From: a virus
IMG/VR virus record: IMGVR_UViG_3300037067_015055
Length of the DNA stretch: 64,000 nt
Strand: one strand, 5' to 3'
The notes under the pieces were generated by a model. The model saw only the letters and a list, made by a program, of their open reading frames with translations, did not search any database and was not told where the DNA came from. The position numbers and the translations under genes were made by a program. This document shows, one piece after another, positions 1 through 64,000 of this stretch (position 1 is the first letter of the stretch; the number at the start of each line of letters is the position of its first letter).

Positions 1-2
1 CT

Positions 3-542
3 TTGGTAACAGGATATGACCAATACTTCAATCCACGTCGAAGTGATGGTAAGATTTTGGTTCGTTTTGATCCAACCAAAGAAGATCTCAAGCGCGAAGA
101 TCCTGGTATCGAGAATTCCTGCATACCGAATTGCTGGACTTTAGTAACACCAACAATCAAGGATGGAGATTTTATAATACGGTTTAATCAGGATGGGACT
201 GAAGAGTGGCGTTATGAGATTATTGATGTAGATAGAAATAGGACAGCTCTTCAAGAATCCGGCCGCCAGAAGTTCACTGCAGTGCGTGTGCGCAAGACAG
301 ATCCTATTTGCCAAGTTAGATCTATTCGAGATACAAGTACTCTTCCGTCAGAGATTCTCACTTCGATTGGGATGGTACCTGGGCCAGGTGGTATTCTTGC
401 CCATATGCATCGTATAACTCTAGTAAATGGGATTTGTTTAAGTCAACTTACCAGTGTAGATCAGGGGCATAATCACCAAGTGGACAGCAATAATATTGTT
501 GGAAATGTTTTAGGTCATTCGCACAATATAATCATTCCATAA
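3..542 (+). CDS. C-terminal part of a tail fibre / receptor-binding protein (gene starts upstream of window); three HxH motifs (HMH, HNH, HSH) in last ~60 aa
   Basis: ORF runs from window edge; HxH triplets resemble metal-binding needle tips of T4 gp37/gp12-type fibres; sits directly upstream of other fibre genes. Confidence 0.5.
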   Translation: MVTGYDQYFNPRRSDGKILVRFDPTKEDLKREDPGIENSCIPNCWTLVTPTIKDGDFIIRFNQDGTEEWRYEIIDVDRNRTALQESGRQKFTAVRVRKTDPICQVRSIRDTSTLPSEILTSIGMVPGPGGILAHMHRITLVNGICLSQLTSVDQGHNHQVDSNNIVGNVLGHSHNIIIP

Positions 543-584
543 TTAGTATTTATACACGGAAAGCGAATATTGGGGCATTAGAAT

Positions 585-1943
585 ATGGTAAGAACTAGAT
601 ACATAGGATCTACTCGCCCGCGAGAGGCTGGGTATTCGGCCACTCATAAGCAGGATTTCATCGCTCATGTAGAGGGTGGAGATTGGGTTCATTGGGCCTC
701 AAAAATTTCTGAGATTAACTCAGGTAATGTGCAACAGGCATTGGACGATATTCGTACTATGATAATTGGGCTCGGATCTGTTGTGGTTGGAAATTCAGCA
801 CCAGTTGCTAGCGGAACCGTACCAGTTTATGATGGAACTTCTGGACGTGCTCTTAGGAGTACGCCAACTGCCATAGATTCTAGTTGGGGAGATTTATTCT
901 TTCCAGTCGGTTCAGGCGGTAGCATTATTTCAAAACAATTCACCAATCTTACGACAAAAGCTGAATCTTTACAGATTTGGAGCCAAGGCAATTCTGGCGG
1001 TGGCAGTGGTGGTGATTTGATATTAGGAGCAGGATACAATTTTAGTTCAGGACAATATGACGGAATGATTAGCTTGTGGACTTCTCGTCTGGCCTTTAAC
1101 TCGGCATCATTACATCCATTAATAACTCAAAACGATTCTTCTGGCTCACCAAATGATCTTTTCATAATCTCTCAAGGAACAACTAGTAGCGCAACACCAA
1201 GTAGCTTATGGCTGGAGTCTGGTGTAAATAGTTTGGGCCAGCATGGAAGTGTTTATCTTTATAGCTATCCAGGTGTAGTGTCTGTTCAAGCTTCGGCTTT
1301 GAGTTTTGATTCAACTTATCCTGCAGTATTAACGCAGGAAGATTGGGATACGCCAATAGCTACAAGTATGTACATAACTGCGCAATCAATTCCATGGGGG
1401 GCTGTAAATAATACTGGAACCCCTGGAGATCTTTGGTTGAAATCTGGTCATAATCCAAATAATAACCATTCTGGGCAGCTCCATTTAAATGCTAATAATG
1501 GATATATATCGATAGATAGCCGGCATGTATATTTCGATCCAGCTCTCAATGGTGTGATTATTAGTCAATACGAGACAGACTACACAGCTACTGATTTTGA
1601 AATCATTGCACAATGTGGAACTTATCAGAAAGGTGGAGATCTAAACATTTATTCTGGTATAGGGTTTTTGGCTGGACCTCATAATTCCCCAGGAGATGAT
1701 GGTTACATAAACATTAATTCTGGTCTTGGACAGGTTAATATTGAAGGTACGTGCTATGGTGGTCGTGGTGGTGTAAATTTGGGGGATGTAACGTTCTTCT
1801 CCAACTGTCTTGGGCCAGGATCGTCGGGAGGGACACCCTACCCCATAAATGGAGTTTTTGTGTTTGCTAATGGTGACAATCTTTACTGCAGGACTCCTAG
1901 TGGTGCTCAGTTCCTATTAACACACCCATCGCTAGCTAGTTGA
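585..1943 (+). CDS. Gly-rich tail fibre / adhesin-like protein (452 aa) with repeated G-D-L-x-L-x-SG type motifs
   Basis: ATG start with upstream spacer; low-complexity GGxGG tracts and repeated beta-strand-like motifs typical of fibre tips/gp38-like adhesins; position within fibre block. Confidence 0.45.
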   Translation: MVRTRYIGSTRPREAGYSATHKQDFIAHVEGGDWVHWASKISEINSGNVQQALDDIRTMIIGLGSVVVGNSAPVASGTVPVYDGTSGRALRSTPTAIDSSWGDLFFPVGSGGSIISKQFTNLTTKAESLQIWSQGNSGGGSGGDLILGAGYNFSSGQYDGMISLWTSRLAFNSASLHPLITQNDSSGSPNDLFIISQGTTSSATPSSLWLESGVNSLGQHGSVYLYSYPGVVSVQASALSFDSTYPAVLTQEDWDTPIATSMYITAQSIPWGAVNNTGTPGDLWLKSGHNPNNNHSGQLHLNANNGYISIDSRHVYFDPALNGVIISQYETDYTATDFEIIAQCGTYQKGGDLNIYSGIGFLAGPHNSPGDDGYININSGLGQVNIEGTCYGGRGGVNLGDVTFFSNCLGPGSSGGTPYPINGVFVFANGDNLYCRTPSGAQFLLTHPSLAS

Positions 1944-1965
1944 GCTTTGGCAACGTGAGAATTAT

Positions 1966-4900
1966 ATGATAAGATATCCAAATTCATTAGATAATGATGT
2001 GACAATCGTGAGGATTGATGATAATCTCTCAGAGCTTGGTTCGTCCGCTATCAATCAATTGAGAGAGGCTGTTTTTTCGATTGAGAAAACTTTAGGATTG
2101 AATCCACAAGGTTCAAAATCAAGCGTAAATGATCGCATCTCTGTACTTATTGGACCAGATGGAAATCCAAAAGCGGAGGCGCTCCAAGCGATTGGGTTAG
2201 TGACTCTACCAATTACAAATAATCAAGTTGCCAACAATGCCGGAATCAAAGAAGTAAAATTAGATTTGAATTTTAGTACGGCTTCGCTACACTCAAATGT
2301 TGTATCACTGCAATCTAGTGTTGATATTGCTCAAGCCCTTCTGGCCGAGGAAAATGCCAATTTCTTGACTCATATTTCTGGTGGTTTGTTACTGCTAGAT
2401 AATCTAACATCAGCAAGACATGTTGCGAGTCATATTGATATCAATGCCATTCCGACAGATTCTCGCGATACATATACATGGGATGGTTTACGTGATACGG
2501 ATCATAATCTACGACCAGCTACTCAAGTAGCTGAGGCACTTCTTGAAATCAACAACGAATTGGTAGGACATGAAAATGCCACTATCGCACTTGTTCACCC
2601 AGCGACAGCTATTTCTGTAGACACATCTACTTTCACACAACTGCCGGCATACTTGACCAATGTACAAGAAGCCTTGGGATTTGTGGATAACCAGGAGACT
2701 TTATCTTCAGGTGTGGATAGATCTACGATGAATGCCAATGGTATTCCTAGAACAGCTCGTATTCAAAATTTACAGCGTGATGGATATACTATAAACGTTG
2801 TTCCTCCAACTAAGATTCATGCCTATCTAGCAGAACCTAGTAAAATAGCTCCACATGACAATATCAATAATGGTGATGATGTCATTAAATTCTTACCAGA
2901 CAATACGAATTTTGTATTTGATTCTCTATTTACTAATGTTAGGGTTGGTGATATTCTTCGTCTTAACTACGGAAATGGAATAGAGACTTCATATCCAATC
3001 ATGTCTATTAGGTTTTTGTCAGGATCTGATTGGTCAGTGAGGGTAAACGCCAACAATATGTTTGATACTGGTGATGGATACGAAGGTTATGCCAGAATTG
3101 ATCGTCCAAATTTCGATATAAACACATGTGGTGTTTTGGCAGCTGCTGGTGTTGTACCAAGTATATATTCTAGTCAATCATTTTTCGATACCATTATTCT
3201 CGGTAGCCCAAGAGGAGCTACTGCAGTAGGTATTGGATTTGATCCTGGGGTTATTAATGCTCTTCATTACAATCTATACCTTAGACTGTATCCGACTGGT
3301 AATAAAGATGTGTTCTATGATCTTCCAGCTATTGATGTTAGTGGAAATCAAGGGGTTACACCAGGGTATTACAATCTTGATATTGTGGTGGAGAATACCA
3401 ATAAAATGTTGAGATTGTCAGGTTATAATTACCGATTTATTGCTTTCGCTCACAAAGGTGAGTTTGGCATTATGCTAGCAGATGATTATAATGGGTCCTC
3501 ATTCTCTATTATTTCTGGTCAAATTAACTACATTACAGGAAATATTGAACAAGGTTCATATGTCAATAACATTATTGGAGATACCACTGATCAATACGAT
3601 GCGTTAGGATTAGGCTTTAGCCGATCTGGTTTCGCAACTCCGGTTATGTCTCGTTTGGGAGTGAGCGAACCTTACCCAACAACAATTTCTGCTTCTAATT
3701 ATTCCACACTCATCATTACTCCAGTAAGTGGTCGTAATGTAATTATAAATGGGAATAGAAGAGATTCTTTAGCTACGCCAAGATTTACAGAAGGCGATGG
3801 TTATTGGTCTGCTATTGTTACTAACATTACAGCAGACATACCTCATAATACAAATTTTGTTACATATTCAATTCCATTTGATCTAGCAACTGAAGACTTA
3901 GCTCCTGGCAAGACTATTGTGGTTCAATCAGATACACCAGGAGATACGACAATTAATTATTATGGGCGATTCATCATTGATAGTGTTTCGTTCTCGTGTA
4001 CTGGTGCTGGCCAAACCAATATCACTGTGTTGAACAGCATTCATGGTACGGCAAATCCAGCTCAAGCCCCACTTCCATTACAATCGCGTGTTCGTGTATA
4101 CTTCTCAGATGATTCTGTGATGTTTAATATTGGAAATATGGTTGGGGCAGAATTATCAGATCCAACTGATTATCATCATTATCATGAAGTTTTTGTAAAT
4201 GATATTGGAAAATCAGTGGCGGTTGAGCGCGCTAGAATGGCTCATACCGATAGTGGGCCTGTACCAGGTAGTGGTAATATAGGTTCATTGTCTTGGAGAA
4301 TTAGGAGAGTATCTCCCAAGCTTACAGGCGAGCGTGTTGGAGTTACCGATTTCCGTAATTTCATTAAGCTACGCATTGCGGGTTGGAATGCTACAACTGG
4401 AGAATTTAATCTTTATCTGGTATCATTGGATGGGTTTACAAGTGGTCCAGCTGCTAAAGCGAAGAAAAATCATGTAGTCAGAGTTTACGACAAATCAGGT
4501 GTAAATTTCATTGATATTGAATTTAGGGAAACGTATGGAAATGCAACTACAATGCCAATGGGAACTGTTGCAATTGAATTATTCCCAACACTTAAAAATA
4601 ACGATGAATATTTTGCTGTAGCTGGTGTAAGTCATGATGGTTTTGTTTTCAAATCTATCACTGACCTTAGAGATTTTGGAACCATATCCGAAAGTAATTT
4701 AGGAGATTCAGCGATAAAATTCATTGAATCTGGAGAGCGTTATCTTCATGCTAACGGTATTATTAGAGGATTTAAATTCATAAGCACAGAAAATTACAGA
4801 TTATCATTCAAAGGTGGTTTAGCTCTAGTTAATGGTTCTTTTGTACCTATGGATGCTACAAGTGTTGGTGTTCCAACTACCAATGGAGAGTACTTTATTT

Positions 4901-7260
4901 GTGTTACCGACACCGGTCAGTTGATATCGATACGTAAAGATAACGGAAGTAATCCTTTGAACTTTATTGAGGCATTGACGTTCAAAGAAATTGTAGATAA
5001 CAGAAAGGATCTTACAATTATTTACAAAGCTACAGTGAGTGGTGGAGTTGTTTCGCCATCTGATGCTAGAAGGTTTGTTGTAAATCAAGATCTTGGGATT
5101 AATAGTTGGGCGTATTCTGATGCTAATTCTCAGAGTGGTTATGATGACGGCAATCCTAGTAATGTCAACTTTATAACTCCAGAAGCCTTAATGAACTGGG
5201 TTAATGAGTATCACATTAAAGAAGTTAAGGTTAAGGACGTGATTCTTAATTACGGCCTTACACTAAACTTTACCAGTCCTGTTAAACTAATTGGTGGTTC
5301 ATATGTAATTTATGAAGCCCGGGGACTAGCTTTCACTAGCGGAAATTGGACTATTGATGATGCGGATATTACATACACACCAGTCCATCATTTGTATGCA
5401 GACGCTAATGATGTGTTTTGTACTGGTGGTAATTGGGGTGGTATTGTAATTGATGGAATACCACTATCGGCTACCATCTCTGATTTTGGAATTGAAAACT
5501 CACGGTTCTATTCTACATCAGCTCAGCGAGCACCATTCGTGGCCATTTATTCAGCTACGGGTAATAGTTATAATCTGTTCCACAATGGTAGATTTGTGAA
5601 TAATACTTTCACTGATACGCAAGCTGATAGAGCGTTGTGTTATGCTTTTGTGAATAGCAATACTCCAGACGTCTCTATGTCATCTCCATATTTCCAAGAC
5701 ATCTTGGTATCTGATACTAAGATTAATGGACGTCAAGGAATTTTGATAGGTGGTCGTGCAACCCCCGCCGTGGAATATAGTGGATATACGGCCATGAATA
5801 AGGTTCTGATTGAGAACTTTGTCATCAAAAACAATCGCTTTGGTCTAATCGGATTCAATGTAGATAACTGGATTGGGTCTACAGAAGCCGGTAGATTCGT
5901 GATTGATAATAATAAAGCCGAACTAATATACTCTGGGTTTTCTGCCACAATGAACCCATTTGATAATAAATATGCATATGGCGTGAATTTTTCAACGGGA
6001 AATACAGTATCTTTTGTTGTACGCGATAATGATTGTTATTACCTAAAGATAGAGGCTTCTGCTGGGGCAAACTTATTGAAGTCAAGTGTAACTGGTAACA
6101 CAATCAAGCGATGGGATGATGTCCTTTACGATGCATTTGTTCCAGATGCATCGGAGGCACGTCGGGCGCTTGTGGTATTTAGCAATGGCCTCTATCCAGC
6201 AAATATAACCATCGCAAACAATACCATTGACGGATTTGATGGTTTGACATCTGGTTACATACACGGCATCTATACTCAAGGCCCTGGCTTGTCTATTACT
6301 GGAAACATCATCAACAACATTGCTGGCGTTGATTTAAATTCTACCCCAAATGGTTCTGGAAATGGCGGTTGGGGTATTTGGAGTTATGGAGGTGAATCCA
6401 GTACAATCGTAGGCAATACCATCAGCAAGCAAGATGGTGTGGGAATTGCTGGCTATATCTATTCAGATGCCACCGCTGCAATTTACGGCAATACTTTTAG
6501 CCATTTCAATTTAGCTTCTTGGTCCGGTTCTCCAGATCCTGATGGATACGGAGAACTTTCAAATGCCAACTTCAACGGAATTTATGGTCGGGGTTCGAAA
6601 TTCGCGGCTTGGAACGTAAATCAAGTGGTAAAGACGGTTCCAAATATGGCTTCTGGAATTCCTCTGTTCCATCTAGATCCTGGAGCTGGTACCGCTATTA
6701 CAAACACTGAAAACAATGAACGGTTGTTGTATGGAAGCCCTGCCACCAGCATTAACAAGGGCTTGAAATCGGTTCGTTTCTTTGAAGATCGTGGTTGGGT
6801 TTGGGAATGGAATGGTGGTGGACTGTCGACCAATGACGGTACTATTGGTTTGATTCTTCCGCTTTCTTCTGTAATACCAGATCGCGCTTACTTACTATCG
6901 GTCGAGATACACGTTTACTTCAGTGGGCCGTGGGATGTTCTCCCGAAAGATTCAGACCCAATCAATGTTTTCCCTCAAGTCTCTTTGGAACTTAATGGAA
7001 ATATGGTGGATAGCAAGAATCCATTCACCGATCCGGGAGGCCCATTCTACACCGATGTCACTCTCATATATCGATCCGACGCATTGATTACAGGGTTTGC
7101 TGGTACTCGGCCACCAGCTCCATTGGTAAAGGAGATGGTCGTGAAGATGAAGCAAGGCCTTCCAGGTGGAACTCCGGTTTTTGGAAGATGGCTAGGACCA
7201 ACTGGTTCTGGAACTCAAACGATGAGAATTGACCAGGTCGAGATCATGTATCTGTATTAA
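1966..7260 (+). CDS. Giant tail fibre/tailspike protein (1764 aa) with right-handed beta-helix (pectate-lyase-like) repeat region near C-terminal third
   Basis: Repeats of form NNTIDGF..ITGNIINNI..GNTISK..IYGNTF (nt ~6200-6500) typical of parallel beta-helix depolymerase/tailspike domains; uninterrupted 5.3 kb ORF. Confidence 0.55.
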   Translation: MIRYPNSLDNDVTIVRIDDNLSELGSSAINQLREAVFSIEKTLGLNPQGSKSSVNDRISVLIGPDGNPKAEALQAIGLVTLPITNNQVANNAGIKEVKLDLNFSTASLHSNVVSLQSSVDIAQALLAEENANFLTHISGGLLLLDNLTSARHVASHIDINAIPTDSRDTYTWDGLRDTDHNLRPATQVAEALLEINNELVGHENATIALVHPATAISVDTSTFTQLPAYLTNVQEALGFVDNQETLSSGVDRSTMNANGIPRTARIQNLQRDGYTINVVPPTKIHAYLAEPSKIAPHDNINNGDDVIKFLPDNTNFVFDSLFTNVRVGDILRLNYGNGIETSYPIMSIRFLSGSDWSVRVNANNMFDTGDGYEGYARIDRPNFDINTCGVLAAAGVVPSIYSSQSFFDTIILGSPRGATAVGIGFDPGVINALHYNLYLRLYPTGNKDVFYDLPAIDVSGNQGVTPGYYNLDIVVENTNKMLRLSGYNYRFIAFAHKGEFGIMLADDYNGSSFSIISGQINYITGNIEQGSYVNNIIGDTTDQYDALGLGFSRSGFATPVMSRLGVSEPYPTTISASNYSTLIITPVSGRNVIINGNRRDSLATPRFTEGDGYWSAIVTNITADIPHNTNFVTYSIPFDLATEDLAPGKTIVVQSDTPGDTTINYYGRFIIDSVSFSCTGAGQTNITVLNSIHGTANPAQAPLPLQSRVRVYFSDDSVMFNIGNMVGAELSDPTDYHHYHEVFVNDIGKSVAVERARMAHTDSGPVPGSGNIGSLSWRIRRVSPKLTGERVGVTDFRNFIKLRIAGWNATTGEFNLYLVSLDGFTSGPAAKAKKNHVVRVYDKSGVNFIDIEFRETYGNATTMPMGTVAIELFPTLKNNDEYFAVAGVSHDGFVFKSITDLRDFGTISESNLGDSAIKFIESGERYLHANGIIRGFKFISTENYRLSFKGGLALVNGSFVPMDATSVGVPTTNGEYFICVTDTGQLISIRKDNGSNPLNFIEALTFKEIVDNRKDLTIIYKATVSGGVVSPSDARRFVVNQDLGINSWAYSDANSQSGYDDGNPSNVNFITPEALMNWVNEYHIKEVKVKDVILNYGLTLNFTSPVKLIGGSYVIYEARGLAFTSGNWTIDDADITYTPVHHLYADANDVFCTGGNWGGIVIDGIPLSATISDFGIENSRFYSTSAQRAPFVAIYSATGNSYNLFHNGRFVNNTFTDTQADRALCYAFVNSNTPDVSMSSPYFQDILVSDTKINGRQGILIGGRATPAVEYSGYTAMNKVLIENFVIKNNRFGLIGFNVDNWIGSTEAGRFVIDNNKAELIYSGFSATMNPFDNKYAYGVNFSTGNTVSFVVRDNDCYYLKIEASAGANLLKSSVTGNTIKRWDDVLYDAFVPDASEARRALVVFSNGLYPANITIANNTIDGFDGLTSGYIHGIYTQGPGLSITGNIINNIAGVDLNSTPNGSGNGGWGIWSYGGESSTIVGNTISKQDGVGIAGYIYSDATAAIYGNTFSHFNLASWSGSPDPDGYGELSNANFNGIYGRGSKFAAWNVNQVVKTVPNMASGIPLFHLDPGAGTAITNTENNERLLYGSPATSINKGLKSVRFFEDRGWVWEWNGGGLSTNDGTIGLILPLSSVIPDRAYLLSVEIHVYFSGPWDVLPKDSDPINVFPQVSLELNGNMVDSKNPFTDPGGPFYTDVTLIYRSDALITGFAGTRPPAPLVKEMVVKMKQGLPGGTPVFGRWLGPTGSGTQTMRIDQVEIMYLY

Positions 7261-8117
7261 GCTGCATCGCAACACCAGGCATTCTTAAAGAGTGTAACGC
7301 ATCCAATTAATCCTGTTGGAGGAATCGAGGAGGGACACGCCCATCCCTCTTTTCCCGCCGCGCAATCGCTTGAGTATGCTCCACCGAAGTTCTTTACGCA
7401 GCGCGTGCCACAGACGTTTGGAGTGGGGACATCGCCCGCCCCGCTCCAATCTGCGCCTCCAGAAACTGTCTGTGGAGCTTGACCGCAATCCGTATTTGCC
7501 GTTCCATCGGTGACGCACGGGCCGCAAGAGAGCAATCCGCCGCAACCATCAGTGGCCGCTCCACAAGCGGTCGGCTTTGAGAGATTGCTTCTAATCGCGT
7601 CCCATGTAGCAATATCAGCACACGTCTTCGGAACGCACGTGCTCGTGGTGGTTGAGCCGCCGGTTGCTTCCGTTGTCGTGGTTCCATTGCCGCCGGTTGC
7701 GGTCGTAGTGACAACGTAACTACCACCAGTTCCAGTATCTGTGCTCGTGGTGGTTGAGCCGCCGGTATCTGTGTTCGTGGTTCCGCCGGTCGTAGTGATG
7801 ACAACGGAGCCACCAGTTCCGGTATCTGTGCTTGTGGTTGAACCGCCGATATCTGTGTTCGTGGTGGTTCCGGAGTTGCCGCCGATCGTGCTCGTTGCGG
7901 TTGTTTTGGTTGCAGTTGAATTGCCGCTGGTACCATTCGCAACTCTTGACCCACCGGTCGAACTATTTACTTTCGTAGAAGTAGATGTACTGCCAGCCAC
8001 ACCTTCCAGCTGGTCAAAGCATTCTTGGGTTGTACAGCCGGATTGAGTGGTTGTTGTGGAACTGCAAGCCATGGTGATCACTGCGAAAAGAACCGGTGAA
8101 ATGAAGTATTTGGTCAT
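7257..8117 (-). CDS. Secreted/lipoprotein-like Thr/Gly-rich protein with C-terminal Cys-rich domain (moron candidate); true start most likely ATG at 8117 (MTKYFISPVLFAVITMAC...), not the GTG-extended 8150
   Basis: Opposite strand to all neighbours; N-terminal signal peptide with Cys after hydrophobic core; strong RBS (AGGAG) 7 nt upstream of ATG 8117; GC ~58% versus ~40% surroundings; internal imperfect tandem repeats encoding TDTGTGGS-like units; >14 Cys in last 110 aa. Confidence 0.6.
   Translation of the reverse strand: MTKYFISPVLFAVITMACSSTTTTQSGCTTQECFDQLEGVAGSTSTSTKVNSSTGGSRVANGTSGNSTATKTTATSTIGGNSGTTTNTDIGGSTTSTDTGTGGSVVITTTGGTTNTDTGGSTTTSTDTGTGGSYVVTTTATGGNGTTTTEATGGSTTTSTCVPKTCADIATWDAIRSNLSKPTACGAATDGCGGLLSCGPCVTDGTANTDCGQAPQTVSGGADWSGAGDVPTPNVCGTRCVKNFGGAYSSDCAAGKEGWACPSSIPPTGLIGCVTLFKNAWCCDAA
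7550..7950. repeat. Imperfect ~70-90-nt tandem repeats inside the moron gene (encode Thr/Gly-rich units on minus strand)
   Basis: Repeated gtatctgtgctcgtggtggttgagccgccgg... units seen directly. Confidence 0.6.
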
Positions 8118-8130
8118 CTGAAATCTCCTA

Positions 8131-8173
8131 TTCTGACAGCACTCAACCACTATAACTTAGCTAGTTCTGACAG
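8131..8173. promoter_or_regulatory. Two copies of 9-bp direct repeat TTCTGACAG (8131-8139 and 8165-8173; CTGTCAGAA on minus) bracketing the moron promoter core: candidate operator sites
   Basis: Exact 9/9 repeat 34 bp apart, one overlapping -35 and one between +1 and RBS; core CTGnCAG is near-palindromic. Confidence 0.3.
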
Positions 8174-8177
8174 TCAA
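8149..8177 (-). promoter_or_regulatory. Sigma70-like promoter for the minus-strand moron: TTGACT (-35, plus coords 8172-8177) - 17 nt - TATAGT (-10, plus coords 8149-8154)
   Basis: Read on minus strand: gTTGACTgtcagaactagctaagtTATAGTggttgag...AGGAGatttcagATG; near-consensus hexamers with 17-nt spacer and correct distance to RBS/start. Confidence 0.5.
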
Positions 8178-8178
8178 C

Positions 8179-8213
8179 AAAAAAGACATGAAGACTTCAT
8201 TAAGAAAGTCTTC
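8179..8213 (-). terminator. Hairpin GAAGACTT / AAGTCTTC (8-bp stem, 8-nt loop, plus 8190-8213) followed on the minus strand by TTTTTT (plus 8179-8184): candidate rho-independent terminator oriented leftward, abutting the -35 box
   Basis: Perfect 8-bp inverted repeat seen directly; T-tract 5 nt after stem on minus strand; third partial copy agaagtctt at 8220-8228 could form alternative pairing. Confidence 0.35.
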
Positions 8214-8271
8214 GCACTAGAAGTCTTGTTCCGGCTCATAGGCCAATGAATCAATATTTTCATATTAATTT

Positions 8272-9078
8272 ATGACTACGCCGGGCACAGGATCTTTATT
8301 CAGATCTGATCTTTACGAGATTCACCACATTTTCCAAAATTCCCTCATGGCATATCCGAAGGAACTCATCATCGGAATGCTACGGGAAGAGTTCTCGAAG
8401 GATTCTTTCTACCATTACGTTAGTGATCCTTGGGGTTTCCCAAAAGTTCCCGATCATACCGATCTACCTTTGGGGGCTGGGCTCAATGATGATCTGACGA
8501 CGCGCATCTTTATTGGCGAAGCGTTCAGATTCGATGCAATTTTTTATCCTGCTCTTTTGGTAAAAATGACGGCAGCCAGATCTGTTCCAATTTCAATGAA
8601 TAGGAATAAGGATGTCGTTGAGTACGAAAAGCAATTAGTAATTGACGGCTACGGAAACTCAAAAGAGTTCTTTATACCAAAATACATCGACCTCGCTGGA
8701 GCGTGGGAAGGCACGATAGCAATTGATGTAATAAGCCGTGATATTTTGGATAGGGATAATTTGGTAAGTATAGTGATGTTACTGTTTACTGATATCCGGT
8801 TTGAAAGTTTGAGGAAAGCCGGTGTGTTGGTAAAATCCGGGCAGCCAAGTCTTGGGGGTATTTCCGAAGGGGATGATAGGCAACAGGATAAACTTTACAA
8901 AGCAACGATTAGCGTAGACATTCGTACCGAGTGGAGACGCCTGATTCCTATCAGCGATGTAGTAGAACGTATCAATTTCTGCGTAGATTTTAGAGTATGG
9001 GGATCTGAAGTCATCACAAATCCCAATATCGCAATAGGTGCATCTATATCGATTCTAGATCAAATTGAGGCTTTGTAA
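8272..9078 (+). CDS. Hypothetical virion/tail-associated protein (268 aa)
   Basis: Complete ORF between fibre block and sheath gene; no recognisable motif. Confidence 0.3.
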   Translation: MTTPGTGSLFRSDLYEIHHIFQNSLMAYPKELIIGMLREEFSKDSFYHYVSDPWGFPKVPDHTDLPLGAGLNDDLTTRIFIGEAFRFDAIFYPALLVKMTAARSVPISMNRNKDVVEYEKQLVIDGYGNSKEFFIPKYIDLAGAWEGTIAIDVISRDILDRDNLVSIVMLLFTDIRFESLRKAGVLVKSGQPSLGGISEGDDRQQDKLYKATISVDIRTEWRRLIPISDVVERINFCVDFRVWGSEVITNPNIAIGASISILDQIEAL

Positions 9079-9226
9079 TGCATATCTGAGCATAAGTTTA
9101 ATGCAAAACTGAGAAGGTAATAATTTCACATCTTCTTAGACCTCTTAGATCAAAAGAGAATGTCATTTTTGGAGCGAGCATGAAGCGTATTAACAAATTA
9201 AACAAAGTTATTCATGAGGTGATCTA

Positions 9227-11695
9227 ATGAGTGCCAATATACCTGGAGGTTCCAGCGTTGTCCCTGGAACATACTCCGAAACCAGAACTATTCAGCGTGG
9301 TGTTAGCGTACCAGTTGGTAATCGTTTAGCCGTTCTTATCGGTGAGGGTCTGAAGGAAGAGGTTCTTGTTGGGTCAGCAAATGGTAAAGGTAATGATGGA
9401 TTTGATCTTACCTACACCACAACAAACGGTTCCGATGGCCGTCATTTCCTTTTGGGGAAAGGACAGTCTGCGGTAGCTCCTGTTGTTGTTAATAGAACTC
9501 GCCTTTTTAAAAATGGAATAGAACTAAAAGTGTTCGAACATCCGGTTGCTATTGGTGATACTTTTTTCGGATATGATGCCGAAGTAGATCCGTCAACTGG
9601 GCAGATTCTGTTGCTCGGCGCTTCGTTGGTAGATCAGGGAGGCAGACAATATCTCCCATCTGCAAGTAATTCTGGAACTGGAACAATTTCCGGTTTGGCA
9701 TTGGTTGATGATAATGCTCCTCCTGAGACCTGGACTATCCGTTGCTCTAGCATTCGTCGAGATTCGGGTGGATTGCCTGTCGATGGCTATGCCAAGTTCA
9801 TTGCTCGTGGCTCGGTAAGCGGAACTATCTTGGATGGGTACGGAAATCAAATCACATGGCAATCAAATGGACAAGTTGTTTCAAATGGTGTTTTGAGCTT
9901 CTCAATTTCAGAAGGAGGCAGTCCATTTATTGAGGGAGACAATTTCATCGTTAAGGTTCAAAGCGGAACTCTTGTAAGCGGCGATTCGCTAAGTGCACGT
10001 TATATTTCCTGGCTCGACCTTAATATCCCAGAGTTCTTCTCTGATTTGAATGCTGTTATTTCCAAGCACGGTCAGCCATCTGCCACCAATCGTATTTCGT
10101 TAGGTGCTCAATTAACATGGGCTAATAGTACGCCTGGTGTCTATACCATTCAAGCCAAGCCATCAATTCCAAGGCGCGTTTCGTATTCGTTGGTCACATC
10201 TTCTGATGGCCATAATGATATTGACGATGTCACGTTCCACCTACCTCTTGGAGTGACTCCTGATGTTGATTCAAATATCAATTTCTTCGTCACTGATCCG
10301 GTTACAAAAGTAGAAACTCAAATCATTCCAAATAAGGTGCCTTTCTATCTAGAGGACCCGGCTACCTTCTTGGATACACATGTATATTCCTATACTGTGG
10401 TTGAAGATGATTCAGTACAAAAGAGTGGGACCGATGGCGTATTGGTAGATGATGGCTATTTGGTAGACGGATATTATGCCGAACTAGCAAGTGCTACTGT
10501 GGCATTTGGTCTTGAGGATGTAACAGCTACTCGTTCGGTTGTGATTTTCGATTCACTCAATGGAAATGACGGAACATATGCGGTTATTTCAATCGTCAAT
10601 GGTAAGTTGAGATTTAAGAGAGACACTTCATTTGTGGATGAAACGTCTGTTCAATTTGAGGTTACTGATTCGGCATTCTCTAGTGCACAGATTCTTTGGA
10701 CGAGAGACATGGCCCTTAGCTTAGGCAAGTCACTTCGTTGCACATTGGTTGATGCGAAGGATGCAGACTTCTTCGATGCTGGATGGACTGAGGCATATGA
10801 GGCGGCAGAAACCATCAATATCGATATGGTAGTTCCTCTACCAAGTCAAACCATCAGCGCAATCTTCCAGAACGGAAAGGTACATGTTGAGACGCAGAGC
10901 GATATTCGCAACAAGCATGAACGACTTCTGTTCGTTGGAGCTATCCAGGGATTGACTCCGGATAACGTCATCGGAAACAAGCCGGCTGCGGTTGAGAATA
11001 TTGGTGTTCTAGAAGGAATTCAAGGAGATGATCCTACTGAGATTTTAGCTGGAAATATCGAGGATTTGACCAATTACGGTGTACAGGATGCGTTCGGCGA
11101 TTCGTACCGTGTAGTATACTTCTACCCAGACCAGATTGTGGTTCAAGCTGGATCGAGCAACATCTTAGTTGACGGCTTCTTTATCGCGGCTGCTGCGGCA
11201 GGTTATTTGTCTGGAAGTACGCAAATTCAAGAGCCACTTACCAACAAGAGATTATCTGGTTTCAGCATCCTTCGCAACAAGCTATTCTCACCATTGGTTA
11301 TTGAGAATATCGTAGCCTCTGGTATCTCGTTGCTAACGCCAGTTCAGGGTGGAGGAAACGTCATTTGGGGCAAGACAACCGTATCCTCACTGGAGCCTAC
11401 GGAAGAGGAAATCAGTATCGTGTTTATTCGTGATAGAATTTCCAAGGCAATGCGTCAAGCATATGCCCCGTATATCGGGCGAGCTGAGAGCCCAACCTTC
11501 AAAGCAACGTTGTTCGCAGTTGCTCAGGCTCTGATGCAAACGTTCATACAGCAGAGGTTGATCACTACATACGGAGGTTTGACTGTAAACAGAGATTCTG
11601 TAGAGCCGAGACAGTGGAATATTACTGTTGCGGTACAGCCAGTATATCCGACTAATTGGATTTATATTTTGGTCAACGTTGGTAGATTAGATTAA
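9227..11695 (+). CDS. Contractile tail sheath protein (822 aa)
   Basis: N-terminus MSANIPGGSSVVPGTYSETRTIQRGVSVPVGNRLAVLIGEG matches the conserved sheath N-terminal pattern (pGvY.e....i..vs.s.a.iGe); C-terminal ...NITVAVQPVYPTNWIYILVNVG resembles the sheath C-terminal strand; RBS GAGGTGA; followed by tube, chaperone and tape-measure genes. Confidence 0.85.
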   Translation: MSANIPGGSSVVPGTYSETRTIQRGVSVPVGNRLAVLIGEGLKEEVLVGSANGKGNDGFDLTYTTTNGSDGRHFLLGKGQSAVAPVVVNRTRLFKNGIELKVFEHPVAIGDTFFGYDAEVDPSTGQILLLGASLVDQGGRQYLPSASNSGTGTISGLALVDDNAPPETWTIRCSSIRRDSGGLPVDGYAKFIARGSVSGTILDGYGNQITWQSNGQVVSNGVLSFSISEGGSPFIEGDNFIVKVQSGTLVSGDSLSARYISWLDLNIPEFFSDLNAVISKHGQPSATNRISLGAQLTWANSTPGVYTIQAKPSIPRRVSYSLVTSSDGHNDIDDVTFHLPLGVTPDVDSNINFFVTDPVTKVETQIIPNKVPFYLEDPATFLDTHVYSYTVVEDDSVQKSGTDGVLVDDGYLVDGYYAELASATVAFGLEDVTATRSVVIFDSLNGNDGTYAVISIVNGKLRFKRDTSFVDETSVQFEVTDSAFSSAQILWTRDMALSLGKSLRCTLVDAKDADFFDAGWTEAYEAAETINIDMVVPLPSQTISAIFQNGKVHVETQSDIRNKHERLLFVGAIQGLTPDNVIGNKPAAVENIGVLEGIQGDDPTEILAGNIEDLTNYGVQDAFGDSYRVVYFYPDQIVVQAGSSNILVDGFFIAAAAAGYLSGSTQIQEPLTNKRLSGFSILRNKLFSPLVIENIVASGISLLTPVQGGGNVIWGKTTVSSLEPTEEEISIVFIRDRISKAMRQAYAPYIGRAESPTFKATLFAVAQALMQTFIQQRLITTYGGLTVNRDSVEPRQWNITVAVQPVYPTNWIYILVNVGRLD

Positions 11696-11801
11696 AGGAT
11701 CAGTGTGCTGCGAACAGTTTAAGACCGCTTTCTTTAAAGCAAAACTTGATAGATGGCGTTAATAGAATTAGGCATAAATTGATATAGCCTTAGGAGATTT
11801 T

Positions 11802-12473
11802 ATGGTTTATCCTCATACTGGGAGCGTGTTAACAGATGCAAGTCGTAACGTCACTAGAACTGGCGTCAGCACCGAAATTATCATTCAGGTCGATGGCAAC
11901 CCGATTGGAGCTATCCAAACCATCTCGTACAAAGAAGACCGAGCAATTCATATGATTGATGAAGTAGGAACCGATGGTCACATCGATTCCGTGCCTCAGA
12001 AGTCTACGGATATTTCAGGCGATTGTACTCGTATTAGGTTTGATAACTTACGAATGGCAGCAGCTTTTTCGCGTGGATTTGTTCATGCATCTTCTCAGCG
12101 TGTTCCATTTGATATCGTTATCTTGGACATTTTTGCTGCGGATGAAAATGATGCAGATGGGTTCAATGGTTCCGACAATGTGATTACTACAGTGATAAAG
12201 AATGTTTGGATTCGTAACCTTGGAGTTACCTATACAGCTTCGGATTTCGTGATTTCTGAAACAATGAGTTGGGTAGGAGAGCATATCTACTCATATCTAG
12301 GCCAAGGTAATAACGTTGTTCCGGCTTCTAGTTCTCGTCAGCTCAATATCATTGATAATGATGCATTTGAAAGGCAGGCTGATATTGGCAAGCGCCGCGG
12401 AGCCCTTGATGCAGCTGGTTTAATTAATGTGGTGGAAAACATAGTTGGAAACGTCAATCCTGGCGAAGCATAA
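11802..12473 (+). CDS. Tail tube protein candidate (223 aa)
   Basis: Immediately downstream of sheath and upstream of chaperone/tape-measure genes; strong RBS AGGAGA; size and position typical. Confidence 0.5.
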   Translation: MVYPHTGSVLTDASRNVTRTGVSTEIIIQVDGNPIGAIQTISYKEDRAIHMIDEVGTDGHIDSVPQKSTDISGDCTRIRFDNLRMAAAFSRGFVHASSQRVPFDIVILDIFAADENDADGFNGSDNVITTVIKNVWIRNLGVTYTASDFVISETMSWVGEHIYSYLGQGNNVVPASSSRQLNIIDNDAFERQADIGKRRGALDAAGLINVVENIVGNVNPGEA

Positions 12474-12510
12474 TAGCTTTGCTGATATATATGTGCTGTA
12501 GGAGAAATCT

Positions 12511-13170
12511 ATGAATAGAATTCGCAGCACAATTGGGGAAAGTAATTTCGTAGGTCAGGGGCAGAGGCGCTTTATAGTAGGTGAGGAGACTCAAGCGCCT
12601 CCACAACCTGTCCAAGAAATTAATCCTGCTGTAGCCGCTACGCTTCGTAGACAGGCACAGGAACAGCAAGAAGTGTTTGACCAACGCAGCTTGAATGAGG
12701 CGCGTCGGAGAATCGACATCATCACAGGGCTTGGTAGAATGACCAAGGAAGTGCCTGTGGAGGTTGCTGGGGGAAAGGTTGTGTTCACGCTCAGAACTCT
12801 CAAGACGTTTGAGCAGAATTGCTTAGCAGAGGTTATTGAGCAAGCTCAAAGATTAAGTACGGTTGATGGCCGTATGCTGTTTGCCCCAACGAGTTTGGCA
12901 AAAATCAAACTAGAGGCGTTATCTCATTCGTTGTTTTTGATTGATGGGCAATCTATAGATATTGTTCTAGGAACGTCCAACGCAGACTATGAAAGCCAAG
13001 TTATAGAGCGCAAGCATTTGATTGAGGAAATGGATCATGCGCTGATCAATTATCTATTTACCAACTATGAGACCCTCACTCAAGAGACCTATGATGGATA
13101 TGCTCCGAAGACCGTCGAAGAGGTTAAGGAGGTGGTGGAAACAATCTCCAAAAGTGGTGAGAACGGCTGA
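12511..13170 (+). CDS. Tail assembly chaperone (gpG-like), upstream ORF of a probable frameshift pair
   Basis: Position between tube and tape measure; 3' end overlaps an RBS-less ORF that ends exactly at the tape-measure start. Confidence 0.5.
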   Translation: MNRIRSTIGESNFVGQGQRRFIVGEETQAPPQPVQEINPAVAATLRRQAQEQQEVFDQRSLNEARRRIDIITGLGRMTKEVPVEVAGGKVVFTLRTLKTFEQNCLAEVIEQAQRLSTVDGRMLFAPTSLAKIKLEALSHSLFLIDGQSIDIVLGTSNADYESQVIERKHLIEEMDHALINYLFTNYETLTQETYDGYAPKTVEEVKEVVETISKSGENG

Positions 13171-13495
13171 GGGTCAGTTCATTCGACATCTCATGAAAAC
13201 ATTTGGCAAATTGCCAGATGATCCGTTCTATGAGAATATTAACGCATACCTAAAGGTATGGCTGTATGAAAGTTGGCTTCACGATCAAGAGCTAGAGGCT
13301 CAGAAGCTTAGAAACCAGGCTATTCTTATTGGATCTTTCTCCAATCTCGAAATGGCTCAAAGAATGATCCGAGACGAACATCCGAATGTGAAGGCTACAG
13401 ATCTTGATGAAACAAGCAAGAAGGTTCGCGAGAGAATTCTGGAGGCAGATAGAGTTGGTAAGAAGAGGCGCAAGAAACGCAAGGTGGTTAGCTAA
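13046..13495 (+). CDS. Frameshift extension ORF (gpGT-like) in the +1 (or -2) frame relative to 12511..13170; open from 13046, first ATG 13067, no Shine-Dalgarno; very basic termini
   Basis: About 125-nt overlap with upstream chaperone ORF; no RBS ahead of ATG 13067; ends TAATG overlapping tape-measure start; conserved tube-G/GT-TMP synteny of long-tailed phages. Confidence 0.4.
   Translation, partial: SIIYLPTMRPSLKRPMMDMLRRPSKRLRRWWKQSPKVVRTAEGQFIRHLMKTFGKLPDDPFYENINAYLKVWLYESWLHDQELEAQKLRNQAILIGSFSNLEMAQRMIRDEHPNVKATDLDETSKKVRERILEADRVGKKRRKKRKVVS
13148..13154 (+). other. Candidate recoding site CC-AAA-AGU (A4 run) in the chaperone overlap where a +1 slip of tRNA-Lys would join the two frames (gives ...SPKVVRTAEGQ...)
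   Basis: Manual codon walk of both frames; speculative. Confidence 0.15.
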
Positions 13496-15702
13496 TGGCT
13501 GATGAAATCATTGATCTGGAAAAGATAGAGGCCGTTTTAGAGAAGCTTGGTAGCGGCATCCAAGAAAAGTTACAGCCATATATTGAAAAGTTGAAGGAGG
13601 CCCACCTTACCACCTTAAACTTATCAGATGTTACTAAAGTACTTGGAGATGATGTTAGTAAAGCTCTAACAACTGCCCTTGATTCAATTAAGGGTTACGC
13701 ATCTATTTTTGGTGGGTTTGTAAAAGAGGCTGAGGAAGCAACTAATACTGTAAAAAACTTTGTTTCCGATTCAATCAATTCCATGGATCAAATCATGAAA
13801 AAGCATGGTTTGGTTGGGACTGACGTTGCCATAGCTTTTGAGCCAGCGATTGGTTTGATTGATAAAAGCATCACCGGAATGGGAAAATTAGGTGATGCCG
13901 GATATGAAGCTGGCTCCAAAATTTCAACTGGATTTAGTGCAGTTAAGCCTTTATTGGAGCGCGTATTTGATGGTAGCGGCGCTGCGATGAAGATGTTCTC
14001 AGCTATGAGTGAGGGAGCCTCTAATGCCGTTGGATTGCAAAGAGAATTACTTGGAGTTTCCATAGCTCAAGGTAGGGCTGCGGATGTGACCGATACAGCT
14101 TCTAATAGCTTCAAGAATATGCGTGAAGCATACAGAAACAATACGATTGCTGCATTTGAAACAGCACGCGCTACTGGCCAAACAGTTGGGGCTGTAATGG
14201 ATCTTGAAAGATCTGTAAAGCTAATCCCTAACGCTTGGGGAGATAAGGAAAATCTTGTTAAGATATCTCAACTAGCTACTGCTGGAATGAGAGAGGAGAC
14301 TGAGGTTGGTAAGCAATTGAGCGTTATGTACACGCGCCTTGGGACCTCTATAGAAGATTCTATTAAGAACCTTGCATACATACAGGACCAGGGTCGCAAT
14401 TCAAAATTGCAAATGGAGTCATTCAATGACACCGTAATGACTATCGCTGGCAGCTTCAAAATGTTGGGAGATAATACAGCGGCAACTACCAATTTTGTAA
14501 AGTCGTTTGATACTGCGTTTAGGGATAGTAACATTAGCCCAGAGGCGATGAAGCAAGTTATTGTTGGTATTGGCGAAGGCGTTCAGAAAATGGATGTCGC
14601 AAAACGAGCCTTTATTTCAGGAACTACTGGTGGTCCTGGTGGCTTGGCTGGGGCAATTCAAATGGACTATGCCATCCAGGAAGGACATGCAGATCAGGTT
14701 GTTAGAAAGACGATGTTGGCAATGCAAAGTCAATTCGGGGGTCAAGTTGTTACTCTAAAAGACGCTGCACAAAACCCAGCTCTGGCTGGTGAACTGTATA
14801 AGCAGGTTCAATATCTAACACAAGTAGCTGGCATAGCTAAAGATGATAAAGAAGCTTATAGAGTTTTGGAGGCCATGAAAAGTGGTGTTACTGATATTCT
14901 GAAGCCTGGAGCCGGAGAAGATGAGAAAGGTAATGCTCTAACGAGACAATTGGGAATGGGGCGTACCGAGCAGGAAAAAACCAATACAACTTTGATGCGC
15001 ATTCATCAAACCATGGAAGCTACCAAATTGAGGCAGGATGATATTTACCAGGTGATGCTAATCCAAGACCCAACTATTATGAAGAAGGTTGAGAAAATGG
15101 CTTCTAATATGGGCATCAATGTGGATTCCCTAACCAAAACTCAGGCGGAGCAGGCGTCGAGTAGTTATAATGTTCTTGGAACAACAGATCGGCAGGCTGA
15201 ACAAGAAAATAAAACTTGGTCGCATGCAAGAATGTATGGGAGTCTAAATCCAACTGAGGGCGTAGGTAAAATGCTTACTACTGCTGGAGGTAGTATTGGA
15301 ACCGCTATGCATAGGCTTACAAAAAATGAGTCACAAGATCTTGGGTCTAGTGCAAATGTTCCGTTGACAACCGGGGCTCATCGGGAAGGCCAGTATAATA
15401 TTCAACCAATGCATCGGCCACCACCTGGCCACGAAGCTGGAATTTCCACTGTAGCACATGGAGTCAAACCTAATTTAGGAATTCCAGATCTTCCGCCGTT
15501 ACAACTTCCGACAGCTAAGGGTAGTGGTGATGATGTTGCAACCGGAGATCTTCCTCCATTGAATATTACTCATTCATTTGAACCAATACAGATAGACATC
15601 ACTGGTCTTGGAGATAAAAAACTCACTAGATTTGTAGATGCTAGGGTTGAAAGTTTGAGATCTGAAGAAAGGGGCGGGGCGGCACACGGAGGGCTTAGAT
15701 AA
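13495..15702 (+). CDS. Tail tape measure protein candidate (735 aa)
   Basis: Immediately follows chaperone pair with TAATG overlap; long, low-complexity, probably helical protein. Confidence 0.55.
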   Translation: MADEIIDLEKIEAVLEKLGSGIQEKLQPYIEKLKEAHLTTLNLSDVTKVLGDDVSKALTTALDSIKGYASIFGGFVKEAEEATNTVKNFVSDSINSMDQIMKKHGLVGTDVAIAFEPAIGLIDKSITGMGKLGDAGYEAGSKISTGFSAVKPLLERVFDGSGAAMKMFSAMSEGASNAVGLQRELLGVSIAQGRAADVTDTASNSFKNMREAYRNNTIAAFETARATGQTVGAVMDLERSVKLIPNAWGDKENLVKISQLATAGMREETEVGKQLSVMYTRLGTSIEDSIKNLAYIQDQGRNSKLQMESFNDTVMTIAGSFKMLGDNTAATTNFVKSFDTAFRDSNISPEAMKQVIVGIGEGVQKMDVAKRAFISGTTGGPGGLAGAIQMDYAIQEGHADQVVRKTMLAMQSQFGGQVVTLKDAAQNPALAGELYKQVQYLTQVAGIAKDDKEAYRVLEAMKSGVTDILKPGAGEDEKGNALTRQLGMGRTEQEKTNTTLMRIHQTMEATKLRQDDIYQVMLIQDPTIMKKVEKMASNMGINVDSLTKTQAEQASSSYNVLGTTDRQAEQENKTWSHARMYGSLNPTEGVGKMLTTAGGSIGTAMHRLTKNESQDLGSSANVPLTTGAHREGQYNIQPMHRPPPGHEAGISTVAHGVKPNLGIPDLPPLQLPTAKGSGDDVATGDLPPLNITHSFEPIQIDITGLGDKKLTRFVDARVESLRSEERGGAAHGGLR

Positions 15703-16661
15703 TGTCATTACTAGATTCAATTACAGACCTAGCTGATCAGTCCTTTCATACGGCTCAAGGGGCTGTGAACGGAAGCTTGGCAGATCCTCCTGGCTTTTCA
15801 AGCTTGGCACCATTACCTCCATCTAGCGGAAATCAACTCCGTCAAAACCAAGTTCCAAACTATCGTCTTGCCAACTCTGTTCGAAATATGGTGCGCTGGT
15901 TCTTGCCAGAGCTTGGTGTGGTGGAAATGTATGTAAACCCCCAGAGTATCAAATACACCGATACTAAGCACATTGGAGCGCCAGTTAGAACTCGCGGTGG
16001 TTACATGGTTCAATATTGGGGAGAGGAGCTTGGCAAGGTTTCCATTAGCGGGACCACTGGATCTTCGGGTGTAGAGGGTATCAATGTTATTTATGATATC
16101 TACAGGAACGAACAAGTGGCGCTTGATCCAATTGCTCTAGCGGTAGACGCTGCAAGGGATCAGGCAGCAACCCAGTCAATGAATCCTTTACAGTCGATAG
16201 ACATTCTTGGAGGTGTTACAAAAGCAATTGGTGTTGGTGTTAATTCTTTGTTTGATCAAGTGAATAATGTTATCAAAACAGGAAATGTTGATCCTTTAAC
16301 CCCAAAACCAACATTGGCTTCGATTGCCTTTCAAACCGAACTATATTGGTCAGGTTGGGTATTCCGTGGATACTTCACTTCAATGTTCGTAAACGAATCT
16401 GCGGATAAGCTTGGTCAGTTTGATTACGGATTGGAGTTTACGGTTACTCAGAAGCGCGGTCTTCGTTTGAACTTCATGCCATGGCATCGCAGTGCGGTTA
16501 ATGGCCCATCTAATTCAGATCCATCATTTGGCGCTCCGTATTCTTTCTCTACTTTAAAAGATCCATATCCGAAGAGGGCGATAAGCGTTGAGCAGCAATC
16601 AATTTTTACTACTACGCTACGTTCTTTAGACCGGGCTTTACAGAGTTCTCGCCCACTGTGA
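15702..16661 (+). CDS. Hypothetical tail/baseplate protein (319 aa), start overlaps tape-measure stop
   Basis: ATGA-type overlap; position between tape measure and hub. Confidence 0.3.
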   Translation: MSLLDSITDLADQSFHTAQGAVNGSLADPPGFSSLAPLPPSSGNQLRQNQVPNYRLANSVRNMVRWFLPELGVVEMYVNPQSIKYTDTKHIGAPVRTRGGYMVQYWGEELGKVSISGTTGSSGVEGINVIYDIYRNEQVALDPIALAVDAARDQAATQSMNPLQSIDILGGVTKAIGVGVNSLFDQVNNVIKTGNVDPLTPKPTLASIAFQTELYWSGWVFRGYFTSMFVNESADKLGQFDYGLEFTVTQKRGLRLNFMPWHRSAVNGPSNSDPSFGAPYSFSTLKDPYPKRAISVEQQSIFTTTLRSLDRALQSSRPL

Positions 16662-16674
16662 TATATGGCAAATT

Positions 16675-19600
16675 ATGAGTTTTTTATCTTCTCTTGGCGG
16701 TATTCTCAATGATCAGTTTGGGATTGGTGAAAATACCTCGCATTCACTAGGCACAGCTGACGGTGGTGCATACGCTCGTTTGGGGGATTATGCCGACAAG
16801 TTCGATCAGACAGCTGAGCGTAATTATATAGAAGATGGTTTCATTAGAGATATTAGACCACGTAAAAGATCTATATTATTTCAGCAACCAGACTTCTATG
16901 TAGTAATTAAGAAGAGAATGTTTTCAACTCTGGTTGATAATGCAAAGCTAGATGTATTAGAGGAGAAAGAAAAGACTCTAATCAAAGCTACGAAGAGACT
17001 ATTTCAGAACAAGTGCCGCATTTTAGCTGCATATGAAAAACTAACAAAGATTGAACAGCTAACTGTTGAGTCTGGAAGGTTCAACACTATCTTAGGCCCA
17101 GAGTTATTAAATTTGATAGATCTTGGTAATGAATCCGGGTTATTCACAGCTTTAGGTGCTGGAGGGTTGAGTCCAGCTACCAAGTCAGCTATTGATACGC
17201 TGAGGAAGGTTATTTCGTATTCGGAACCTGGGGCATACAGCAATTGGACCACGAATGATTACGATGCTGTATTTGGCAAGGATGTTGGAGAGGGACCTGG
17301 TACTTTTGAGCTAACCAATATCGCATCCGTCAGAACTACCGTTTCCACCGAGTGGGGCGGTGGATCTGCAACCGTCACATTGGAAGACCCATACAATCTT
17401 CTAACCATTCGTGAATCTGATATTGATCAAGCGCTTACGGATGTCGCCAACCCAATGAGAACCGGAAGCTACTACAAGTTTGTAGAAACAGAACTTCAGA
17501 AAACCATTGATAAATTCAAGACAGATCTTTCAATAGAGAGAAGTCTGCGTGGTGCAAGCCAGATTACGTTCAAGCTAAGTCCTGGTACGGTATTGTCGAA
17601 TCGGGTGCGAGCGATATTAGATGACGAAGGTCGGGAGATTTTGTTTACATATTCCACTGGAGTGAATAACTTCTTATCATCCATTGGTAACTCAAAGAAT
17701 ATTAGCCAGGTGTTTTCATCAGTTTCCAATGTGTTCTCTACAGGAAGCGTGAGCATTGAACCGCAATTCTTAGCAGGTAACCCAAGTGGAAATATTGGCG
17801 AGAACAATCAACTAACGCAATCCGAGCAAAAGAAGTTCAACCAAATCATTTCTGATATTTTCACGATGCTTGCTCAACATGAGACTTCGCAACGAGAAAT
17901 GAAGAGACGTACGTTGGACGTCAACTATGCGCGAAACCGGATGCGCCTGTTTTTCAATGGCAAGTATATCGTCCAGCCAATGGATACGATTTCGATTTGG
18001 ATGACCTCCCGTACCGGCGAAGATATGCGGATGCCTGGAGGATTTCAGAAGCAAAATAATGAGCTTGGTCTGGGCTTGGTGCAGAAATTCGATACTATCA
18101 TCAAGAACATCAATGGAGCCATAAACTCACTTACAGCCAAGCCAAATCAATCTTACGATGATCTTGAGAGATTGAGTGTTGTAGGCCCAGATATGCCAAG
18201 CTGGCTATGGCGCATGTTCAGGCAGGATATTACGGGGCAGCCAACCGGGCCATGTATCTTTTCCGGAATTGTAGGAAAGGGAAACCAGGGCGTGAGCGGT
18301 GAGTGGGGAGATGGCAAGTGGACAATCAGCTTTACTTGCGAAGACCATACTGGGTATTTCAGTAAGAGTATGGTGAACTTCAAGCCATCCTCTGATGTAT
18401 TCAACGCCTCCATCTACGATCCTCTAACTCCATTTGATGTGAGTTTTGATGCGGCAACAGGTGCGGCAATTACAGACCCTAACAGTGGCGGTATCCCTCC
18501 ACTACTGCCAGAGAATCAACGCTTGTTGGATAGCGGAATGTTGATTTTCCGTAGTGGACCGAACAAGGGAACTCCGGCAACTTCTGGTTTGTATACTCAT
18601 GCTCCGCGTGAAATTTCGTTTGATACTTGGAGGAAAGTCCTACACGATCCTCCGGGCCTCGTCTATCGATGGAAGCAAGGAATTCAATCGCTGACGTTTA
18701 CACAGCGGCCAAATTCTCAAACCAATACCGATCATGAAAGGGCGGTACTACTAACAGCAAAGCCATTCGCTGGTCAAGATGTCATGAATGTCATTTCTCT
18801 TTTGATTACTGGCATGCCTTACAACTACAGTACGTTCTTGAGAGCGGCTATCGAAAACGGAAATTCGCTAGGGGTTAGGGATGGGTTGAACAACATTCCG
18901 GCTGCATCGACATATATTCAAGGATTGCTGGCGGAAATTGATCGAAACAATCTCATTTGGGGAAACTTTACTCCTCACAAGCAGTTGGTAGTCAATCAGT
19001 CAGCGGAGCAATTTATTGCGCAGCAACGTCTGGAAGTTGTGACGCAAAACTCCAAATTGAATCAGCTACTAAACGAACTTGCTAGAACACAAGATCAATT
19101 AGCTCTCTCGCAAAAGGATGATGTGGTTCAAGGGGTAACCAATCACTCTACGGTTCAAGACGTCGTCTACTCAACTAAAATAAAATCTCTACAAGATCAA
19201 ATAAGTACAGAGCAGAAAAACTTTATGCAGCTTACAGACCCGCTGCTCAGCAACCCAGATATTGGATTGACGATTATTGGTAATGATGTAAATACAGATG
19301 CCTCTGTTACGGATAGTAATTCTGGCACCAATTTAAATCAACAGCAAAGAGATGATTTGCAATTGAGGCAGAGATTGTTCGCTATGACTGCGCGCCGATA
19401 CTGGCAGGTTCGCGCCAATCAAGATCGGAATCTATTCATTGTAGATGACCAATACGATAAGAATTTCGATATCATGGCGTTCGAGAGAAAGATTGGTAAC
19501 TCTATTGAGATTTTTAATAGTCAGTATTCTAATATCGGGGAGCAGATTTCACAGGTAAAGAAACTTTTGAGTCTTGAGTGTTTTGCGAATACCCAGGGGC

Positions 19601-21771
19601 ACATTATGGTTCGCCCACCTGGTTACAATAAGGTTCCAAGCTCAGTCTTTTACAAGATGTTTAAGGACAGAGATACTAGTGGTGTGAAAGTTTTCCCAGA
19701 CTTTCTAGAGAGCCTATTTCACAACCAAGTAAAAGACATAGTAAATCAGATAGCTGTCGTTGAGGATAATATTCGTTTGAGAGCAGTTGCGTTAGGAGCC
19801 GTAACTGAAGTAGATATGGTGAATTTGATTGGGCCGCCAACTAGGTCTGGTAACTTCAGTTTCTTAACCAATAGAGAAGATGGGTCTACTCTAAACTTGT
19901 TACAGTTTTTCAATCAATCAAATCCAGATAGAGACCAAGATCCAACGACGGCTTTATTGAAGAGTCTGTCTCATGACCAAAAGGTAATTTCCACTCAGGT
20001 AAAGAATTCAAAGCTATTTACTGTGAGCACTCAGGCAGGTGCGTATTTTTCCAAACTAGCGCCTAATCCAGATACACAAAAGGCTGCGCTGGATGTGGTG
20101 AGAGAGAGGTTGAAAATTGCCACTGGATCCGAGCCTCCAACCATTGATCAGTTATTTTCCAGTAAGCAATTCGCGCGTATTGGTAGCCGAAGCCAATTGG
20201 ACAAAATTGCGATCATTGGACAAATAGCTCAATTCGTATCCCAGCGTCAATCGTTGCTTAAGTCTGCAATCAATTCCATCAAGAATCTAGAAGAAGGCGT
20301 CAGCGTCAACTCACTAGATTTGAACAAAAATGGCCTAAGCAACAAAACGGTCAAGGCGGCAGTGGCCCCATTCTTAAACCGCAAGACTGCCATTCCTCAA
20401 ATTATCGAGCATATGATAGAGTATGAAGACGAAGATGACTTGGGGCCAGGCTCTGGGCGTCGTTTCGTGCTTACTGCCGATAGGATTGTAAGCCTAACAA
20501 TTTCAGAAAACCCACCGCCATTTACGATGGTGTCTGTGAACGGATTGTTTGGCCAGGGCTTTGCAGACCCTCCTGGTGGCATGAAGACGTCTAATGATGG
20601 AAATGCTGTTACTTCAGCGTACGCTGTCGATTATGATATGTGGTATCAATATGGATTCAGAGCGCCACAATCTATCGAAGCTCCATTCTTTAAAGATCCT
20701 GATTCCCAATGCGCTCCATATGCGGTTGCGGCCCTTTTAGAGGCTCGTGAAAACATTCTACAAGGTTCAGTTGGGGTGGCTGGATATAACGAATACTATC
20801 AGCCTGGTGACGTTGTATACATCGAAGACAGGAATCTATTGTTCTACGTGAAGTCGGTAAGCCATTCGTGTTCGTATGGAAATCTAGCCACTTCTCTTGA
20901 ACTAACTTACGGCCATAGCCCTGGAGAGTATATTCCCACAATGTTAGATATTGTTGGTAAGATTTTGTATGCTTCTAAGGGATTCTTTGATCAACACAGA
21001 ACTGAAAGAACAGATATGCATGGAGATGCTAGGTCGCTTGGGGCTTTGACATTTGTCTCATCTATTGCCGCACAAACTTCAGCGCAAGGCAATGAGACTA
21101 GAATGAATGAGGGTGATGATCCTCTATCACTTCTACTTACTGGGCATTATGGAGAGCGAAATAAGAATGTTCTTAGCAACGTTCTATTTTCGGTTAGTGG
21201 AAGCTTGAATCGAATCAATTTTCAGAAGCAAAAAACACGCATCAAATTAGTGTACTACAAGACATATAATTCATATGATGTGGATATGTTGAATATAGCG
21301 ATGGCTGTAAAAGATTGGCTTATACATCCAGAAAGCAGTTCGGTTTCCGGAAGCCTTAGCCCTATAAAGCTAAATATTAGTAGCTCTCAGAAAGCACAGA
21401 CGTTCGGGATAAATGAATCAGACATTATTATTGAAGAAGTAGATTTTAGCGATCCTATAAAACAGACAAGGCGCAAAATGTATCCAAGAGAGACTGAACC
21501 TGTAGAAAATTCTCAAGGTCCATCATCAGCTGCTATTTCTACCACAAAGGCTGTGAACTTGTCTGATTTATCTCCGGGGAACTTCAGATCATTCTTAGCA
21601 AATACAATCATAGATATTTTTGTAGATTTTGAAGTTGTTACAAAAACAAATAGTAAATCTTCTGGTAACAGCCAAGCTGAGCAAAGAGCCAATGATTCAA
21701 TAGAAGTCGCTCGTGGGGCTGCCGCAAATTCTGATAATTCTGCCAATACCTCATCCGCTGGGAGCAAATAA
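16675..21771 (+). CDS. Giant virion structural protein (1698 aa), possibly baseplate hub or ejected protein; contains coiled-coil-like central segment
   Basis: Uninterrupted 5.1 kb ORF in baseplate module ahead of central spike; no specific motif recognised. Confidence 0.35.
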   Translation: MSFLSSLGGILNDQFGIGENTSHSLGTADGGAYARLGDYADKFDQTAERNYIEDGFIRDIRPRKRSILFQQPDFYVVIKKRMFSTLVDNAKLDVLEEKEKTLIKATKRLFQNKCRILAAYEKLTKIEQLTVESGRFNTILGPELLNLIDLGNESGLFTALGAGGLSPATKSAIDTLRKVISYSEPGAYSNWTTNDYDAVFGKDVGEGPGTFELTNIASVRTTVSTEWGGGSATVTLEDPYNLLTIRESDIDQALTDVANPMRTGSYYKFVETELQKTIDKFKTDLSIERSLRGASQITFKLSPGTVLSNRVRAILDDEGREILFTYSTGVNNFLSSIGNSKNISQVFSSVSNVFSTGSVSIEPQFLAGNPSGNIGENNQLTQSEQKKFNQIISDIFTMLAQHETSQREMKRRTLDVNYARNRMRLFFNGKYIVQPMDTISIWMTSRTGEDMRMPGGFQKQNNELGLGLVQKFDTIIKNINGAINSLTAKPNQSYDDLERLSVVGPDMPSWLWRMFRQDITGQPTGPCIFSGIVGKGNQGVSGEWGDGKWTISFTCEDHTGYFSKSMVNFKPSSDVFNASIYDPLTPFDVSFDAATGAAITDPNSGGIPPLLPENQRLLDSGMLIFRSGPNKGTPATSGLYTHAPREISFDTWRKVLHDPPGLVYRWKQGIQSLTFTQRPNSQTNTDHERAVLLTAKPFAGQDVMNVISLLITGMPYNYSTFLRAAIENGNSLGVRDGLNNIPAASTYIQGLLAEIDRNNLIWGNFTPHKQLVVNQSAEQFIAQQRLEVVTQNSKLNQLLNELARTQDQLALSQKDDVVQGVTNHSTVQDVVYSTKIKSLQDQISTEQKNFMQLTDPLLSNPDIGLTIIGNDVNTDASVTDSNSGTNLNQQQRDDLQLRQRLFAMTARRYWQVRANQDRNLFIVDDQYDKNFDIMAFERKIGNSIEIFNSQYSNIGEQISQVKKLLSLECFANTQGHIMVRPPGYNKVPSSVFYKMFKDRDTSGVKVFPDFLESLFHNQVKDIVNQIAVVEDNIRLRAVALGAVTEVDMVNLIGPPTRSGNFSFLTNREDGSTLNLLQFFNQSNPDRDQDPTTALLKSLSHDQKVISTQVKNSKLFTVSTQAGAYFSKLAPNPDTQKAALDVVRERLKIATGSEPPTIDQLFSSKQFARIGSRSQLDKIAIIGQIAQFVSQRQSLLKSAINSIKNLEEGVSVNSLDLNKNGLSNKTVKAAVAPFLNRKTAIPQIIEHMIEYEDEDDLGPGSGRRFVLTADRIVSLTISENPPPFTMVSVNGLFGQGFADPPGGMKTSNDGNAVTSAYAVDYDMWYQYGFRAPQSIEAPFFKDPDSQCAPYAVAALLEARENILQGSVGVAGYNEYYQPGDVVYIEDRNLLFYVKSVSHSCSYGNLATSLELTYGHSPGEYIPTMLDIVGKILYASKGFFDQHRTERTDMHGDARSLGALTFVSSIAAQTSAQGNETRMNEGDDPLSLLLTGHYGERNKNVLSNVLFSVSGSLNRINFQKQKTRIKLVYYKTYNSYDVDMLNIAMAVKDWLIHPESSSVSGSLSPIKLNISSSQKAQTFGINESDIIIEEVDFSDPIKQTRRKMYPRETEPVENSQGPSSAAISTTKAVNLSDLSPGNFRSFLANTIIDIFVDFEVVTKTNSKSSGNSQAEQRANDSIEVARGAAANSDNSANTSSAGSK

Positions 21772-23774
21772 TGACAAGGGTAGGATCAGTACATGGGCTT
21801 CCAATTCGTGGAGTAATCCAAAGCGTTGATCTGGAGAGAGGATTGGCAATGATTAAATTGCCTCTTACATCTTCTTCAACTCTTCAACCCATCAAATTAC
21901 CAGTTGGATGGATAGGTCCTCGCGGGCAAATTTCTTGTGGTTATCCTCAGAAAGGAACCAATTTATTTGTAGTTATGGGTCAAGGTAACGAATGGATTTT
22001 TGTTAGCTATGACCAACCAGATACCATTTCTACTTATGATGCTGATGGTGTTCGCCGTATTTCTATGAGTAAGCTGCGTGAAGGACGTTGGCTTACCTTG
22101 GTAGAAAATGATGTTGCCCTCATTGTAGACCCGAAAAGCGGAGTAATTCAAGGAGGGTCTACTGCCTTTACTCAAGCCGATTCTGTGCACGGGATTTGGA
22201 GTTCTAGGTTTCCTCAACAGATGCACTTTACTGAGGCTCACCGGGAAATTACCGGAATTGTATTACGAGATATTGATTCCAATCATATTAGGAATCTAGT
22301 TGGTTCTTCCCTGACCGATCATCCATATAATTCCACCCTACTACCAATTGGGTTGGACCCAAGTACACATCCATCTGTATCAGATTCGGTAAACCGAAAC
22401 CCAGCGCTCGCTGAAAGTCGAAAGATGTTTTACGAGTTTGCAGATAGTTTTGGTTATACAGATGACACAACGGAAGAGCGATTGTTTGCTGGAGAAGACT
22501 TACAAAAATCAAAAGCCTTTCAGCGCAAGAAGAGCCGTACCGATACTATGAGCTTGAGTTTAGATCAACCAAACTATCTTGCCGAAATGATTGTTGGCAC
22601 TGTGGTAGATATCTTTGGGAATATTCTAGACCTAAATAGAAATGTTTTACCTAGTGGTGAAGATGCCTTGTCACTTAGGAATTCGGCTGACGATCAAAAT
22701 ATTTCATTTGCAAAACTCAAAGGACAGCTTCGTAAGAGCATTGCGTATCACTTCGAGATTAATGCACGCAAAGATGGACTGGATTTACCAGATTATTCTG
22801 ATGTGAGTGATTACGCCAGAAAACGCAGTCGATTCTTCTTTGATATCGATAAAGAAGGTCAATTCAAGATGAATGTTCCGGCGTCTAGCGAGACTGGCAA
22901 CATTCCTGTTTTGGTAAGGCACGAGAATTTTTCTAATATCATTGGTTTTATAGAAAAGGATGATCGTGGAAAATTCTTATACAACGTTACCGATCATACC
23001 GATGTACAGCTTGAGCCACATGGTAAAGGGGTTATTGCGCTAACAAGCACTGAGGATGATCTCAAGACTTTTGCAGCTCCGGTAAGCAGATTAGATGGTA
23101 ATGTAATTAAGCTTGGAACTGGCTTCCATGACATTTCAAATACTCTATTTTTACATAAGTTAGACAAACCATATTCAAGCAGTAAGGGCACTGGTGGATA
23201 TGACTCAAGTTTACTAAATTTTGTTTCACCAGTTATCGATGTTGTATCTGGTGAAATTATTGTTTCCGGTCAGGGGGCGAATGCCGGCGGACGAAGCGGA
23301 ACATTGTCTTTGGACGGAATGCTTTCTGTGAGCATTGGTGCGAATACGATAGACCGTCAGAGTTTATGGTTGGATTGTGCCGGTGGCATTGTGTCAGCCA
23401 TTGGACGTGATATTTATGATCGTTCTGTGGCGGCAACTTTGGATGGTGATTTGTTGATGCAGGTGGGTGGCCCAACGGTAAATGACGATTCTAGATTCCC
23501 CTCAGGGAACTTTAATAATGAGGCTAGAGATGGAATTATCGATATTAGGGTGTGGAACTCTGGCAGTTTTCATACCATCAGGATTGATCCTCAGGGAATA
23601 AAAATCCATACTCCTCAAAGGATTGATATAGTAAGCGAAGGAGATATGAGATTCAAATCCGTAAATAGCAATATATATTTCGATGCTGAAGGTATTTATT
23701 TCTATCCATCAGATGGGGCTACTGGCAGATTAGTATTGAGGTCCACTGAAGGCGCAGTCGGAAGGACTATCTAA
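21771..23774 (+). CDS. Baseplate central spike protein, gpV/gp5/VgrG-like N-terminal OB-fold domain (667 aa)
   Basis: N-terminus LPIRGVIQSVDLERGLAMIKLP...PIKLPVGWIGPRGQ...GTNLFVVMGQGNEWIFVSY matches the phage_base_V pattern (G.V..VD...g...V.lp.....s.W.pv......G...P..G..V.v.f..Gd...g...G). Confidence 0.6.
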   Translation: MTRVGSVHGLPIRGVIQSVDLERGLAMIKLPLTSSSTLQPIKLPVGWIGPRGQISCGYPQKGTNLFVVMGQGNEWIFVSYDQPDTISTYDADGVRRISMSKLREGRWLTLVENDVALIVDPKSGVIQGGSTAFTQADSVHGIWSSRFPQQMHFTEAHREITGIVLRDIDSNHIRNLVGSSLTDHPYNSTLLPIGLDPSTHPSVSDSVNRNPALAESRKMFYEFADSFGYTDDTTEERLFAGEDLQKSKAFQRKKSRTDTMSLSLDQPNYLAEMIVGTVVDIFGNILDLNRNVLPSGEDALSLRNSADDQNISFAKLKGQLRKSIAYHFEINARKDGLDLPDYSDVSDYARKRSRFFFDIDKEGQFKMNVPASSETGNIPVLVRHENFSNIIGFIEKDDRGKFLYNVTDHTDVQLEPHGKGVIALTSTEDDLKTFAAPVSRLDGNVIKLGTGFHDISNTLFLHKLDKPYSSSKGTGGYDSSLLNFVSPVIDVVSGEIIVSGQGANAGGRSGTLSLDGMLSVSIGANTIDRQSLWLDCAGGIVSAIGRDIYDRSVAATLDGDLLMQVGGPTVNDDSRFPSGNFNNEARDGIIDIRVWNSGSFHTIRIDPQGIKIHTPQRIDIVSEGDMRFKSVNSNIYFDAEGIYFYPSDGATGRLVLRSTEGAVGRTI

Positions 23775-23782
23775 GGTGAATC

Positions 23783-25915
23783 ATGGTTTGCAATCCAGCT
23801 GATACTAACATTACGATGAGACCGCCAGGACCAGGCCCTTCCATTCCTGGTTTGGGGTTACCATTCTCTGTGCCTAAGATTCCTTTTCCTGACCTCTCTC
23901 TTCCAGAAGGCGTTCCAGAAGATTTGATTGAGTTGATCAATACCATCTTTGCTATGCTTCCTGGTGGTATCAAGTTTCAGCCAGACACAGACTCGATGAC
24001 TAAGGGAATTTGGGATGCTCTTGCTAGTTTATTCAATAAGCTAGCGCCGTTTTTGGGGATATATAAATTCTTTCAGGCATTGCTAAATATGATTCTGTGT
24101 ATCATTGATGTATTCTGTGCCCTAATGAATCCTTGGTCTACACTCCGAGCTGTTAGACGATTGTTTAAAAGATGTCTACCGGAATTCTTATCGTTATTTC
24201 CATGGATTGCTCTTTTGATAATGATCTTAGCATTGATACTTTTGATCATCGCATTGATCGAATATATAATCTCTGTCATTATTGCCTACATCAAGCAGAT
24301 TATTAAAAACCTGAAAATCTTAGCGCGAGCAATACAAGTACATGACGAGCAGGCGATTTTGGCGGCTGTTCAAAAAATATCATTTCTACTGTGTCTTATC
24401 GAGCAGTTATTCACAATACTTATGGGTATTGCGGCTCTGCTGGCTATCATTGAGCCTTTGATGGGTATTCTTGGCCGCTCCGTATGTAGTGGCGGAGATA
24501 GACATGGAAATGGGGCTGGGGATTGTTGTACACCAGATTTTTGCCCATCTTTCATTCGTAACAATCCAGATGGTTTGACGCAAACTACTGGGCGTCTGAT
24601 TTACCAGAGCGAAATTGATCCCCTGATACCTTCAGATCCTATATTTAATTTTATGAGAGGCGCGAACGTTCAGGCGATTCGGCCGCAGCGTTGGCAATTT
24701 GCAGATGATCATCCAACCGAATATAAGTTCTTGGATATTATAACTCCGTCTCCTGAATATGGTTTTATCTATTGGCCAAATAATGACGTGTTTACTAGAG
24801 ATGCGGCGCTAATTCGAGTTCCGTATAAATTAGATATGACTATGCGAATTGATCCTGCACATTTCGGAAATCCATCTGATATTAATGGTAGTCGTCTTTT
24901 TAATATTCGGGATGTTATTGTAACAACCAAACCAACTCAGACAGCAATAGCCTGGAATAATTCCGCTGATTATAGTACGACATTTTCTGGCTGCTTAAAC
25001 TTGGTTGGTGGTTTGGTATACGAATTTACCAATGATGGATATGTTCCATATCTAATCAATGGAGTACAAGCTTCTCTTGAGACTCTGATATCAAAGCCAG
25101 CTCAAAATATGGAGCAGCTGCCAGATTATGATGATGGTTATAATTTCCGAGATATCAATTATCAATTAAAAGTAAATCACGAAGTATTGATTCAATATGG
25201 TTTAATTGGATTGATGTGTCAACCAGATACTGCCTCAGAATCTGCAGTTCTGAATGCTGAGTATAATGATATGCGAAGCGTCATGGATAAGGTTGGCCCA
25301 TTGCCGGCCGTGAATGATACGATATCATGTTTGACACAAGCCCTTGCTAAATTCAGGGGAGATTTAAATGAGGATACGGCAGCTATCTTCCAACAAGAGG
25401 CGGTAGGCTGTCTGAATGCGCTTAAGGCTCAATCTCTTGATTTCTATGCTCGTGGTACGGCTGCTGCAACAGATCGTTTTTCTAGTGACTTCGAGTTGTA
25501 CCCAAATGTACAATTCATAAATAATGATATCAAGGTAACGGTTCGTTTACGAGATAAGTCTGGGAATCAGTTGGCTACCAATATTAATGCTGAAGCGGCG
25601 GATGGTTTGAGTTCTAAGATACGTGCAGTTCCTACTTTTGGAGAGGTGTCTGAATTTACCTACGATGGATATGGAGATTTTGTTGCTAAGTTACAAAGTA
25701 AGAATGCTGGTATAGGAGAAATTCGTGCGTATATTAATAATGAAGTGATTGCTTCTGTGCTCAATCGAGATGATGACAATGCTCCAAGTGAGATTGCTGA
25801 TCGCGTTATTACATATGAATTCATTGACAAGATATCTTACTCGTATCGTGGCGACGCAGGGGATTATGTCAAGAAGAAGTTTGATGAGTCTGATGTAGCT
25901 GAGGATGGTTCATAA
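23783..25915 (+). CDS. Polytopic membrane protein (710 aa; at least 3-4 strongly hydrophobic helices between residues ~85 and 225) embedded in the baseplate module
   Basis: Hydrophobic runs LNMILCIIDVFCALM, FPWIALLIMILALILLIIALIEYIISVIIAYI and FLLCLIEQLFTILMGIAALLAIIEPLMGIL seen in translation; Pro/Gly-rich N-terminus; about 480-aa soluble C-terminal part. Confidence 0.5.
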   Translation: MVCNPADTNITMRPPGPGPSIPGLGLPFSVPKIPFPDLSLPEGVPEDLIELINTIFAMLPGGIKFQPDTDSMTKGIWDALASLFNKLAPFLGIYKFFQALLNMILCIIDVFCALMNPWSTLRAVRRLFKRCLPEFLSLFPWIALLIMILALILLIIALIEYIISVIIAYIKQIIKNLKILARAIQVHDEQAILAAVQKISFLLCLIEQLFTILMGIAALLAIIEPLMGILGRSVCSGGDRHGNGAGDCCTPDFCPSFIRNNPDGLTQTTGRLIYQSEIDPLIPSDPIFNFMRGANVQAIRPQRWQFADDHPTEYKFLDIITPSPEYGFIYWPNNDVFTRDAALIRVPYKLDMTMRIDPAHFGNPSDINGSRLFNIRDVIVTTKPTQTAIAWNNSADYSTTFSGCLNLVGGLVYEFTNDGYVPYLINGVQASLETLISKPAQNMEQLPDYDDGYNFRDINYQLKVNHEVLIQYGLIGLMCQPDTASESAVLNAEYNDMRSVMDKVGPLPAVNDTISCLTQALAKFRGDLNEDTAAIFQQEAVGCLNALKAQSLDFYARGTAAATDRFSSDFELYPNVQFINNDIKVTVRLRDKSGNQLATNINAEAADGLSSKIRAVPTFGEVSEFTYDGYGDFVAKLQSKNAGIGEIRAYINNEVIASVLNRDDDNAPSEIADRVITYEFIDKISYSYRGDAGDYVKKKFDESDVAEDGS

Positions 25916-27570
25916 TGGATGTGACTATTAAAGATTTGATGAGCAGTCATATAAAAGACTATCTTCCAAAAGATCCTTTGGAAGACACCAATTCTGTTGA
26001 TTTAGATATTGGTAATTTGGTAGCTAAATTCATAAATCCAATTGATATGTTTCGCAGCTTTACCACACCAAATGTTGTTGGAGACTTGGTTCAAAATCAG
26101 TTAGTCCCAGCTAAGCTGCCACAAGAAAGCCGATGTCATGCGTTTTATCGTATGCTTGGACTTCCGTCAATTGATGCTGATGGGAATCTATTTAGTCCAG
26201 GTTTTCCGTTGAGGGATCAAGATCAACAAGCTGATATAAATAAAAACATCAGCCAATCATTGAAAGAGGTGATTGCAAGGCGAGAATTTGATGCACAATC
26301 TAGGTTAGCTGTATTTTCTTCACCTAGTGCTGATACTACCATATTCAGTCTTTCGATGGCTATACCTGGTGGGCAACGATCGTTTGCGATAACACCGGGG
26401 GATTTAGTGACTGTGGATGCGACACCAAAACCAATTCCTGCCCGCACGCAATACATCAATAAGATATACTCTAATACCGACGGGTCTGTGATTGAGAATA
26501 AGTTTGAAGCCGTGTCACATATTCTCGCTCCGTTTATAACAGATCTGGTGATTGCGAATAATGTTGAACCAAAATCTGGATCAAATAGTGTTCTTGTAGG
26601 TAAGCCATTTTTGAACAAGAAAGATCTTGAATTTGAGTCCGGAAAATATGTGTCGCGTCCAGGTCTGGAATTTATTCTGCGCATTAGACTTCGAGAACAG
26701 AATCTTTATGATAATCTTTTGCGCGCAAGTGCGGTTGGCAGTGTAACTCCTGAATTTGCTAAGACAGAGACCGGATTAATAGAACTTGGTGTTACTGAGC
26801 AAGACGCCAAGGCATTGTTTGAAACTGGTTTAGTGGATAGACGTACTGTGTTTGAATTATTGCAGACATTCAAAGGTATCATAAAGCTGTATTACCAAGC
26901 TCTAAAGGAAATGGAAGAGGTTAGCAGTAAAATAATGTGGGCCCCATTACCAGGAATTGGAGGGCCAGAGTCTGGAACTGAGGTTTCAACAAGCTATATA
27001 AAGCCAATAAAGTTTTTGGATATGTGGGAAATTGAAAAAAGGATTTCAGGCCTAAAAGTCAAATCCCTATTAGCTGACTATCAAGTAGATATTGGAAAGA
27101 ATGATGATGACTCTACCTTGAATTATAGTGACTTCACCATTTCTGAGTTCCAAAATGTATCAGCCGAATTTTCAAAAGATCTTTCAGAGCAAGAGTCACA
27201 GAGAAACAACTTAGAGGCCAGAGGAAGTAGTGCTCTAAAGACCATTGAATTGATGAGCGGTGATGTGAGTGGCTTGGGACTTATCGATATTATTGCTGTT
27301 TATGTATCTCTTTGGTCAATGAAAACATCAGATCTTTTGAATTTGATTGATGATGCTGCTGCTAAAAGACTTGATTCTATTCCAGAATTACGCAACAAAG
27401 ACACGAAGGAACGAGCTGAAAAGATAGGTAATGCCACCGCTGCATATAATGAATTGGCTACTCGTATTTCTGATGTTCTGTCACAGGGGGATAAAATATT
27501 AGCTGATTTGAGAGGATCCCCAAAAAAGAGTGGTTTTGGGAATGTGGCGGCTAATCAACGTAAGGGATAA
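25915..27570 (+). CDS. Hypothetical baseplate protein (551 aa)
   Basis: ATGG overlap with upstream gene; located between spike region and gp25-like gene. Confidence 0.3.
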   Translation: MDVTIKDLMSSHIKDYLPKDPLEDTNSVDLDIGNLVAKFINPIDMFRSFTTPNVVGDLVQNQLVPAKLPQESRCHAFYRMLGLPSIDADGNLFSPGFPLRDQDQQADINKNISQSLKEVIARREFDAQSRLAVFSSPSADTTIFSLSMAIPGGQRSFAITPGDLVTVDATPKPIPARTQYINKIYSNTDGSVIENKFEAVSHILAPFITDLVIANNVEPKSGSNSVLVGKPFLNKKDLEFESGKYVSRPGLEFILRIRLREQNLYDNLLRASAVGSVTPEFAKTETGLIELGVTEQDAKALFETGLVDRRTVFELLQTFKGIIKLYYQALKEMEEVSSKIMWAPLPGIGGPESGTEVSTSYIKPIKFLDMWEIEKRISGLKVKSLLADYQVDIGKNDDDSTLNYSDFTISEFQNVSAEFSKDLSEQESQRNNLEARGSSALKTIELMSGDVSGLGLIDIIAVYVSLWSMKTSDLLNLIDDAAAKRLDSIPELRNKDTKERAEKIGNATAAYNELATRISDVLSQGDKILADLRGSPKKSGFGNVAANQRKG

Positions 27571-27584
27571 TTGCGCATAATACT

Positions 27585-28013
27585 ATGTCCTTTGACTTGA
27601 AACTTTTTGGGGGTGATCTAGAGATATCCAATGGTGATTTTGCCATTGTGGAAGATGCTGATAAGCTAACTCAAGATATACTTAAATTGGTTAGCACTCA
27701 ACTTGGCTCAAACCCATTCTTTCCCTCTTATGGGTCCCCCATTAGCCAGGCTTTGATTGGTACTAGCGAGTTGAGTTTTGCGCAGGAGGTGGCCACCCAA
27801 CAACTCAAGGCAAGCATTGAGCGGCTAAAGGATCTTCAGCAAGATCAGATGAGGAACAACCAGATTGTAACTCCTCAAGAGCAGATTGCCATCATCCGAG
27901 ACGTATACGTCAACCAAGCCAAAGATGATCCTAGATATTACTATGTGAATTTGACAGTTATCAATAAAGCTTTTCAAAGCGTACCTATTTCCTTTGCTGT
28001 AGTAACTAGCTAA
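27585..28013 (+). CDS. Baseplate wedge protein, gp25/GPW-family (lysozyme-like fold)
   Basis: MSFDLKLFGGDLEISNGDFAIVEDADKLTQDILKLVSTQLGSNPFFPSYGSPISQAL matches the GPW_gp25 signature (G.....L.T..Ge....P.fGs.l); 142 aa; immediately upstream of J-like gene. Confidence 0.8.
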   Translation: MSFDLKLFGGDLEISNGDFAIVEDADKLTQDILKLVSTQLGSNPFFPSYGSPISQALIGTSELSFAQEVATQQLKASIERLKDLQQDQMRNNQIVTPQEQIAIIRDVYVNQAKDDPRYYYVNLTVINKAFQSVPISFAVVTS

Positions 28014-28068
28014 TAATCCGGTATTCTGGGAGCAGTGGATATATGCTATTTTGTATCTTTGAGGTAAC

Positions 28069-31000
28069 ATGGTACGGGTTAGGACTGCAAATGATATCGT
28101 TCTATCAATTATAGATTATTACAGAACTTCGCAGCAACAACTTGACCTAAAACCAGGGCAGGTAGCTCGTGACCTTCTGGTGGATGGCCCTGCTGTTCAG
28201 TTAGCCAGTTTGTACGAAGAGTTGCAGAGCGTTCAATCTGCTCAATCTCTGTTCTTGTCTATGGGATCTGAGCTGGATGCGCTTGGTTCAAATTTTGGAG
28301 TTTCTCGTAAGCAGGGCACTGCCTCTAGCGGCATAGCTGTGTTAACTTTCAATAACATTGAAGCTGATATACCTATTACTAAGGGTAGTATTGTTACGGC
28401 TAGTAATGGAGCTTCTTTCACAGTGATTAGCTCTATGACCGTGGCTGTAATCAATAAGAATACCTATCGAGCAACCGCTTCTAAGTATTCTGCCGCCCTG
28501 TCCTTTGTTGGAATTTCAGATCAGTATGCTGTAGAGGTGAATGTTCAGGCTACTTCTAATGGTAATGGAGGGAATATTTCGGCCTATGCATTAAACCGCA
28601 CTACAATTCCTGGAGTTTCTCACGTTATTAATGCAGCTCCATTCCAGGGAGGGTCAGCTGCCGAGAGTGATTCGGCATTCAAGCGCAGAATTTTCGGTGT
28701 ATTCAATGGCTCGAATACAGGAACCGCTACAGGTTACAAGAACACCGTTCTATCTGATCCTGATGTTATTGATGTTTTAATAGTTGGGCCAGGTGATTCG
28801 TTAATGACTCGTGACGGAACTCAGGTACACACCGCAGAGGATGGTACTCAAACTATTGTCTCCGAGGGTACTGGAGGTAAGGTTGATTTATATGCTTATG
28901 GTTTTCGTCTAACAGAGATTGTCGATGGGTTTGTATACTTCGATCATAGCAACAAGAACGACCCTACAGATTCCTCTAATGATTTTGTACTTGGGCAAAT
29001 TGAAGCAGACACAAATAAAACAGTATCTCGCAAAAGAATTGATGACATTAATAATCAAACTCTCCCAAACCAGCCTGCTACAAACATTATCTCAATTACA
29101 GGCTCGTCTAGTGGTTCAAATTTCATACCAAAATCTGTAGATGCTTCCGGAGTTATTTCTGGAAACTATGAACTATTGCGAGACACTGGAGTATATGCAG
29201 GTAGTCCCTGGGGGTTTGATCGTCTGCATTGGATTGATGACCGCATTCGTGACTTAGTAGAAGATATTACCAAAGGGAAGTTCAATAGCCAGGATTCTAC
29301 TAACTATTCTGATGTGACTTTTATTAGCAGAATAAAGCAGAATATCCAAATTGTCAATGAGAATAGTAGTATAACTCCATCAGATCGCTCATCTATTCAA
29401 TTATCTCATTACCCACTAACTTCTGTAACTCGCGTATTCAATCAAACGACCGGAGAGCGCTATCTGGTTACCAATCAAAACCCTGATGGTGGAAGCATCA
29501 ATACGACCGGCAGGATTACAATCTCAGGATCGACGCTTCCGGCTGTCAGTGATATCTTACAAGTAGATTATATTTGGTTGTTTGACTACGATCCGAATTG
29601 GGATTTTGACAACAAGATAACATCTAACAACATACGTTCAGTTGTAAATAGTATTGATTGGGGATATTCAAATGAAGTTCGGAGAGAGGAGTCAATTGTT
29701 AGTTATGAACTAGACGGATATGTTGTGTTGGTTACTCATCCAATTAATGCCGTTGTGTCTGTCAATTCGTTTATTGAGAAGATCGGTACTGGAATAGATG
29801 GGGACGGAATGGTGCAGCAGTACAACGGTCGATTAGGGGTAGCTGTTGATGCCGTTGTATCAAACGTTGTTTCTGTTGTTCTTAATTCGAACGGTGCTGA
29901 AATTTATAATACTGGTGCAAATGACGGAAGTTTTAGCGGATCTGTTGTTTTCTTTCCGACTGACACAACAGCTCAGATAGATGATATTGTAGATGTAAGA
30001 TACAATGCTTCAGATCTGTTTATTAAAGATGGTATTAATGGTAGTTTTAGTGACAACAAGATTACCCTTCTTAAATCTGCTGGTGTTGCCGGGGAGATTG
30101 TAGAGGTAAATTACCTGGCGAACATTACTCAACTTGTTCCATCAGTTATATTATCTCAATTACCGATTTATCGCAACCAGAACGGTTTCTATTTTGGAAC
30201 CGGAAATACATTTGGTGTCCAGCCTACGACACATATATATGATATTCCAATTTCTTTGATTCCAGATCCAGCCCCGCCAGTTAATATGAACTTACGAAAG
30301 GCTCCAAGTCGATTGAAGCTTACGATTGCCGGTACGATTTCGCCTGGAGTTATCACAGTCTCTGGTACAACCATTAGTGGAATTTTTGATGGTGTCTTTA
30401 CGGCTACGGCAAATGGGTTGGCTCAAGATCTGTCGCCACTAATTCGATCTGCTTTAGGTTTGAACAGCAACCAATCAATTCCAAACAATGTTAGTATTAT
30501 TAGTTTGGTTGGGTTTGAAAAAGTTGAAATGTCTGGAACTGAGGTAATTTCAGTAGATCATGTTTATGATGTATTTGGGTATGGAATTCGCGACAATATA
30601 TTTTCCAAATTTGAAGCTACTACCGACACTTCGCTTAGCACAACTCAAATCAAGCTTCCAAGTACAGTTGGTAATAATATCAACTCACCAAAGATTGGGG
30701 ATAAGGTAAGAGTTACATTCTACATTAGCAAAACCAGTGATATAGAAAATGTGTCGTTTAGCAAGAGTGGAAATCTATATACTCAAAAGATCTTTGCATT
30801 TGTAGATGTTGTATCGGTGTCTAGTGGATTTACATCAAACACATCTCAAGCCGCTACACTTTCAATTGCTCCGCAAAACCAGCCGATACAAGGCACTAGA
30901 TATTCGGCATATTACGATTACTTAGCTCCAAAACCAAACGAAAGAATCACAATACGCTACAACGCCAATCAGGTAATTACTGACAATACATTTGCGATTG

Positions 31001-31347
31001 AACAGACCAGATCAATTGGAGCTGATGTTTTGGTCAAGGCTGCCGTGCCGATTCTTGTAAATCTAACCATTGCAATTGTTGTATCTAGAGGGTTTGAGAC
31101 TTCAAGTGCTGTAGTAGTACAGAATGTTAAAGATGCAATTACCAATGCGCTGAACTCTACTGCCTTAGCAACAACGGTAGACGCCTCAGACTTTATCAAT
31201 GTGGCTTATACAGTTAGTGGTGTAGACCGTGCTAGAATTTTGGCTTTCAACAAAGATGGAGTTGTAGGACAAGTATTAAGTATTACAGCACAGAGCAATC
31301 AATATATACAAGCAAATAAGGTTTTGGTACAGATTGAGACTAGATAA
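28069..31347 (+). CDS. Baseplate wedge protein, gpJ/gp6-like (Baseplate_J family), 1092 aa
   Basis: N-terminal ...KPGQVARDLLVDGPAVQLASLYEELQSVQSAQSLFLSMGSELDALGSNFGVSRKQGTASSGIAVLTF matches Baseplate_J conserved region; W-J synteny. Confidence 0.75.
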   Translation: MVRVRTANDIVLSIIDYYRTSQQQLDLKPGQVARDLLVDGPAVQLASLYEELQSVQSAQSLFLSMGSELDALGSNFGVSRKQGTASSGIAVLTFNNIEADIPITKGSIVTASNGASFTVISSMTVAVINKNTYRATASKYSAALSFVGISDQYAVEVNVQATSNGNGGNISAYALNRTTIPGVSHVINAAPFQGGSAAESDSAFKRRIFGVFNGSNTGTATGYKNTVLSDPDVIDVLIVGPGDSLMTRDGTQVHTAEDGTQTIVSEGTGGKVDLYAYGFRLTEIVDGFVYFDHSNKNDPTDSSNDFVLGQIEADTNKTVSRKRIDDINNQTLPNQPATNIISITGSSSGSNFIPKSVDASGVISGNYELLRDTGVYAGSPWGFDRLHWIDDRIRDLVEDITKGKFNSQDSTNYSDVTFISRIKQNIQIVNENSSITPSDRSSIQLSHYPLTSVTRVFNQTTGERYLVTNQNPDGGSINTTGRITISGSTLPAVSDILQVDYIWLFDYDPNWDFDNKITSNNIRSVVNSIDWGYSNEVRREESIVSYELDGYVVLVTHPINAVVSVNSFIEKIGTGIDGDGMVQQYNGRLGVAVDAVVSNVVSVVLNSNGAEIYNTGANDGSFSGSVVFFPTDTTAQIDDIVDVRYNASDLFIKDGINGSFSDNKITLLKSAGVAGEIVEVNYLANITQLVPSVILSQLPIYRNQNGFYFGTGNTFGVQPTTHIYDIPISLIPDPAPPVNMNLRKAPSRLKLTIAGTISPGVITVSGTTISGIFDGVFTATANGLAQDLSPLIRSALGLNSNQSIPNNVSIISLVGFEKVEMSGTEVISVDHVYDVFGYGIRDNIFSKFEATTDTSLSTTQIKLPSTVGNNINSPKIGDKVRVTFYISKTSDIENVSFSKSGNLYTQKIFAFVDVVSVSSGFTSNTSQAATLSIAPQNQPIQGTRYSAYYDYLAPKPNERITIRYNANQVITDNTFAIEQTRSIGADVLVKAAVPILVNLTIAIVVSRGFETSSAVVVQNVKDAITNALNSTALATTVDASDFINVAYTVSGVDRARILAFNKDGVVGQVLSITAQSNQYIQANKVLVQIETR

Positions 31348-31356
31348 TAGGTAGCA

Positions 31357-34300
31357 ATGGCAAATCTCAGAATATTGGACATAAATGCAGCGGATAGCAG
31401 AACTGTCAAGGTAAGGTTTTCGGCTGCACTGGCAGCTGACATCGGGCAGTCGAACATACAGATTTTGTCTGAGGTTGTGAATATTCCTGATGTTGAGGTT
31501 CTTCTAGTAGAGGTTTCTGACGATATTTTGATTATTACTACCCTTCCGCAGACGCCTCTTGCACGATACAGGATAGTTTTTCAATCTACCAATGCTGTCA
31601 AATTCAGAAGTTTGGATGAGCGACAGTTCTTACTTGAAGATGGAAGAACTAACATAGCTAAAGTGTTGGGAGCTGAGAATGATTACAACCCAATTCGCGA
31701 TAATTTGGTAACATTTTTGGGTGGACAACAGAGCGTCTACGATCTTTCGCGTGAAACGATAATTCGTTCCATTTTAAATCAGACCGCCGATCTGCTAAAC
31801 AAAGCACAATCAGATGTTCGTCAAGTTAAATCCTCAAACTATCTTGAGATTCTTATCAAAGACGAGGTGAAAACCAGAAGTTTTGGACCTTGGGATCGCT
31901 TGAATCAAGAGGGAGCTTTCAAAATATGGCGAGTTGGAGCTGGTCCTACTAATGAAACGATAAATGGAGTTATTACATTTGATAGTTTTCCATCAGACCC
32001 TATAACTCTTCAGCGCGATGTTGTGACGGATGAGCAGTTGGTACTTGGAATTGGAAATGGAACATATAATGATTTGATATTAACGCTTAATCGAACTCCA
32101 GTTACTAAACTTACAGGTATAACGATCCAATATTTTGCTGGCGGAACGTTTGTATATGACATTCGTTCACTTGGATATCAGATCAAGGACCAAAAATACG
32201 ATACTATGTTTGGTCGTCGTCTAATTACTTTAGCTGATAACCAAATAAAGTTGAATGACATACTTAAAGAAGATCCTAGTTTCGTTCTTCCGAGCGGAAA
32301 TGATAAGATTGTAGTATCGTATGAGTTCAAGTCTCTCGGGCGCGTCGTTGATGAAACCAGTATTGAGGTTGTAGAAGTTGTAGAGGTTGTAAGAGAGGCA
32401 TCTCCGGCCATTATCACGATGTTTTCTCTGAAAAATGCACCTATAGTGACTTCAGGTGATAAGAATCCTATATCTGGTGGTGTTCAATTTCTAGATCCAT
32501 ACTCTGAAACCCCATTTCGTAACACTCATCCGGCATTTTTGCGAGAAATTCCGTATCGTGAAGGCGGTTTGCCAAATTATCCTGGTGAATATTCGATAGA
32601 TTACGCAACTGGCCGAATTTTCGTCTATGGAGCGGTGAAGAATGATGGTACCGGAGATTTTCCTCCAGCAATGAATTACTACTATCGAAAAACATACATA
32701 CCACGTTTAGATTACACGTATGTTCCTGAGTTTATAGATATAGTAGCCTCTCCTTTGCGCGAACTGGTAACCAAAACTGCAAAAATTAACTACCTATTTG
32801 AGCAAACCTATGTTCCGGATATCGATTATGTAGCAAATGTACATGTTGAGAGCTTGAATGAGCGTATCCAAAACAGATTGGCTACACTTGATTCGTTGTA
32901 CACCTTACATTCTCCGGTTACTGATGTTTTCAGGATCTACAACGAGACAACCGGAGAAATATATTCTCTTAGAAGATTTTCTGACCAAAAAATATTCTTT
33001 GATTCCCGAACTCCGCCACGAATTACTGATATTAATTTCGAAAGAGCTTCTTTTACTCCTGTTTTGAACGAAACGTTGATTCTAGAATCTGAATCTACAA
33101 ATATTCTAGGTACTCGCGTTCTAAAAATACGAATTGAAAACCAAAACATCATGGGTAACACCGATGATGTGATTGGATCTAGTTTTAACACTAGCGTTGG
33201 GTTTAGTCAGACAGATATCTTTATCAAAGAATTGTATTACGATGCGCAAGAGCTATCTGAAGCTGTAAATATCAATCGGTTGTTGATTGGGCAGTATCAA
33301 ATCAACTATCGCGCCGGACTTATCTATGTTGGTGTTACGAATTCTCAAAGTTTGAGCATCGGAACGGTTTCGTACAAGATTCCTGTGGTTGCTCCAATCA
33401 ATCCTCATGTAATTTCGGTTTCTGAGGTTTATAACAGCATTAATCCAAACTTTGGCCCTTCAAAAACCTTAGATTATACTGGTTTTGGCGAGGCATTCAT
33501 TACTCCAACTCCAAGTTTGATGGATTTTTCGGATGAGCGCTTCACGAACAAGGATTCGCTTAACTCCTACTTCGTTTATAGCGGAACAATCACAGTCACT
33601 GATGATATCAAAACGATTCGAGGCATCTTTGACGGCTACGATCTAAACAATCATACTGATCCGCTTAATTTCGCTGAACATTCAACCTTTTCTGCCAACG
33701 TAATCACTCTAGGAAGTGTTGATCAAACATGCAGCACAATAATCAGCGGCTCACTCACAATAACTGTCCCATTTGTTTCGGCGGGCATTGAAATTGGCAG
33801 TGTCACTAGTATTATTCGTACCAGTGATGGCGCGCAGTTGGTTGATGGATATACCAACTTTCTTGGTAACGTAATCTATCTCAATGGAGATATTGCAGTA
33901 CCAGGAGATGCAGTTGATGTGCAATATACCGTTGTAATGAATGGAGAAGCTACTCCAATCATAGATTACAATCGTGGAGATTTCTTTATCAATTATTCCA
34001 GTGTTACTGATGAGATTTTAATATCATATGAGTGGGGCGACAATGTTATCGATCATAGAACCAGCAATATCCTTAATGAAGGCGATACATATTACGTAAC
34101 GTATTCAATTGGAGCTCTTCGAAATTCGTTGCTGCAAAACTTTGGAACCCTAGTACAAATCCCAGAACTACAGGTCTTTGATGAAGATTTAGACCGCGAA
34201 ATTTATCGAGATATTCTACAGGGAGCCCTGCAGACCTTCCCGCTTGGGCCAACTATCCCTGCCATGAAGGAATTGATTGCTAGGGTAACCCAAATTGATC

Positions 34301-37300
34301 CAGAGATTGTCGAAGCGGCATTCTGGTCACTGGGAGTCAGCTATCTTGCCAAGGTTCCGTCTGGTGTTCTTGGGACGCCTTACTTGGCATCTGGATTCTT
34401 TGATCAAGGCTTTGCTGTTACGAAAGCTGGCGATGGTGCGACCCTTCCAATCTCCAACAATCTAAGGCTGGAGGAGGGAACTCTAGAGTTGTCCGTTATG
34501 ACAGATTGGGATGGTATTGATAACGATGCCACTATTACTTTTGAGCTATTAAAAGATGGATATGTGGTACCGGCCGAGAATATCTACATTGGATCAAAGT
34601 GCTATCATCCAACATTGACTTCCGCAGGAAAATTTTCAATAAATAGAACAGATGAGCATAGCCCAGAGGGTTTGCCGGCATTGATTTTTGTATGTACTGG
34701 TATATTCATTTACTACGACACAGATATTAAGCATTGGAAGGTTTTGGCCAAGGATGCTCCTGATGGGTATGTTTATACCGGAACGATTACTACGTCTGGT
34801 TCATTTTATGATGTGAATTTGATTCAAAGCATTAATGAAGAGACTGATTTCGTACGTTCAGGCCTAGATAAAGTAGAATTCGAATTTCGTTTGGACGGCT
34901 ATGATATGGCAAGCCCAGATGGTTACGATGGATATAGTGCGGTTATACCTGGCACTTCGTTTGATGGAATTCAGTTCATGTCAGACGATCAGCATTATTT
35001 CTTCGATTTCGGGAAGAATGAAACACAGAACCGCTTCTCTTTATACAAGGATGGCAGAGGGTATCTGATATTTGAAGTGTGGGATCGCGGCGGATTTGGT
35101 TTAATACAGCCTGATCGAAGGAATGTATATCAAATCAGCGCTGATATTCAGAATTGGGCAGCTGGACAAAAACACTCTATCGGAATTTCTTGGATTCTAA
35201 ATTCATCTGATCGTAGAGATGAAATGCATCTGTATGTGGATGGGCAGGAGACTCCAAACTTGGCACGTTATGGAAACGTTCCGGATGTTGCATCATACAA
35301 TAGATTCAGAACTGTAGTACCAGAGCAAATTGTAGGAGTTGCGTTCAATAACTCTATTATTGGAAACGATTTGGTCACGATCCAAGGCTCGAATTTGGTA
35401 ATGTCTCCATCTGTAAACCTATCATCTCTGGATGATGGCTATAAGATCGATATTTTAGAGCAAAACTTTTTGACATATGTTATCTCTATGGCTTCTGGAA
35501 CTCAGATGACGCTGAATGCTCCAATGCCTGCTTCTTTGAATAATGCCCGCTTCATTATCAATCCTCCGCAGTTTGTTGTAGGTACAGAAATTGATATCTA
35601 CAAGAATATTGGTGTCTTTGTTCGCGATGGTTATGGTGTGGAACGCGAAATTCCAGGAACCAGAGCAGAGATTCCATCCTATTCTATTGATCGTAATACA
35701 CTCAACCAGAGAATTATTACTATCTTCGATAATGTCAATGCCGGAGATATCGTGCTTATCAAGACCTTTGGTTTGAATCACAGACGATCAAAGGACAGAG
35801 TTTTTACTTGGAGTGGTAGTTCAATTCTAAAGACAGGATTGCCTCCGCCAATAAACCTGGATGATGTGTCAATTAAGACAGTGATTCTACCATTAAGTTC
35901 AGTTGGGCCGGGTAATGCAGATTTTATTGATGGATATTTCACTACAACTTTTGGTGGAGTTGAACTTAGTTATTTGGTTGATGACTTAGGTAATTACCTA
36001 ATTGATGATTTTGGAAACTTCTTTGTGTCAGAGCAGGGAATAAATCTTGTTGATGCTTTTGGTAACTTTATAATAGATTCATTTGGGAATTTTATATCTA
36101 TAGGCGGCGCTGAAACAAGCATTATTGAAATTAGTTTTACACAACCAAGCAATTACATTGAGGGGAGGCAGTTGGAGATTAGGATAACAGGTGATAATGT
36201 TGACTTCACAACACCAGCTATTGTGATCATTAGTGGAACATCTACTATTAGCCCTAGTGAGACTTTGACATTTACAAAACCAGGGAAACAGAAAACTATA
36301 TCAAAATGGAAGCGTGTTGAATCTATTTTTGTAAAAGTCGTTCCGATAGATTCAACTGATGATAGTGTTGCTATTGAAGTTAAAGAAGCATATTCAGTGA
36401 CAGAGCCGGATGGGAATAGCCTGTATCCTGTTATTAGGTTTGCTTACAAAACTCAAGCTGGAGGATCTCTTCGTAGTGATGGTTATGGCGATTTCACTAT
36501 CGTCAGCGATCCTTTTGGTTATTTTCCAGCCTCAGAGGTTGGTCAATTACTCAAAATTACATATCCAATATCTGCTATTGGTATCTATACTATTGTTGAG
36601 AGAATTGATAATACAACTATTCGGCTTGATCGAAGTGTTGGTGGGTACTTTGAAAATGGATCCTATGTTACGTACAATATAAGTATTGGGCGCAGTGGTT
36701 TCCAGAATGGATTCATTTTCCTTGAGAAGGCAGGATTTACAAACGATCCATATACTTTACCACCTGGATGGTACGATGTAGATTACGCTTCGTATCTTGA
36801 GGTTCCGTTCAATCCTCTGACATCAGAGATTGGTATTATCGGAAATGATATTACGTTTAGTAAGCCAGCAAAGTCTATCCTGGATGAGTTCCGAATTCTC
36901 AGTAGACAATTGACAGATACTCGTATTGGTGAGACGATTGGATTAAATGAGGAATCTATTACTACAGGCGCAACTAAAGTTTCTCCGTTCATCAAGAATA
37001 TAGATACATTAGCCTTGTTCCATTTCGACAAGTTGCCATTAGTAAATGACAGCGATTTTTACCAGTTCGCTAATAAAGAATATATACAGTCTGGTAGTAG
37101 TGTCAATTCTAGGTTTGGACACAGTATTGTCATCAAGGATAAGGGGTTGGTATTTGATAACGGTGGTTTGTTGGACACGTCTAATGAGGGCCTAATTGAG
37201 TTTTGGGTTAGCCCAAGGTATGATACTTATAACGATCCTGGCATTCGGGTTTACTTTGATGCTGCTGCGAACGTTATCGAAGAAACCGTAAGCATCACTA

Positions 37301-38202
37301 AGGGTAGATTAAAGCTTTCAACACGAACTAATCGTATATTATATGTACGTTTGGTTACGGATACAAAGCTACAGGGCACTAATTACTTCAATGGTGGAAT
37401 TATCGATAGTGACGGGAAGACTCTTCTTCTAAACTCACCTCTTCCATACCAGAACACGCCCGTAAAAGTAGCTTATGTACCATCTGGAGTACGTGGTGAT
37501 CGGCTGACTATTTCGAAGGATGGAGAAGGATTCATTTGCTTAACTGTCAATGCTAACGGTCAAGAGTATCAAACTCGACAACCTATATTCTGGCCGCGTG
37601 ATTCGTGGCACAGAGTTAGGGCTTCTTTCAAGTTCAATCGCCAGGACAATAAAGATGAGATTCGATTGTTCGTGGATGGTGAAGAACGTGGGACTTTGCT
37701 TTTTGGGCAAAATGGTATTTTATTTGGCCAGGATTTAATCTGGGGTCAGGCCGCGATAGGAGGAGTAGGAAACCAAATCTATCGAGCTGATATAAATTTC
37801 ACTGATACGGTACAACAATTCTCTGTAGGTCAGGACTTTGCTGGTAATTTCGGAGCACAGGCTAGGTTTGATAATTTGAAGATTTCGAACCGATCTATTG
37901 ATCCGCTCATTATTGCTGGACAGCCCAGGGACATTTATTACAATACAAATATCGATTTCATCTATCCATCTATCGTGGATGCTTTTACAACATTCTTGCT
38001 GGACTTTGATAAGTCTGTAGAAAAAACGGAAGATTTCTCGGTAATCCATGACCCAACATTTGGTCTTTTCAATTTTGGCATCAACATCATTGATTCTTTT
38101 AACATAGTTACAGGAGATCTGCGCGTCCAAACTGTGTTGGAGGCCCTGATCAATGCTCTCAAGCCAGCCATCTCTAAGGTTGGTATTCAATATGTGAAGT
38201 GA
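31357..38202 (+). CDS. Giant baseplate/fibre protein (2281 aa), gpI/gp7-position, with at least two LamG/concanavalin-A-like lectin-type domains
   Basis: Motifs SIGISWILNSSDRRDEMHLYVDGQE (nt ~35170-35250) and RVRASFKFNRQDNKDEIRLFVDGEERGTLLFGQ (nt ~37610-37710) match Laminin_G_3-like patterns (W.h....d.....lYvDG); follows J-like gene. Confidence 0.5.
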   Translation: MANLRILDINAADSRTVKVRFSAALAADIGQSNIQILSEVVNIPDVEVLLVEVSDDILIITTLPQTPLARYRIVFQSTNAVKFRSLDERQFLLEDGRTNIAKVLGAENDYNPIRDNLVTFLGGQQSVYDLSRETIIRSILNQTADLLNKAQSDVRQVKSSNYLEILIKDEVKTRSFGPWDRLNQEGAFKIWRVGAGPTNETINGVITFDSFPSDPITLQRDVVTDEQLVLGIGNGTYNDLILTLNRTPVTKLTGITIQYFAGGTFVYDIRSLGYQIKDQKYDTMFGRRLITLADNQIKLNDILKEDPSFVLPSGNDKIVVSYEFKSLGRVVDETSIEVVEVVEVVREASPAIITMFSLKNAPIVTSGDKNPISGGVQFLDPYSETPFRNTHPAFLREIPYREGGLPNYPGEYSIDYATGRIFVYGAVKNDGTGDFPPAMNYYYRKTYIPRLDYTYVPEFIDIVASPLRELVTKTAKINYLFEQTYVPDIDYVANVHVESLNERIQNRLATLDSLYTLHSPVTDVFRIYNETTGEIYSLRRFSDQKIFFDSRTPPRITDINFERASFTPVLNETLILESESTNILGTRVLKIRIENQNIMGNTDDVIGSSFNTSVGFSQTDIFIKELYYDAQELSEAVNINRLLIGQYQINYRAGLIYVGVTNSQSLSIGTVSYKIPVVAPINPHVISVSEVYNSINPNFGPSKTLDYTGFGEAFITPTPSLMDFSDERFTNKDSLNSYFVYSGTITVTDDIKTIRGIFDGYDLNNHTDPLNFAEHSTFSANVITLGSVDQTCSTIISGSLTITVPFVSAGIEIGSVTSIIRTSDGAQLVDGYTNFLGNVIYLNGDIAVPGDAVDVQYTVVMNGEATPIIDYNRGDFFINYSSVTDEILISYEWGDNVIDHRTSNILNEGDTYYVTYSIGALRNSLLQNFGTLVQIPELQVFDEDLDREIYRDILQGALQTFPLGPTIPAMKELIARVTQIDPEIVEAAFWSLGVSYLAKVPSGVLGTPYLASGFFDQGFAVTKAGDGATLPISNNLRLEEGTLELSVMTDWDGIDNDATITFELLKDGYVVPAENIYIGSKCYHPTLTSAGKFSINRTDEHSPEGLPALIFVCTGIFIYYDTDIKHWKVLAKDAPDGYVYTGTITTSGSFYDVNLIQSINEETDFVRSGLDKVEFEFRLDGYDMASPDGYDGYSAVIPGTSFDGIQFMSDDQHYFFDFGKNETQNRFSLYKDGRGYLIFEVWDRGGFGLIQPDRRNVYQISADIQNWAAGQKHSIGISWILNSSDRRDEMHLYVDGQETPNLARYGNVPDVASYNRFRTVVPEQIVGVAFNNSIIGNDLVTIQGSNLVMSPSVNLSSLDDGYKIDILEQNFLTYVISMASGTQMTLNAPMPASLNNARFIINPPQFVVGTEIDIYKNIGVFVRDGYGVEREIPGTRAEIPSYSIDRNTLNQRIITIFDNVNAGDIVLIKTFGLNHRRSKDRVFTWSGSSILKTGLPPPINLDDVSIKTVILPLSSVGPGNADFIDGYFTTTFGGVELSYLVDDLGNYLIDDFGNFFVSEQGINLVDAFGNFIIDSFGNFISIGGAETSIIEISFTQPSNYIEGRQLEIRITGDNVDFTTPAIVIISGTSTISPSETLTFTKPGKQKTISKWKRVESIFVKVVPIDSTDDSVAIEVKEAYSVTEPDGNSLYPVIRFAYKTQAGGSLRSDGYGDFTIVSDPFGYFPASEVGQLLKITYPISAIGIYTIVERIDNTTIRLDRSVGGYFENGSYVTYNISIGRSGFQNGFIFLEKAGFTNDPYTLPPGWYDVDYASYLEVPFNPLTSEIGIIGNDITFSKPAKSILDEFRILSRQLTDTRIGETIGLNEESITTGATKVSPFIKNIDTLALFHFDKLPLVNDSDFYQFANKEYIQSGSSVNSRFGHSIVIKDKGLVFDNGGLLDTSNEGLIEFWVSPRYDTYNDPGIRVYFDAAANVIEETVSITKGRLKLSTRTNRILYVRLVTDTKLQGTNYFNGGIIDSDGKTLLLNSPLPYQNTPVKVAYVPSGVRGDRLTISKDGEGFICLTVNANGQEYQTRQPIFWPRDSWHRVRASFKFNRQDNKDEIRLFVDGEERGTLLFGQNGILFGQDLIWGQAAIGGVGNQIYRADINFTDTVQQFSVGQDFAGNFGAQARFDNLKISNRSIDPLIIAGQPRDIYYNTNIDFIYPSIVDAFTTFLLDFDKSVEKTEDFSVIHDPTFGLFNFGINIIDSFNIVTGDLRVQTVLEALINALKPAISKVGIQYVK

Positions 38203-41183
38203 ATATGATAAATCTATCAGTATCTCAAACTCAAGTCAAGTGGTACGACGGACAGCAAATTGATCAGGACGATATGACTACTGAGTCAGATCGTAACGTC
38301 AAGATTGATGCTTCAATTGTCCAGAATCATTTTGGTTCAGGTGTGCTTCCATCTTCCTCATCGCAAATTGTAATTTTTGATACTGATTATTTGTTCTCTG
38401 ATCAGGCGGCACTGATTGCTTCGAATGACTTTGATGGAACAGGGCTTAGACCTTTGGTACAGCCATCAGATGCTATTCTAGGTAATCAACTTGAAGTTGA
38501 ATTATTAGATTCAGAAACGCAGGAAATTCACAAAAGAATAACTAAAGTTGGAGGTCGTTTAAGCATTAAAGTATTAATTATCGGTTTGGATTTCCAGGGT
38601 AATTTACAATATGATAGGTTCTACTTTTACAAGAAAGAGAAGCAGGCCACAAAAAAGCATTACGCTAAGATACTTGCCATATTTACCAATGACTTTCTTG
38701 GGAATGACAATTGCTCACGTTTGTTAGGTGGGCGTGTAGTTATTAGAGAAACCAGCGCATTCCAGTTATCGCGTGACGGCATCATGATTGCGCAAGATGT
38801 GCAGCCAAATCTATTCTTTCGAGACTTTAAGACTCCAAACCCAGCAGCCACTCTATACCAGACTATTCAAGCTGGTATTGGACTTCAGTATAATGTAGAC
38901 GCCCTCCATATCAATACCACCGTCAAAAGTGATTTTGAGTTTGTTCCAGGAGATGTGACCACAAGGATATCTGAGAAATTCTTGGCAAAAAATAACAATA
39001 TCCAAAAGATTACAGTTCTTCTGGGTGTGCGCAAAAACAATACAGATATTGAACATTATTATGATTGGAGTGGTGAATTAGTAGTCAGTGTGTTCGAACT
39101 TCAAAGCACAGTGACGTCACCAACCGAACTAGTTCCTGGTCTAGCTATTGAGTTTGATCCTAATCCAATTCCACTTACCCAATTCAGTATAGATAAAGTT
39201 AGTTTAGAAAATCGTGGATATGTTCTAACCGATGTTCTTCAACCTATTGATTTGATATATAACAATTCTATCTTGGGCAACTCAGCCAATCCGGTTATTG
39301 TGCCTGGAAAGTACTATGCTATTTCAATTGGGCGTGCCGGTGATAGCAGTACAGGAACTATTTTTACTGGTATTGGAAATAGTCAGGTAACGGATGATCG
39401 CCTATCTATTTTTACTACTGAGTGGACTGATATTCCAGAGGCAGATCTTTGGTATCAGGTTTGGTCCGATACTGCAAAGGTAGCGGATGGAATGGCCTAT
39501 GATGCTGGCAATGGTATCCAAATTCCCAAGACAACTATCAATGATTTTGGGGCAGTTGTGGATTATGCATTTGACCAAAATTCATTTGCAGATACAGGGC
39601 AAAATACCCTAAACACTGGTGTTGTAGAAGCTGTAGAGAGGCAGTTTCAGCAAGCTCAAGATGAACGTACAGGTAACCCAGTATTTTCTCGTCAGCAATT
39701 TGAGCCTAGTTTCAGCTTTGCCACAAGTGCAACGTTATCTATCATTAGGGAAAATACCGATCCAGTGATTATTGGTTGCTCACGAGATGTTAATGCCAAG
39801 GTCAATAATGTAATTTCTGGAACTCAAATATTCCCAGGTTTAGCTAAAGGGAATACTTTCATTATTATTAACCCAAATGCAGACCTAATTTCCCAGCAGT
39901 TAGTTGGTAGTAAACTGATTCCAAACAATAATTGTGCAGGAATTGGCTATAGTATTTCTGCGGTTCGTCTTTGCACTGATGGTTATGGAGATGTGAATGG
40001 AGATGGTATTATCGATCATTTTGATTATGATCGAGTTACTCAGTTGTTAGGGCAATCTCTATCACTTGAGTCTACGCAGGCATTAATTAATGCTGGTGTA
40101 TACGATACGCTTGAGATTATTCGTGCTGACGTAGATGGTGATGGATACGTTTCGCATAATGATATTGATTTAATTTCTGCCTACATATCAAAGGATGGTT
40201 ATCATTCATTCCCGGTAGGCTCTAGCTTCACTCATATTGAGATAGAAGTTCAAAATTCAACTGGGAGATATGATGGATATTACGATTGTGATGGGTATAT
40301 CCGAGTCCATGGTGACAGCACCAATAAAGTAAATCCAGCCGATCTGTCAGCTATTGATTTGAAGTATTATGGATTTAATAGCGTACCAAACATTACCGCA
40401 GAGGATCCTGCCTTTATCCTAGTACCATTTGTTCCAGTGCCGTTCGTGGTTGCTCCAATACCGTTTTGGAAAGATTACATGCTACAAGTCAGCAGCGAGG
40501 CTAGGTTGGTACCAGCCACGTTCACCTTTGCTAACGATACCAGAACTCTAATAGATCAGAATACCGGGGTCTGTATCGCTGATGAAGCTATTGTGTGCAT
40601 CGATCCTTTCGAGTTCGGAGGTGCATGCAATCCTGGAAGGAACGACTTCTTTGTTCCTGACAATCTTATTATTGGAAAAGGGCAAATTCTTGATCGGTCC
40701 GGAAACTATTTCAAACAAGATTTTGAGGTTCATACCATTGTCTTAGAGCTACCTCAGGGGATTAAATTTAACCAAGCGGTGATTGATGTTTATCAAAAGC
40801 TGGTTTTGGATAGTGGTGATGGTTTCACTTCCACTGGATATCCTGCGGCGAAATTTGCTGATTGCACTACGGTAAAATCAGGTGCATTGGAAAGTAATCA
40901 ACTTCGATTTGGCGTGTCGATTCAATCAATATTCCCAAATCAGGATGGAACGGATATAGATGGCTATGGAATTATCATTGATAATGTCTTTGGTGTTCAT
41001 ATGGATCAGTCAACTGGATTGATGACACTAACAATTAATGATATATCTAGCAGTGCGCAATACCCAGATTTGAGAACCAAGGTACTAATCACTGTATATC
41101 TCAAGAAAGCTGGGTGGAGCAATGTTCCGCTAGTAATACCTTACAACCAAATAGCTGGTCTGTTCATGTCTGGCGTAGCATAG
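38199..41183 (+). CDS. Tail fibre-like protein (994 aa) carrying a dockerin-type double Ca-binding repeat
   Basis: Start overlaps upstream stop (ATGA); residues ~596-666 GDVNGDGIIDHFDYDRVTQLLG ... ADVDGDGYVSHNDIDLISAYI fit the type-I dockerin repeat consensus. Confidence 0.5.
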   Translation: MNMINLSVSQTQVKWYDGQQIDQDDMTTESDRNVKIDASIVQNHFGSGVLPSSSSQIVIFDTDYLFSDQAALIASNDFDGTGLRPLVQPSDAILGNQLEVELLDSETQEIHKRITKVGGRLSIKVLIIGLDFQGNLQYDRFYFYKKEKQATKKHYAKILAIFTNDFLGNDNCSRLLGGRVVIRETSAFQLSRDGIMIAQDVQPNLFFRDFKTPNPAATLYQTIQAGIGLQYNVDALHINTTVKSDFEFVPGDVTTRISEKFLAKNNNIQKITVLLGVRKNNTDIEHYYDWSGELVVSVFELQSTVTSPTELVPGLAIEFDPNPIPLTQFSIDKVSLENRGYVLTDVLQPIDLIYNNSILGNSANPVIVPGKYYAISIGRAGDSSTGTIFTGIGNSQVTDDRLSIFTTEWTDIPEADLWYQVWSDTAKVADGMAYDAGNGIQIPKTTINDFGAVVDYAFDQNSFADTGQNTLNTGVVEAVERQFQQAQDERTGNPVFSRQQFEPSFSFATSATLSIIRENTDPVIIGCSRDVNAKVNNVISGTQIFPGLAKGNTFIIINPNADLISQQLVGSKLIPNNNCAGIGYSISAVRLCTDGYGDVNGDGIIDHFDYDRVTQLLGQSLSLESTQALINAGVYDTLEIIRADVDGDGYVSHNDIDLISAYISKDGYHSFPVGSSFTHIEIEVQNSTGRYDGYYDCDGYIRVHGDSTNKVNPADLSAIDLKYYGFNSVPNITAEDPAFILVPFVPVPFVVAPIPFWKDYMLQVSSEARLVPATFTFANDTRTLIDQNTGVCIADEAIVCIDPFEFGGACNPGRNDFFVPDNLIIGKGQILDRSGNYFKQDFEVHTIVLELPQGIKFNQAVIDVYQKLVLDSGDGFTSTGYPAAKFADCTTVKSGALESNQLRFGVSIQSIFPNQDGTDIDGYGIIIDNVFGVHMDQSTGLMTLTINDISSSAQYPDLRTKVLITVYLKKAGWSNVPLVIPYNQIAGLFMSGVA
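39984..40196 (+). other. Dockerin-like domain (two DxDGDG-type Ca-binding loops each followed by a helix)
   Basis: Direct reading of translation; nt coordinates computed from residue positions 596-666. Confidence 0.5.
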
Positions 41184-41199
41184 ATTTAATCGGAGAAAA

Positions 41200-41403
41200 A
41201 TGAAAAAATTCATAACGTTATCATTCTTATTGTCGGCTTTGTTGCTATCATGTACCACAAACAAAACCAATCCTATCCCGCAGGTTGACGTTGGAGCAGC
41301 TGGAGCGGTTGGTATTGGTGGTGGTTTCAGCGCTGCTGGTACCTGTGATGTATCTGAAAGCGATGCTGGAGCTGGCGGAATTGCTGGAGTTGGTGGTAAG
41401 TAA
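41200..41403 (+). CDS. Small lipoprotein (67 aa precursor; lipobox LLSC; Gly/Ala-rich mature part)
   Basis: MKKFITLSFLLSALLLSC: classic signal peptidase II signal; starts 17 nt after fibre gene stop. Confidence 0.55.
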   Translation: MKKFITLSFLLSALLLSCTTNKTNPIPQVDVGAAGAVGIGGGFSAAGTCDVSESDAGAGGIAGVGGK

Positions 41404-41441
41404 TAGTCGAGAAGATGTAATTTATAGCCTTTTCAATTCAT

Positions 41442-42563
41442 ATGAGGATAAAGTTTCAACAATTTCTATTTGGCCAAAATCATTCATGGCAAATTGTAGG
41501 ACAGAATTTAGGTAGAGCACTTATAAAATTAGGTCATGATGTAGAATTTGTTTCAACAGACGGATTTGAACAGAGATTTGCTCCAAGTGACTTACTTCCT
41601 TTTGTTAGACAAAATCCTACTGGTCAATACGACTGTCAGATTAGTTATACAGCTCCTCATAACTGGCCCAACTATCTAAGTCATGGTACCAAGAACAGAT
41701 TTGGTATTTGGAATTACGAGTACAACAATAAAAGGTCAGTTGATAAGAACCAATCATTGCTGAAAGGATTTGCTAAGTTCTATAAATCAACTGACCTTGT
41801 TCTTCCATCCTCTAATTTCTCAAAAGAAGTATTCATTAATATGGGAATTCCTAATGAGAATATGGTAGTTGTTCCTCATGGAATTAACCTTCAAGATTTT
41901 GAGAGTGATAATACTTTCAAACTAAATACAAAAAAGACAAAAAAGATACTTCTCAACATTGCACAACCACATCGTAGAAAGGCTTTGCATCTTGCATTGA
42001 AGGCTTTTGGGCAGGCTTTTACCAAAGAAGATGATGTATGTTTGATAGCTAAGGTTTTCAAGCAGAACAAGAAGGATCATCCGTTTGACATTGACTTTAC
42101 TGGGTTATTTAAGACGTTTCAGACGAAGTTTCCTCTGCACGCTGAGGTTGAGTTTGTCTATTCATACATCCCTAATATCGCAGACTTGTATAAATCCTGT
42201 GATATAAATTTCTCAGCTACATTTGCTGAATGTTGGCACTTACCGTCTTTGGAAGCTCTTGCCTCTGGTATTATTAATGTGGTTCCAAGATATGGTGGAC
42301 AACTTGATTTCTGCAATGATGATAACTCACTTCTTATCGATGGAAATATTGTCAGAGCTCCCAGAGATCACCAGTATTGGGAGTCAACCCCTCACGCCGT
42401 GCATTTTGAAATAGATACAAATGATGCAGCTCGTAAACTACAGAGAGCAGTTTCTGAGTTTGATACTTTGAAGGCTAAATTTTCACCAAACATGACGGAG
42501 ACGGCCAAGAAGTTTACCTGGGAGAATGCAGCTAATCAGATTTTGGAGTTGTGCCATGATTGA
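41442..42563 (+). CDS. Glycosyltransferase, GT-B fold, family GT4-like (373 aa)
   Basis: C-terminal motif CWHLPSLEALASGIINVVPRYGGQLDFCNDDNSLLID matches the GT4/Glycos_transf_1 E..G.P..EAma.G.PvV....gG region. Confidence 0.65.
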   Translation: MRIKFQQFLFGQNHSWQIVGQNLGRALIKLGHDVEFVSTDGFEQRFAPSDLLPFVRQNPTGQYDCQISYTAPHNWPNYLSHGTKNRFGIWNYEYNNKRSVDKNQSLLKGFAKFYKSTDLVLPSSNFSKEVFINMGIPNENMVVVPHGINLQDFESDNTFKLNTKKTKKILLNIAQPHRRKALHLALKAFGQAFTKEDDVCLIAKVFKQNKKDHPFDIDFTGLFKTFQTKFPLHAEVEFVYSYIPNIADLYKSCDINFSATFAECWHLPSLEALASGIINVVPRYGGQLDFCNDDNSLLIDGNIVRAPRDHQYWESTPHAVHFEIDTNDAARKLQRAVSEFDTLKAKFSPNMTETAKKFTWENAANQILELCHD

Positions 42564-43260
42564 AAAAAAACTAGCTATCGTAATCCCGGTTTGGAATCAA
42601 TGGGCCTATACTAAGAGAGCCATTATCGATTTAGCTGCTCTTCCAGACAATCATTTATTGGTGATTGTTGATAACGGAAGTACTGATGGCAACTCCCAGC
42701 TAAGAAACTCCAATAGGCTTGAGATAGTCCGTCATTCCTCTAACCAGGGGTTTTCTAAAGGTTGCAATAGCGGATTTAAACGCGCCGTAGAGCTTGGCTA
42801 TGAGAATGTCATGTTCCTCAACAATGACATCCGGGTATTCGCCGAGGGTAAGGACGTTGAAACGTGGACAGAGCCATTGCTTCAGGCCGCACAAGATGGC
42901 TACATCGCCGGTCCAACTGCTGGGTATTTGGATGAGCAATTCAACTTCATTTGCGAGGCTTCCAAGCTCCCCACGCGCGGGTATGGGTACCTGAGCGGCT
43001 GGAACATCACGGCTTCCACCAAGACGTGGCAGAGGTTGATTTTAGATGGTGATACTGGGCCGTTTAATACCAGATTCATTTCCTACTTCGAGGATACTGA
43101 CCTATCTCTTCGAGCGCAGAAGATGGGTATTGAATTGAAGATTATAGAAGTTCCTGTTCGGCACATCGGTAAAGTTACCGGCAAGAAGGCTGGGCTTTCA
43201 GCGTTATATACACAGTCTCGGAAAACGTTTATTGAACTATGGAGTAAGAAATATGTATAA
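42556..43260 (+). CDS. Glycosyltransferase family 2 (start likely ATG 42556, MIEKKLAIVIPVWNQ...)
   Basis: LAIVIPVWNQ ... LLVIVDNGSTDG is the canonical GT2 N-terminal signature; ATGATTGA overlap with upstream stop. Confidence 0.75.
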   Translation: MIEKKLAIVIPVWNQWAYTKRAIIDLAALPDNHLLVIVDNGSTDGNSQLRNSNRLEIVRHSSNQGFSKGCNSGFKRAVELGYENVMFLNNDIRVFAEGKDVETWTEPLLQAAQDGYIAGPTAGYLDEQFNFICEASKLPTRGYGYLSGWNITASTKTWQRLILDGDTGPFNTRFISYFEDTDLSLRAQKMGIELKIIEVPVRHIGKVTGKKAGLSALYTQSRKTFIELWSKKYV

Positions 43261-43287
43261 TTGCATATTTTTACAGGCAAGGAACGT

Positions 43288-43416
43288 ATGTTTAATCAGA
43301 GTAAAAAGATAACATTGAGTGATTGCCAAAGGTTTGCAAAATCTATAAATGGCGAATGTCTTAGTGATGTTTATTCATATCGGCTAATAACTATGGAGAT
43401 GCAAAATGGGTCATGA
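43288..43416 (+). CDS. Possible small protein (42 aa, two Cys) in the largest intergenic gap of the window
   Basis: ATG preceded by AAGGAA 4 nt upstream; otherwise unsupported. Confidence 0.25.
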   Translation: MFNQSKKITLSDCQRFAKSINGECLSDVYSYRLITMEMQNGS

Positions 43417-43509
43417 ATGGAAGGCTATAATAAATAGTGTTATAAATCTTGGAACTTGGCGTCCTCATTGTCGCGAGACCCCTCGCAAAATTACTGAGAG
43501 GATTTCTTT

Positions 43510-44295
43510 ATGATCCATATACTAACTTTGCACTGGAATGCTAAAGATAAAATTGAGAAGCTACATAAGTCTCTAATTCCAGCTGTGGAGATGTTTGATT
43601 ACAAGTGGTGGATAAAGGACAATGGTTCCAAGGATGGCTCCGCCGAATATTTGACATCCATCCAAAATGGCAGGATAGAACCGTTCTTTTGTGGCCATAA
43701 TACTGACTCTTTCGCTAGTGGTATGAATATCCTGTTCGAGCGAGCCAAGCCCGCCGATGACGATGTGATTATGCTGCTCAACAACGATCTTTGGTTTGGG
43801 GACAAGGCTTCGGTTGTTGAGATGCACAAACTGCTTACTGATGAAGTTGGAATGGTGGGCGCTAGGATTTTGTATCCTGATGGCCAACGGTTGCAACATG
43901 CGGGAGTTTACTTCTCTAAGAAGTATAACTACTTTCCGTACCACTATCGACATCAAGAGGTTGGTGATTCGGCATCACAAAAAAATAGAGAATTCCAAGC
44001 TGTCACGGCGGCTGTAGTTCTCATTCGGGCAGGTGATTATCGAAGGGCATGTACCACCAACAAGAGTGGGCGTGTTGGAATGTGCGAAGGGTATTTCTGG
44101 TCTTTTGAGGATATTGATCTTTGCTTGACAGTTAAGTATCGCCTGAATAAGAAGATTATGTATTGCGGTAAGACCAACATCTTTCATGAGGAGAGTGCCT
44201 CCCTAAAAAAGAACCCCATGCACAAACTGATGATGAACACTAATTGCACGCTATTTCGCAAAAAGTGGGAGGGCGTCTATAAGCATGATGACTAA
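43510..44295 (+). CDS. Glycosyltransferase family 2-like (261 aa)
   Basis: IHILTLHWNAKDKIEKLHKSLIP...KWWIKDNGSKDGS pattern; RBS GAGAGGA. Confidence 0.6.
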   Translation: MIHILTLHWNAKDKIEKLHKSLIPAVEMFDYKWWIKDNGSKDGSAEYLTSIQNGRIEPFFCGHNTDSFASGMNILFERAKPADDDVIMLLNNDLWFGDKASVVEMHKLLTDEVGMVGARILYPDGQRLQHAGVYFSKKYNYFPYHYRHQEVGDSASQKNREFQAVTAAVVLIRAGDYRRACTTNKSGRVGMCEGYFWSFEDIDLCLTVKYRLNKKIMYCGKTNIFHEESASLKKNPMHKLMMNTNCTLFRKKWEGVYKHDD

Positions 44296-45254
44296 TGAAA
44301 CCCAAGCGCAAATACAAAGCCAGGTACTTTCCATTTTCTCCTGGAATCCCATGGAAAATTGAGCGGGGAAAATATGTCATTCCAGAAATTGATTTTGAAA
44401 CCTGGCATAAGATTCTTGATGGCCGCAATATCATCATTACTGCGTTCGGCGGCTTATTAGAGTCATTTTTGTCTTTAAGCGCAGTTGAAGCTATTTTATC
44501 TATTGACTCTGCGCACAAGGTCTATTGGCTTGGTAATCAAGAGTATTCCTTCTTGGTACGGCTGCAAGGCTTGTGTAAGATCAGTCTCATCAATCTCACA
44601 AAAGAAACCCTAAAGCAGTATCCGGTTCCGTTATTTTTGGATGGCAAGGGAAACGCCTACCTTAATGTTTTGAACAATTACATGCAGCGCACAAGCTATT
44701 GGGGAAAGTATCCAGAGGAAGTAACAGCGCCAGTTGTAGAACAGATATCTAGAAACATCATGATCCCTTGGGAAAGTTATGCTCCAAAGCTTAGAAATTT
44801 GGGGACTGAGTTCATAGATGAGCTCCAAAAAACAGGTCGAATACGCCAAATATCCAAGATTATCTCTATCATTCTGAACGAGACTAATAAAGATCTGTTA
44901 AAGTGGAGTCTGCAGAACTTCAAGGAGTTCTCACAACTAGCTTCTCATAAAGGATGGAAAGTTATTGTCTTCACAAACAACACAAATCTATTTCATGGGT
45001 CTAATATATTAGCAGTTGAATATAATCCAAGACACATACTTCAAGTCATCAAAAAATCATGGGTAATAATGTCCAATGATATTAATTGGTCATTGATGGC
45101 CTTGATGATATCAGAAGCCAAGTTGATATCCAAGCCTATAGATAACCAATATAGCCTATTCAAAAATGCCGAGTTCTTAGGCGCGAACAACGATATATTC
45201 ACAGATCGAAACCTTTATCCGATAGATGTTTTTGGGATTTGCGAGGGCTTATGA
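44295..45254 (+). CDS. Hypothetical protein (319 aa) within glycan island
   Basis: ATGA overlap with upstream gene; no motif recognised. Confidence 0.3.
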   Translation: MKPKRKYKARYFPFSPGIPWKIERGKYVIPEIDFETWHKILDGRNIIITAFGGLLESFLSLSAVEAILSIDSAHKVYWLGNQEYSFLVRLQGLCKISLINLTKETLKQYPVPLFLDGKGNAYLNVLNNYMQRTSYWGKYPEEVTAPVVEQISRNIMIPWESYAPKLRNLGTEFIDELQKTGRIRQISKIISIILNETNKDLLKWSLQNFKEFSQLASHKGWKVIVFTNNTNLFHGSNILAVEYNPRHILQVIKKSWVIMSNDINWSLMALMISEAKLISKPIDNQYSLFKNAEFLGANNDIFTDRNLYPIDVFGICEGL

Positions 45255-45385
45255 ACGATGCCTCTGTATAGGGAATATTTTCTAAGCAAAAAATACAGTT
45301 CTCAGAATCGTAGAATTATTCACCAGAGTTGTGGCGAATCACATTACCGGCTCTTATGGTTATTGCCCAAATGAAAGGAAAAATA

Positions 45386-46138
45386 ATGAAAACTGACACT
45401 GTTTTAATGATGGTAACATATGATCGACTTGATCTTACCAAGAAGACTATAGAAGCTTTACTAACCAGTACCGAGCATCCGTTTTCTTTGGTTGTAGTGG
45501 ATAATGGGTCCAAGGATGGGACTGTGGAATACCTTGAAAATATTGTGGGTGTCTACAACAGTGCCCCTCTTCAAGAGTTTCATAAGATTTTTCTTCCAGA
45601 GAATAAAGGAATTGCCATCGGGCGCAATCTGGCACTCAAGAAGGCTGATGAGATGAAACCAATTTGGTACTGTTCAATTGATAATGATGTACAGATGCCG
45701 AAAAGTTGGTTGGAAGATAGTATCAAAATTCTCCAGGCTAACAAAAGCTACGGAGCTATAGGAGTGAACTTCGAACCAAAACCATATCCTTTGGTAACAT
45801 TGAATGATTGCACGTTCCAAGATAAGCCAGCTGGAAATCTAGGAACGGCCTGTATGGTATTTCGAAAGCAATTACATCAAATGATCGGATTCTTCAATAC
45901 CGAGTATAATAAATATGGGTTAGAAGATAGTGATTTTGGAATACGTGCCAGAGTTGCCGGTTTCAAATTAGGCTATGTCAAGCAGATGGGCATTCACTTG
46001 GGCGAAGACAATAATGAGGTCAATGAGTATCGTAAATTCAAAACCCAGCAGCATAATGACCTTGTAGGAGTATTTCAAAGAAACTGCGGCTTGTATATGC
46101 AGAAACGCAAGCCAATTTATATTCCATTTAAGGATTAA
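45386..46138 (+). CDS. Glycosyltransferase family 2 (start likely ATG 45386, MKTDTVLMMVTYDRL...; alternative ATG 45371 or 45329)
   Basis: VLMMVTYDRLDLTKKTIEALL...SLVVVDNGSKDGT GT2 signature; AAAGGAAAA RBS before 45386. Confidence 0.7.
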   Translation: MKTDTVLMMVTYDRLDLTKKTIEALLTSTEHPFSLVVVDNGSKDGTVEYLENIVGVYNSAPLQEFHKIFLPENKGIAIGRNLALKKADEMKPIWYCSIDNDVQMPKSWLEDSIKILQANKSYGAIGVNFEPKPYPLVTLNDCTFQDKPAGNLGTACMVFRKQLHQMIGFFNTEYNKYGLEDSDFGIRARVAGFKLGYVKQMGIHLGEDNNEVNEYRKFKTQQHNDLVGVFQRNCGLYMQKRKPIYIPFKD

Positions 46139-46798
46139 ATGATCATCGTAACATCATTCGTATTATCCAAACGCAACGAGCGTAATAAGGAATTTTTATT
46201 TGCCCTAACCAAAAACTCAGCAAATGTATTAATTGACTCCATTCATGTGGTAACAGAGGATGAATCTGTTGTTGATTTTGTAAAGAATATAGGTAATGTG
46301 TGTGTTTTTAAAGTAGATTCGCGGCCTACTTTTAAGGTACTTGTTGATTACGCAAATACATTATCTGGTCCAGTTGCGATTGCTAATTCAGATATCTTTT
46401 TTGATGATTCATTGGCAATACCGGAACCAGGGGTGGCTTTTTGCCTTACTCGATGGTTTCCTGCTGTAAGTGGCAATGGTCCATGGCATGTTCGTCCATG
46501 GATTGAGAGTGACGGCATGTCGTTCGATGCTTGGATTTTTCATCCTCCAATAATAGTAAGTGATATAAATTTCTATCTTGGAATTCTTGGCTGTGATGGA
46601 AAATTTGCATATGAACTTCACCGCTCAGGATTGAAGGTAATTAATCCATCTAAAAAAATACGATCTTATCATGTTCATGGTTCTGTAATTAGGGATTATG
46701 GAGATGAGTGGGTTAAAGGAAGCTATCTTAGAATTGGTATGGTTGATGATTTTAAATATCACTCAAATCTTATCTATGTAACAATAACAAAGGAATAA
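46139..46798 (+). CDS. Hypothetical protein (219 aa) within glycan island
   Basis: Start codon abuts upstream stop (TAAATG); no motif recognised. Confidence 0.3.
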   Translation: MIIVTSFVLSKRNERNKEFLFALTKNSANVLIDSIHVVTEDESVVDFVKNIGNVCVFKVDSRPTFKVLVDYANTLSGPVAIANSDIFFDDSLAIPEPGVAFCLTRWFPAVSGNGPWHVRPWIESDGMSFDAWIFHPPIIVSDINFYLGILGCDGKFAYELHRSGLKVINPSKKIRSYHVHGSVIRDYGDEWVKGSYLRIGMVDDFKYHSNLIYVTITKE

Positions 46799-46799
46799 T

Positions 46800-47468
46800 A
46801 TGGAAATACCAGACGATATGAAGCAGTTTTTTTCTAATGGAGAATATTGCGAGAAAAATGTATATTACCATTTACAAAGATTGGTTGATTGTAATTCTGT
46901 ATTTTATGATATTGGAGCAAATTATGGATATTATTCCGTTAGGTTAGCTGGTGTGTGTAAGCAGATATATTCATTTGAACCTGTCACGAAAACTTTTTCA
47001 GTATTGTGTGAAAATACATCAAATTTTCCAAACGTGAAACCGATTAAATTAGGCCTATTTAATGAGTTTGGTGAACATGAAATAAACCTCTATAATGTTT
47101 CTGGTTGTAATTCTCTGTTTAGAAGAAATGTGAATGTTTTAAGATATGTTGGAGTTGAAAATATTCAATTAGATACTCTAGATCATGTGATTGATTACTT
47201 AAACTTACTTCCACCTACTATAATCAAAATGGACGTTGAGGGAGTTGAGAAGCATATCCTACAAGGAGCCTCTAATACCCTAACTCACAAACCTGTATTA
47301 TTATTAGAATACGGAATAACTACAGCAAATGATTCTGGATATGATGTATCGGATATTTTAGAAATACTTACAGGATATGGGTATAAAATACAAAGCTTAT
47401 CTGGTGATAATGATTTGTTTTTGTATGATCAAATAGATACCTCTACAACAAATATCTTAGCGACATAG
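46800..47468 (+). CDS. FkbM-family SAM-dependent methyltransferase (Methyltransf_21)
   Basis: VFYDIGANYGYYSVRLAG...IYSFEPVTKTFSVL matches the FkbM motif (DiGAN.G..s......v.afEP.p..f..L). Confidence 0.65.
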   Translation: MEIPDDMKQFFSNGEYCEKNVYYHLQRLVDCNSVFYDIGANYGYYSVRLAGVCKQIYSFEPVTKTFSVLCENTSNFPNVKPIKLGLFNEFGEHEINLYNVSGCNSLFRRNVNVLRYVGVENIQLDTLDHVIDYLNLLPPTIIKMDVEGVEKHILQGASNTLTHKPVLLLEYGITTANDSGYDVSDILEILTGYGYKIQSLSGDNDLFLYDQIDTSTTNILAT

Positions 47469-48374
47469 AGTTTCAAGTATAGTTTTATAGCATCTCGGCA
47501 TACTTGTCTGGTAGAAGATTCCCATTGGATCATTCAAGCATTTAGTTGCTGCAATGGTGAATTGATTAAATTTTTCATTTGAGAATGTTCGTATTGCTTC
47601 CATTAGTGGTTCTTTAAGTAGTATTGGGGATTGGTTTGGTTTTTTGATGACAAAGTTTCTTAGATCAAAGAACGTATCTTTGGGAAGTATATCATCAACG
47701 TTATATGCCCCCAGATATAAAGGGACTGTACCACTATACATTACGTGTAATGGTTTTTCTGTAAAATAGTTGTGCGAATATATTGGGTCATAGGTATTTT
47801 CGGTACATATACCAAACCTATACCTAGATAGAACTCTTATCTTTTCAGGAATAGACCCACGGTAATATCTATTACCTGGATTGCTATGGCCAAACCAATC
47901 AACTACAAATCCATTTTCATAAAATAGATCTGCTAACATTTCCCTAAGACAATATATAGACGCTTGATGTGTAGAGGTTTTATTACAAGATATAATAACT
48001 ACACCATTAATACGTTCTTCCCATGTTGGCCATGTCAGTTTTACATTAGTCACCCTAGAATCACATAGTTCGGAACCGCAGTTGATTGGTACAAATTTAT
48101 CCTTGATCGCCGAGGTTTCAAAGAATTTATTCGCCCAGCTAAATACCGTTTTGAATTTCGAAAGGTAGTTTAGATCGTAGTGTGATGGAGTGGTAACTAT
48201 CGGTTCTAAAACAACAATACTGTCTTCTGATTGAGGATCTTTTGCATCTCCAAAAAATATGTTTGGCATCGATGGATCGCGGCAATTTGACATCCATACT
48301 TTACCTTCTTCGCCTTCGTATTCAAGAGTTCTACTTTGCCTGGCGTAGTATACAATATTTACTTCTTTGCACAT
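47457..48374 (-). CDS. Alpha-1,3/4-fucosyltransferase-like glycosyltransferase (GT10 family), minus strand
   Basis: FGICTENTYDPIYSHNYFTEKPLHVMYSGTVPLYLGA matches the GT10 signature (fENs...dYvTEK....l..g.VPVvlG); converges on and overlaps FkbM gene by 12 nt. Confidence 0.65.
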   Translation of the reverse strand: MCKEVNIVYYARQSRTLEYEGEEGKVWMSNCRDPSMPNIFFGDAKDPQSEDSIVVLEPIVTTPSHYDLNYLSKFKTVFSWANKFFETSAIKDKFVPINCGSELCDSRVTNVKLTWPTWEERINGVVIISCNKTSTHQASIYCLREMLADLFYENGFVVDWFGHSNPGNRYYRGSIPEKIRVLSRYRFGICTENTYDPIYSHNYFTEKPLHVMYSGTVPLYLGAYNVDDILPKDTFFDLRNFVIKKPNQSPILLKEPLMEAIRTFSNEKFNQFTIAATKCLNDPMGIFYQTSMPRCYKTILETLCR

Positions 48375-48397
48375 ATTCGTGGATATATCAAGAGTTT

Positions 48398-49009
48398 ATG
48401 CTCAAGCCTATTCGTGCTCTTGTTTATGAGTTTGATTTGAAGATTCGTGGCGTAATTCATATCGGCGGTCATTATGGTCAAGAATACTCTTCTTATAAAA
48501 ACTTTGGGCTTACCAATATAGTATTTGTAGAGCCTCAACCAAAAGTCTTTGGAATCCTTTCTCAAAATGTTGGTGTGGAATGTTTGCTATTCAATACCGC
48601 GCTTGGTAACTTTGAAGGGAAAACAGAGATGTTTACAGAAGAAGCTAATCAGGGGCAATCATCTTCATTATTGCAACCTAAAAAACATCTAAATCAGTAT
48701 CCAAATATCATATTCAATAGTAAAGTTGAAGTGGATGTTACTAAGTTAGATTTGCTACCACTTGATTTCCAGCTATATAACTTCATCAATATTGATGTTC
48801 AAGGATACGAACTGGAAGTTTTCAAAGGGGGAGTTGAGACACTAAAAAATATAGATTATGTCTATGCAGAGGTTAATAGGGCCGAGTTGTATAAAGGCTG
48901 CGCTATGGTGGAAGATATAGATAACTTCTTAGGCGAGTATAAGTTTAAGCGCGTTGATACGTGGTGGGATGGTGTAACTTGGGGTGATGCATTGTATATT
49001 AAAGGATGA
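48398..49009 (+). CDS. FkbM-family methyltransferase (second copy); real start ATG 48398 (MLKPIRAL...), the longer ORF-track start overlaps the GT10 gene
   Basis: GVIHIGGHYGQEYSSYKNFGLTNIVFVEPQPKVFGIL matches FkbM motif. Confidence 0.6.
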   Translation: MLKPIRALVYEFDLKIRGVIHIGGHYGQEYSSYKNFGLTNIVFVEPQPKVFGILSQNVGVECLLFNTALGNFEGKTEMFTEEANQGQSSSLLQPKKHLNQYPNIIFNSKVEVDVTKLDLLPLDFQLYNFINIDVQGYELEVFKGGVETLKNIDYVYAEVNRAELYKGCAMVEDIDNFLGEYKFKRVDTWWDGVTWGDALYIKG

Positions 49010-49010
49010 T

Positions 49011-49748
49011 ATGAATCATTTTGTAATTGTAATCCCAAGCTATCAAAATCGTATTTGGTGTGAAAAGACCTTGATGTCAGTTTTGACCCAGGAGTATCCT
49101 CATTTCAGAGCAATTTATTCTGATGATTGCTCTACCGATGGAACTGCCGATGAAGTTGATAGATTGTTAGCCGAGAAGGACAAAGATAAGCGTGTCACCT
49201 TGGTTCGTAATACAGAGCGTTTGTACGCGGTGCATAACATCTACAACATGGTTCATAGCTGCGATGATGATGAAATCATTGTGATGTTGGATGGTGATGA
49301 TTGGCTGGAAAATACGAATGTCCTATCCAGGCTTAGTGAGGAGTACGACAAAGGGATATGGATGACCTACGGGCAATATATCTCTCACCATGATCGAGAG
49401 ATCGGTTGTTCTTACCAGATCCCCAGGGAAATTATCGAGGCAGGGGCGTTTAGGCGCTACAGGTGGTGCTCTTCTCACCTGCGAACATTTTATGCTTGGT
49501 TATACAAGAAAATTCGTCCAGAGGATTTGATGCACAATGGTCAATGGCTAAAGATGTCTGGTGATTTGGCAGCTATGTTCCCGATGCTGGAGATGGCTGG
49601 TCCGAAACAATCGTTCATTCCAGATATTCTGTATGAGTATAATTACACATCTCCAATCAATGACGGTAAGATAAATAGAAACTTACAGATTGAATTGGAA
49701 AGGAAAATACGGTCAATGCATCCATATCAGAGAATATTAGAGAGGTGA
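49011..49748 (+). CDS. Glycosyltransferase family 2 (start likely ATG 49011, MNHFVIVIPSYQN...)
   Basis: FVIVIPSYQNRIW...AIYSDDCSTDGT GT2 signature; AAAGGA RBS; TGAnATG junction with upstream gene. Confidence 0.7.
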   Translation: MNHFVIVIPSYQNRIWCEKTLMSVLTQEYPHFRAIYSDDCSTDGTADEVDRLLAEKDKDKRVTLVRNTERLYAVHNIYNMVHSCDDDEIIVMLDGDDWLENTNVLSRLSEEYDKGIWMTYGQYISHHDREIGCSYQIPREIIEAGAFRRYRWCSSHLRTFYAWLYKKIRPEDLMHNGQWLKMSGDLAAMFPMLEMAGPKQSFIPDILYEYNYTSPINDGKINRNLQIELERKIRSMHPYQRILER

Positions 49749-49750
49749 GA

Positions 49751-50716
49751 ATGGGCGCTAAAATAGAGCTAGATATTTACACAATATATTCAGAACATTG
49801 TCGTGGAGTATCTGTCAGTTATTTGTCGAAAAAATATTCAGTTTCAAGAGAAACATTATTTAGAAGATTCAAAAGCCTTGGCCTTAAAACTAAGACTAAA
49901 ATGTCTTTATATAATGCTCAATCTGAGAATATAATACGTTTGTATATTTCAAATAATTCAATACAGGATATTTCTTTAACTTTATCAATTCCAGTTACTC
50001 AAGTATGGCGAGTTTTAAAATCAAATAACATTAAGGCTACCGAACAATATAATTACGTAAATAAATTTAATAAGTACGAGATTAATGAATATTTTGATAC
50101 TATAGACACTCCAAATAAAGCTTATTTTCTTGGTTTATTGTATGCTGATGGAAATGTAAACCGTAAACTTAATCAAATTACTTTAAAATTAAAAGCCTCT
50201 GATGTTCATATTTTAAATGATATAAAATACGAATTTGGAATAAATGGACCATTATACAAAGATAGACCAAAAAATCCAAGGGCAGAAAATCAACTGGCCC
50301 TAAAAATAATCAATAAACGCACAAAAGATAATTTTATAAGACACGGCGTAATTCCAAGAAAAACATGGAGATTAAGTTTTCCATTCTGGTTACCTCAAAA
50401 CTTGAGAAGTCACTTTGTTAGAGGTTATTTTGATGGAGATGGCTGTCTTTATATTGATCGGAATAGAAATAATGCGTCTTTTGATATATGTGGCACATAT
50501 AACATGTGCTCTGATTTGGAATTTGTACTGAAAAATTCCATTGGAGTTTGTACGCAAATTTCAAAAGATCGAAATATTTTTCGTATCAGAATTAGAAGAT
50601 ATATAGATGTAGTGGCTGTATGTAATTGGATGTATTATGATGCCAAGTTATTTCTCAAAAGAAAATATGATAAATACCAGGAAATTAGGAGTATGAATGT
50701 GCGCAACGTTTTATGA
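49751..50716 (+). CDS. Free-standing LAGLIDADG homing endonuclease with N-terminal HTH-like DNA-binding repeats
   Basis: Two LAGLIDADG motifs: AYFLGLLYADGNV and RGYFDGDGCLYI; very AT-rich (~28% GC) relative to flanks; inserted between two glycosyltransferase genes. Confidence 0.85.
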   Translation: MGAKIELDIYTIYSEHCRGVSVSYLSKKYSVSRETLFRRFKSLGLKTKTKMSLYNAQSENIIRLYISNNSIQDISLTLSIPVTQVWRVLKSNNIKATEQYNYVNKFNKYEINEYFDTIDTPNKAYFLGLLYADGNVNRKLNQITLKLKASDVHILNDIKYEFGINGPLYKDRPKNPRAENQLALKIINKRTKDNFIRHGVIPRKTWRLSFPFWLPQNLRSHFVRGYFDGDGCLYIDRNRNNASFDICGTYNMCSDLEFVLKNSIGVCTQISKDRNIFRIRIRRYIDVVAVCNWMYYDAKLFLKRKYDKYQEIRSMNVRNVL

Positions 50717-50727
50717 ATTAGGAAATC

Positions 50728-51426
50728 ATGGTCGTGCTGGGCAATGCATTATTTCAGATAGCTACCACTATCGGATATGCAAAGAAGTACAACGTACCAT
50801 TTTGTTTCCCTAAATGGGAATATCAATCTCTCACAAATATACCAGAAGATTGTTTCGTAGACAAGTCATCCATCCGAGTGTCAACTTATTTCAAAGAACC
50901 TCGATACGTCTATTCAAACATACCATTTCAAGATAGTTGTTCTCTATCTGGGTACTTTCAAAGCTGGAAATATTTTGAGAATTGTCAGGATTACATAAGG
51001 AAAATGCTTTCCCCAATTCCAGAAGAAGATTTAAAAGAATATTGCTGTATTCACGTTAGACGCGGAGATTATTTGAGGTATCCAGAACATCACCCAATTC
51101 AAACAATGCAGTATTATATGAGTGCTGTCGAAAAGATTCCTGTGAAGAAATTCATGGTATTTTCAGATGATGTTGCTTGGTGCAAACAGAACTTTACTGG
51201 TAATGAATTTACTGTAAATGAAACTTCTTCTGTAACCTCTGATTTTCGAAGAATGGTTAATTGTTCTCATTTCATCATTGCCAATAGTTCGTTCTCTTGG
51301 TGGCCAGCCTGGCTTAGTTCAAGAGTTGGTAAAGTAGTTGTAGCGCCTAGTAATTGGTTTGGTTCAAAATTAAAAAAATCAAATCCCATAACAGATCTTA
51401 TTCCTCCAGGGTGGATTGTTATATGA
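50728..51426 (+). CDS. Alpha-1,2-fucosyltransferase-like glycosyltransferase (GT11 family)
   Basis: N-terminal VVLGNALFQIAT (GT11 motif I, GGLGNQ.FQyA) and CIHVRRGDY (GT11 HxRRGD motif). Confidence 0.7.
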   Translation: MVVLGNALFQIATTIGYAKKYNVPFCFPKWEYQSLTNIPEDCFVDKSSIRVSTYFKEPRYVYSNIPFQDSCSLSGYFQSWKYFENCQDYIRKMLSPIPEEDLKEYCCIHVRRGDYLRYPEHHPIQTMQYYMSAVEKIPVKKFMVFSDDVAWCKQNFTGNEFTVNETSSVTSDFRRMVNCSHFIIANSSFSWWPAWLSSRVGKVVVAPSNWFGSKLKKSNPITDLIPPGWIVI

Positions 51427-52307
51427 TAAAAAAGGTTATCTTCTTTAATACATATCACAATGGAGATATACATGTGAGTAGGAGCTTGGTCGGAGCTATA
51501 TCTGATATTTGTGCCAAGAGAAATATACCATGTGAATATTGTCATGGGAATGGTTCTTCTCTATTAGCAGATATAAAAAATCTTACTCATGTACCAAATC
51601 GTTACGGTCTACATGCTCATTTTCCAAGTTCAATAGTTGGTAATGTTTTATTCATCAATACTTGGTATTGTGCAGATATGAATAACTTTCAAAAGTACAA
51701 TCTTACATTTGATTGTTTATACATGAATTTCAAGGAGTCGGCTAAATGGTTAGATATTGATCTGGATACCATTTCCGGAATTGAACTATTCCCGAACATT
51801 AATTTTGAACATTTTGCGATTGGTAAGGCAAAAGAATGGTTGGGAAGCCGCTCTCGTCCATTAGTCTTCGTCTCGAATGGAAGTGCTTTATCTGGGCAGG
51901 CTACAAATTTCTCCTTTTCTGAAATCATACATAAACTGGCACAAGAGTATGATTATATTGATTTTTTAATTTCTAATACCGAGGCAAATTACAAACCAAT
52001 GCCGAATACATTCATGACATCAGATATTATCCAGAAGGTTGGGTGTGATCTAAATGAAAATGCGTATTTGGCTGGTCATTGCTCATTGATTTTAGGGCGC
52101 TGTTCTGGAGCTTACAGTTTCGCGGTAAATCGCCAAAACTATTGGGATAATCCGAAGACATTTTTGGCCTTCACTACTCTGAAGCCTAGTGAAGCAATTT
52201 GGACTCATCAATTCACCCCTCCTGTTCTGGCAAAAATCATATCGCATGACGTATCTGATCATAGGGTGATTGATTTGATTAGAGAGCATCTACCATCAAA
52301 ATTTTGA
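51423..52307 (+). CDS. Putative glycosyltransferase-like protein (GT-B/GT9-like C-terminal region); start ATG 51423 overlapping upstream stop
   Basis: ...NENAYLAGHCSLILGRCSGAYSFA resembles the donor-binding region of GT9/GT-B enzymes; weak. Confidence 0.3.
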   Translation: MIKKVIFFNTYHNGDIHVSRSLVGAISDICAKRNIPCEYCHGNGSSLLADIKNLTHVPNRYGLHAHFPSSIVGNVLFINTWYCADMNNFQKYNLTFDCLYMNFKESAKWLDIDLDTISGIELFPNINFEHFAIGKAKEWLGSRSRPLVFVSNGSALSGQATNFSFSEIIHKLAQEYDYIDFLISNTEANYKPMPNTFMTSDIIQKVGCDLNENAYLAGHCSLILGRCSGAYSFAVNRQNYWDNPKTFLAFTTLKPSEAIWTHQFTPPVLAKIISHDVSDHRVIDLIREHLPSKF

Positions 52308-52333
52308 GACTAGTACACGTTATATATTGAACT

Positions 52334-53431
52334 ATGATTCCTATCTACAAACCGTTTTGGCCAAAAAACTCCAAGAACTATGCACTGAAGGCGCTGGAGG
52401 ATTGTTGGCTCATTATGCACGACAACAATACTATCGTGGAAGAACAGCTTGCAGAAAGGACTGGTGCAAAACATGTTATTCTTACATGTAATGGAACGGC
52501 CGCTATTCATTTGGTAGCTAAATGCCTACAATATAAGCATCCAGAAGTTACCCAACTTATCGTGCCTAATCTGGTCTATGTTGCTGCCTGGAATGCATTC
52601 CTACAAGAAAATTTCGGCCTGCATATGGCTCGAACAAATCTGAATACATGGAACTTCGATGTGGAACATGTTGCTAAGCTGGTTGACTTTAAGAATTCGG
52701 CCATTCTTGCTGTTCATAATCTTGGTAATCCACTACCAGTCCAAGAACTTCTTAAATTTGGAATTCCTGTGGTGGAAGATGCCTGTGAAGCGCTATTTGG
52801 CAGCTACGGTGGCCAGAAGGTTCCGTCCCTAGGCTTGGCCTCAGCTTTATCATTCTTTGGTAACAAAACAGTTACATCAGGAGAGGGTGGCGCTTTTGTA
52901 ACAAATGATGATGAATTAGCTGACTATGCCAAAAGACTACGCGGTCAAGGGCAAACAAGTCAAAGGTATATTCACGATGTCTTGGGATACAATTATCGGA
53001 TGACTAATATTCAAGCGGCGATATTAAGGGGACAATTAGAGTATGCCGATGAAATATTAGATAGAAAAGCTGATATATGGAATTATTATGATGAGGCTTT
53101 TTCTAATAGAGAAGATGTTCTTATACAAATGACAGAGAAGGATAGTTCCCATTCAAAGTGGATGTATGGAATTAGACTCCCTAATAGGAATGAATCATTT
53201 GAGGTTAAGCAAGCATTCTTTAATAGTCGAGGGTTTGACATTAGGCCAATGTTTTATCCTATGAGGTATCATGCTCATCTAAAAGAAAATCGTAATGTCT
53301 GGATTTGTAATGATGAAGTTGGAGATTTAATATCTCAAAGTTCGATAATGCTACCGAGTTTCCCAGATATAACTAGGGAAGAGCAATCAATAGTGATATC
53401 TTCCGTGAATGAGTTTTTGTGTCATTATTAA
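52334..53431 (+). CDS. PLP-dependent sugar aminotransferase, DegT/DnrJ/EryC1/StrS family
   Basis: ...TCNGTAAIHLVAKCL...VVEDACEALFGSYGGQKVPSLG...SFFGNKTVTSGEGGAFVTNDDELADYAKRLRGQG matches the family hallmarks including the active-site Lys region (F..NK.i..GEGG). Confidence 0.8.
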   Translation: MIPIYKPFWPKNSKNYALKALEDCWLIMHDNNTIVEEQLAERTGAKHVILTCNGTAAIHLVAKCLQYKHPEVTQLIVPNLVYVAAWNAFLQENFGLHMARTNLNTWNFDVEHVAKLVDFKNSAILAVHNLGNPLPVQELLKFGIPVVEDACEALFGSYGGQKVPSLGLASALSFFGNKTVTSGEGGAFVTNDDELADYAKRLRGQGQTSQRYIHDVLGYNYRMTNIQAAILRGQLEYADEILDRKADIWNYYDEAFSNREDVLIQMTEKDSSHSKWMYGIRLPNRNESFEVKQAFFNSRGFDIRPMFYPMRYHAHLKENRNVWICNDEVGDLISQSSIMLPSFPDITREEQSIVISSVNEFLCHY

Positions 53432-53575
53432 TTTCTCGAAGCATTTATGACAACTGTGTAGATGAATTGATGGAATTTAAAACTAAATGTTTAGGGTATT
53501 TAAGAGATAAGAGATCTAACTCTGGCTTAGTAAATAATTTGCCAATGAGGTCATGATTGCTGACAAAAGGATAAG

Positions 53576-54733
53576 ATGAATATTGAAATTATCAAAAGAG
53601 CTATCTATGCCGTAATTCCGAAGAATGTACATGTTTCTAATGTAGATATCAAAGAGGACAATGGAAAGCTATCCATACAGATTAGCTGGGCAGTTTTTAC
53701 GGATAGCGCGCCCAGATTGGATTTGGAATTCGGTAGTGATAATAATTGGTGTGATGGATATGTCCGCATACCTACCCACCCACCCATTATAGACTTCGAT
53801 CAACGGATACCTATTGGTAAACTGGATTTACCAGAGGCCCTTCAAGAGGCCAACAAGCTTCGGGCAGAAGAGATTGATAAGTCGAATGCTGAATCTATTA
53901 GAGAGGCAGAAGATGCTCGTATTTTGGAAGAGTTAATCAAGAAAGCTACTGGTCCAGATGCGGTAACAAAGCCCACAGCTGATGTGCGAGAAGTGCGAAC
54001 GCCAGAAGGTAGAAAGGTGAATCGAATCAGCCTTCCGAAAGATGTGACTGTGGTTGCCAAGGGTACTGACCAATATGAAAAGGCTCTGATTCGTGCAGGA
54101 ATAGATCCGTTAATAGCTAAAGACATGGCTGAACCATTGCCACCAAAAAAGCCATTGCCACCAAAAAAGCAACTAAAGATAACCGTAGAAGGAAAGTTGG
54201 TAACTCCAATTGATCTACCCTTGCGAGAGTTGAAAGTTCCTAGCCCAAATACCAAGGCAGAAGCTGAATTTCGTAGGAAGATTTATCCAGGAGTCTTTCG
54301 GCGTGCAGAACCAGACGGTTACACTACAATCATTGTTGATGGTAAACCAAAGGTGATTGATGGTTACCAGAAGCCGCGCAATGTCAAAAATGCTTTTGAG
54401 GTAGTTGCCGAGTACAAGAAGGCCGTTGAGGCGTACGATAAGCGCTTTGCGAATGTTAGGTCGCCTCTCGCACCAAAGCCGAATGCCAATGATAAAGGCA
54501 AGCGTGGTGTTGCTGCTCTCACGTCTCATGCCCTACCTTTCTCACATCGGGATAGGAAGGTTACTGATGTTGAAGTTATGTTCATGGCCAATGAGAAGAT
54601 GGCAAAATTAACAGATTCGCCTTCGTTGCTTGATGACCTGAAAGCTATCGAAGTCAAGCTGCCACCTCAAACCAAGCTCAATAGAATAATGTTCCATCTA
54701 AGATCAATCAAGAACGAAATACTAAGGAAGTAA
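53576..54733 (+). CDS. Hypothetical protein (385 aa) with tandem PLPPKK repeat
   Basis: Complete ORF; 18-nt exact tandem duplication at 54134-54169. Confidence 0.3.
   Translation: MNIEIIKRAIYAVIPKNVHVSNVDIKEDNGKLSIQISWAVFTDSAPRLDLEFGSDNNWCDGYVRIPTHPPIIDFDQRIPIGKLDLPEALQEANKLRAEEIDKSNAESIREAEDARILEELIKKATGPDAVTKPTADVREVRTPEGRKVNRISLPKDVTVVAKGTDQYEKALIRAGIDPLIAKDMAEPLPPKKPLPPKKQLKITVEGKLVTPIDLPLRELKVPSPNTKAEAEFRRKIYPGVFRRAEPDGYTTIIVDGKPKVIDGYQKPRNVKNAFEVVAEYKKAVEAYDKRFANVRSPLAPKPNANDKGKRGVAALTSHALPFSHRDRKVTDVEVMFMANEKMAKLTDSPSLLDDLKAIEVKLPPQTKLNRIMFHLRSIKNEILRK
54134..54169 (+). repeat. Exact 18-nt tandem duplication (ccattgccaccaaaaaag x2), in frame (PLPPKK x2)
   Basis: Seen directly. Confidence 0.9.
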
Positions 54734-54807
54734 TGGCTAAGAGGAAGAAAGTTCTAGTAACAGGTAGTGGTGGCCTCTATCAATATTTAGATATTTGTAT
54801 ATGTTGA
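54733..54807 (+). pseudogene. Remnant 5' fragment of an NAD-dependent epimerase/dehydratase gene: encodes MAKRKKVLVTGSGG then diverges and stops
   Basis: First 14 aa identical (one L/M difference) to the N-terminus of the intact epimerase gene at 55675 but with 11 synonymous nucleotide differences; immediately upstream of a homing-endonuclease-like gene. Confidence 0.55.
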
Positions 54808-55682
54808 TTTCGGAGAGACCTTTAGGTAAAAGAACTAGGGAGTTTTTGATTAGGTGTGAATCGTGTGGAACTGAAGAATGGTTGCCTGGTAAGAAATGTA
54901 AGTTTGGTGGCAGAAGGTATTGTTCAAAGAAGTGCATTAATCTTGGGCGACATAAATCAGAAGAACAAAAAAAGCATTTATCCGATGTAAGTCTTGGAGA
55001 AAAGAATCACTTCTTTGGGAAGCGCCATTCTAAGACATCAAAGGAAAAAATGTCAGAAACTCACAGCGATCTTGGTGGTCTATACCATATGATGAAAGCC
55101 AAACTATCAGCTGATGAGTTTGATATTTACTGGAGTGAATACTGCAGTAAATTTATTGGTGCCAAAAATCCATTCTTTGGAAAGGTGCATTCCTCAGCTA
55201 CCAGAGCAAAGATATCAATAACAAGATCTAATCTAATATCAAGTGGCCAAATTGATATCAAGCCTAGTCATTATGGACTTAAAGGATATTATACATCAAA
55301 AAAAACAGGAGAGGTGTTTAGGTTCGATTCCTTTACAGAATATATTAGGATGATTGTTCTTGATACGGATGATAATGTTACAACGTGGACAAAAAGACAT
55401 AAAATAAGAATCCAGTATGAATTCGATGGTGAACAGAAGAACTATATACCAGATTTTTTAGTTGCTAAAATTGATGGCGAGGTTATAGAGGAAGTGAAGG
55501 GTTATGAGAATAAAAAAAAGAAGGAAGCGAAATTTTCAGCTCTGCGGGCATACTGTAAAGAACATGGGTTTGGTTGTAGTATTGTGACATATGAGGATGT
55601 CAGAAATATGTGTCTGAGTCATTTTGGGAAAAGTATAGATGTTTTAAGAGAACAATACAAAAAGGGATTATTTCATGGCTAA
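54801..55682 (+). CDS. Homing-endonuclease-like protein: N-terminal CxxC Zn-finger, two NUMOD3-like motifs (NHFFGKRHSKTSKEKMS, NPFFGKVHSSATRAKIS), C-terminal PD-(D/E)xK-like nuclease motif (IPDFLV...IEEVKG)
   Basis: Motifs read from translation; inserted between a gene remnant and its intact copy; start ATG 54801 (ORF track used TTG at 54795). Confidence 0.5.
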   Translation: MLISERPLGKRTREFLIRCESCGTEEWLPGKKCKFGGRRYCSKKCINLGRHKSEEQKKHLSDVSLGEKNHFFGKRHSKTSKEKMSETHSDLGGLYHMMKAKLSADEFDIYWSEYCSKFIGAKNPFFGKVHSSATRAKISITRSNLISSGQIDIKPSHYGLKGYYTSKKTGEVFRFDSFTEYIRMIVLDTDDNVTTWTKRHKIRIQYEFDGEQKNYIPDFLVAKIDGEVIEEVKGYENKKKKEAKFSALRAYCKEHGFGCSIVTYEDVRNMCLSHFGKSIDVLREQYKKGLFHG

Positions 55683-56604
55683 AAGAAAGAAGGTAATGGT
55701 CACTGGTTCAGGAGGGTTTATTTTCGGAAACTTCATTCGACAAGTTTTCTATTCTAAGCTGCCCTACACCATTTCTAGTATTGACAGGGTAAGAGACTCC
55801 CATATCATTCATAATATCTATGTGAACGCCGATCATTCGTTCCATATTGCGGATATTACGGATGCTCATATTCTACATGTAATCTTTGAGAAGGAACGCC
55901 CAGATATTGTAATACATGGTGCGGCTGAAACTATAGATGAACAGTCGATGAACAGCCGCAACATTTTTGGCACCAAGGCTGTCGTCAATGAATGCTTGAA
56001 GATGGAGTCGAAGCTGATTTACGTGAGCACAGATCGAGTTTATGGAGATCTTGGATCCGAGGAGGTTCCGCTTCGGAAGGAGGCTGATCCAGTCAATCCA
56101 CATGGAGTTCTTGCAACAACCAAGGCCAGCGGCGAGGCGTTCGTCAAGGGCGCTTCTGGTTTGGATTACAACATTATTCGCCTGAGCAATAATTACGGGC
56201 CATGGCAGACGGTTTCGGGTCTCATTCCTCATATTATTGATGGAATATTTGATGAGAAACCAGTTGAGATATATGGGACTGGATCTCAAACAAGAGATTG
56301 GACTCATGTCTTTGATACTTGTTCTGCGATATTTGCTATTATCGAAAATTGGGTTGGCGGAGAGATATATAACATAACTTCCAAACAGGAATTTAGCAAT
56401 CTTGAGGTTGTTCAAATAGTTTGTAATGCCCTTAGTAAAGGGCATGAGTTAGTAAAACATGTCGAGAGAGATTTTGATTCTAGATATGCTATGGCTAATG
56501 ATAAAATCAAAGCACTAGGGTGGTCTCCACAATTCAAGTTCAGAGATGGAATTGCTCAGACTTGCCAATGGTATCTGAATAATAAATATGTGCTAAAGAT
56601 GTAA
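55675..56604 (+). CDS. NAD(P)-dependent sugar epimerase/dehydratase (extended SDR family)
   Basis: VMVTGSGGFIFGNFI Rossmann motif; YVSTDRVYGD; NPHGVLATTKASGE region (expected PYxxSK has His in place of catalytic Tyr); NNYGPWQ. Confidence 0.75.
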   Translation: MAKRKKVMVTGSGGFIFGNFIRQVFYSKLPYTISSIDRVRDSHIIHNIYVNADHSFHIADITDAHILHVIFEKERPDIVIHGAAETIDEQSMNSRNIFGTKAVVNECLKMESKLIYVSTDRVYGDLGSEEVPLRKEADPVNPHGVLATTKASGEAFVKGASGLDYNIIRLSNNYGPWQTVSGLIPHIIDGIFDEKPVEIYGTGSQTRDWTHVFDTCSAIFAIIENWVGGEIYNITSKQEFSNLEVVQIVCNALSKGHELVKHVERDFDSRYAMANDKIKALGWSPQFKFRDGIAQTCQWYLNNKYVLKM

Positions 56605-56618
56605 TATTTAGGTAAATA

Positions 56619-59411
56619 ATGGTAACTCAATCAAAAGTTGAAATTTTAAATCAAGAGGAAATCGTGAACGACATAGAGGAAACACCACAAGTGGATTTGG
56701 AAAAGTTAGCTGCACTAAAGGCCCGAGCCGCTCAAAAAAGAGCTGAGGAAGAGGCTGCTCAGAATGCGGTGAAAACAGAACAGGAGGAGCCTATGCCGCT
56801 GCGCATTATAGAGGAGCAACAGAGAAGCCTTCGCTTTGGTATTATCGGTTCAGGACAGGCCGGTTGTATTGATGGTAAAACAAATGTATTTATTTCCAAT
56901 GATGGTATCATTTCTATAGAAGAGTTTTTTAATAAACAATTAAAATCTTCTACTGTACAAGATATTGATGCAAAATCAGGGGAAATATGTGTTAAATTAC
57001 CTTCTGATAAAAATATCTTTACAGTATCAATAAATCCAGAAACAGGAGAACTTTGTAAACGCAAAGTAATGGCTGTTTGGAAGTTGAAAAAACAATCTAA
57101 AAATAAGATTATAACAGAATCTGGCACTGAATTAATTTGTTCAAAGGTTCATCCTAGTTTAGTATTCAGTCCAAGCGTAAGGAAGCGTGCTCATTTTAAA
57201 TCTTTTAAATCAATTTCAAGCAGTGATCGTTTTGTTGGTATTAGATCTAGTGTTATTGATCAATTATCTTCAGAAACTTCTGTTGGGGGTATAACTATTA
57301 CTGAGGATATTGCTTGGGTTTTGGGTTTATTTGCCGGGGATGGATCCACAACAAAGAGTGGAAATGAGATAGCATTTTATCTTAGCGATTCTGGTACATT
57401 AGAAAAAGCATCTGGGATTTTAAATGGTTTATTTGCCAGTTCGATTTCTATTAGCGATCAGCCGGGTTGTAAAAAATTATCTGCTTTTGGGTTTAAAATT
57501 AGGTATTTCTTTGAATCTGCTTTTAATATATTTAATGGAAAGACATATGGCGGGTTTGGATCTAAAACTTTTACAATAGATATTCCTTCTTGTATATCTT
57601 CGGCTAGCTCTAATATCAGAGCCTCGTTTATTGCCGGTTTATTAGATTCTGATGGAACAATTTGCAAAGATTGGTGTGAGTCGAGTATCTCTACTGTCTC
57701 TGGGTTATTAGCAGATAAGTTATGCTGCTTAATTGCCTCTATTGGTGGTAGGGCTCATGTTGAAGTGGTACTTCCTAGAAACGGAAGGGATAACGAGAAA
57801 ACTTGTTATAGAGTTAGGATTAGTGGTAAAATAAATCATGGACCACTGTTAGATAAAATAGTTGAGTGTCTTGCACATTCAGACAAGAAAGATAAACTTA
57901 ATTATTGGTTAAGTGCAAATCAAAAAAGCTTTATCTCTTCTTCTGTACCTTTATCGTTTGAAGAGTTGTCTTATTGGTTAAAAGATGAAGGAGGGATGAC
58001 AACTGTTAATAATTTATCAGAACGTTCTGGTGTGTGTTTAAAGGGCTGGAGTCGTGGTGAAAGGAAGTTATCTATTCCAGCATTTGAGAAAATGCTTGAT
58101 GTTTTAGAACCCTCAGAACAAGCTGAATATATCAAATCAATTTGTCCAAAGTTGGATGTGGTCAAGGAGGTGTTTGAAGATATTGAATCTGATGATATTT
58201 TTTATGACTTAACCGTTGAAGAACATGAAAATTATTTAGCTGGTAATTTTGGATTTATTTTTACTCATAATAGCCGTCTTGCTGAGCAATTTTTCGCACT
58301 TGGATATCCTTCGGTTTGTATGAATACAGCCCCTCAGGACTTGGAGAATATCAAGATCCCTGAACAGCAAAAACTGCTCTTGGACTTTGGTTTGGGTGGT
58401 GCTGCCAAAGATCTGTCTATCGGCCATGATGCTGCAGACGCCTATCGTGCCGCCATCAACCAACTGATTCAGCGTCATCTCAGTGACGCAGAGATGTTCA
58501 TCTTCTGCACGTCACTTGGAGGCGGATCTGGCGCAGGATCTGTTCCTGTTGTAGTTGATATCCTGGCACAAATTGGGAAGCCAGTTGCGGTGCTCACGGT
58601 TCTTCCAAAGGCCAGCGAAGATGCTCAGCTCAAGCACAACGCATGGCAAACCTTGAGTAAGTTCACGAAGCTTTTCGCTGATGGCAAGATTCACAATATC
58701 ATTACCGTTGATAACGCGAAGATCGAATCGTTGTACAGTGAGGTTGGGCCATTCAATTTCTTCAACGTATCAAATAAGGCCATCGTAGAGCCTCTGAACG
58801 TCTTCAATACGCTCAGCCGCCGGCCAGATGAAGGCGTCAAGGTTCTGGACTCCAGCGAGTTCGGCAAGCTGTTCATGGACGGCCGTGGATTCACTGTATA
58901 CGGCGTCACCAGCGTCCCAGACTACGAAGATGAGATGGCAATCGCCACCGCTATCGTAGACTCTCTCAAGGGCAATCTGCTTGCTTCTGGGTTCAACATT
59001 CGGCAGGCTCGATATGCCGGTTTCATGCTCGTAGCTCCGGAGAAAATCTGGAACAAGATTCCAAGCTCCAGTCTCCACTTCGCACAGTCTATGATTCTTG
59101 ATGCCTGTGATGGAGCTGTCATCTTCCATGGTATTTACAAGGAAGAATCTGATGACGATTGTATCAAGGTCTATTCGATGTTCTCTGGGCTTGGGTTACC
59201 AGAGGAAAGAATTGATCAACTGAAGACCGAAGCACAGTTGAAGATTGGAGTGGCGCAGCGCAAGGACGAGGCGCGCAATCTCACAATGAAGGTTGACGTT
59301 GGCGAAGAGACCGTCAATCAGGTTGAGGAAATCAAGAAGAAGATTCAGCAGAAAGCCTCATCCTTCACCAAGCTTCACAATGCGGCCGTACAAGACAGGA
59401 GAAAGAAGTGA
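56619..59411 (+). CDS. Tubulin/FtsZ-superfamily GTPase (PhuZ/TubZ-like phage cytoskeletal protein), 930-aa precursor interrupted by a 469-aa intein; mature extein ~461 aa
   Basis: N-extein ends FGIIGSGQAG and C-extein resumes SRLAEQFF (together a tubulin T1-loop-like GQAGsrlaeqF, cf. tubulin GQCGNQIG); tubulin signature SLGGGSGAGS (GGGTGSG-type) downstream. Confidence 0.65.
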   Translation: MVTQSKVEILNQEEIVNDIEETPQVDLEKLAALKARAAQKRAEEEAAQNAVKTEQEEPMPLRIIEEQQRSLRFGIIGSGQAGCIDGKTNVFISNDGIISIEEFFNKQLKSSTVQDIDAKSGEICVKLPSDKNIFTVSINPETGELCKRKVMAVWKLKKQSKNKIITESGTELICSKVHPSLVFSPSVRKRAHFKSFKSISSSDRFVGIRSSVIDQLSSETSVGGITITEDIAWVLGLFAGDGSTTKSGNEIAFYLSDSGTLEKASGILNGLFASSISISDQPGCKKLSAFGFKIRYFFESAFNIFNGKTYGGFGSKTFTIDIPSCISSASSNIRASFIAGLLDSDGTICKDWCESSISTVSGLLADKLCCLIASIGGRAHVEVVLPRNGRDNEKTCYRVRISGKINHGPLLDKIVECLAHSDKKDKLNYWLSANQKSFISSSVPLSFEELSYWLKDEGGMTTVNNLSERSGVCLKGWSRGERKLSIPAFEKMLDVLEPSEQAEYIKSICPKLDVVKEVFEDIESDDIFYDLTVEEHENYLAGNFGFIFTHNSRLAEQFFALGYPSVCMNTAPQDLENIKIPEQQKLLLDFGLGGAAKDLSIGHDAADAYRAAINQLIQRHLSDAEMFIFCTSLGGGSGAGSVPVVVDILAQIGKPVAVLTVLPKASEDAQLKHNAWQTLSKFTKLFADGKIHNIITVDNAKIESLYSEVGPFNFFNVSNKAIVEPLNVFNTLSRRPDEGVKVLDSSEFGKLFMDGRGFTVYGVTSVPDYEDEMAIATAIVDSLKGNLLASGFNIRQARYAGFMLVAPEKIWNKIPSSSLHFAQSMILDACDGAVIFHGIYKEESDDDCIKVYSMFSGLGLPEERIDQLKTEAQLKIGVAQRKDEARNLTMKVDVGEETVNQVEEIKKKIQQKASSFTKLHNAAVQDRRKK
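56865..58271 (+). mobile_element. Intein with LAGLIDADG homing-endonuclease domain, inserted in the GTP-binding T1 loop of the tubulin-like gene
   Basis: Starts Cys (CIDGKTNVFISNDGIISIEEF, Hint block A), ends ...FIFTHN followed by Ser (+1); internal LGLFAGDGS and FIAGLLDSDGT LAGLIDADG motifs; ~33% GC versus ~47-49% in exteins. Confidence 0.85.
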
Positions 59412-59475
59412 AGCTTTCCATTGACGAAGACGGAACCATTGAGGTCATGGAGTTGTCCAAAAGATGGGTGGATGA

Positions 59476-60033
59476 ATGACAGATAAATACGTAGCCTCCA
59501 ATTATTTCCTACGGCCTGAAGCTGGATATTATCAGCGGATGTTTGTGATCGATCCATTGGGTTCATTAGAGCATCACTTATACCCCAAATACGAAGCAGA
59601 TAAGACTGATACTAGTTATTTTGTTAGTAAAAGAGGGACTGTTAGTAAAAGAGGGACTGTTAAGAAGGGGTTTTTCAAAACAATTACTGTTGATTTGCTA
59701 AATCCGTTGAAATATGATCCTGAAAAAACCATTGCTAGATTTTTAAAGTTTGTTATCAATGATCATATTGAAAATAACCTTAGATGTGTATCGTTTGATG
59801 AGGTGTTGAAAAAAATTGTAAGTTCTGAAAAGCCTGCGGTTTGTGAAAGGTTAAGGGTTGCTGGGTCTAAATTGGTTTTCCCAATAGATGGTATTGATGA
59901 GGATATTGCCGTTATTTTTCCAGATCCAGAGTTATTTGGGTGTTTGCCATTTATTACAGATGGAAACAAAATGGGTGGCTATGGTATTTTCTGTTGGGGC
60001 GGAAGCGGCATTGAAGTATTTAGGATTCAATGA
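59476..60033 (+). CDS. Hypothetical protein (185 aa) with in-frame 18-nt tandem duplication (VSKRGTVSKRGT)
   Basis: Complete ORF; repeat at 59633-59668. Confidence 0.3.
   Translation: MTDKYVASNYFLRPEAGYYQRMFVIDPLGSLEHHLYPKYEADKTDTSYFVSKRGTVSKRGTVKKGFFKTITVDLLNPLKYDPEKTIARFLKFVINDHIENNLRCVSFDEVLKKIVSSEKPAVCERLRVAGSKLVFPIDGIDEDIAVIFPDPELFGCLPFITDGNKMGGYGIFCWGGSGIEVFRIQ
59633..59668 (+). repeat. Exact 18-nt tandem duplication (gttagtaaaagagggact x2), in frame
   Basis: Seen directly. Confidence 0.9.
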
Positions 60034-61511
60034 CAGCAATTATTCGGTACCAGAACTCCTGCAGGATCGCTGAAGAAGATGATGAGGAAATTTTAGGAGC
60101 ATTGGACAATGAGCTGTCCTTTAAGCTTCTTGGTGCCGAATTTTCCCAAGCTTACAAAGGCTACACCAACGATCTAGGTGAATTTGTAACCTGGGACGGT
60201 AAGCGCCATCTATTATCAGCGAGCGGAAAGTTCCCAGTTGGTTTGCTGCCGCGTGTGATGGATTTCTATGCTTCAAAGGGGTGCCGCCCAATGATAATAG
60301 ATGAACGTCCGCAAATTGAAAGGTCAACGCCACTTGATATTACCAATAACTTACGGGCTATCGGTAAGGAAGCTCGACCCTATCAAGAGAGCGCCGCCAA
60401 CGCTGCTGTGGAAACAGACCGTGGCATCATTCGGCTTGCCACGGGATCTGGAAAAACTTTAGTGTCGGCTTTAATTACTGCTAAGATTGGTAAATCTTCG
60501 ACAATTTTAGTAATCGGTAAGGATTTGTTATATCAAACACAATCTTTTTTCAAAGAAGTATTTAGACAAGAAATTGGCATTATTGGAGATGGCAAATGCG
60601 AAATTAGAGACATTAATATAGCTACTATTTGGAGTGTCGGCCAGGCGTTAGGCCTGACTGGTACAGTGACACTGGATGATGATGGTTTGGTAGAAAAGAA
60701 AACAGATCCAGAGAAATTTTCTAAGATCAAGGGCATGTTGTTGAATTCTGGTACGATAATACTCGACGAATGTCATTTGGCAGCTTGCGATACTGTACAA
60801 GTTATTGCTCGAAATATCAAAGCTGAATATGTATACGGAATGTCTGCTAGTCCATGGCGTGATGATGGAGCGGATATGCTCATCGAAGCTTTCCTTGGAC
60901 GAAAGATCGTTGATGTTTCTGCTAGAGAGCTAATTAAGCAGGGGTATTTGGTTCCGCCAAGTATCAGGTTCATTGCCCCCATGCCGTATCAGTTCAAGAG
61001 CGGAAAGTACCCAAGCATTTACTCCAGATATATTGTCGAGAACGAACAGCGCAACTCGATGGTTGTGAAGGCCACAAAAAGTATGGTCGAGCAAGGCTTT
61101 GTGCCGCTCGTACTGTTCCACACCATCAAGCATGGCGATGTTCTGTTCGATCACATGAAGAAGACGGTACCAACTGGACTTCTGAGTGGAAAGGACAGTG
61201 CAACACAACGCGAGAAGATTAAGGATGAGCTGGAAAGTGGCAAGATCAAATGCTTGGTGGCGAGTAAGATTTTCGATATTGGGGTTGACCTACCGATACT
61301 TTCCGGGCTGGTTATTGCTGGCGCTGGTAAATCGTCTGTTAGAGCTTTGCAACGGATAGGTCGAGTCATCCGTCCTTACAAGGGAAAGAAGATGTCTGCG
61401 ATTATTGACTTTGCAGATCAGGCCCCATATCTGAATAAACATTCTGAAATTAGGCGAGAGATATACGAGTCGGAGTTTGATGTAACATGGCCCCAAGAAA
61501 AAAAGCAGTAG
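60030..61511 (+). CDS. Superfamily 2 DNA/RNA helicase (DEAH/DECH-box; UvsW/XPB-like)
   Basis: Walker A RLATGSGKTLVSAL, motif II ILDECHLAA, motif VI-like QRIGRVIRP. Confidence 0.8.
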   Translation: MTAIIRYQNSCRIAEEDDEEILGALDNELSFKLLGAEFSQAYKGYTNDLGEFVTWDGKRHLLSASGKFPVGLLPRVMDFYASKGCRPMIIDERPQIERSTPLDITNNLRAIGKEARPYQESAANAAVETDRGIIRLATGSGKTLVSALITAKIGKSSTILVIGKDLLYQTQSFFKEVFRQEIGIIGDGKCEIRDINIATIWSVGQALGLTGTVTLDDDGLVEKKTDPEKFSKIKGMLLNSGTIILDECHLAACDTVQVIARNIKAEYVYGMSASPWRDDGADMLIEAFLGRKIVDVSARELIKQGYLVPPSIRFIAPMPYQFKSGKYPSIYSRYIVENEQRNSMVVKATKSMVEQGFVPLVLFHTIKHGDVLFDHMKKTVPTGLLSGKDSATQREKIKDELESGKIKCLVASKIFDIGVDLPILSGLVIAGAGKSSVRALQRIGRVIRPYKGKKMSAIIDFADQAPYLNKHSEIRREIYESEFDVTWPQEKKQ

Positions 61512-62134
61512 AGCCCAAGGTAACTAAGGTCCAGAAGATTAGTGGGTTGAAGGCTGATGGCACTCCAAATGCTTTTTGGCAGAAGTTCAAAGCCAAGCTG
61601 GCTTTGTATGCATCTGATGATATTTCACAATGGCAGGAGTATCACTTTCTGGGACACATACTCAAGAGATATAAAGATCACATGGGTATTGAGTTTACAT
61701 TATCATACTCAAGAGCGCCCGCCAAATGTTCTGAGATGTTCTGTATAAAGCGAATGATTGCGTTCCTGGGTGTTGAGGATAAGCAAACCATCAAGGATTA
61801 TATAGATTTCGTATTCGATCAGTATATAATTCCCAAGAAGGTATCTGTAACATCTATTGGGTACTTCTTTACTACCGAGTTTATCTTCCAGTTCAAGAAG
61901 ATGTTTAGCAAGGATTCTAGGATTAGTAGGTCAACTCAATTACCAGCCGATTACAAGTCTGTTGTGAGTAGTCTAAACATAGATGTTTGTACATATGGCG
62001 ATTTGGCGTTTGCTAAGCTAGCTATTGAAAATGATCCTAATGGCAGTGAGGTTGCGATATATATTAGGATGTTTGATGAATTAAAGAACATTGGGTTCGA
62101 TGATGGTGTATTAGGAAGACTAGATGGAAATTAA
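61487..62134 (+). CDS. Hypothetical protein (215 aa)
   Basis: ORF overlapping helicase 3' end by 25 nt. Confidence 0.3.
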   Translation: MAPRKKAVEPKVTKVQKISGLKADGTPNAFWQKFKAKLALYASDDISQWQEYHFLGHILKRYKDHMGIEFTLSYSRAPAKCSEMFCIKRMIAFLGVEDKQTIKDYIDFVFDQYIIPKKVSVTSIGYFFTTEFIFQFKKMFSKDSRISRSTQLPADYKSVVSSLNIDVCTYGDLAFAKLAIENDPNGSEVAIYIRMFDELKNIGFDDGVLGRLDGN

Positions 62135-62549
62135 AATAGGCTCTATTATAAAGATCATTTGTATCAACAATGTTATCGAAGCCGGAAAGCTTGTCGAGTA
62201 TACTGATGAGCAGATGGTACTTGAATTGTTTGATAGATCTTTGTTTATTGTACAAGACCCGTTCAAGAATGTGATGTGTATTAGGCTCACCCCACAAACA
62301 ACGGAGTCGAGTGAGCAGGGGGAGGTTTTTGTAGAATTGGAGCCCGAACCTGCTCACTACTATCGCCAAGAGGATTTGAGGGCAAAAAATTTGGCGGAGC
62401 TGCATAAGCTAAAGGCCGCTGAGGAACGGAAAAGAGCTCGTGAGCTACTGCAAAGATCTAAGAATATCGAAACCCTTCCCGAGGTAGATTTTGGATCCCC
62501 ATTTTTCACAAAGTCCATTCTTAAACATCCCAAGAAAAAAGCTCGATGA
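62124..62549 (+). CDS. Hypothetical coiled-coil protein (141 aa)
   Basis: Charged/heptad-like C-terminal half; 3' end overlaps next ORF through an A-run. Confidence 0.3.
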   Translation: MEIKIGSIIKIICINNVIEAGKLVEYTDEQMVLELFDRSLFIVQDPFKNVMCIRLTPQTTESSEQGEVFVELEPEPAHYYRQEDLRAKNLAELHKLKAAEERKRARELLQRSKNIETLPEVDFGSPFFTKSILKHPKKKAR

Positions 62550-63210
62550 TGCGCTTGATGATATTCTCGAAGCTCAATCGAACAATGGCATCTTAACTCC
62601 TGGTGGGGCAGCTCTCACTACAGCCTTCACTCGTTATTACGAAGCTAATATTCCGGTTGATTATTGGTGGCGTGAAATGGATGGTTGGTCTGGGCCAGAT
62701 AAATTAACACGTATTTATTTAGACATCACTAAAGATATAAAAGCCTCCTATAAAAGTGGAGAAAAGGCTTTCTTTGCTGGGAAGCACGGAATTGGGAAAA
62801 CTTATATTTCGTGTTGTATTCTTAAGCGTGCAGTTGAGAAACAATATAGTGCCTTGTATGTCAACTTGACGGACATCATTCATATCATGTTGAACTCTTC
62901 ACCTCAGGTAAAATCTGATGCAAGAGAAATATTATTAAATGTAGATTTTTTGGTAATAGATGAGTTTGATGCTCGTTTCATGGGTAGCGAGAATGCCGCA
63001 GATCTATTTGGCCGTATTCTAGAACCCATCATGCGAACGAGAATCCAGAATAGGATGCCACTCTTCTTCTGTACCAACAGTGTGAAGGTTGAGGAAAGTT
63101 TTTCAGGTCCTTTGCGTGCGAGTATTGAAAGTTTGATGAAGGTGGTTAAATTGGTGCCGATAATTGGTGGCCAAGATATGAGAGATATGATTAAGAAGGG
63201 GGAATTATGA
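62491..63210 (+). CDS. DnaC/IstB-like AAA+ ATPase (putative helicase loader)
   Basis: Walker A FFAGKHGIGKTYIS, Walker B FLVIDEFDARF; sits directly upstream of DnaB-like helicase. Confidence 0.6.
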   Translation: MDPHFSQSPFLNIPRKKLDDALDDILEAQSNNGILTPGGAALTTAFTRYYEANIPVDYWWREMDGWSGPDKLTRIYLDITKDIKASYKSGEKAFFAGKHGIGKTYISCCILKRAVEKQYSALYVNLTDIIHIMLNSSPQVKSDAREILLNVDFLVIDEFDARFMGSENAADLFGRILEPIMRTRIQNRMPLFFCTNSVKVEESFSGPLRASIESLMKVVKLVPIIGGQDMRDMIKKGEL

Positions 63211-64000
63211 TAGAAGAGCTAGATCTTCGCGTCCTAAAATCCCTAGTAAAAGACAAGGTAAGCGCTCTGACGTTTACCTCAAGGTACGACCATTTATTGT
63301 TCGATCAGGATATTCAGCGCTTTGCCAAGCTCGTTCTTGACTACACAAAACATTACCGCTCCCCGCCTACCAAACGAACCCTGCTCGAACAGCACGGCAA
63401 CAATCAACTTCTCGCCACCACTATCGAGGATTCCTGGCGCGAATTAGAGGAACTGGATTACGATACCAAGGAATACCCCTATGATCTCGCGCAGTTGAAG
63501 AAGCGCTTCCAAATGCAGGCGGTTGAGGACATTCGGGCGCGTGCAGCCGCGGATGATCCGGATTCTGCCCAAAATCCAGAGGAGTATTTCAACAACCTAT
63601 CGCTGGCCATCAATAGGATCACCTCTATTGAGCTGGAGCGTACCTATACCCAGAAGCCTGTTGGGGACTACCTTCAGGAATTTACCGATTCGTATGAGGC
63701 TCGGAAGCTCAATCCAGAGGCCTCTATTGAGATCAAGACTGGCTATAGCATGATAGATGCCGTCTCTGGAGGGATGTCTCCTGGAGAGTTGGTTATGATC
63801 GGCGGCGAATCAAATGCTGGGAAATCCCAGCTGCTCAATAATACCGCTAAGCAGATTTGGTTGCAAGGCAATACCATTGAGTCGATTGCCAGTACGTCGA
63901 TGGTGCGTGGATACAACGTCCTCTATTTCTCTTTAGAGATGCCTTATGAAGACTGCTTTATCCGATTTCTTGCCAGCTTGGCAAACGTTCCACAGCGCGG
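63208..64000 (+). CDS. DnaB-family replicative helicase (T4 gp41-like), 5' portion; continues past window end
   Basis: Own translation from ATG 63208: ...TGYSMIDAVSGGMSPGELVMIGGESNAGKSQLLNN...VLYFSLEMPYEDCFIRFLAS matches DnaB C-terminal-domain motifs (TG...lD...gG...g.L.iiaarPsmGKT..al; fSLEMs); not in ORF track because no stop in window. Confidence 0.75.

Follow-up and report, generated by a model that had tools for sequence, protein, structure and literature searches.

Evidence for a class 1 LAGLIDADG intein in the T1 GTP-binding loop of a TubZ-like phage tubulin

The locus

The DNA analyzed here is a stretch of 64,000 nucleotides (the window) from the IMG/VR virus record IMGVR_UViG_3300037067_015055. 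One gene in this window encodes a precursor in which a tubulin-like protein is interrupted, in frame, by an intein (Table 1). The intein occupies residues 83-551 of the precursor, with CIDGKT beginning at residue 83 and THN closing at residue 551, and it is flanked by FGIIGSGQAG before and SRLAEQFF after. Splicing in silico leaves an extein of 461 aa, whose N-terminus is common to its homologues. The calculated masses are 102.2 kDa for the precursor, 51.5 kDa for the intein, and 50.7 kDa for the spliced product. A first-pass annotation made from the letters alone had drawn the intein exactly to the base, and its estimates of ~53 kDa for the intein and ~51 kDa for the product come close to the calculated values. 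The precursor itself is absent from the public protein collection and is known from this sequence only.

Table 1. Features of the interrupted tubulin gene, in positions of the window
Feature	Position	Strand	Remarks
Precursor ORF	56619..59411	+	One 930-aa frame plus stop; TubZ-like tubulin/FtsZ-family protein split by intein
N-extein, 82 aa	56619..56864	+	Low-confidence N-terminal extension, strand S1, first half of T1 loop
T1 loop, N-side half GSGQAG	56847-56864	+	End of N-extein
Intein, 469 aa, class 1, LAGLIDADG homing endonuclease	56865..58271	+	Pfam, 1dq3 match, AF2/Foldseek, L001 empty site
Block A, CIDGKT	56865..56882	+	Cys1 (56865-56867) is the first nucleophile; aligns with PI-PfuI Cys1
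Block B, ICSKVHPS	57135..57158	+	Ser93-x-x-His96 (S93-K-V-H96), equivalent of TxxH; PI-PfuI has S-P-W-H
LAGLIDADG motif 1, AWVLGLFAGDGS	57312..57347	+	Intein residues 150-161; Asp159
LAGLIDADG motif 2, SFIAGLLDSDGT	57624..57659	+	Intein residues 254-265; Asp263
Block F, FYDLTVEEHENYLAG	58200..58244	+	Alignment to PI-PfuI
Block G, GFIFTHN	58251..58271	+	Penultimate His468, terminal Asn469
C-extein, 379 aa plus stop	58272..59411	+	Ser+1, helix H1 SRLAEQFF, T4 signature, TubZ-like C-terminal domain
Ser+1 codon AGC	58272-58274	+	First C-extein residue
T4 signature SLGGGSGAGS	58512-58541	+	Within C-extein

Genes for a tail sheath, a baseplate wedge, and a UvsW-like helicase are found in the window on the same strand as the tubulin gene. 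The tail sheath and baseplate genes bear out the phage origin that had been proposed. The source is a large, tailed, uncultivated phage. The upstream neighbor of the tubulin gene is a sugar epimerase, conserved in four related loci (L001, L003, L004, and L007), and the downstream neighbor is a variable ORF without a Pfam match. Cultured phages are distant: a megablast of the gene against GenBank phages gives no match, a tblastn of the extein finds only gp138 of Bacillus phage G at 26%, and the neighboring helicase is less than 37% identical to any cultured phage.

Anatomy and fold of the intein

Judged from its sequence, the element is of an ordinary type, a canonical class 1 intein with a two-motif LAGLIDADG endonuclease, like PI-PfuI or PI-SceI. 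The Pfam families Intein_splicing (3e-12), Hom_end (6e-8), and LAGLIDADG_3 (8e-8) all match it above their curated cut-offs. A phmmer comparison with PI-PfuI (1dq3) has E = 1e-20, and the alignment spans from Cys1 to the terminal HN. The same anatomy (a first Cys, a final HN followed by Ser, and two LAGLIDADG blocks) had been read in the first-pass annotation, and both Pfam and the PI-PfuI alignment agree with it. The splice junctions, which that annotation proposed to compare with blocks A and G, align with PI-PfuI and with Intein_splicing through the last position of the profile (155/155). The C-terminal end reads FYDLTVEEHENYLAG...GFIFTHN and then Ser+1, as in class 1 inteins. Such an array of features lies far beyond chance.

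The splicing residue pattern S-x-x-H of block B is kept in three other aligned in-frame T1 inteins (L003/P0121, L006/P0122, and L007), and among the aligned relatives it is missing only from a free-standing copy. Both LAGLIDADG motifs have the catalytic acidic residue, GLFAGDGS (D159) and AGLLDSDGT (D263), and D159, D261, and D263 are invariant in an alignment of eight inteins. The reading frame of the intein has 0 stop codons, when 38 would be expected from base composition, against 27 and 65 in the two remaining frames.

An AF2 model of the intein has pLDDT 77-93 for residues 1-100 and 74-88 for residues 431-469, and it is of low confidence for residues 352-429. The N- and C-terminal segments together form a Hint fold in the model and by Foldseek, for which the best matches are inteins (1dq3, 7qss, 2cw7, and 1vde) and mini-inteins; the match to 1dq3 has E = 7e-25 and TM 0.71/0.73.

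The host is a TubZ-like tubulin

The insertion falls where strand S1 leads into helix H1, in the T1 loop, which is rich in glycine. Pfam Tubulin matches the spliced protein over profile positions 5-187 (2.5e-14; 54.5 bits against a cut-off of 33), and the precursor only over 47-187. The alignments to RepX/TubZ and to CetZ continue unbroken over the GSGQAG-SRLAE junction, so the proposal of a tubulin/FtsZ-like host with a split T1 loop holds, as does the expectation that the extein should align across the junction, where there is also a natural empty-site allele of equal length. The motifs GSGQAG and SLGGGSGAGS are conserved in 44 homologues, across which G79, G82, and the T4 loop are invariant.

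A profile search of the PDB finds RepX (1.6e-27, full length), Bt TubZ (1e-18), and c-st TubZ (6e-16). The AF2 model of the extein has a two-domain tubulin fold (pTM 0.72, core pLDDT > 85), and Foldseek relates it to TubZ, CetZ, and FtsZ with E-values from 1e-18 to 3e-24, the top match being B. thuringiensis TubZ (2xka, E = 3e-24). The relationship is distant: identity to TubZ is ~20%, and Pfam TubZ-like_C scores 23.3 bits, just below its cut-off of 26. We also considered a TubZ partition operon, and find no TubR-like gene among the immediate neighbors.

The first-pass annotation had named PhuZ, TubZ, and FtsZ together as the set for comparison. The extein is TubZ-like rather than PhuZ-like. 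The best PHROG match is an unannotated family, and the PHROG "tubulin PhuZ" match is weak and partial (8.5e-8 over 79 residues). No PhuZ structure appears among the best 60 PDB profile matches or the top 50 Foldseek matches. We therefore reject membership in PhuZ, because the one match is partial and PhuZ is absent from these sequence and fold matches.

The same gene with an empty site

The decisive evidence for the intein is, at the sequence level, the same gene with an empty site. A metagenomic relative, P0001, has 461 aa, which is the length of the spliced product, to which it is 97% identical, and it carries no insertion. The corresponding DNA, locus L001, is colinear with the window at 56864/58271, at 91% nucleotide identity. 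The codon differences between the extein and L001 are 107 synonymous and 12 non-synonymous, and therefore the extein is under purifying selection. We read 74 further empty sites in IMG/VR loci. The L001 site, TTTGGTATTATCGGTTCAGGACAGGCAGGT followed directly by AGCCGTCTTGCTGAGCAATTTTTCGCACTT, is the candidate target of the endonuclease, where cleavage is predicted.

In the L001 phage, a DnaC/IstB-like ATPase also carries an intein-like insertion, placed in its Walker A motif.

Other alleles and their distribution

Diverged phage tubulins carry at least eight other alleles of the intein at this T1 site (L003, L006, L007, L008, P0128, P0129, P0137, and P0255), 32-57% identical, one of them on a 354-kb contig. 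They are not all alike. The L007 intein has lost both endonuclease aspartates (GNG / DSSG) and keeps all splicing residues. Locus L004 has a free-standing, splicing-dead intein relative (P0123) directly upstream of an intact tubulin gene, in which Ser+1 is encoded by TCC and not by AGC as in the window. In one related protein the intein lies in the T4 signature loop rather than in T1. And in the L003 allele the C-extein is disrupted by truncation, so some of the intein-bearing copies may be decaying or misassembled. The endonuclease-dead L007, the splicing-dead L004, and the empty sites may be seen as snapshots of a homing cycle.

All 80 IMG/VR homologues lack the intein, the 86%-identical L010 and L011 among them. 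Scanning IMG/VR with the intein by itself, or with the intein alignment, gave no match. In GTDB genomes, a scan gave nothing beyond a fragment and, from a Micrarchaeota MAG, a relative at 30%. The nearest relatives of the window intein outside of tubulins are RNR inteins. In the literature searched, we found no natural intein in tubulin, FtsZ, TubZ, or PhuZ, only tool uses or unrelated papers, and thus no published precedent for inteins in this host family. The remark in the first-pass annotation that an intein is uncommon in a cytoskeletal GTPase agrees with both the homologue count and the literature.

Base composition and the age of the insertion

The GC content is 0.330 in the intein, 0.463 in the N-extein, 0.496 in the C-extein, and 0.408 in the whole window. 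This is the contrast that had been estimated at ~33% versus ~47-49%, now measured at 33% versus 46-50%. From it, a recent acquisition from an AT-rich donor had been proposed, and that proposal is only partly supported. In its favor, the intein is present here and absent from L001, at 91% identity, and those relatives of the intein that were sampled come from AT-rich phages. Against it, even the nearest of them is only ~50% identical, and low GC is common to other homing-endonuclease genes in the window.

The alternative is an old, vertically inherited intein that L001 lost precisely, for instance by recombination with an empty allele, which would exclude a recent AT-rich gain. We regard this as unlikely, with several points in its favor. 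The T1 inteins are 43-57% identical to each other and the host tubulins are 44-51% identical to each other, so that divergence within the intein clade equals that among the hosts. The flanks of the junction have 6-8 mismatches with L001 per 90 nt, compared with 1-16 elsewhere in the gene. The junction is thus not surrounded by a co-conversion tract of the kind that a recent transfer from a divergent donor would leave. The intein is also AT-richer than its host gene in 3 of the 4 other lineages measured, and low GC may then be a standing property of these elements. On the other hand, GC3 is 0.205 in the intein and 0.563 in the C-extein of the same ORF, a gap that expression level is unable to explain. 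And the distribution is very sporadic, as the IMG/VR homologues indicate, so vertical inheritance would need many independent precise losses.

Proposed splicing and homing

The sequences directly show the anatomy and homology of the element, an exact empty-site allele, and the recurrence of the intein at the same site in other phages. We consider it very probable that 56865-58271 is a canonical class 1 LAGLIDADG intein, which separates Gly82 from Ser83 of a phage TubZ-like protein, in frame and within the T1 loop.

Splicing, DNA cleavage, and homing we infer from established intein biochemistry. The 102-kDa precursor would be made as a single chain. Cys1 would attack the carbonyl of Gly82 (an N-S acyl shift), the thioester would be transferred to the hydroxyl of Ser+1, and cyclization of Asn469 would free the 51.5-kDa intein. 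An O-N shift would then restore the GSGQAG-SRLAE peptide in a 50.7-kDa tubulin with its T1 loop intact. The nucleotide pocket being split by a 51-kDa insert, the unspliced precursor should not bind GTP or polymerize. In a co-infection, the free intein would cleave the T1-coding sequence of related phages where this is uninterrupted, and repair of the break would install a copy of the intein.

Could the intein instead be kept as a post-translational switch, with conditional splicing (for example, redox-dependent, via Cys1 and other cysteines) timing the appearance of polymerization-competent tubulin during infection? Activity must depend on splicing, as the insertion splits the nucleotide-binding loop. 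The intein contains 14 cysteines, L007 retains every splicing residue despite the loss of both endonuclease aspartates, and PMC6195587 and PMC8557812 document conditional splicing for other inteins, such as that of mycobacterial DnaB. But any intein whose host gene is needed should keep splicing after its endonuclease has decayed. By far most homologues have no intein, and the 97%-identical tubulin of the close relative has none either. We think that a switch is improbable. That the insertion is decayed and non-splicing, and the tubulin gene a pseudogene in this phage, is more improbable still, for while the L003 allele has a truncated C-extein, here the splicing residues and both LAGLIDADG aspartates are intact, an open frame over 469 AT-rich codons has P ~6e-18 by chance, and the substitutions relative to L001 are overwhelmingly synonymous.

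For the class 1 intein that we favor, there are several implications. With a recurrent intein in the T1 loop, the rule that inteins home into nucleotide-binding glycine loops now takes in another fold, and a cytoskeletal or segregation protein. A single gene family presents empty sites, an apparently complete intein, an intein that has a dead endonuclease and is putatively still able to splice, a free-standing derivative that has lost splicing and lies beside its target gene, and a second insertion site in the T4 loop. This set of alleles would be a compact natural system in which to study the homing cycle and the transition from intein to free-standing endonuclease in phages. There are practical candidates as well: the intein for a new splicing tool that has Gly at -1 and Ser at +1, and its endonuclease for a new rare-cutting enzyme whose target can be inferred. 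One can go further, and speculate that the T1 and T4 GTP-binding loops of TubZ-like tubulins in huge phages are an undescribed niche for inteins, that some of the T1 inteins were co-opted as a splicing-dependent switch of GTP binding and polymerization, and that the family also yielded a free-standing, HO-like homing endonuclease; we hold this combined proposal to be a long shot.

Comparison with known systems

The host is most similar, both by sequence profile and by structure, to TubZ/RepX, the type III plasmid partition GTPases of Bacillus, and to TubZ of phage c-st. Like them, the extein has GxGxxG in its T1 loop, the T4 signature GGGSGAG, and a C-terminal tail that is basic. Unlike them, it carries an N-terminal extension of ~70 aa, and its conserved upstream neighbor is the sugar epimerase instead of an adjacent TubR-like partner. 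PhuZ, the tubulin of nucleus-forming jumbo phages, is likewise a tubulin-superfamily GTPase of large phages.

The closest intein of solved structure is PI-PfuI, from the ribonucleotide reductase of Pyrococcus furiosus (PDB 1DQ3), with 454 aa versus 469 aa here. Both have the CIDGK start, the HN end, S-x-x-H in block B, and two LAGLIDADG motifs, and blocks F and G are nearly identical (FYDLTVEN..NYLAG / IFVHN in PI-PfuI). They differ in the host site, the tubulin T1 loop rather than RNR, and in the Ser at +1 of the window intein, and their identity is only ~21%. PI-PfuI is from a hyperthermophilic archaeon, whereas the window intein is from a phage and has a mesophile-like composition. The counterpart of the extra subdomains of PI-PfuI falls in the low-confidence part of the model.

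PI-SceI, the yeast VMA1 intein, is a more distant relative in sequence (E = 1e-3), but its type of endonuclease is the Hom_end family that the window intein matches. The HO endonuclease is a free-standing relative of the VMA1 intein that has lost the splicing residues. The L004 copy may be a parallel to this pair, as an intein-like protein that lost its splicing residues and became a separate gene. Unlike HO, it lies directly upstream of the gene that its relatives invade, as in the "intronless homing" of phages, and it is without a host function such as mating-type switching.

Finally, inteins are found in the P-loops of ATPases such as DnaB, RecA, terminase, and others (Novikova et al. 2016, PMC4760082). 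In surveys, inteins turn up chiefly in proteins that serve replication, recombination, and repair, and usually at the ATP-binding P-loop, and the text of the 2016 survey does not mention tubulin, FtsZ, or GTPase (PMC4760082). In Anaeramoeba, cytoskeletal motors host inteins (dyneins and one kinesin, with tubulin not listed), in a 2023 paper that describes the cytoskeleton as a category of intein host previously unreported (PMC10710043). Like the P-loop inteins, the window intein interrupts an NTPase at the loop that binds the nucleotide, which is rich in glycine and the most conserved. Unlike theirs, its loop belongs to the tubulin/FtsZ fold, and the nucleotide is GTP.

The intein and its empty site

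The decisive evidence that the insert of the window splits a tubulin gene is an allele that lacks it. P0001, found in a large protein collection, is encoded on L001, a metagenomic contig in synteny with this part of the window (epimerase, tubulin, small ORF, and UvsW-like helicase in both). At 461 aa, the protein has precisely the length predicted after splicing; it is 97% identical to the spliced protein, and its T1 region, QRSLRFGIIGSGQAGSRLAEQFFALGYPSV, is continuous, with no insert. L001 1903-3108 aligns with window 55659-56864, and L001 3108-4260 with window 58271-59423, so that relative to L001 the insertion is base-precise, with 1 base difference across 30 nt on either side of the site. 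Over the 1386 nt of extein there are 124 mismatches, which amount to 107 synonymous and 12 non-synonymous codon changes. The main question left by the first-pass annotation is thus settled by the empty-site allele and its colinear DNA, and the 107:12 comparison shows purifying selection on the host gene.

Translation of the single long ORF (see table) reproduces exactly the coordinates and junction residues first proposed. We observe no stops in the frame of the insert versus 38 expected from composition; the remaining two frames have 27 and 65. Pfam matches in the insert, all better than the curated cut-offs, are Intein_splicing (3e-12, reaching the final profile position), Hom_end (6e-8), and LAGLIDADG_3 (8e-8). 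The AlphaFold model of the intein has a mean pLDDT of 74, with the Hint and endonuclease cores mostly at 80-93.

Inteins, related alleles, and neighboring features of the window and of metagenomic loci (L) and proteins (P); a slash marks a splice junction or insertion boundary
Source	Coordinates	Feature	Residues or domains	GC
Window	56619-59411 (+)	precursor ORF, 930 codons
Window	56619-56864	N-extein	ends FGIIGSGQAG	0.463
Window	56865-58271 (+)	intein, 469 aa	CIDGKT (from residue 83)...GFIFTHN (residues 545-551)	0.330
Window	58272-59411	C-extein	begins SRLAEQFF	0.496
L003 / P0121		intein, same T1 position	GLGQAG/CIDGNT...LFTHN/SRVAEQF	0.287; exteins 0.34-0.40
L003	2690-2730	C-extein lacks ~24 residues, then stop; gene remainder in following ORF	PIVVIGYNK-stop
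L006 / P0122		intein; contig end cuts gene	GSGQAG/CVYANT...	0.368; upstream flank 0.379
L007 (contig Ga0272446_1000003, 353,765 bp)	3737-6541	intein, 934-aa precursor	GTGQAG/CIDGNT...MFTHN/SRIAESF	0.288; exteins 0.35-0.38
L008		intein C-terminal end and C-extein only	...LFTHN/SRMAETF
P0128 (60-kb contig, also encoding RecA and Pol III alpha)		intein 32% identical, in more diverged tubulin	VGCGQGG/CVDGDT...LVHN/SRLAESF
P0129, P0137, P0255		fragments, same T1 site
L004 / P0123	610-1947	free-standing intein relative, 445 aa	MSLDGDT...GLIFI-stop	0.237
L004	1966-3324	intact tubulin gene, 452 aa		0.331
L090 / P0136	3-2390	TubZ-like protein with T4-loop intein; contig end cuts gene	GLGGG/CVAGS...TIHN/TGAGS
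Window	41442-56604	sugar-modification gene cluster	glycosyltransferases (families 2 and 11), FkbM-type methyltransferases, aminotransferase, NAD-dependent epimerase
Window	49745-50716 (+)	323-aa ORF between glycosyltransferase genes	LAGLIDADG_3	0.293 (GC3 0.21)
Window	54795-55682 (+)	295-aa ORF	two NUMOD3 motifs, TnsA-like endonuclease N-terminal domain	0.354
Window	59476-60033	185-aa ORF, without Pfam match		0.364
Window	62491-63210	DnaC/IstB-like ATPase, continuous	GKHGIGKTYIS
L001	6936-8801	DnaC/IstB-like ATPase with ~370-aa insertion (LAGLIDADG_3)	GKHGIGK/MQDL...PTHN/T

The host protein

In the tubulin/FtsZ fold, the T1 loop contacts the nucleotide phosphates. The Pfam Tubulin profile matches the protein spliced in silico over profile positions 5-187, and the precursor from position 47 only. 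Alignments to RepX/TubZ (FGFLGLGMGGCAIA) and to CetZ (IGVGQAGGKLA) also run uninterrupted across GSGQAG-SRLAE. A profile of 44 homologues finds full-length matches to RepX (1.6e-27) and B. thuringiensis TubZ (1e-18), while its match to FtsZ is confined to the GTPase domain; PhuZ is absent from the 60 matches listed.

The AlphaFold model of the extein (pTM 0.72, core pLDDT 85-97) has TubZ (2xka) as its best structural match (E = 3e-24). Because strand S1 spans residues 73-78 and is followed directly by helix H1, from residue 79, the model places the junction Gly82/Ser83 at the T1 loop and the H1 N-terminus. Model and tubulin-family alignments thus agree on the tubulin-type T1 loop proposed earlier. 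Across the family, G79, G82, and the T4 signature SLGGGSGAGS show little or no variation.

Also encoded in the window, and nearly all on one strand, are a tail sheath, a baseplate wedge subunit, glycosyltransferases, and a UvsW-like helicase; no near relative was found among GenBank phages. Tubulin homologues occur frequently on IMG/VR and other metagenomic contigs of 200-480 kb, with the nearest in IMG/VR (86% identity) located on a 216-kb and a 392-kb contig. Because of the tail genes and these homologues, the host is an uncultivated, tailed, and probably very large phage, its size being taken from the relatives' contigs and not from the 64-kb window.

The sugar-modification cluster lies immediately upstream of the tubulin gene, and the epimerase-tubulin neighborhood is kept in L001, L003, L004, and L007. 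Between the tubulin and helicase genes there is a variable slot (window 59424-60034), where L001 and L002 carry an unrelated 75-aa ORF in place of the 185-aa ORF.

Recurrence and origin

Homology searches with the window intein find further inteins at the same T1 site. Five intein-family sequences, the free-standing L004 copy included, are 43-57% identical pairwise, and their host tubulins 44-51%. In none of 80 homologous IMG/VR loci does the gene have anything intein-like within 2.5 kb, and none of the best 120 protein matches has intein-sized extra length, which bears out the proposed rarity of inteins in a cytoskeletal GTPase. Given this divergence and these counts, the T1 intein is rare and patchy, yet old within this tubulin family. 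The disrupted L003 C-extein reflects gene decay or else a misassembly.

The reported GC contrast holds, and is stronger at third positions (0.205 in the intein vs 0.563 in the C-extein; whole-window mean 0.408). Since both parts belong to one ORF, expression level cannot account for it. The recent acquisition from an AT-rich donor that was read from this contrast stands only in part. In L003, L007, and L004, though not in L006, the element again has a lower GC than its host gene; AT content is comparably high in the other endonuclease genes of the window; of the gene segments measured in the window, the tubulin extein has the highest GC; the closest sampled intein is only ~50% identical; and there is no co-conversion tract around the junction between window and L001. 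All this weakens the case for recent transfer. Presence in the window versus absence from the 91%-identical L001 does suggest a recent arrival, although the intein may instead have been lost in the L001 lineage. Horizontal arrival from an AT-rich pool of such elements, with a donor outside the present sample, is the likely origin.

Compared between the window (58272-58274) and L001-L089, the codon for Ser+1 is AGY in the intein-bearing window, L003, L007, and L008, and TCN in 63 of the 69 intein-free Ser sites of IMG/VR (Fisher p = 8.5e-4, uncorrected for phylogeny). It is TCC in L004, and TCG in L009, which has a distant intein. Target specificity or immunity may underlie this bias, as may co-conversion.

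Other putative mobile elements are present. The 295-aa and 323-aa ORFs are probably both free-standing homing endonuclease genes; at the 295-aa ORF, the segment 54745-55658 of the window is missing from L001. The L001 ATPase insertion sits exactly in the Walker A motif and ends in HN/T, but its first residue is Met, not Cys or Ser.

Variants, mechanism, and comparison with known inteins

The L007, L004, and P0136 variants resemble different stages in a homing cycle. L007 retains Cys1, SKKH, and THN/S, and both LAGLIDADG aspartates are substituted (AGNGH, DSSG); this intein is probably endonuclease-dead but splicing-competent. P0123, 44% identical to the window intein over its entire length, appears as a separate gene between an epimerase and the tubulin gene. 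It has lost Cys1, the block B His (SKLN vs SKVH), and the terminal HN, while both LAGLIDADG motifs are intact; Pfam matches Hom_end and LAGLIDADG_3, not Intein_splicing. Known from a single 3.5-kb metagenomic contig, it looks like a splicing-dead intein turned free-standing homing endonuclease. In P0136, a related intein occupies the T4 signature loop, a second insertion site in this GTPase family.

The reading with the best support is standard class-1 splicing, its steps drawn from conserved residues and the known chemistry of the family. Cys1 would form a thioester, the chain would be transferred to Ser+1, Asn469 would cyclize, and an O-N shift would rejoin Gly82 to Ser83. The freed endonuclease would then cut empty T1-coding sites in co-infecting relatives.

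A full-text literature search found no report of a natural intein in tubulin, FtsZ, TubZ, or PhuZ. A 2016 survey of intein hosts mentions neither tubulin, FtsZ, nor GTPase (PMC4760082), and a 2023 paper describes a cytoskeleton category previously without reported inteins, its own hosts being only dyneins and one kinesin (PMC10710043). As far as this literature shows, the host family and the insertion sites are new; the type of intein is already known.

PI-PfuI is the top Foldseek match of the intein model (E = 7e-25, TM 0.71/0.73), followed by TliVMA, PI-TkoII, and PI-SceI, and by sequence also the best match among solved structures (1dq3, E = 1e-20). Both inteins start with CIDGK at Cys1 and align to the terminal HN; block B (S93-K-V-H96) aligns with S-P-W-H, and blocks F and G are near-identical (FYDLTVEEHENYLAGNFGFIFTHN vs FYDLTVENYQNYLAGENGMIFVHN in PI-PfuI). 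This alignment, the Pfam matches, and both aspartates (D159, D263) confirm that the insert is a canonical intein and carries a LAGLIDADG endonuclease. The closest non-tubulin relatives are ribonucleotide reductase and subtilase inteins, and within the PI-PfuI / PI-SceI type the window intein is unremarkable. The relationship of P0123 to the T1 intein, apparently from intein to free-standing endonuclease, resembles that between the VMA1 intein and HO.
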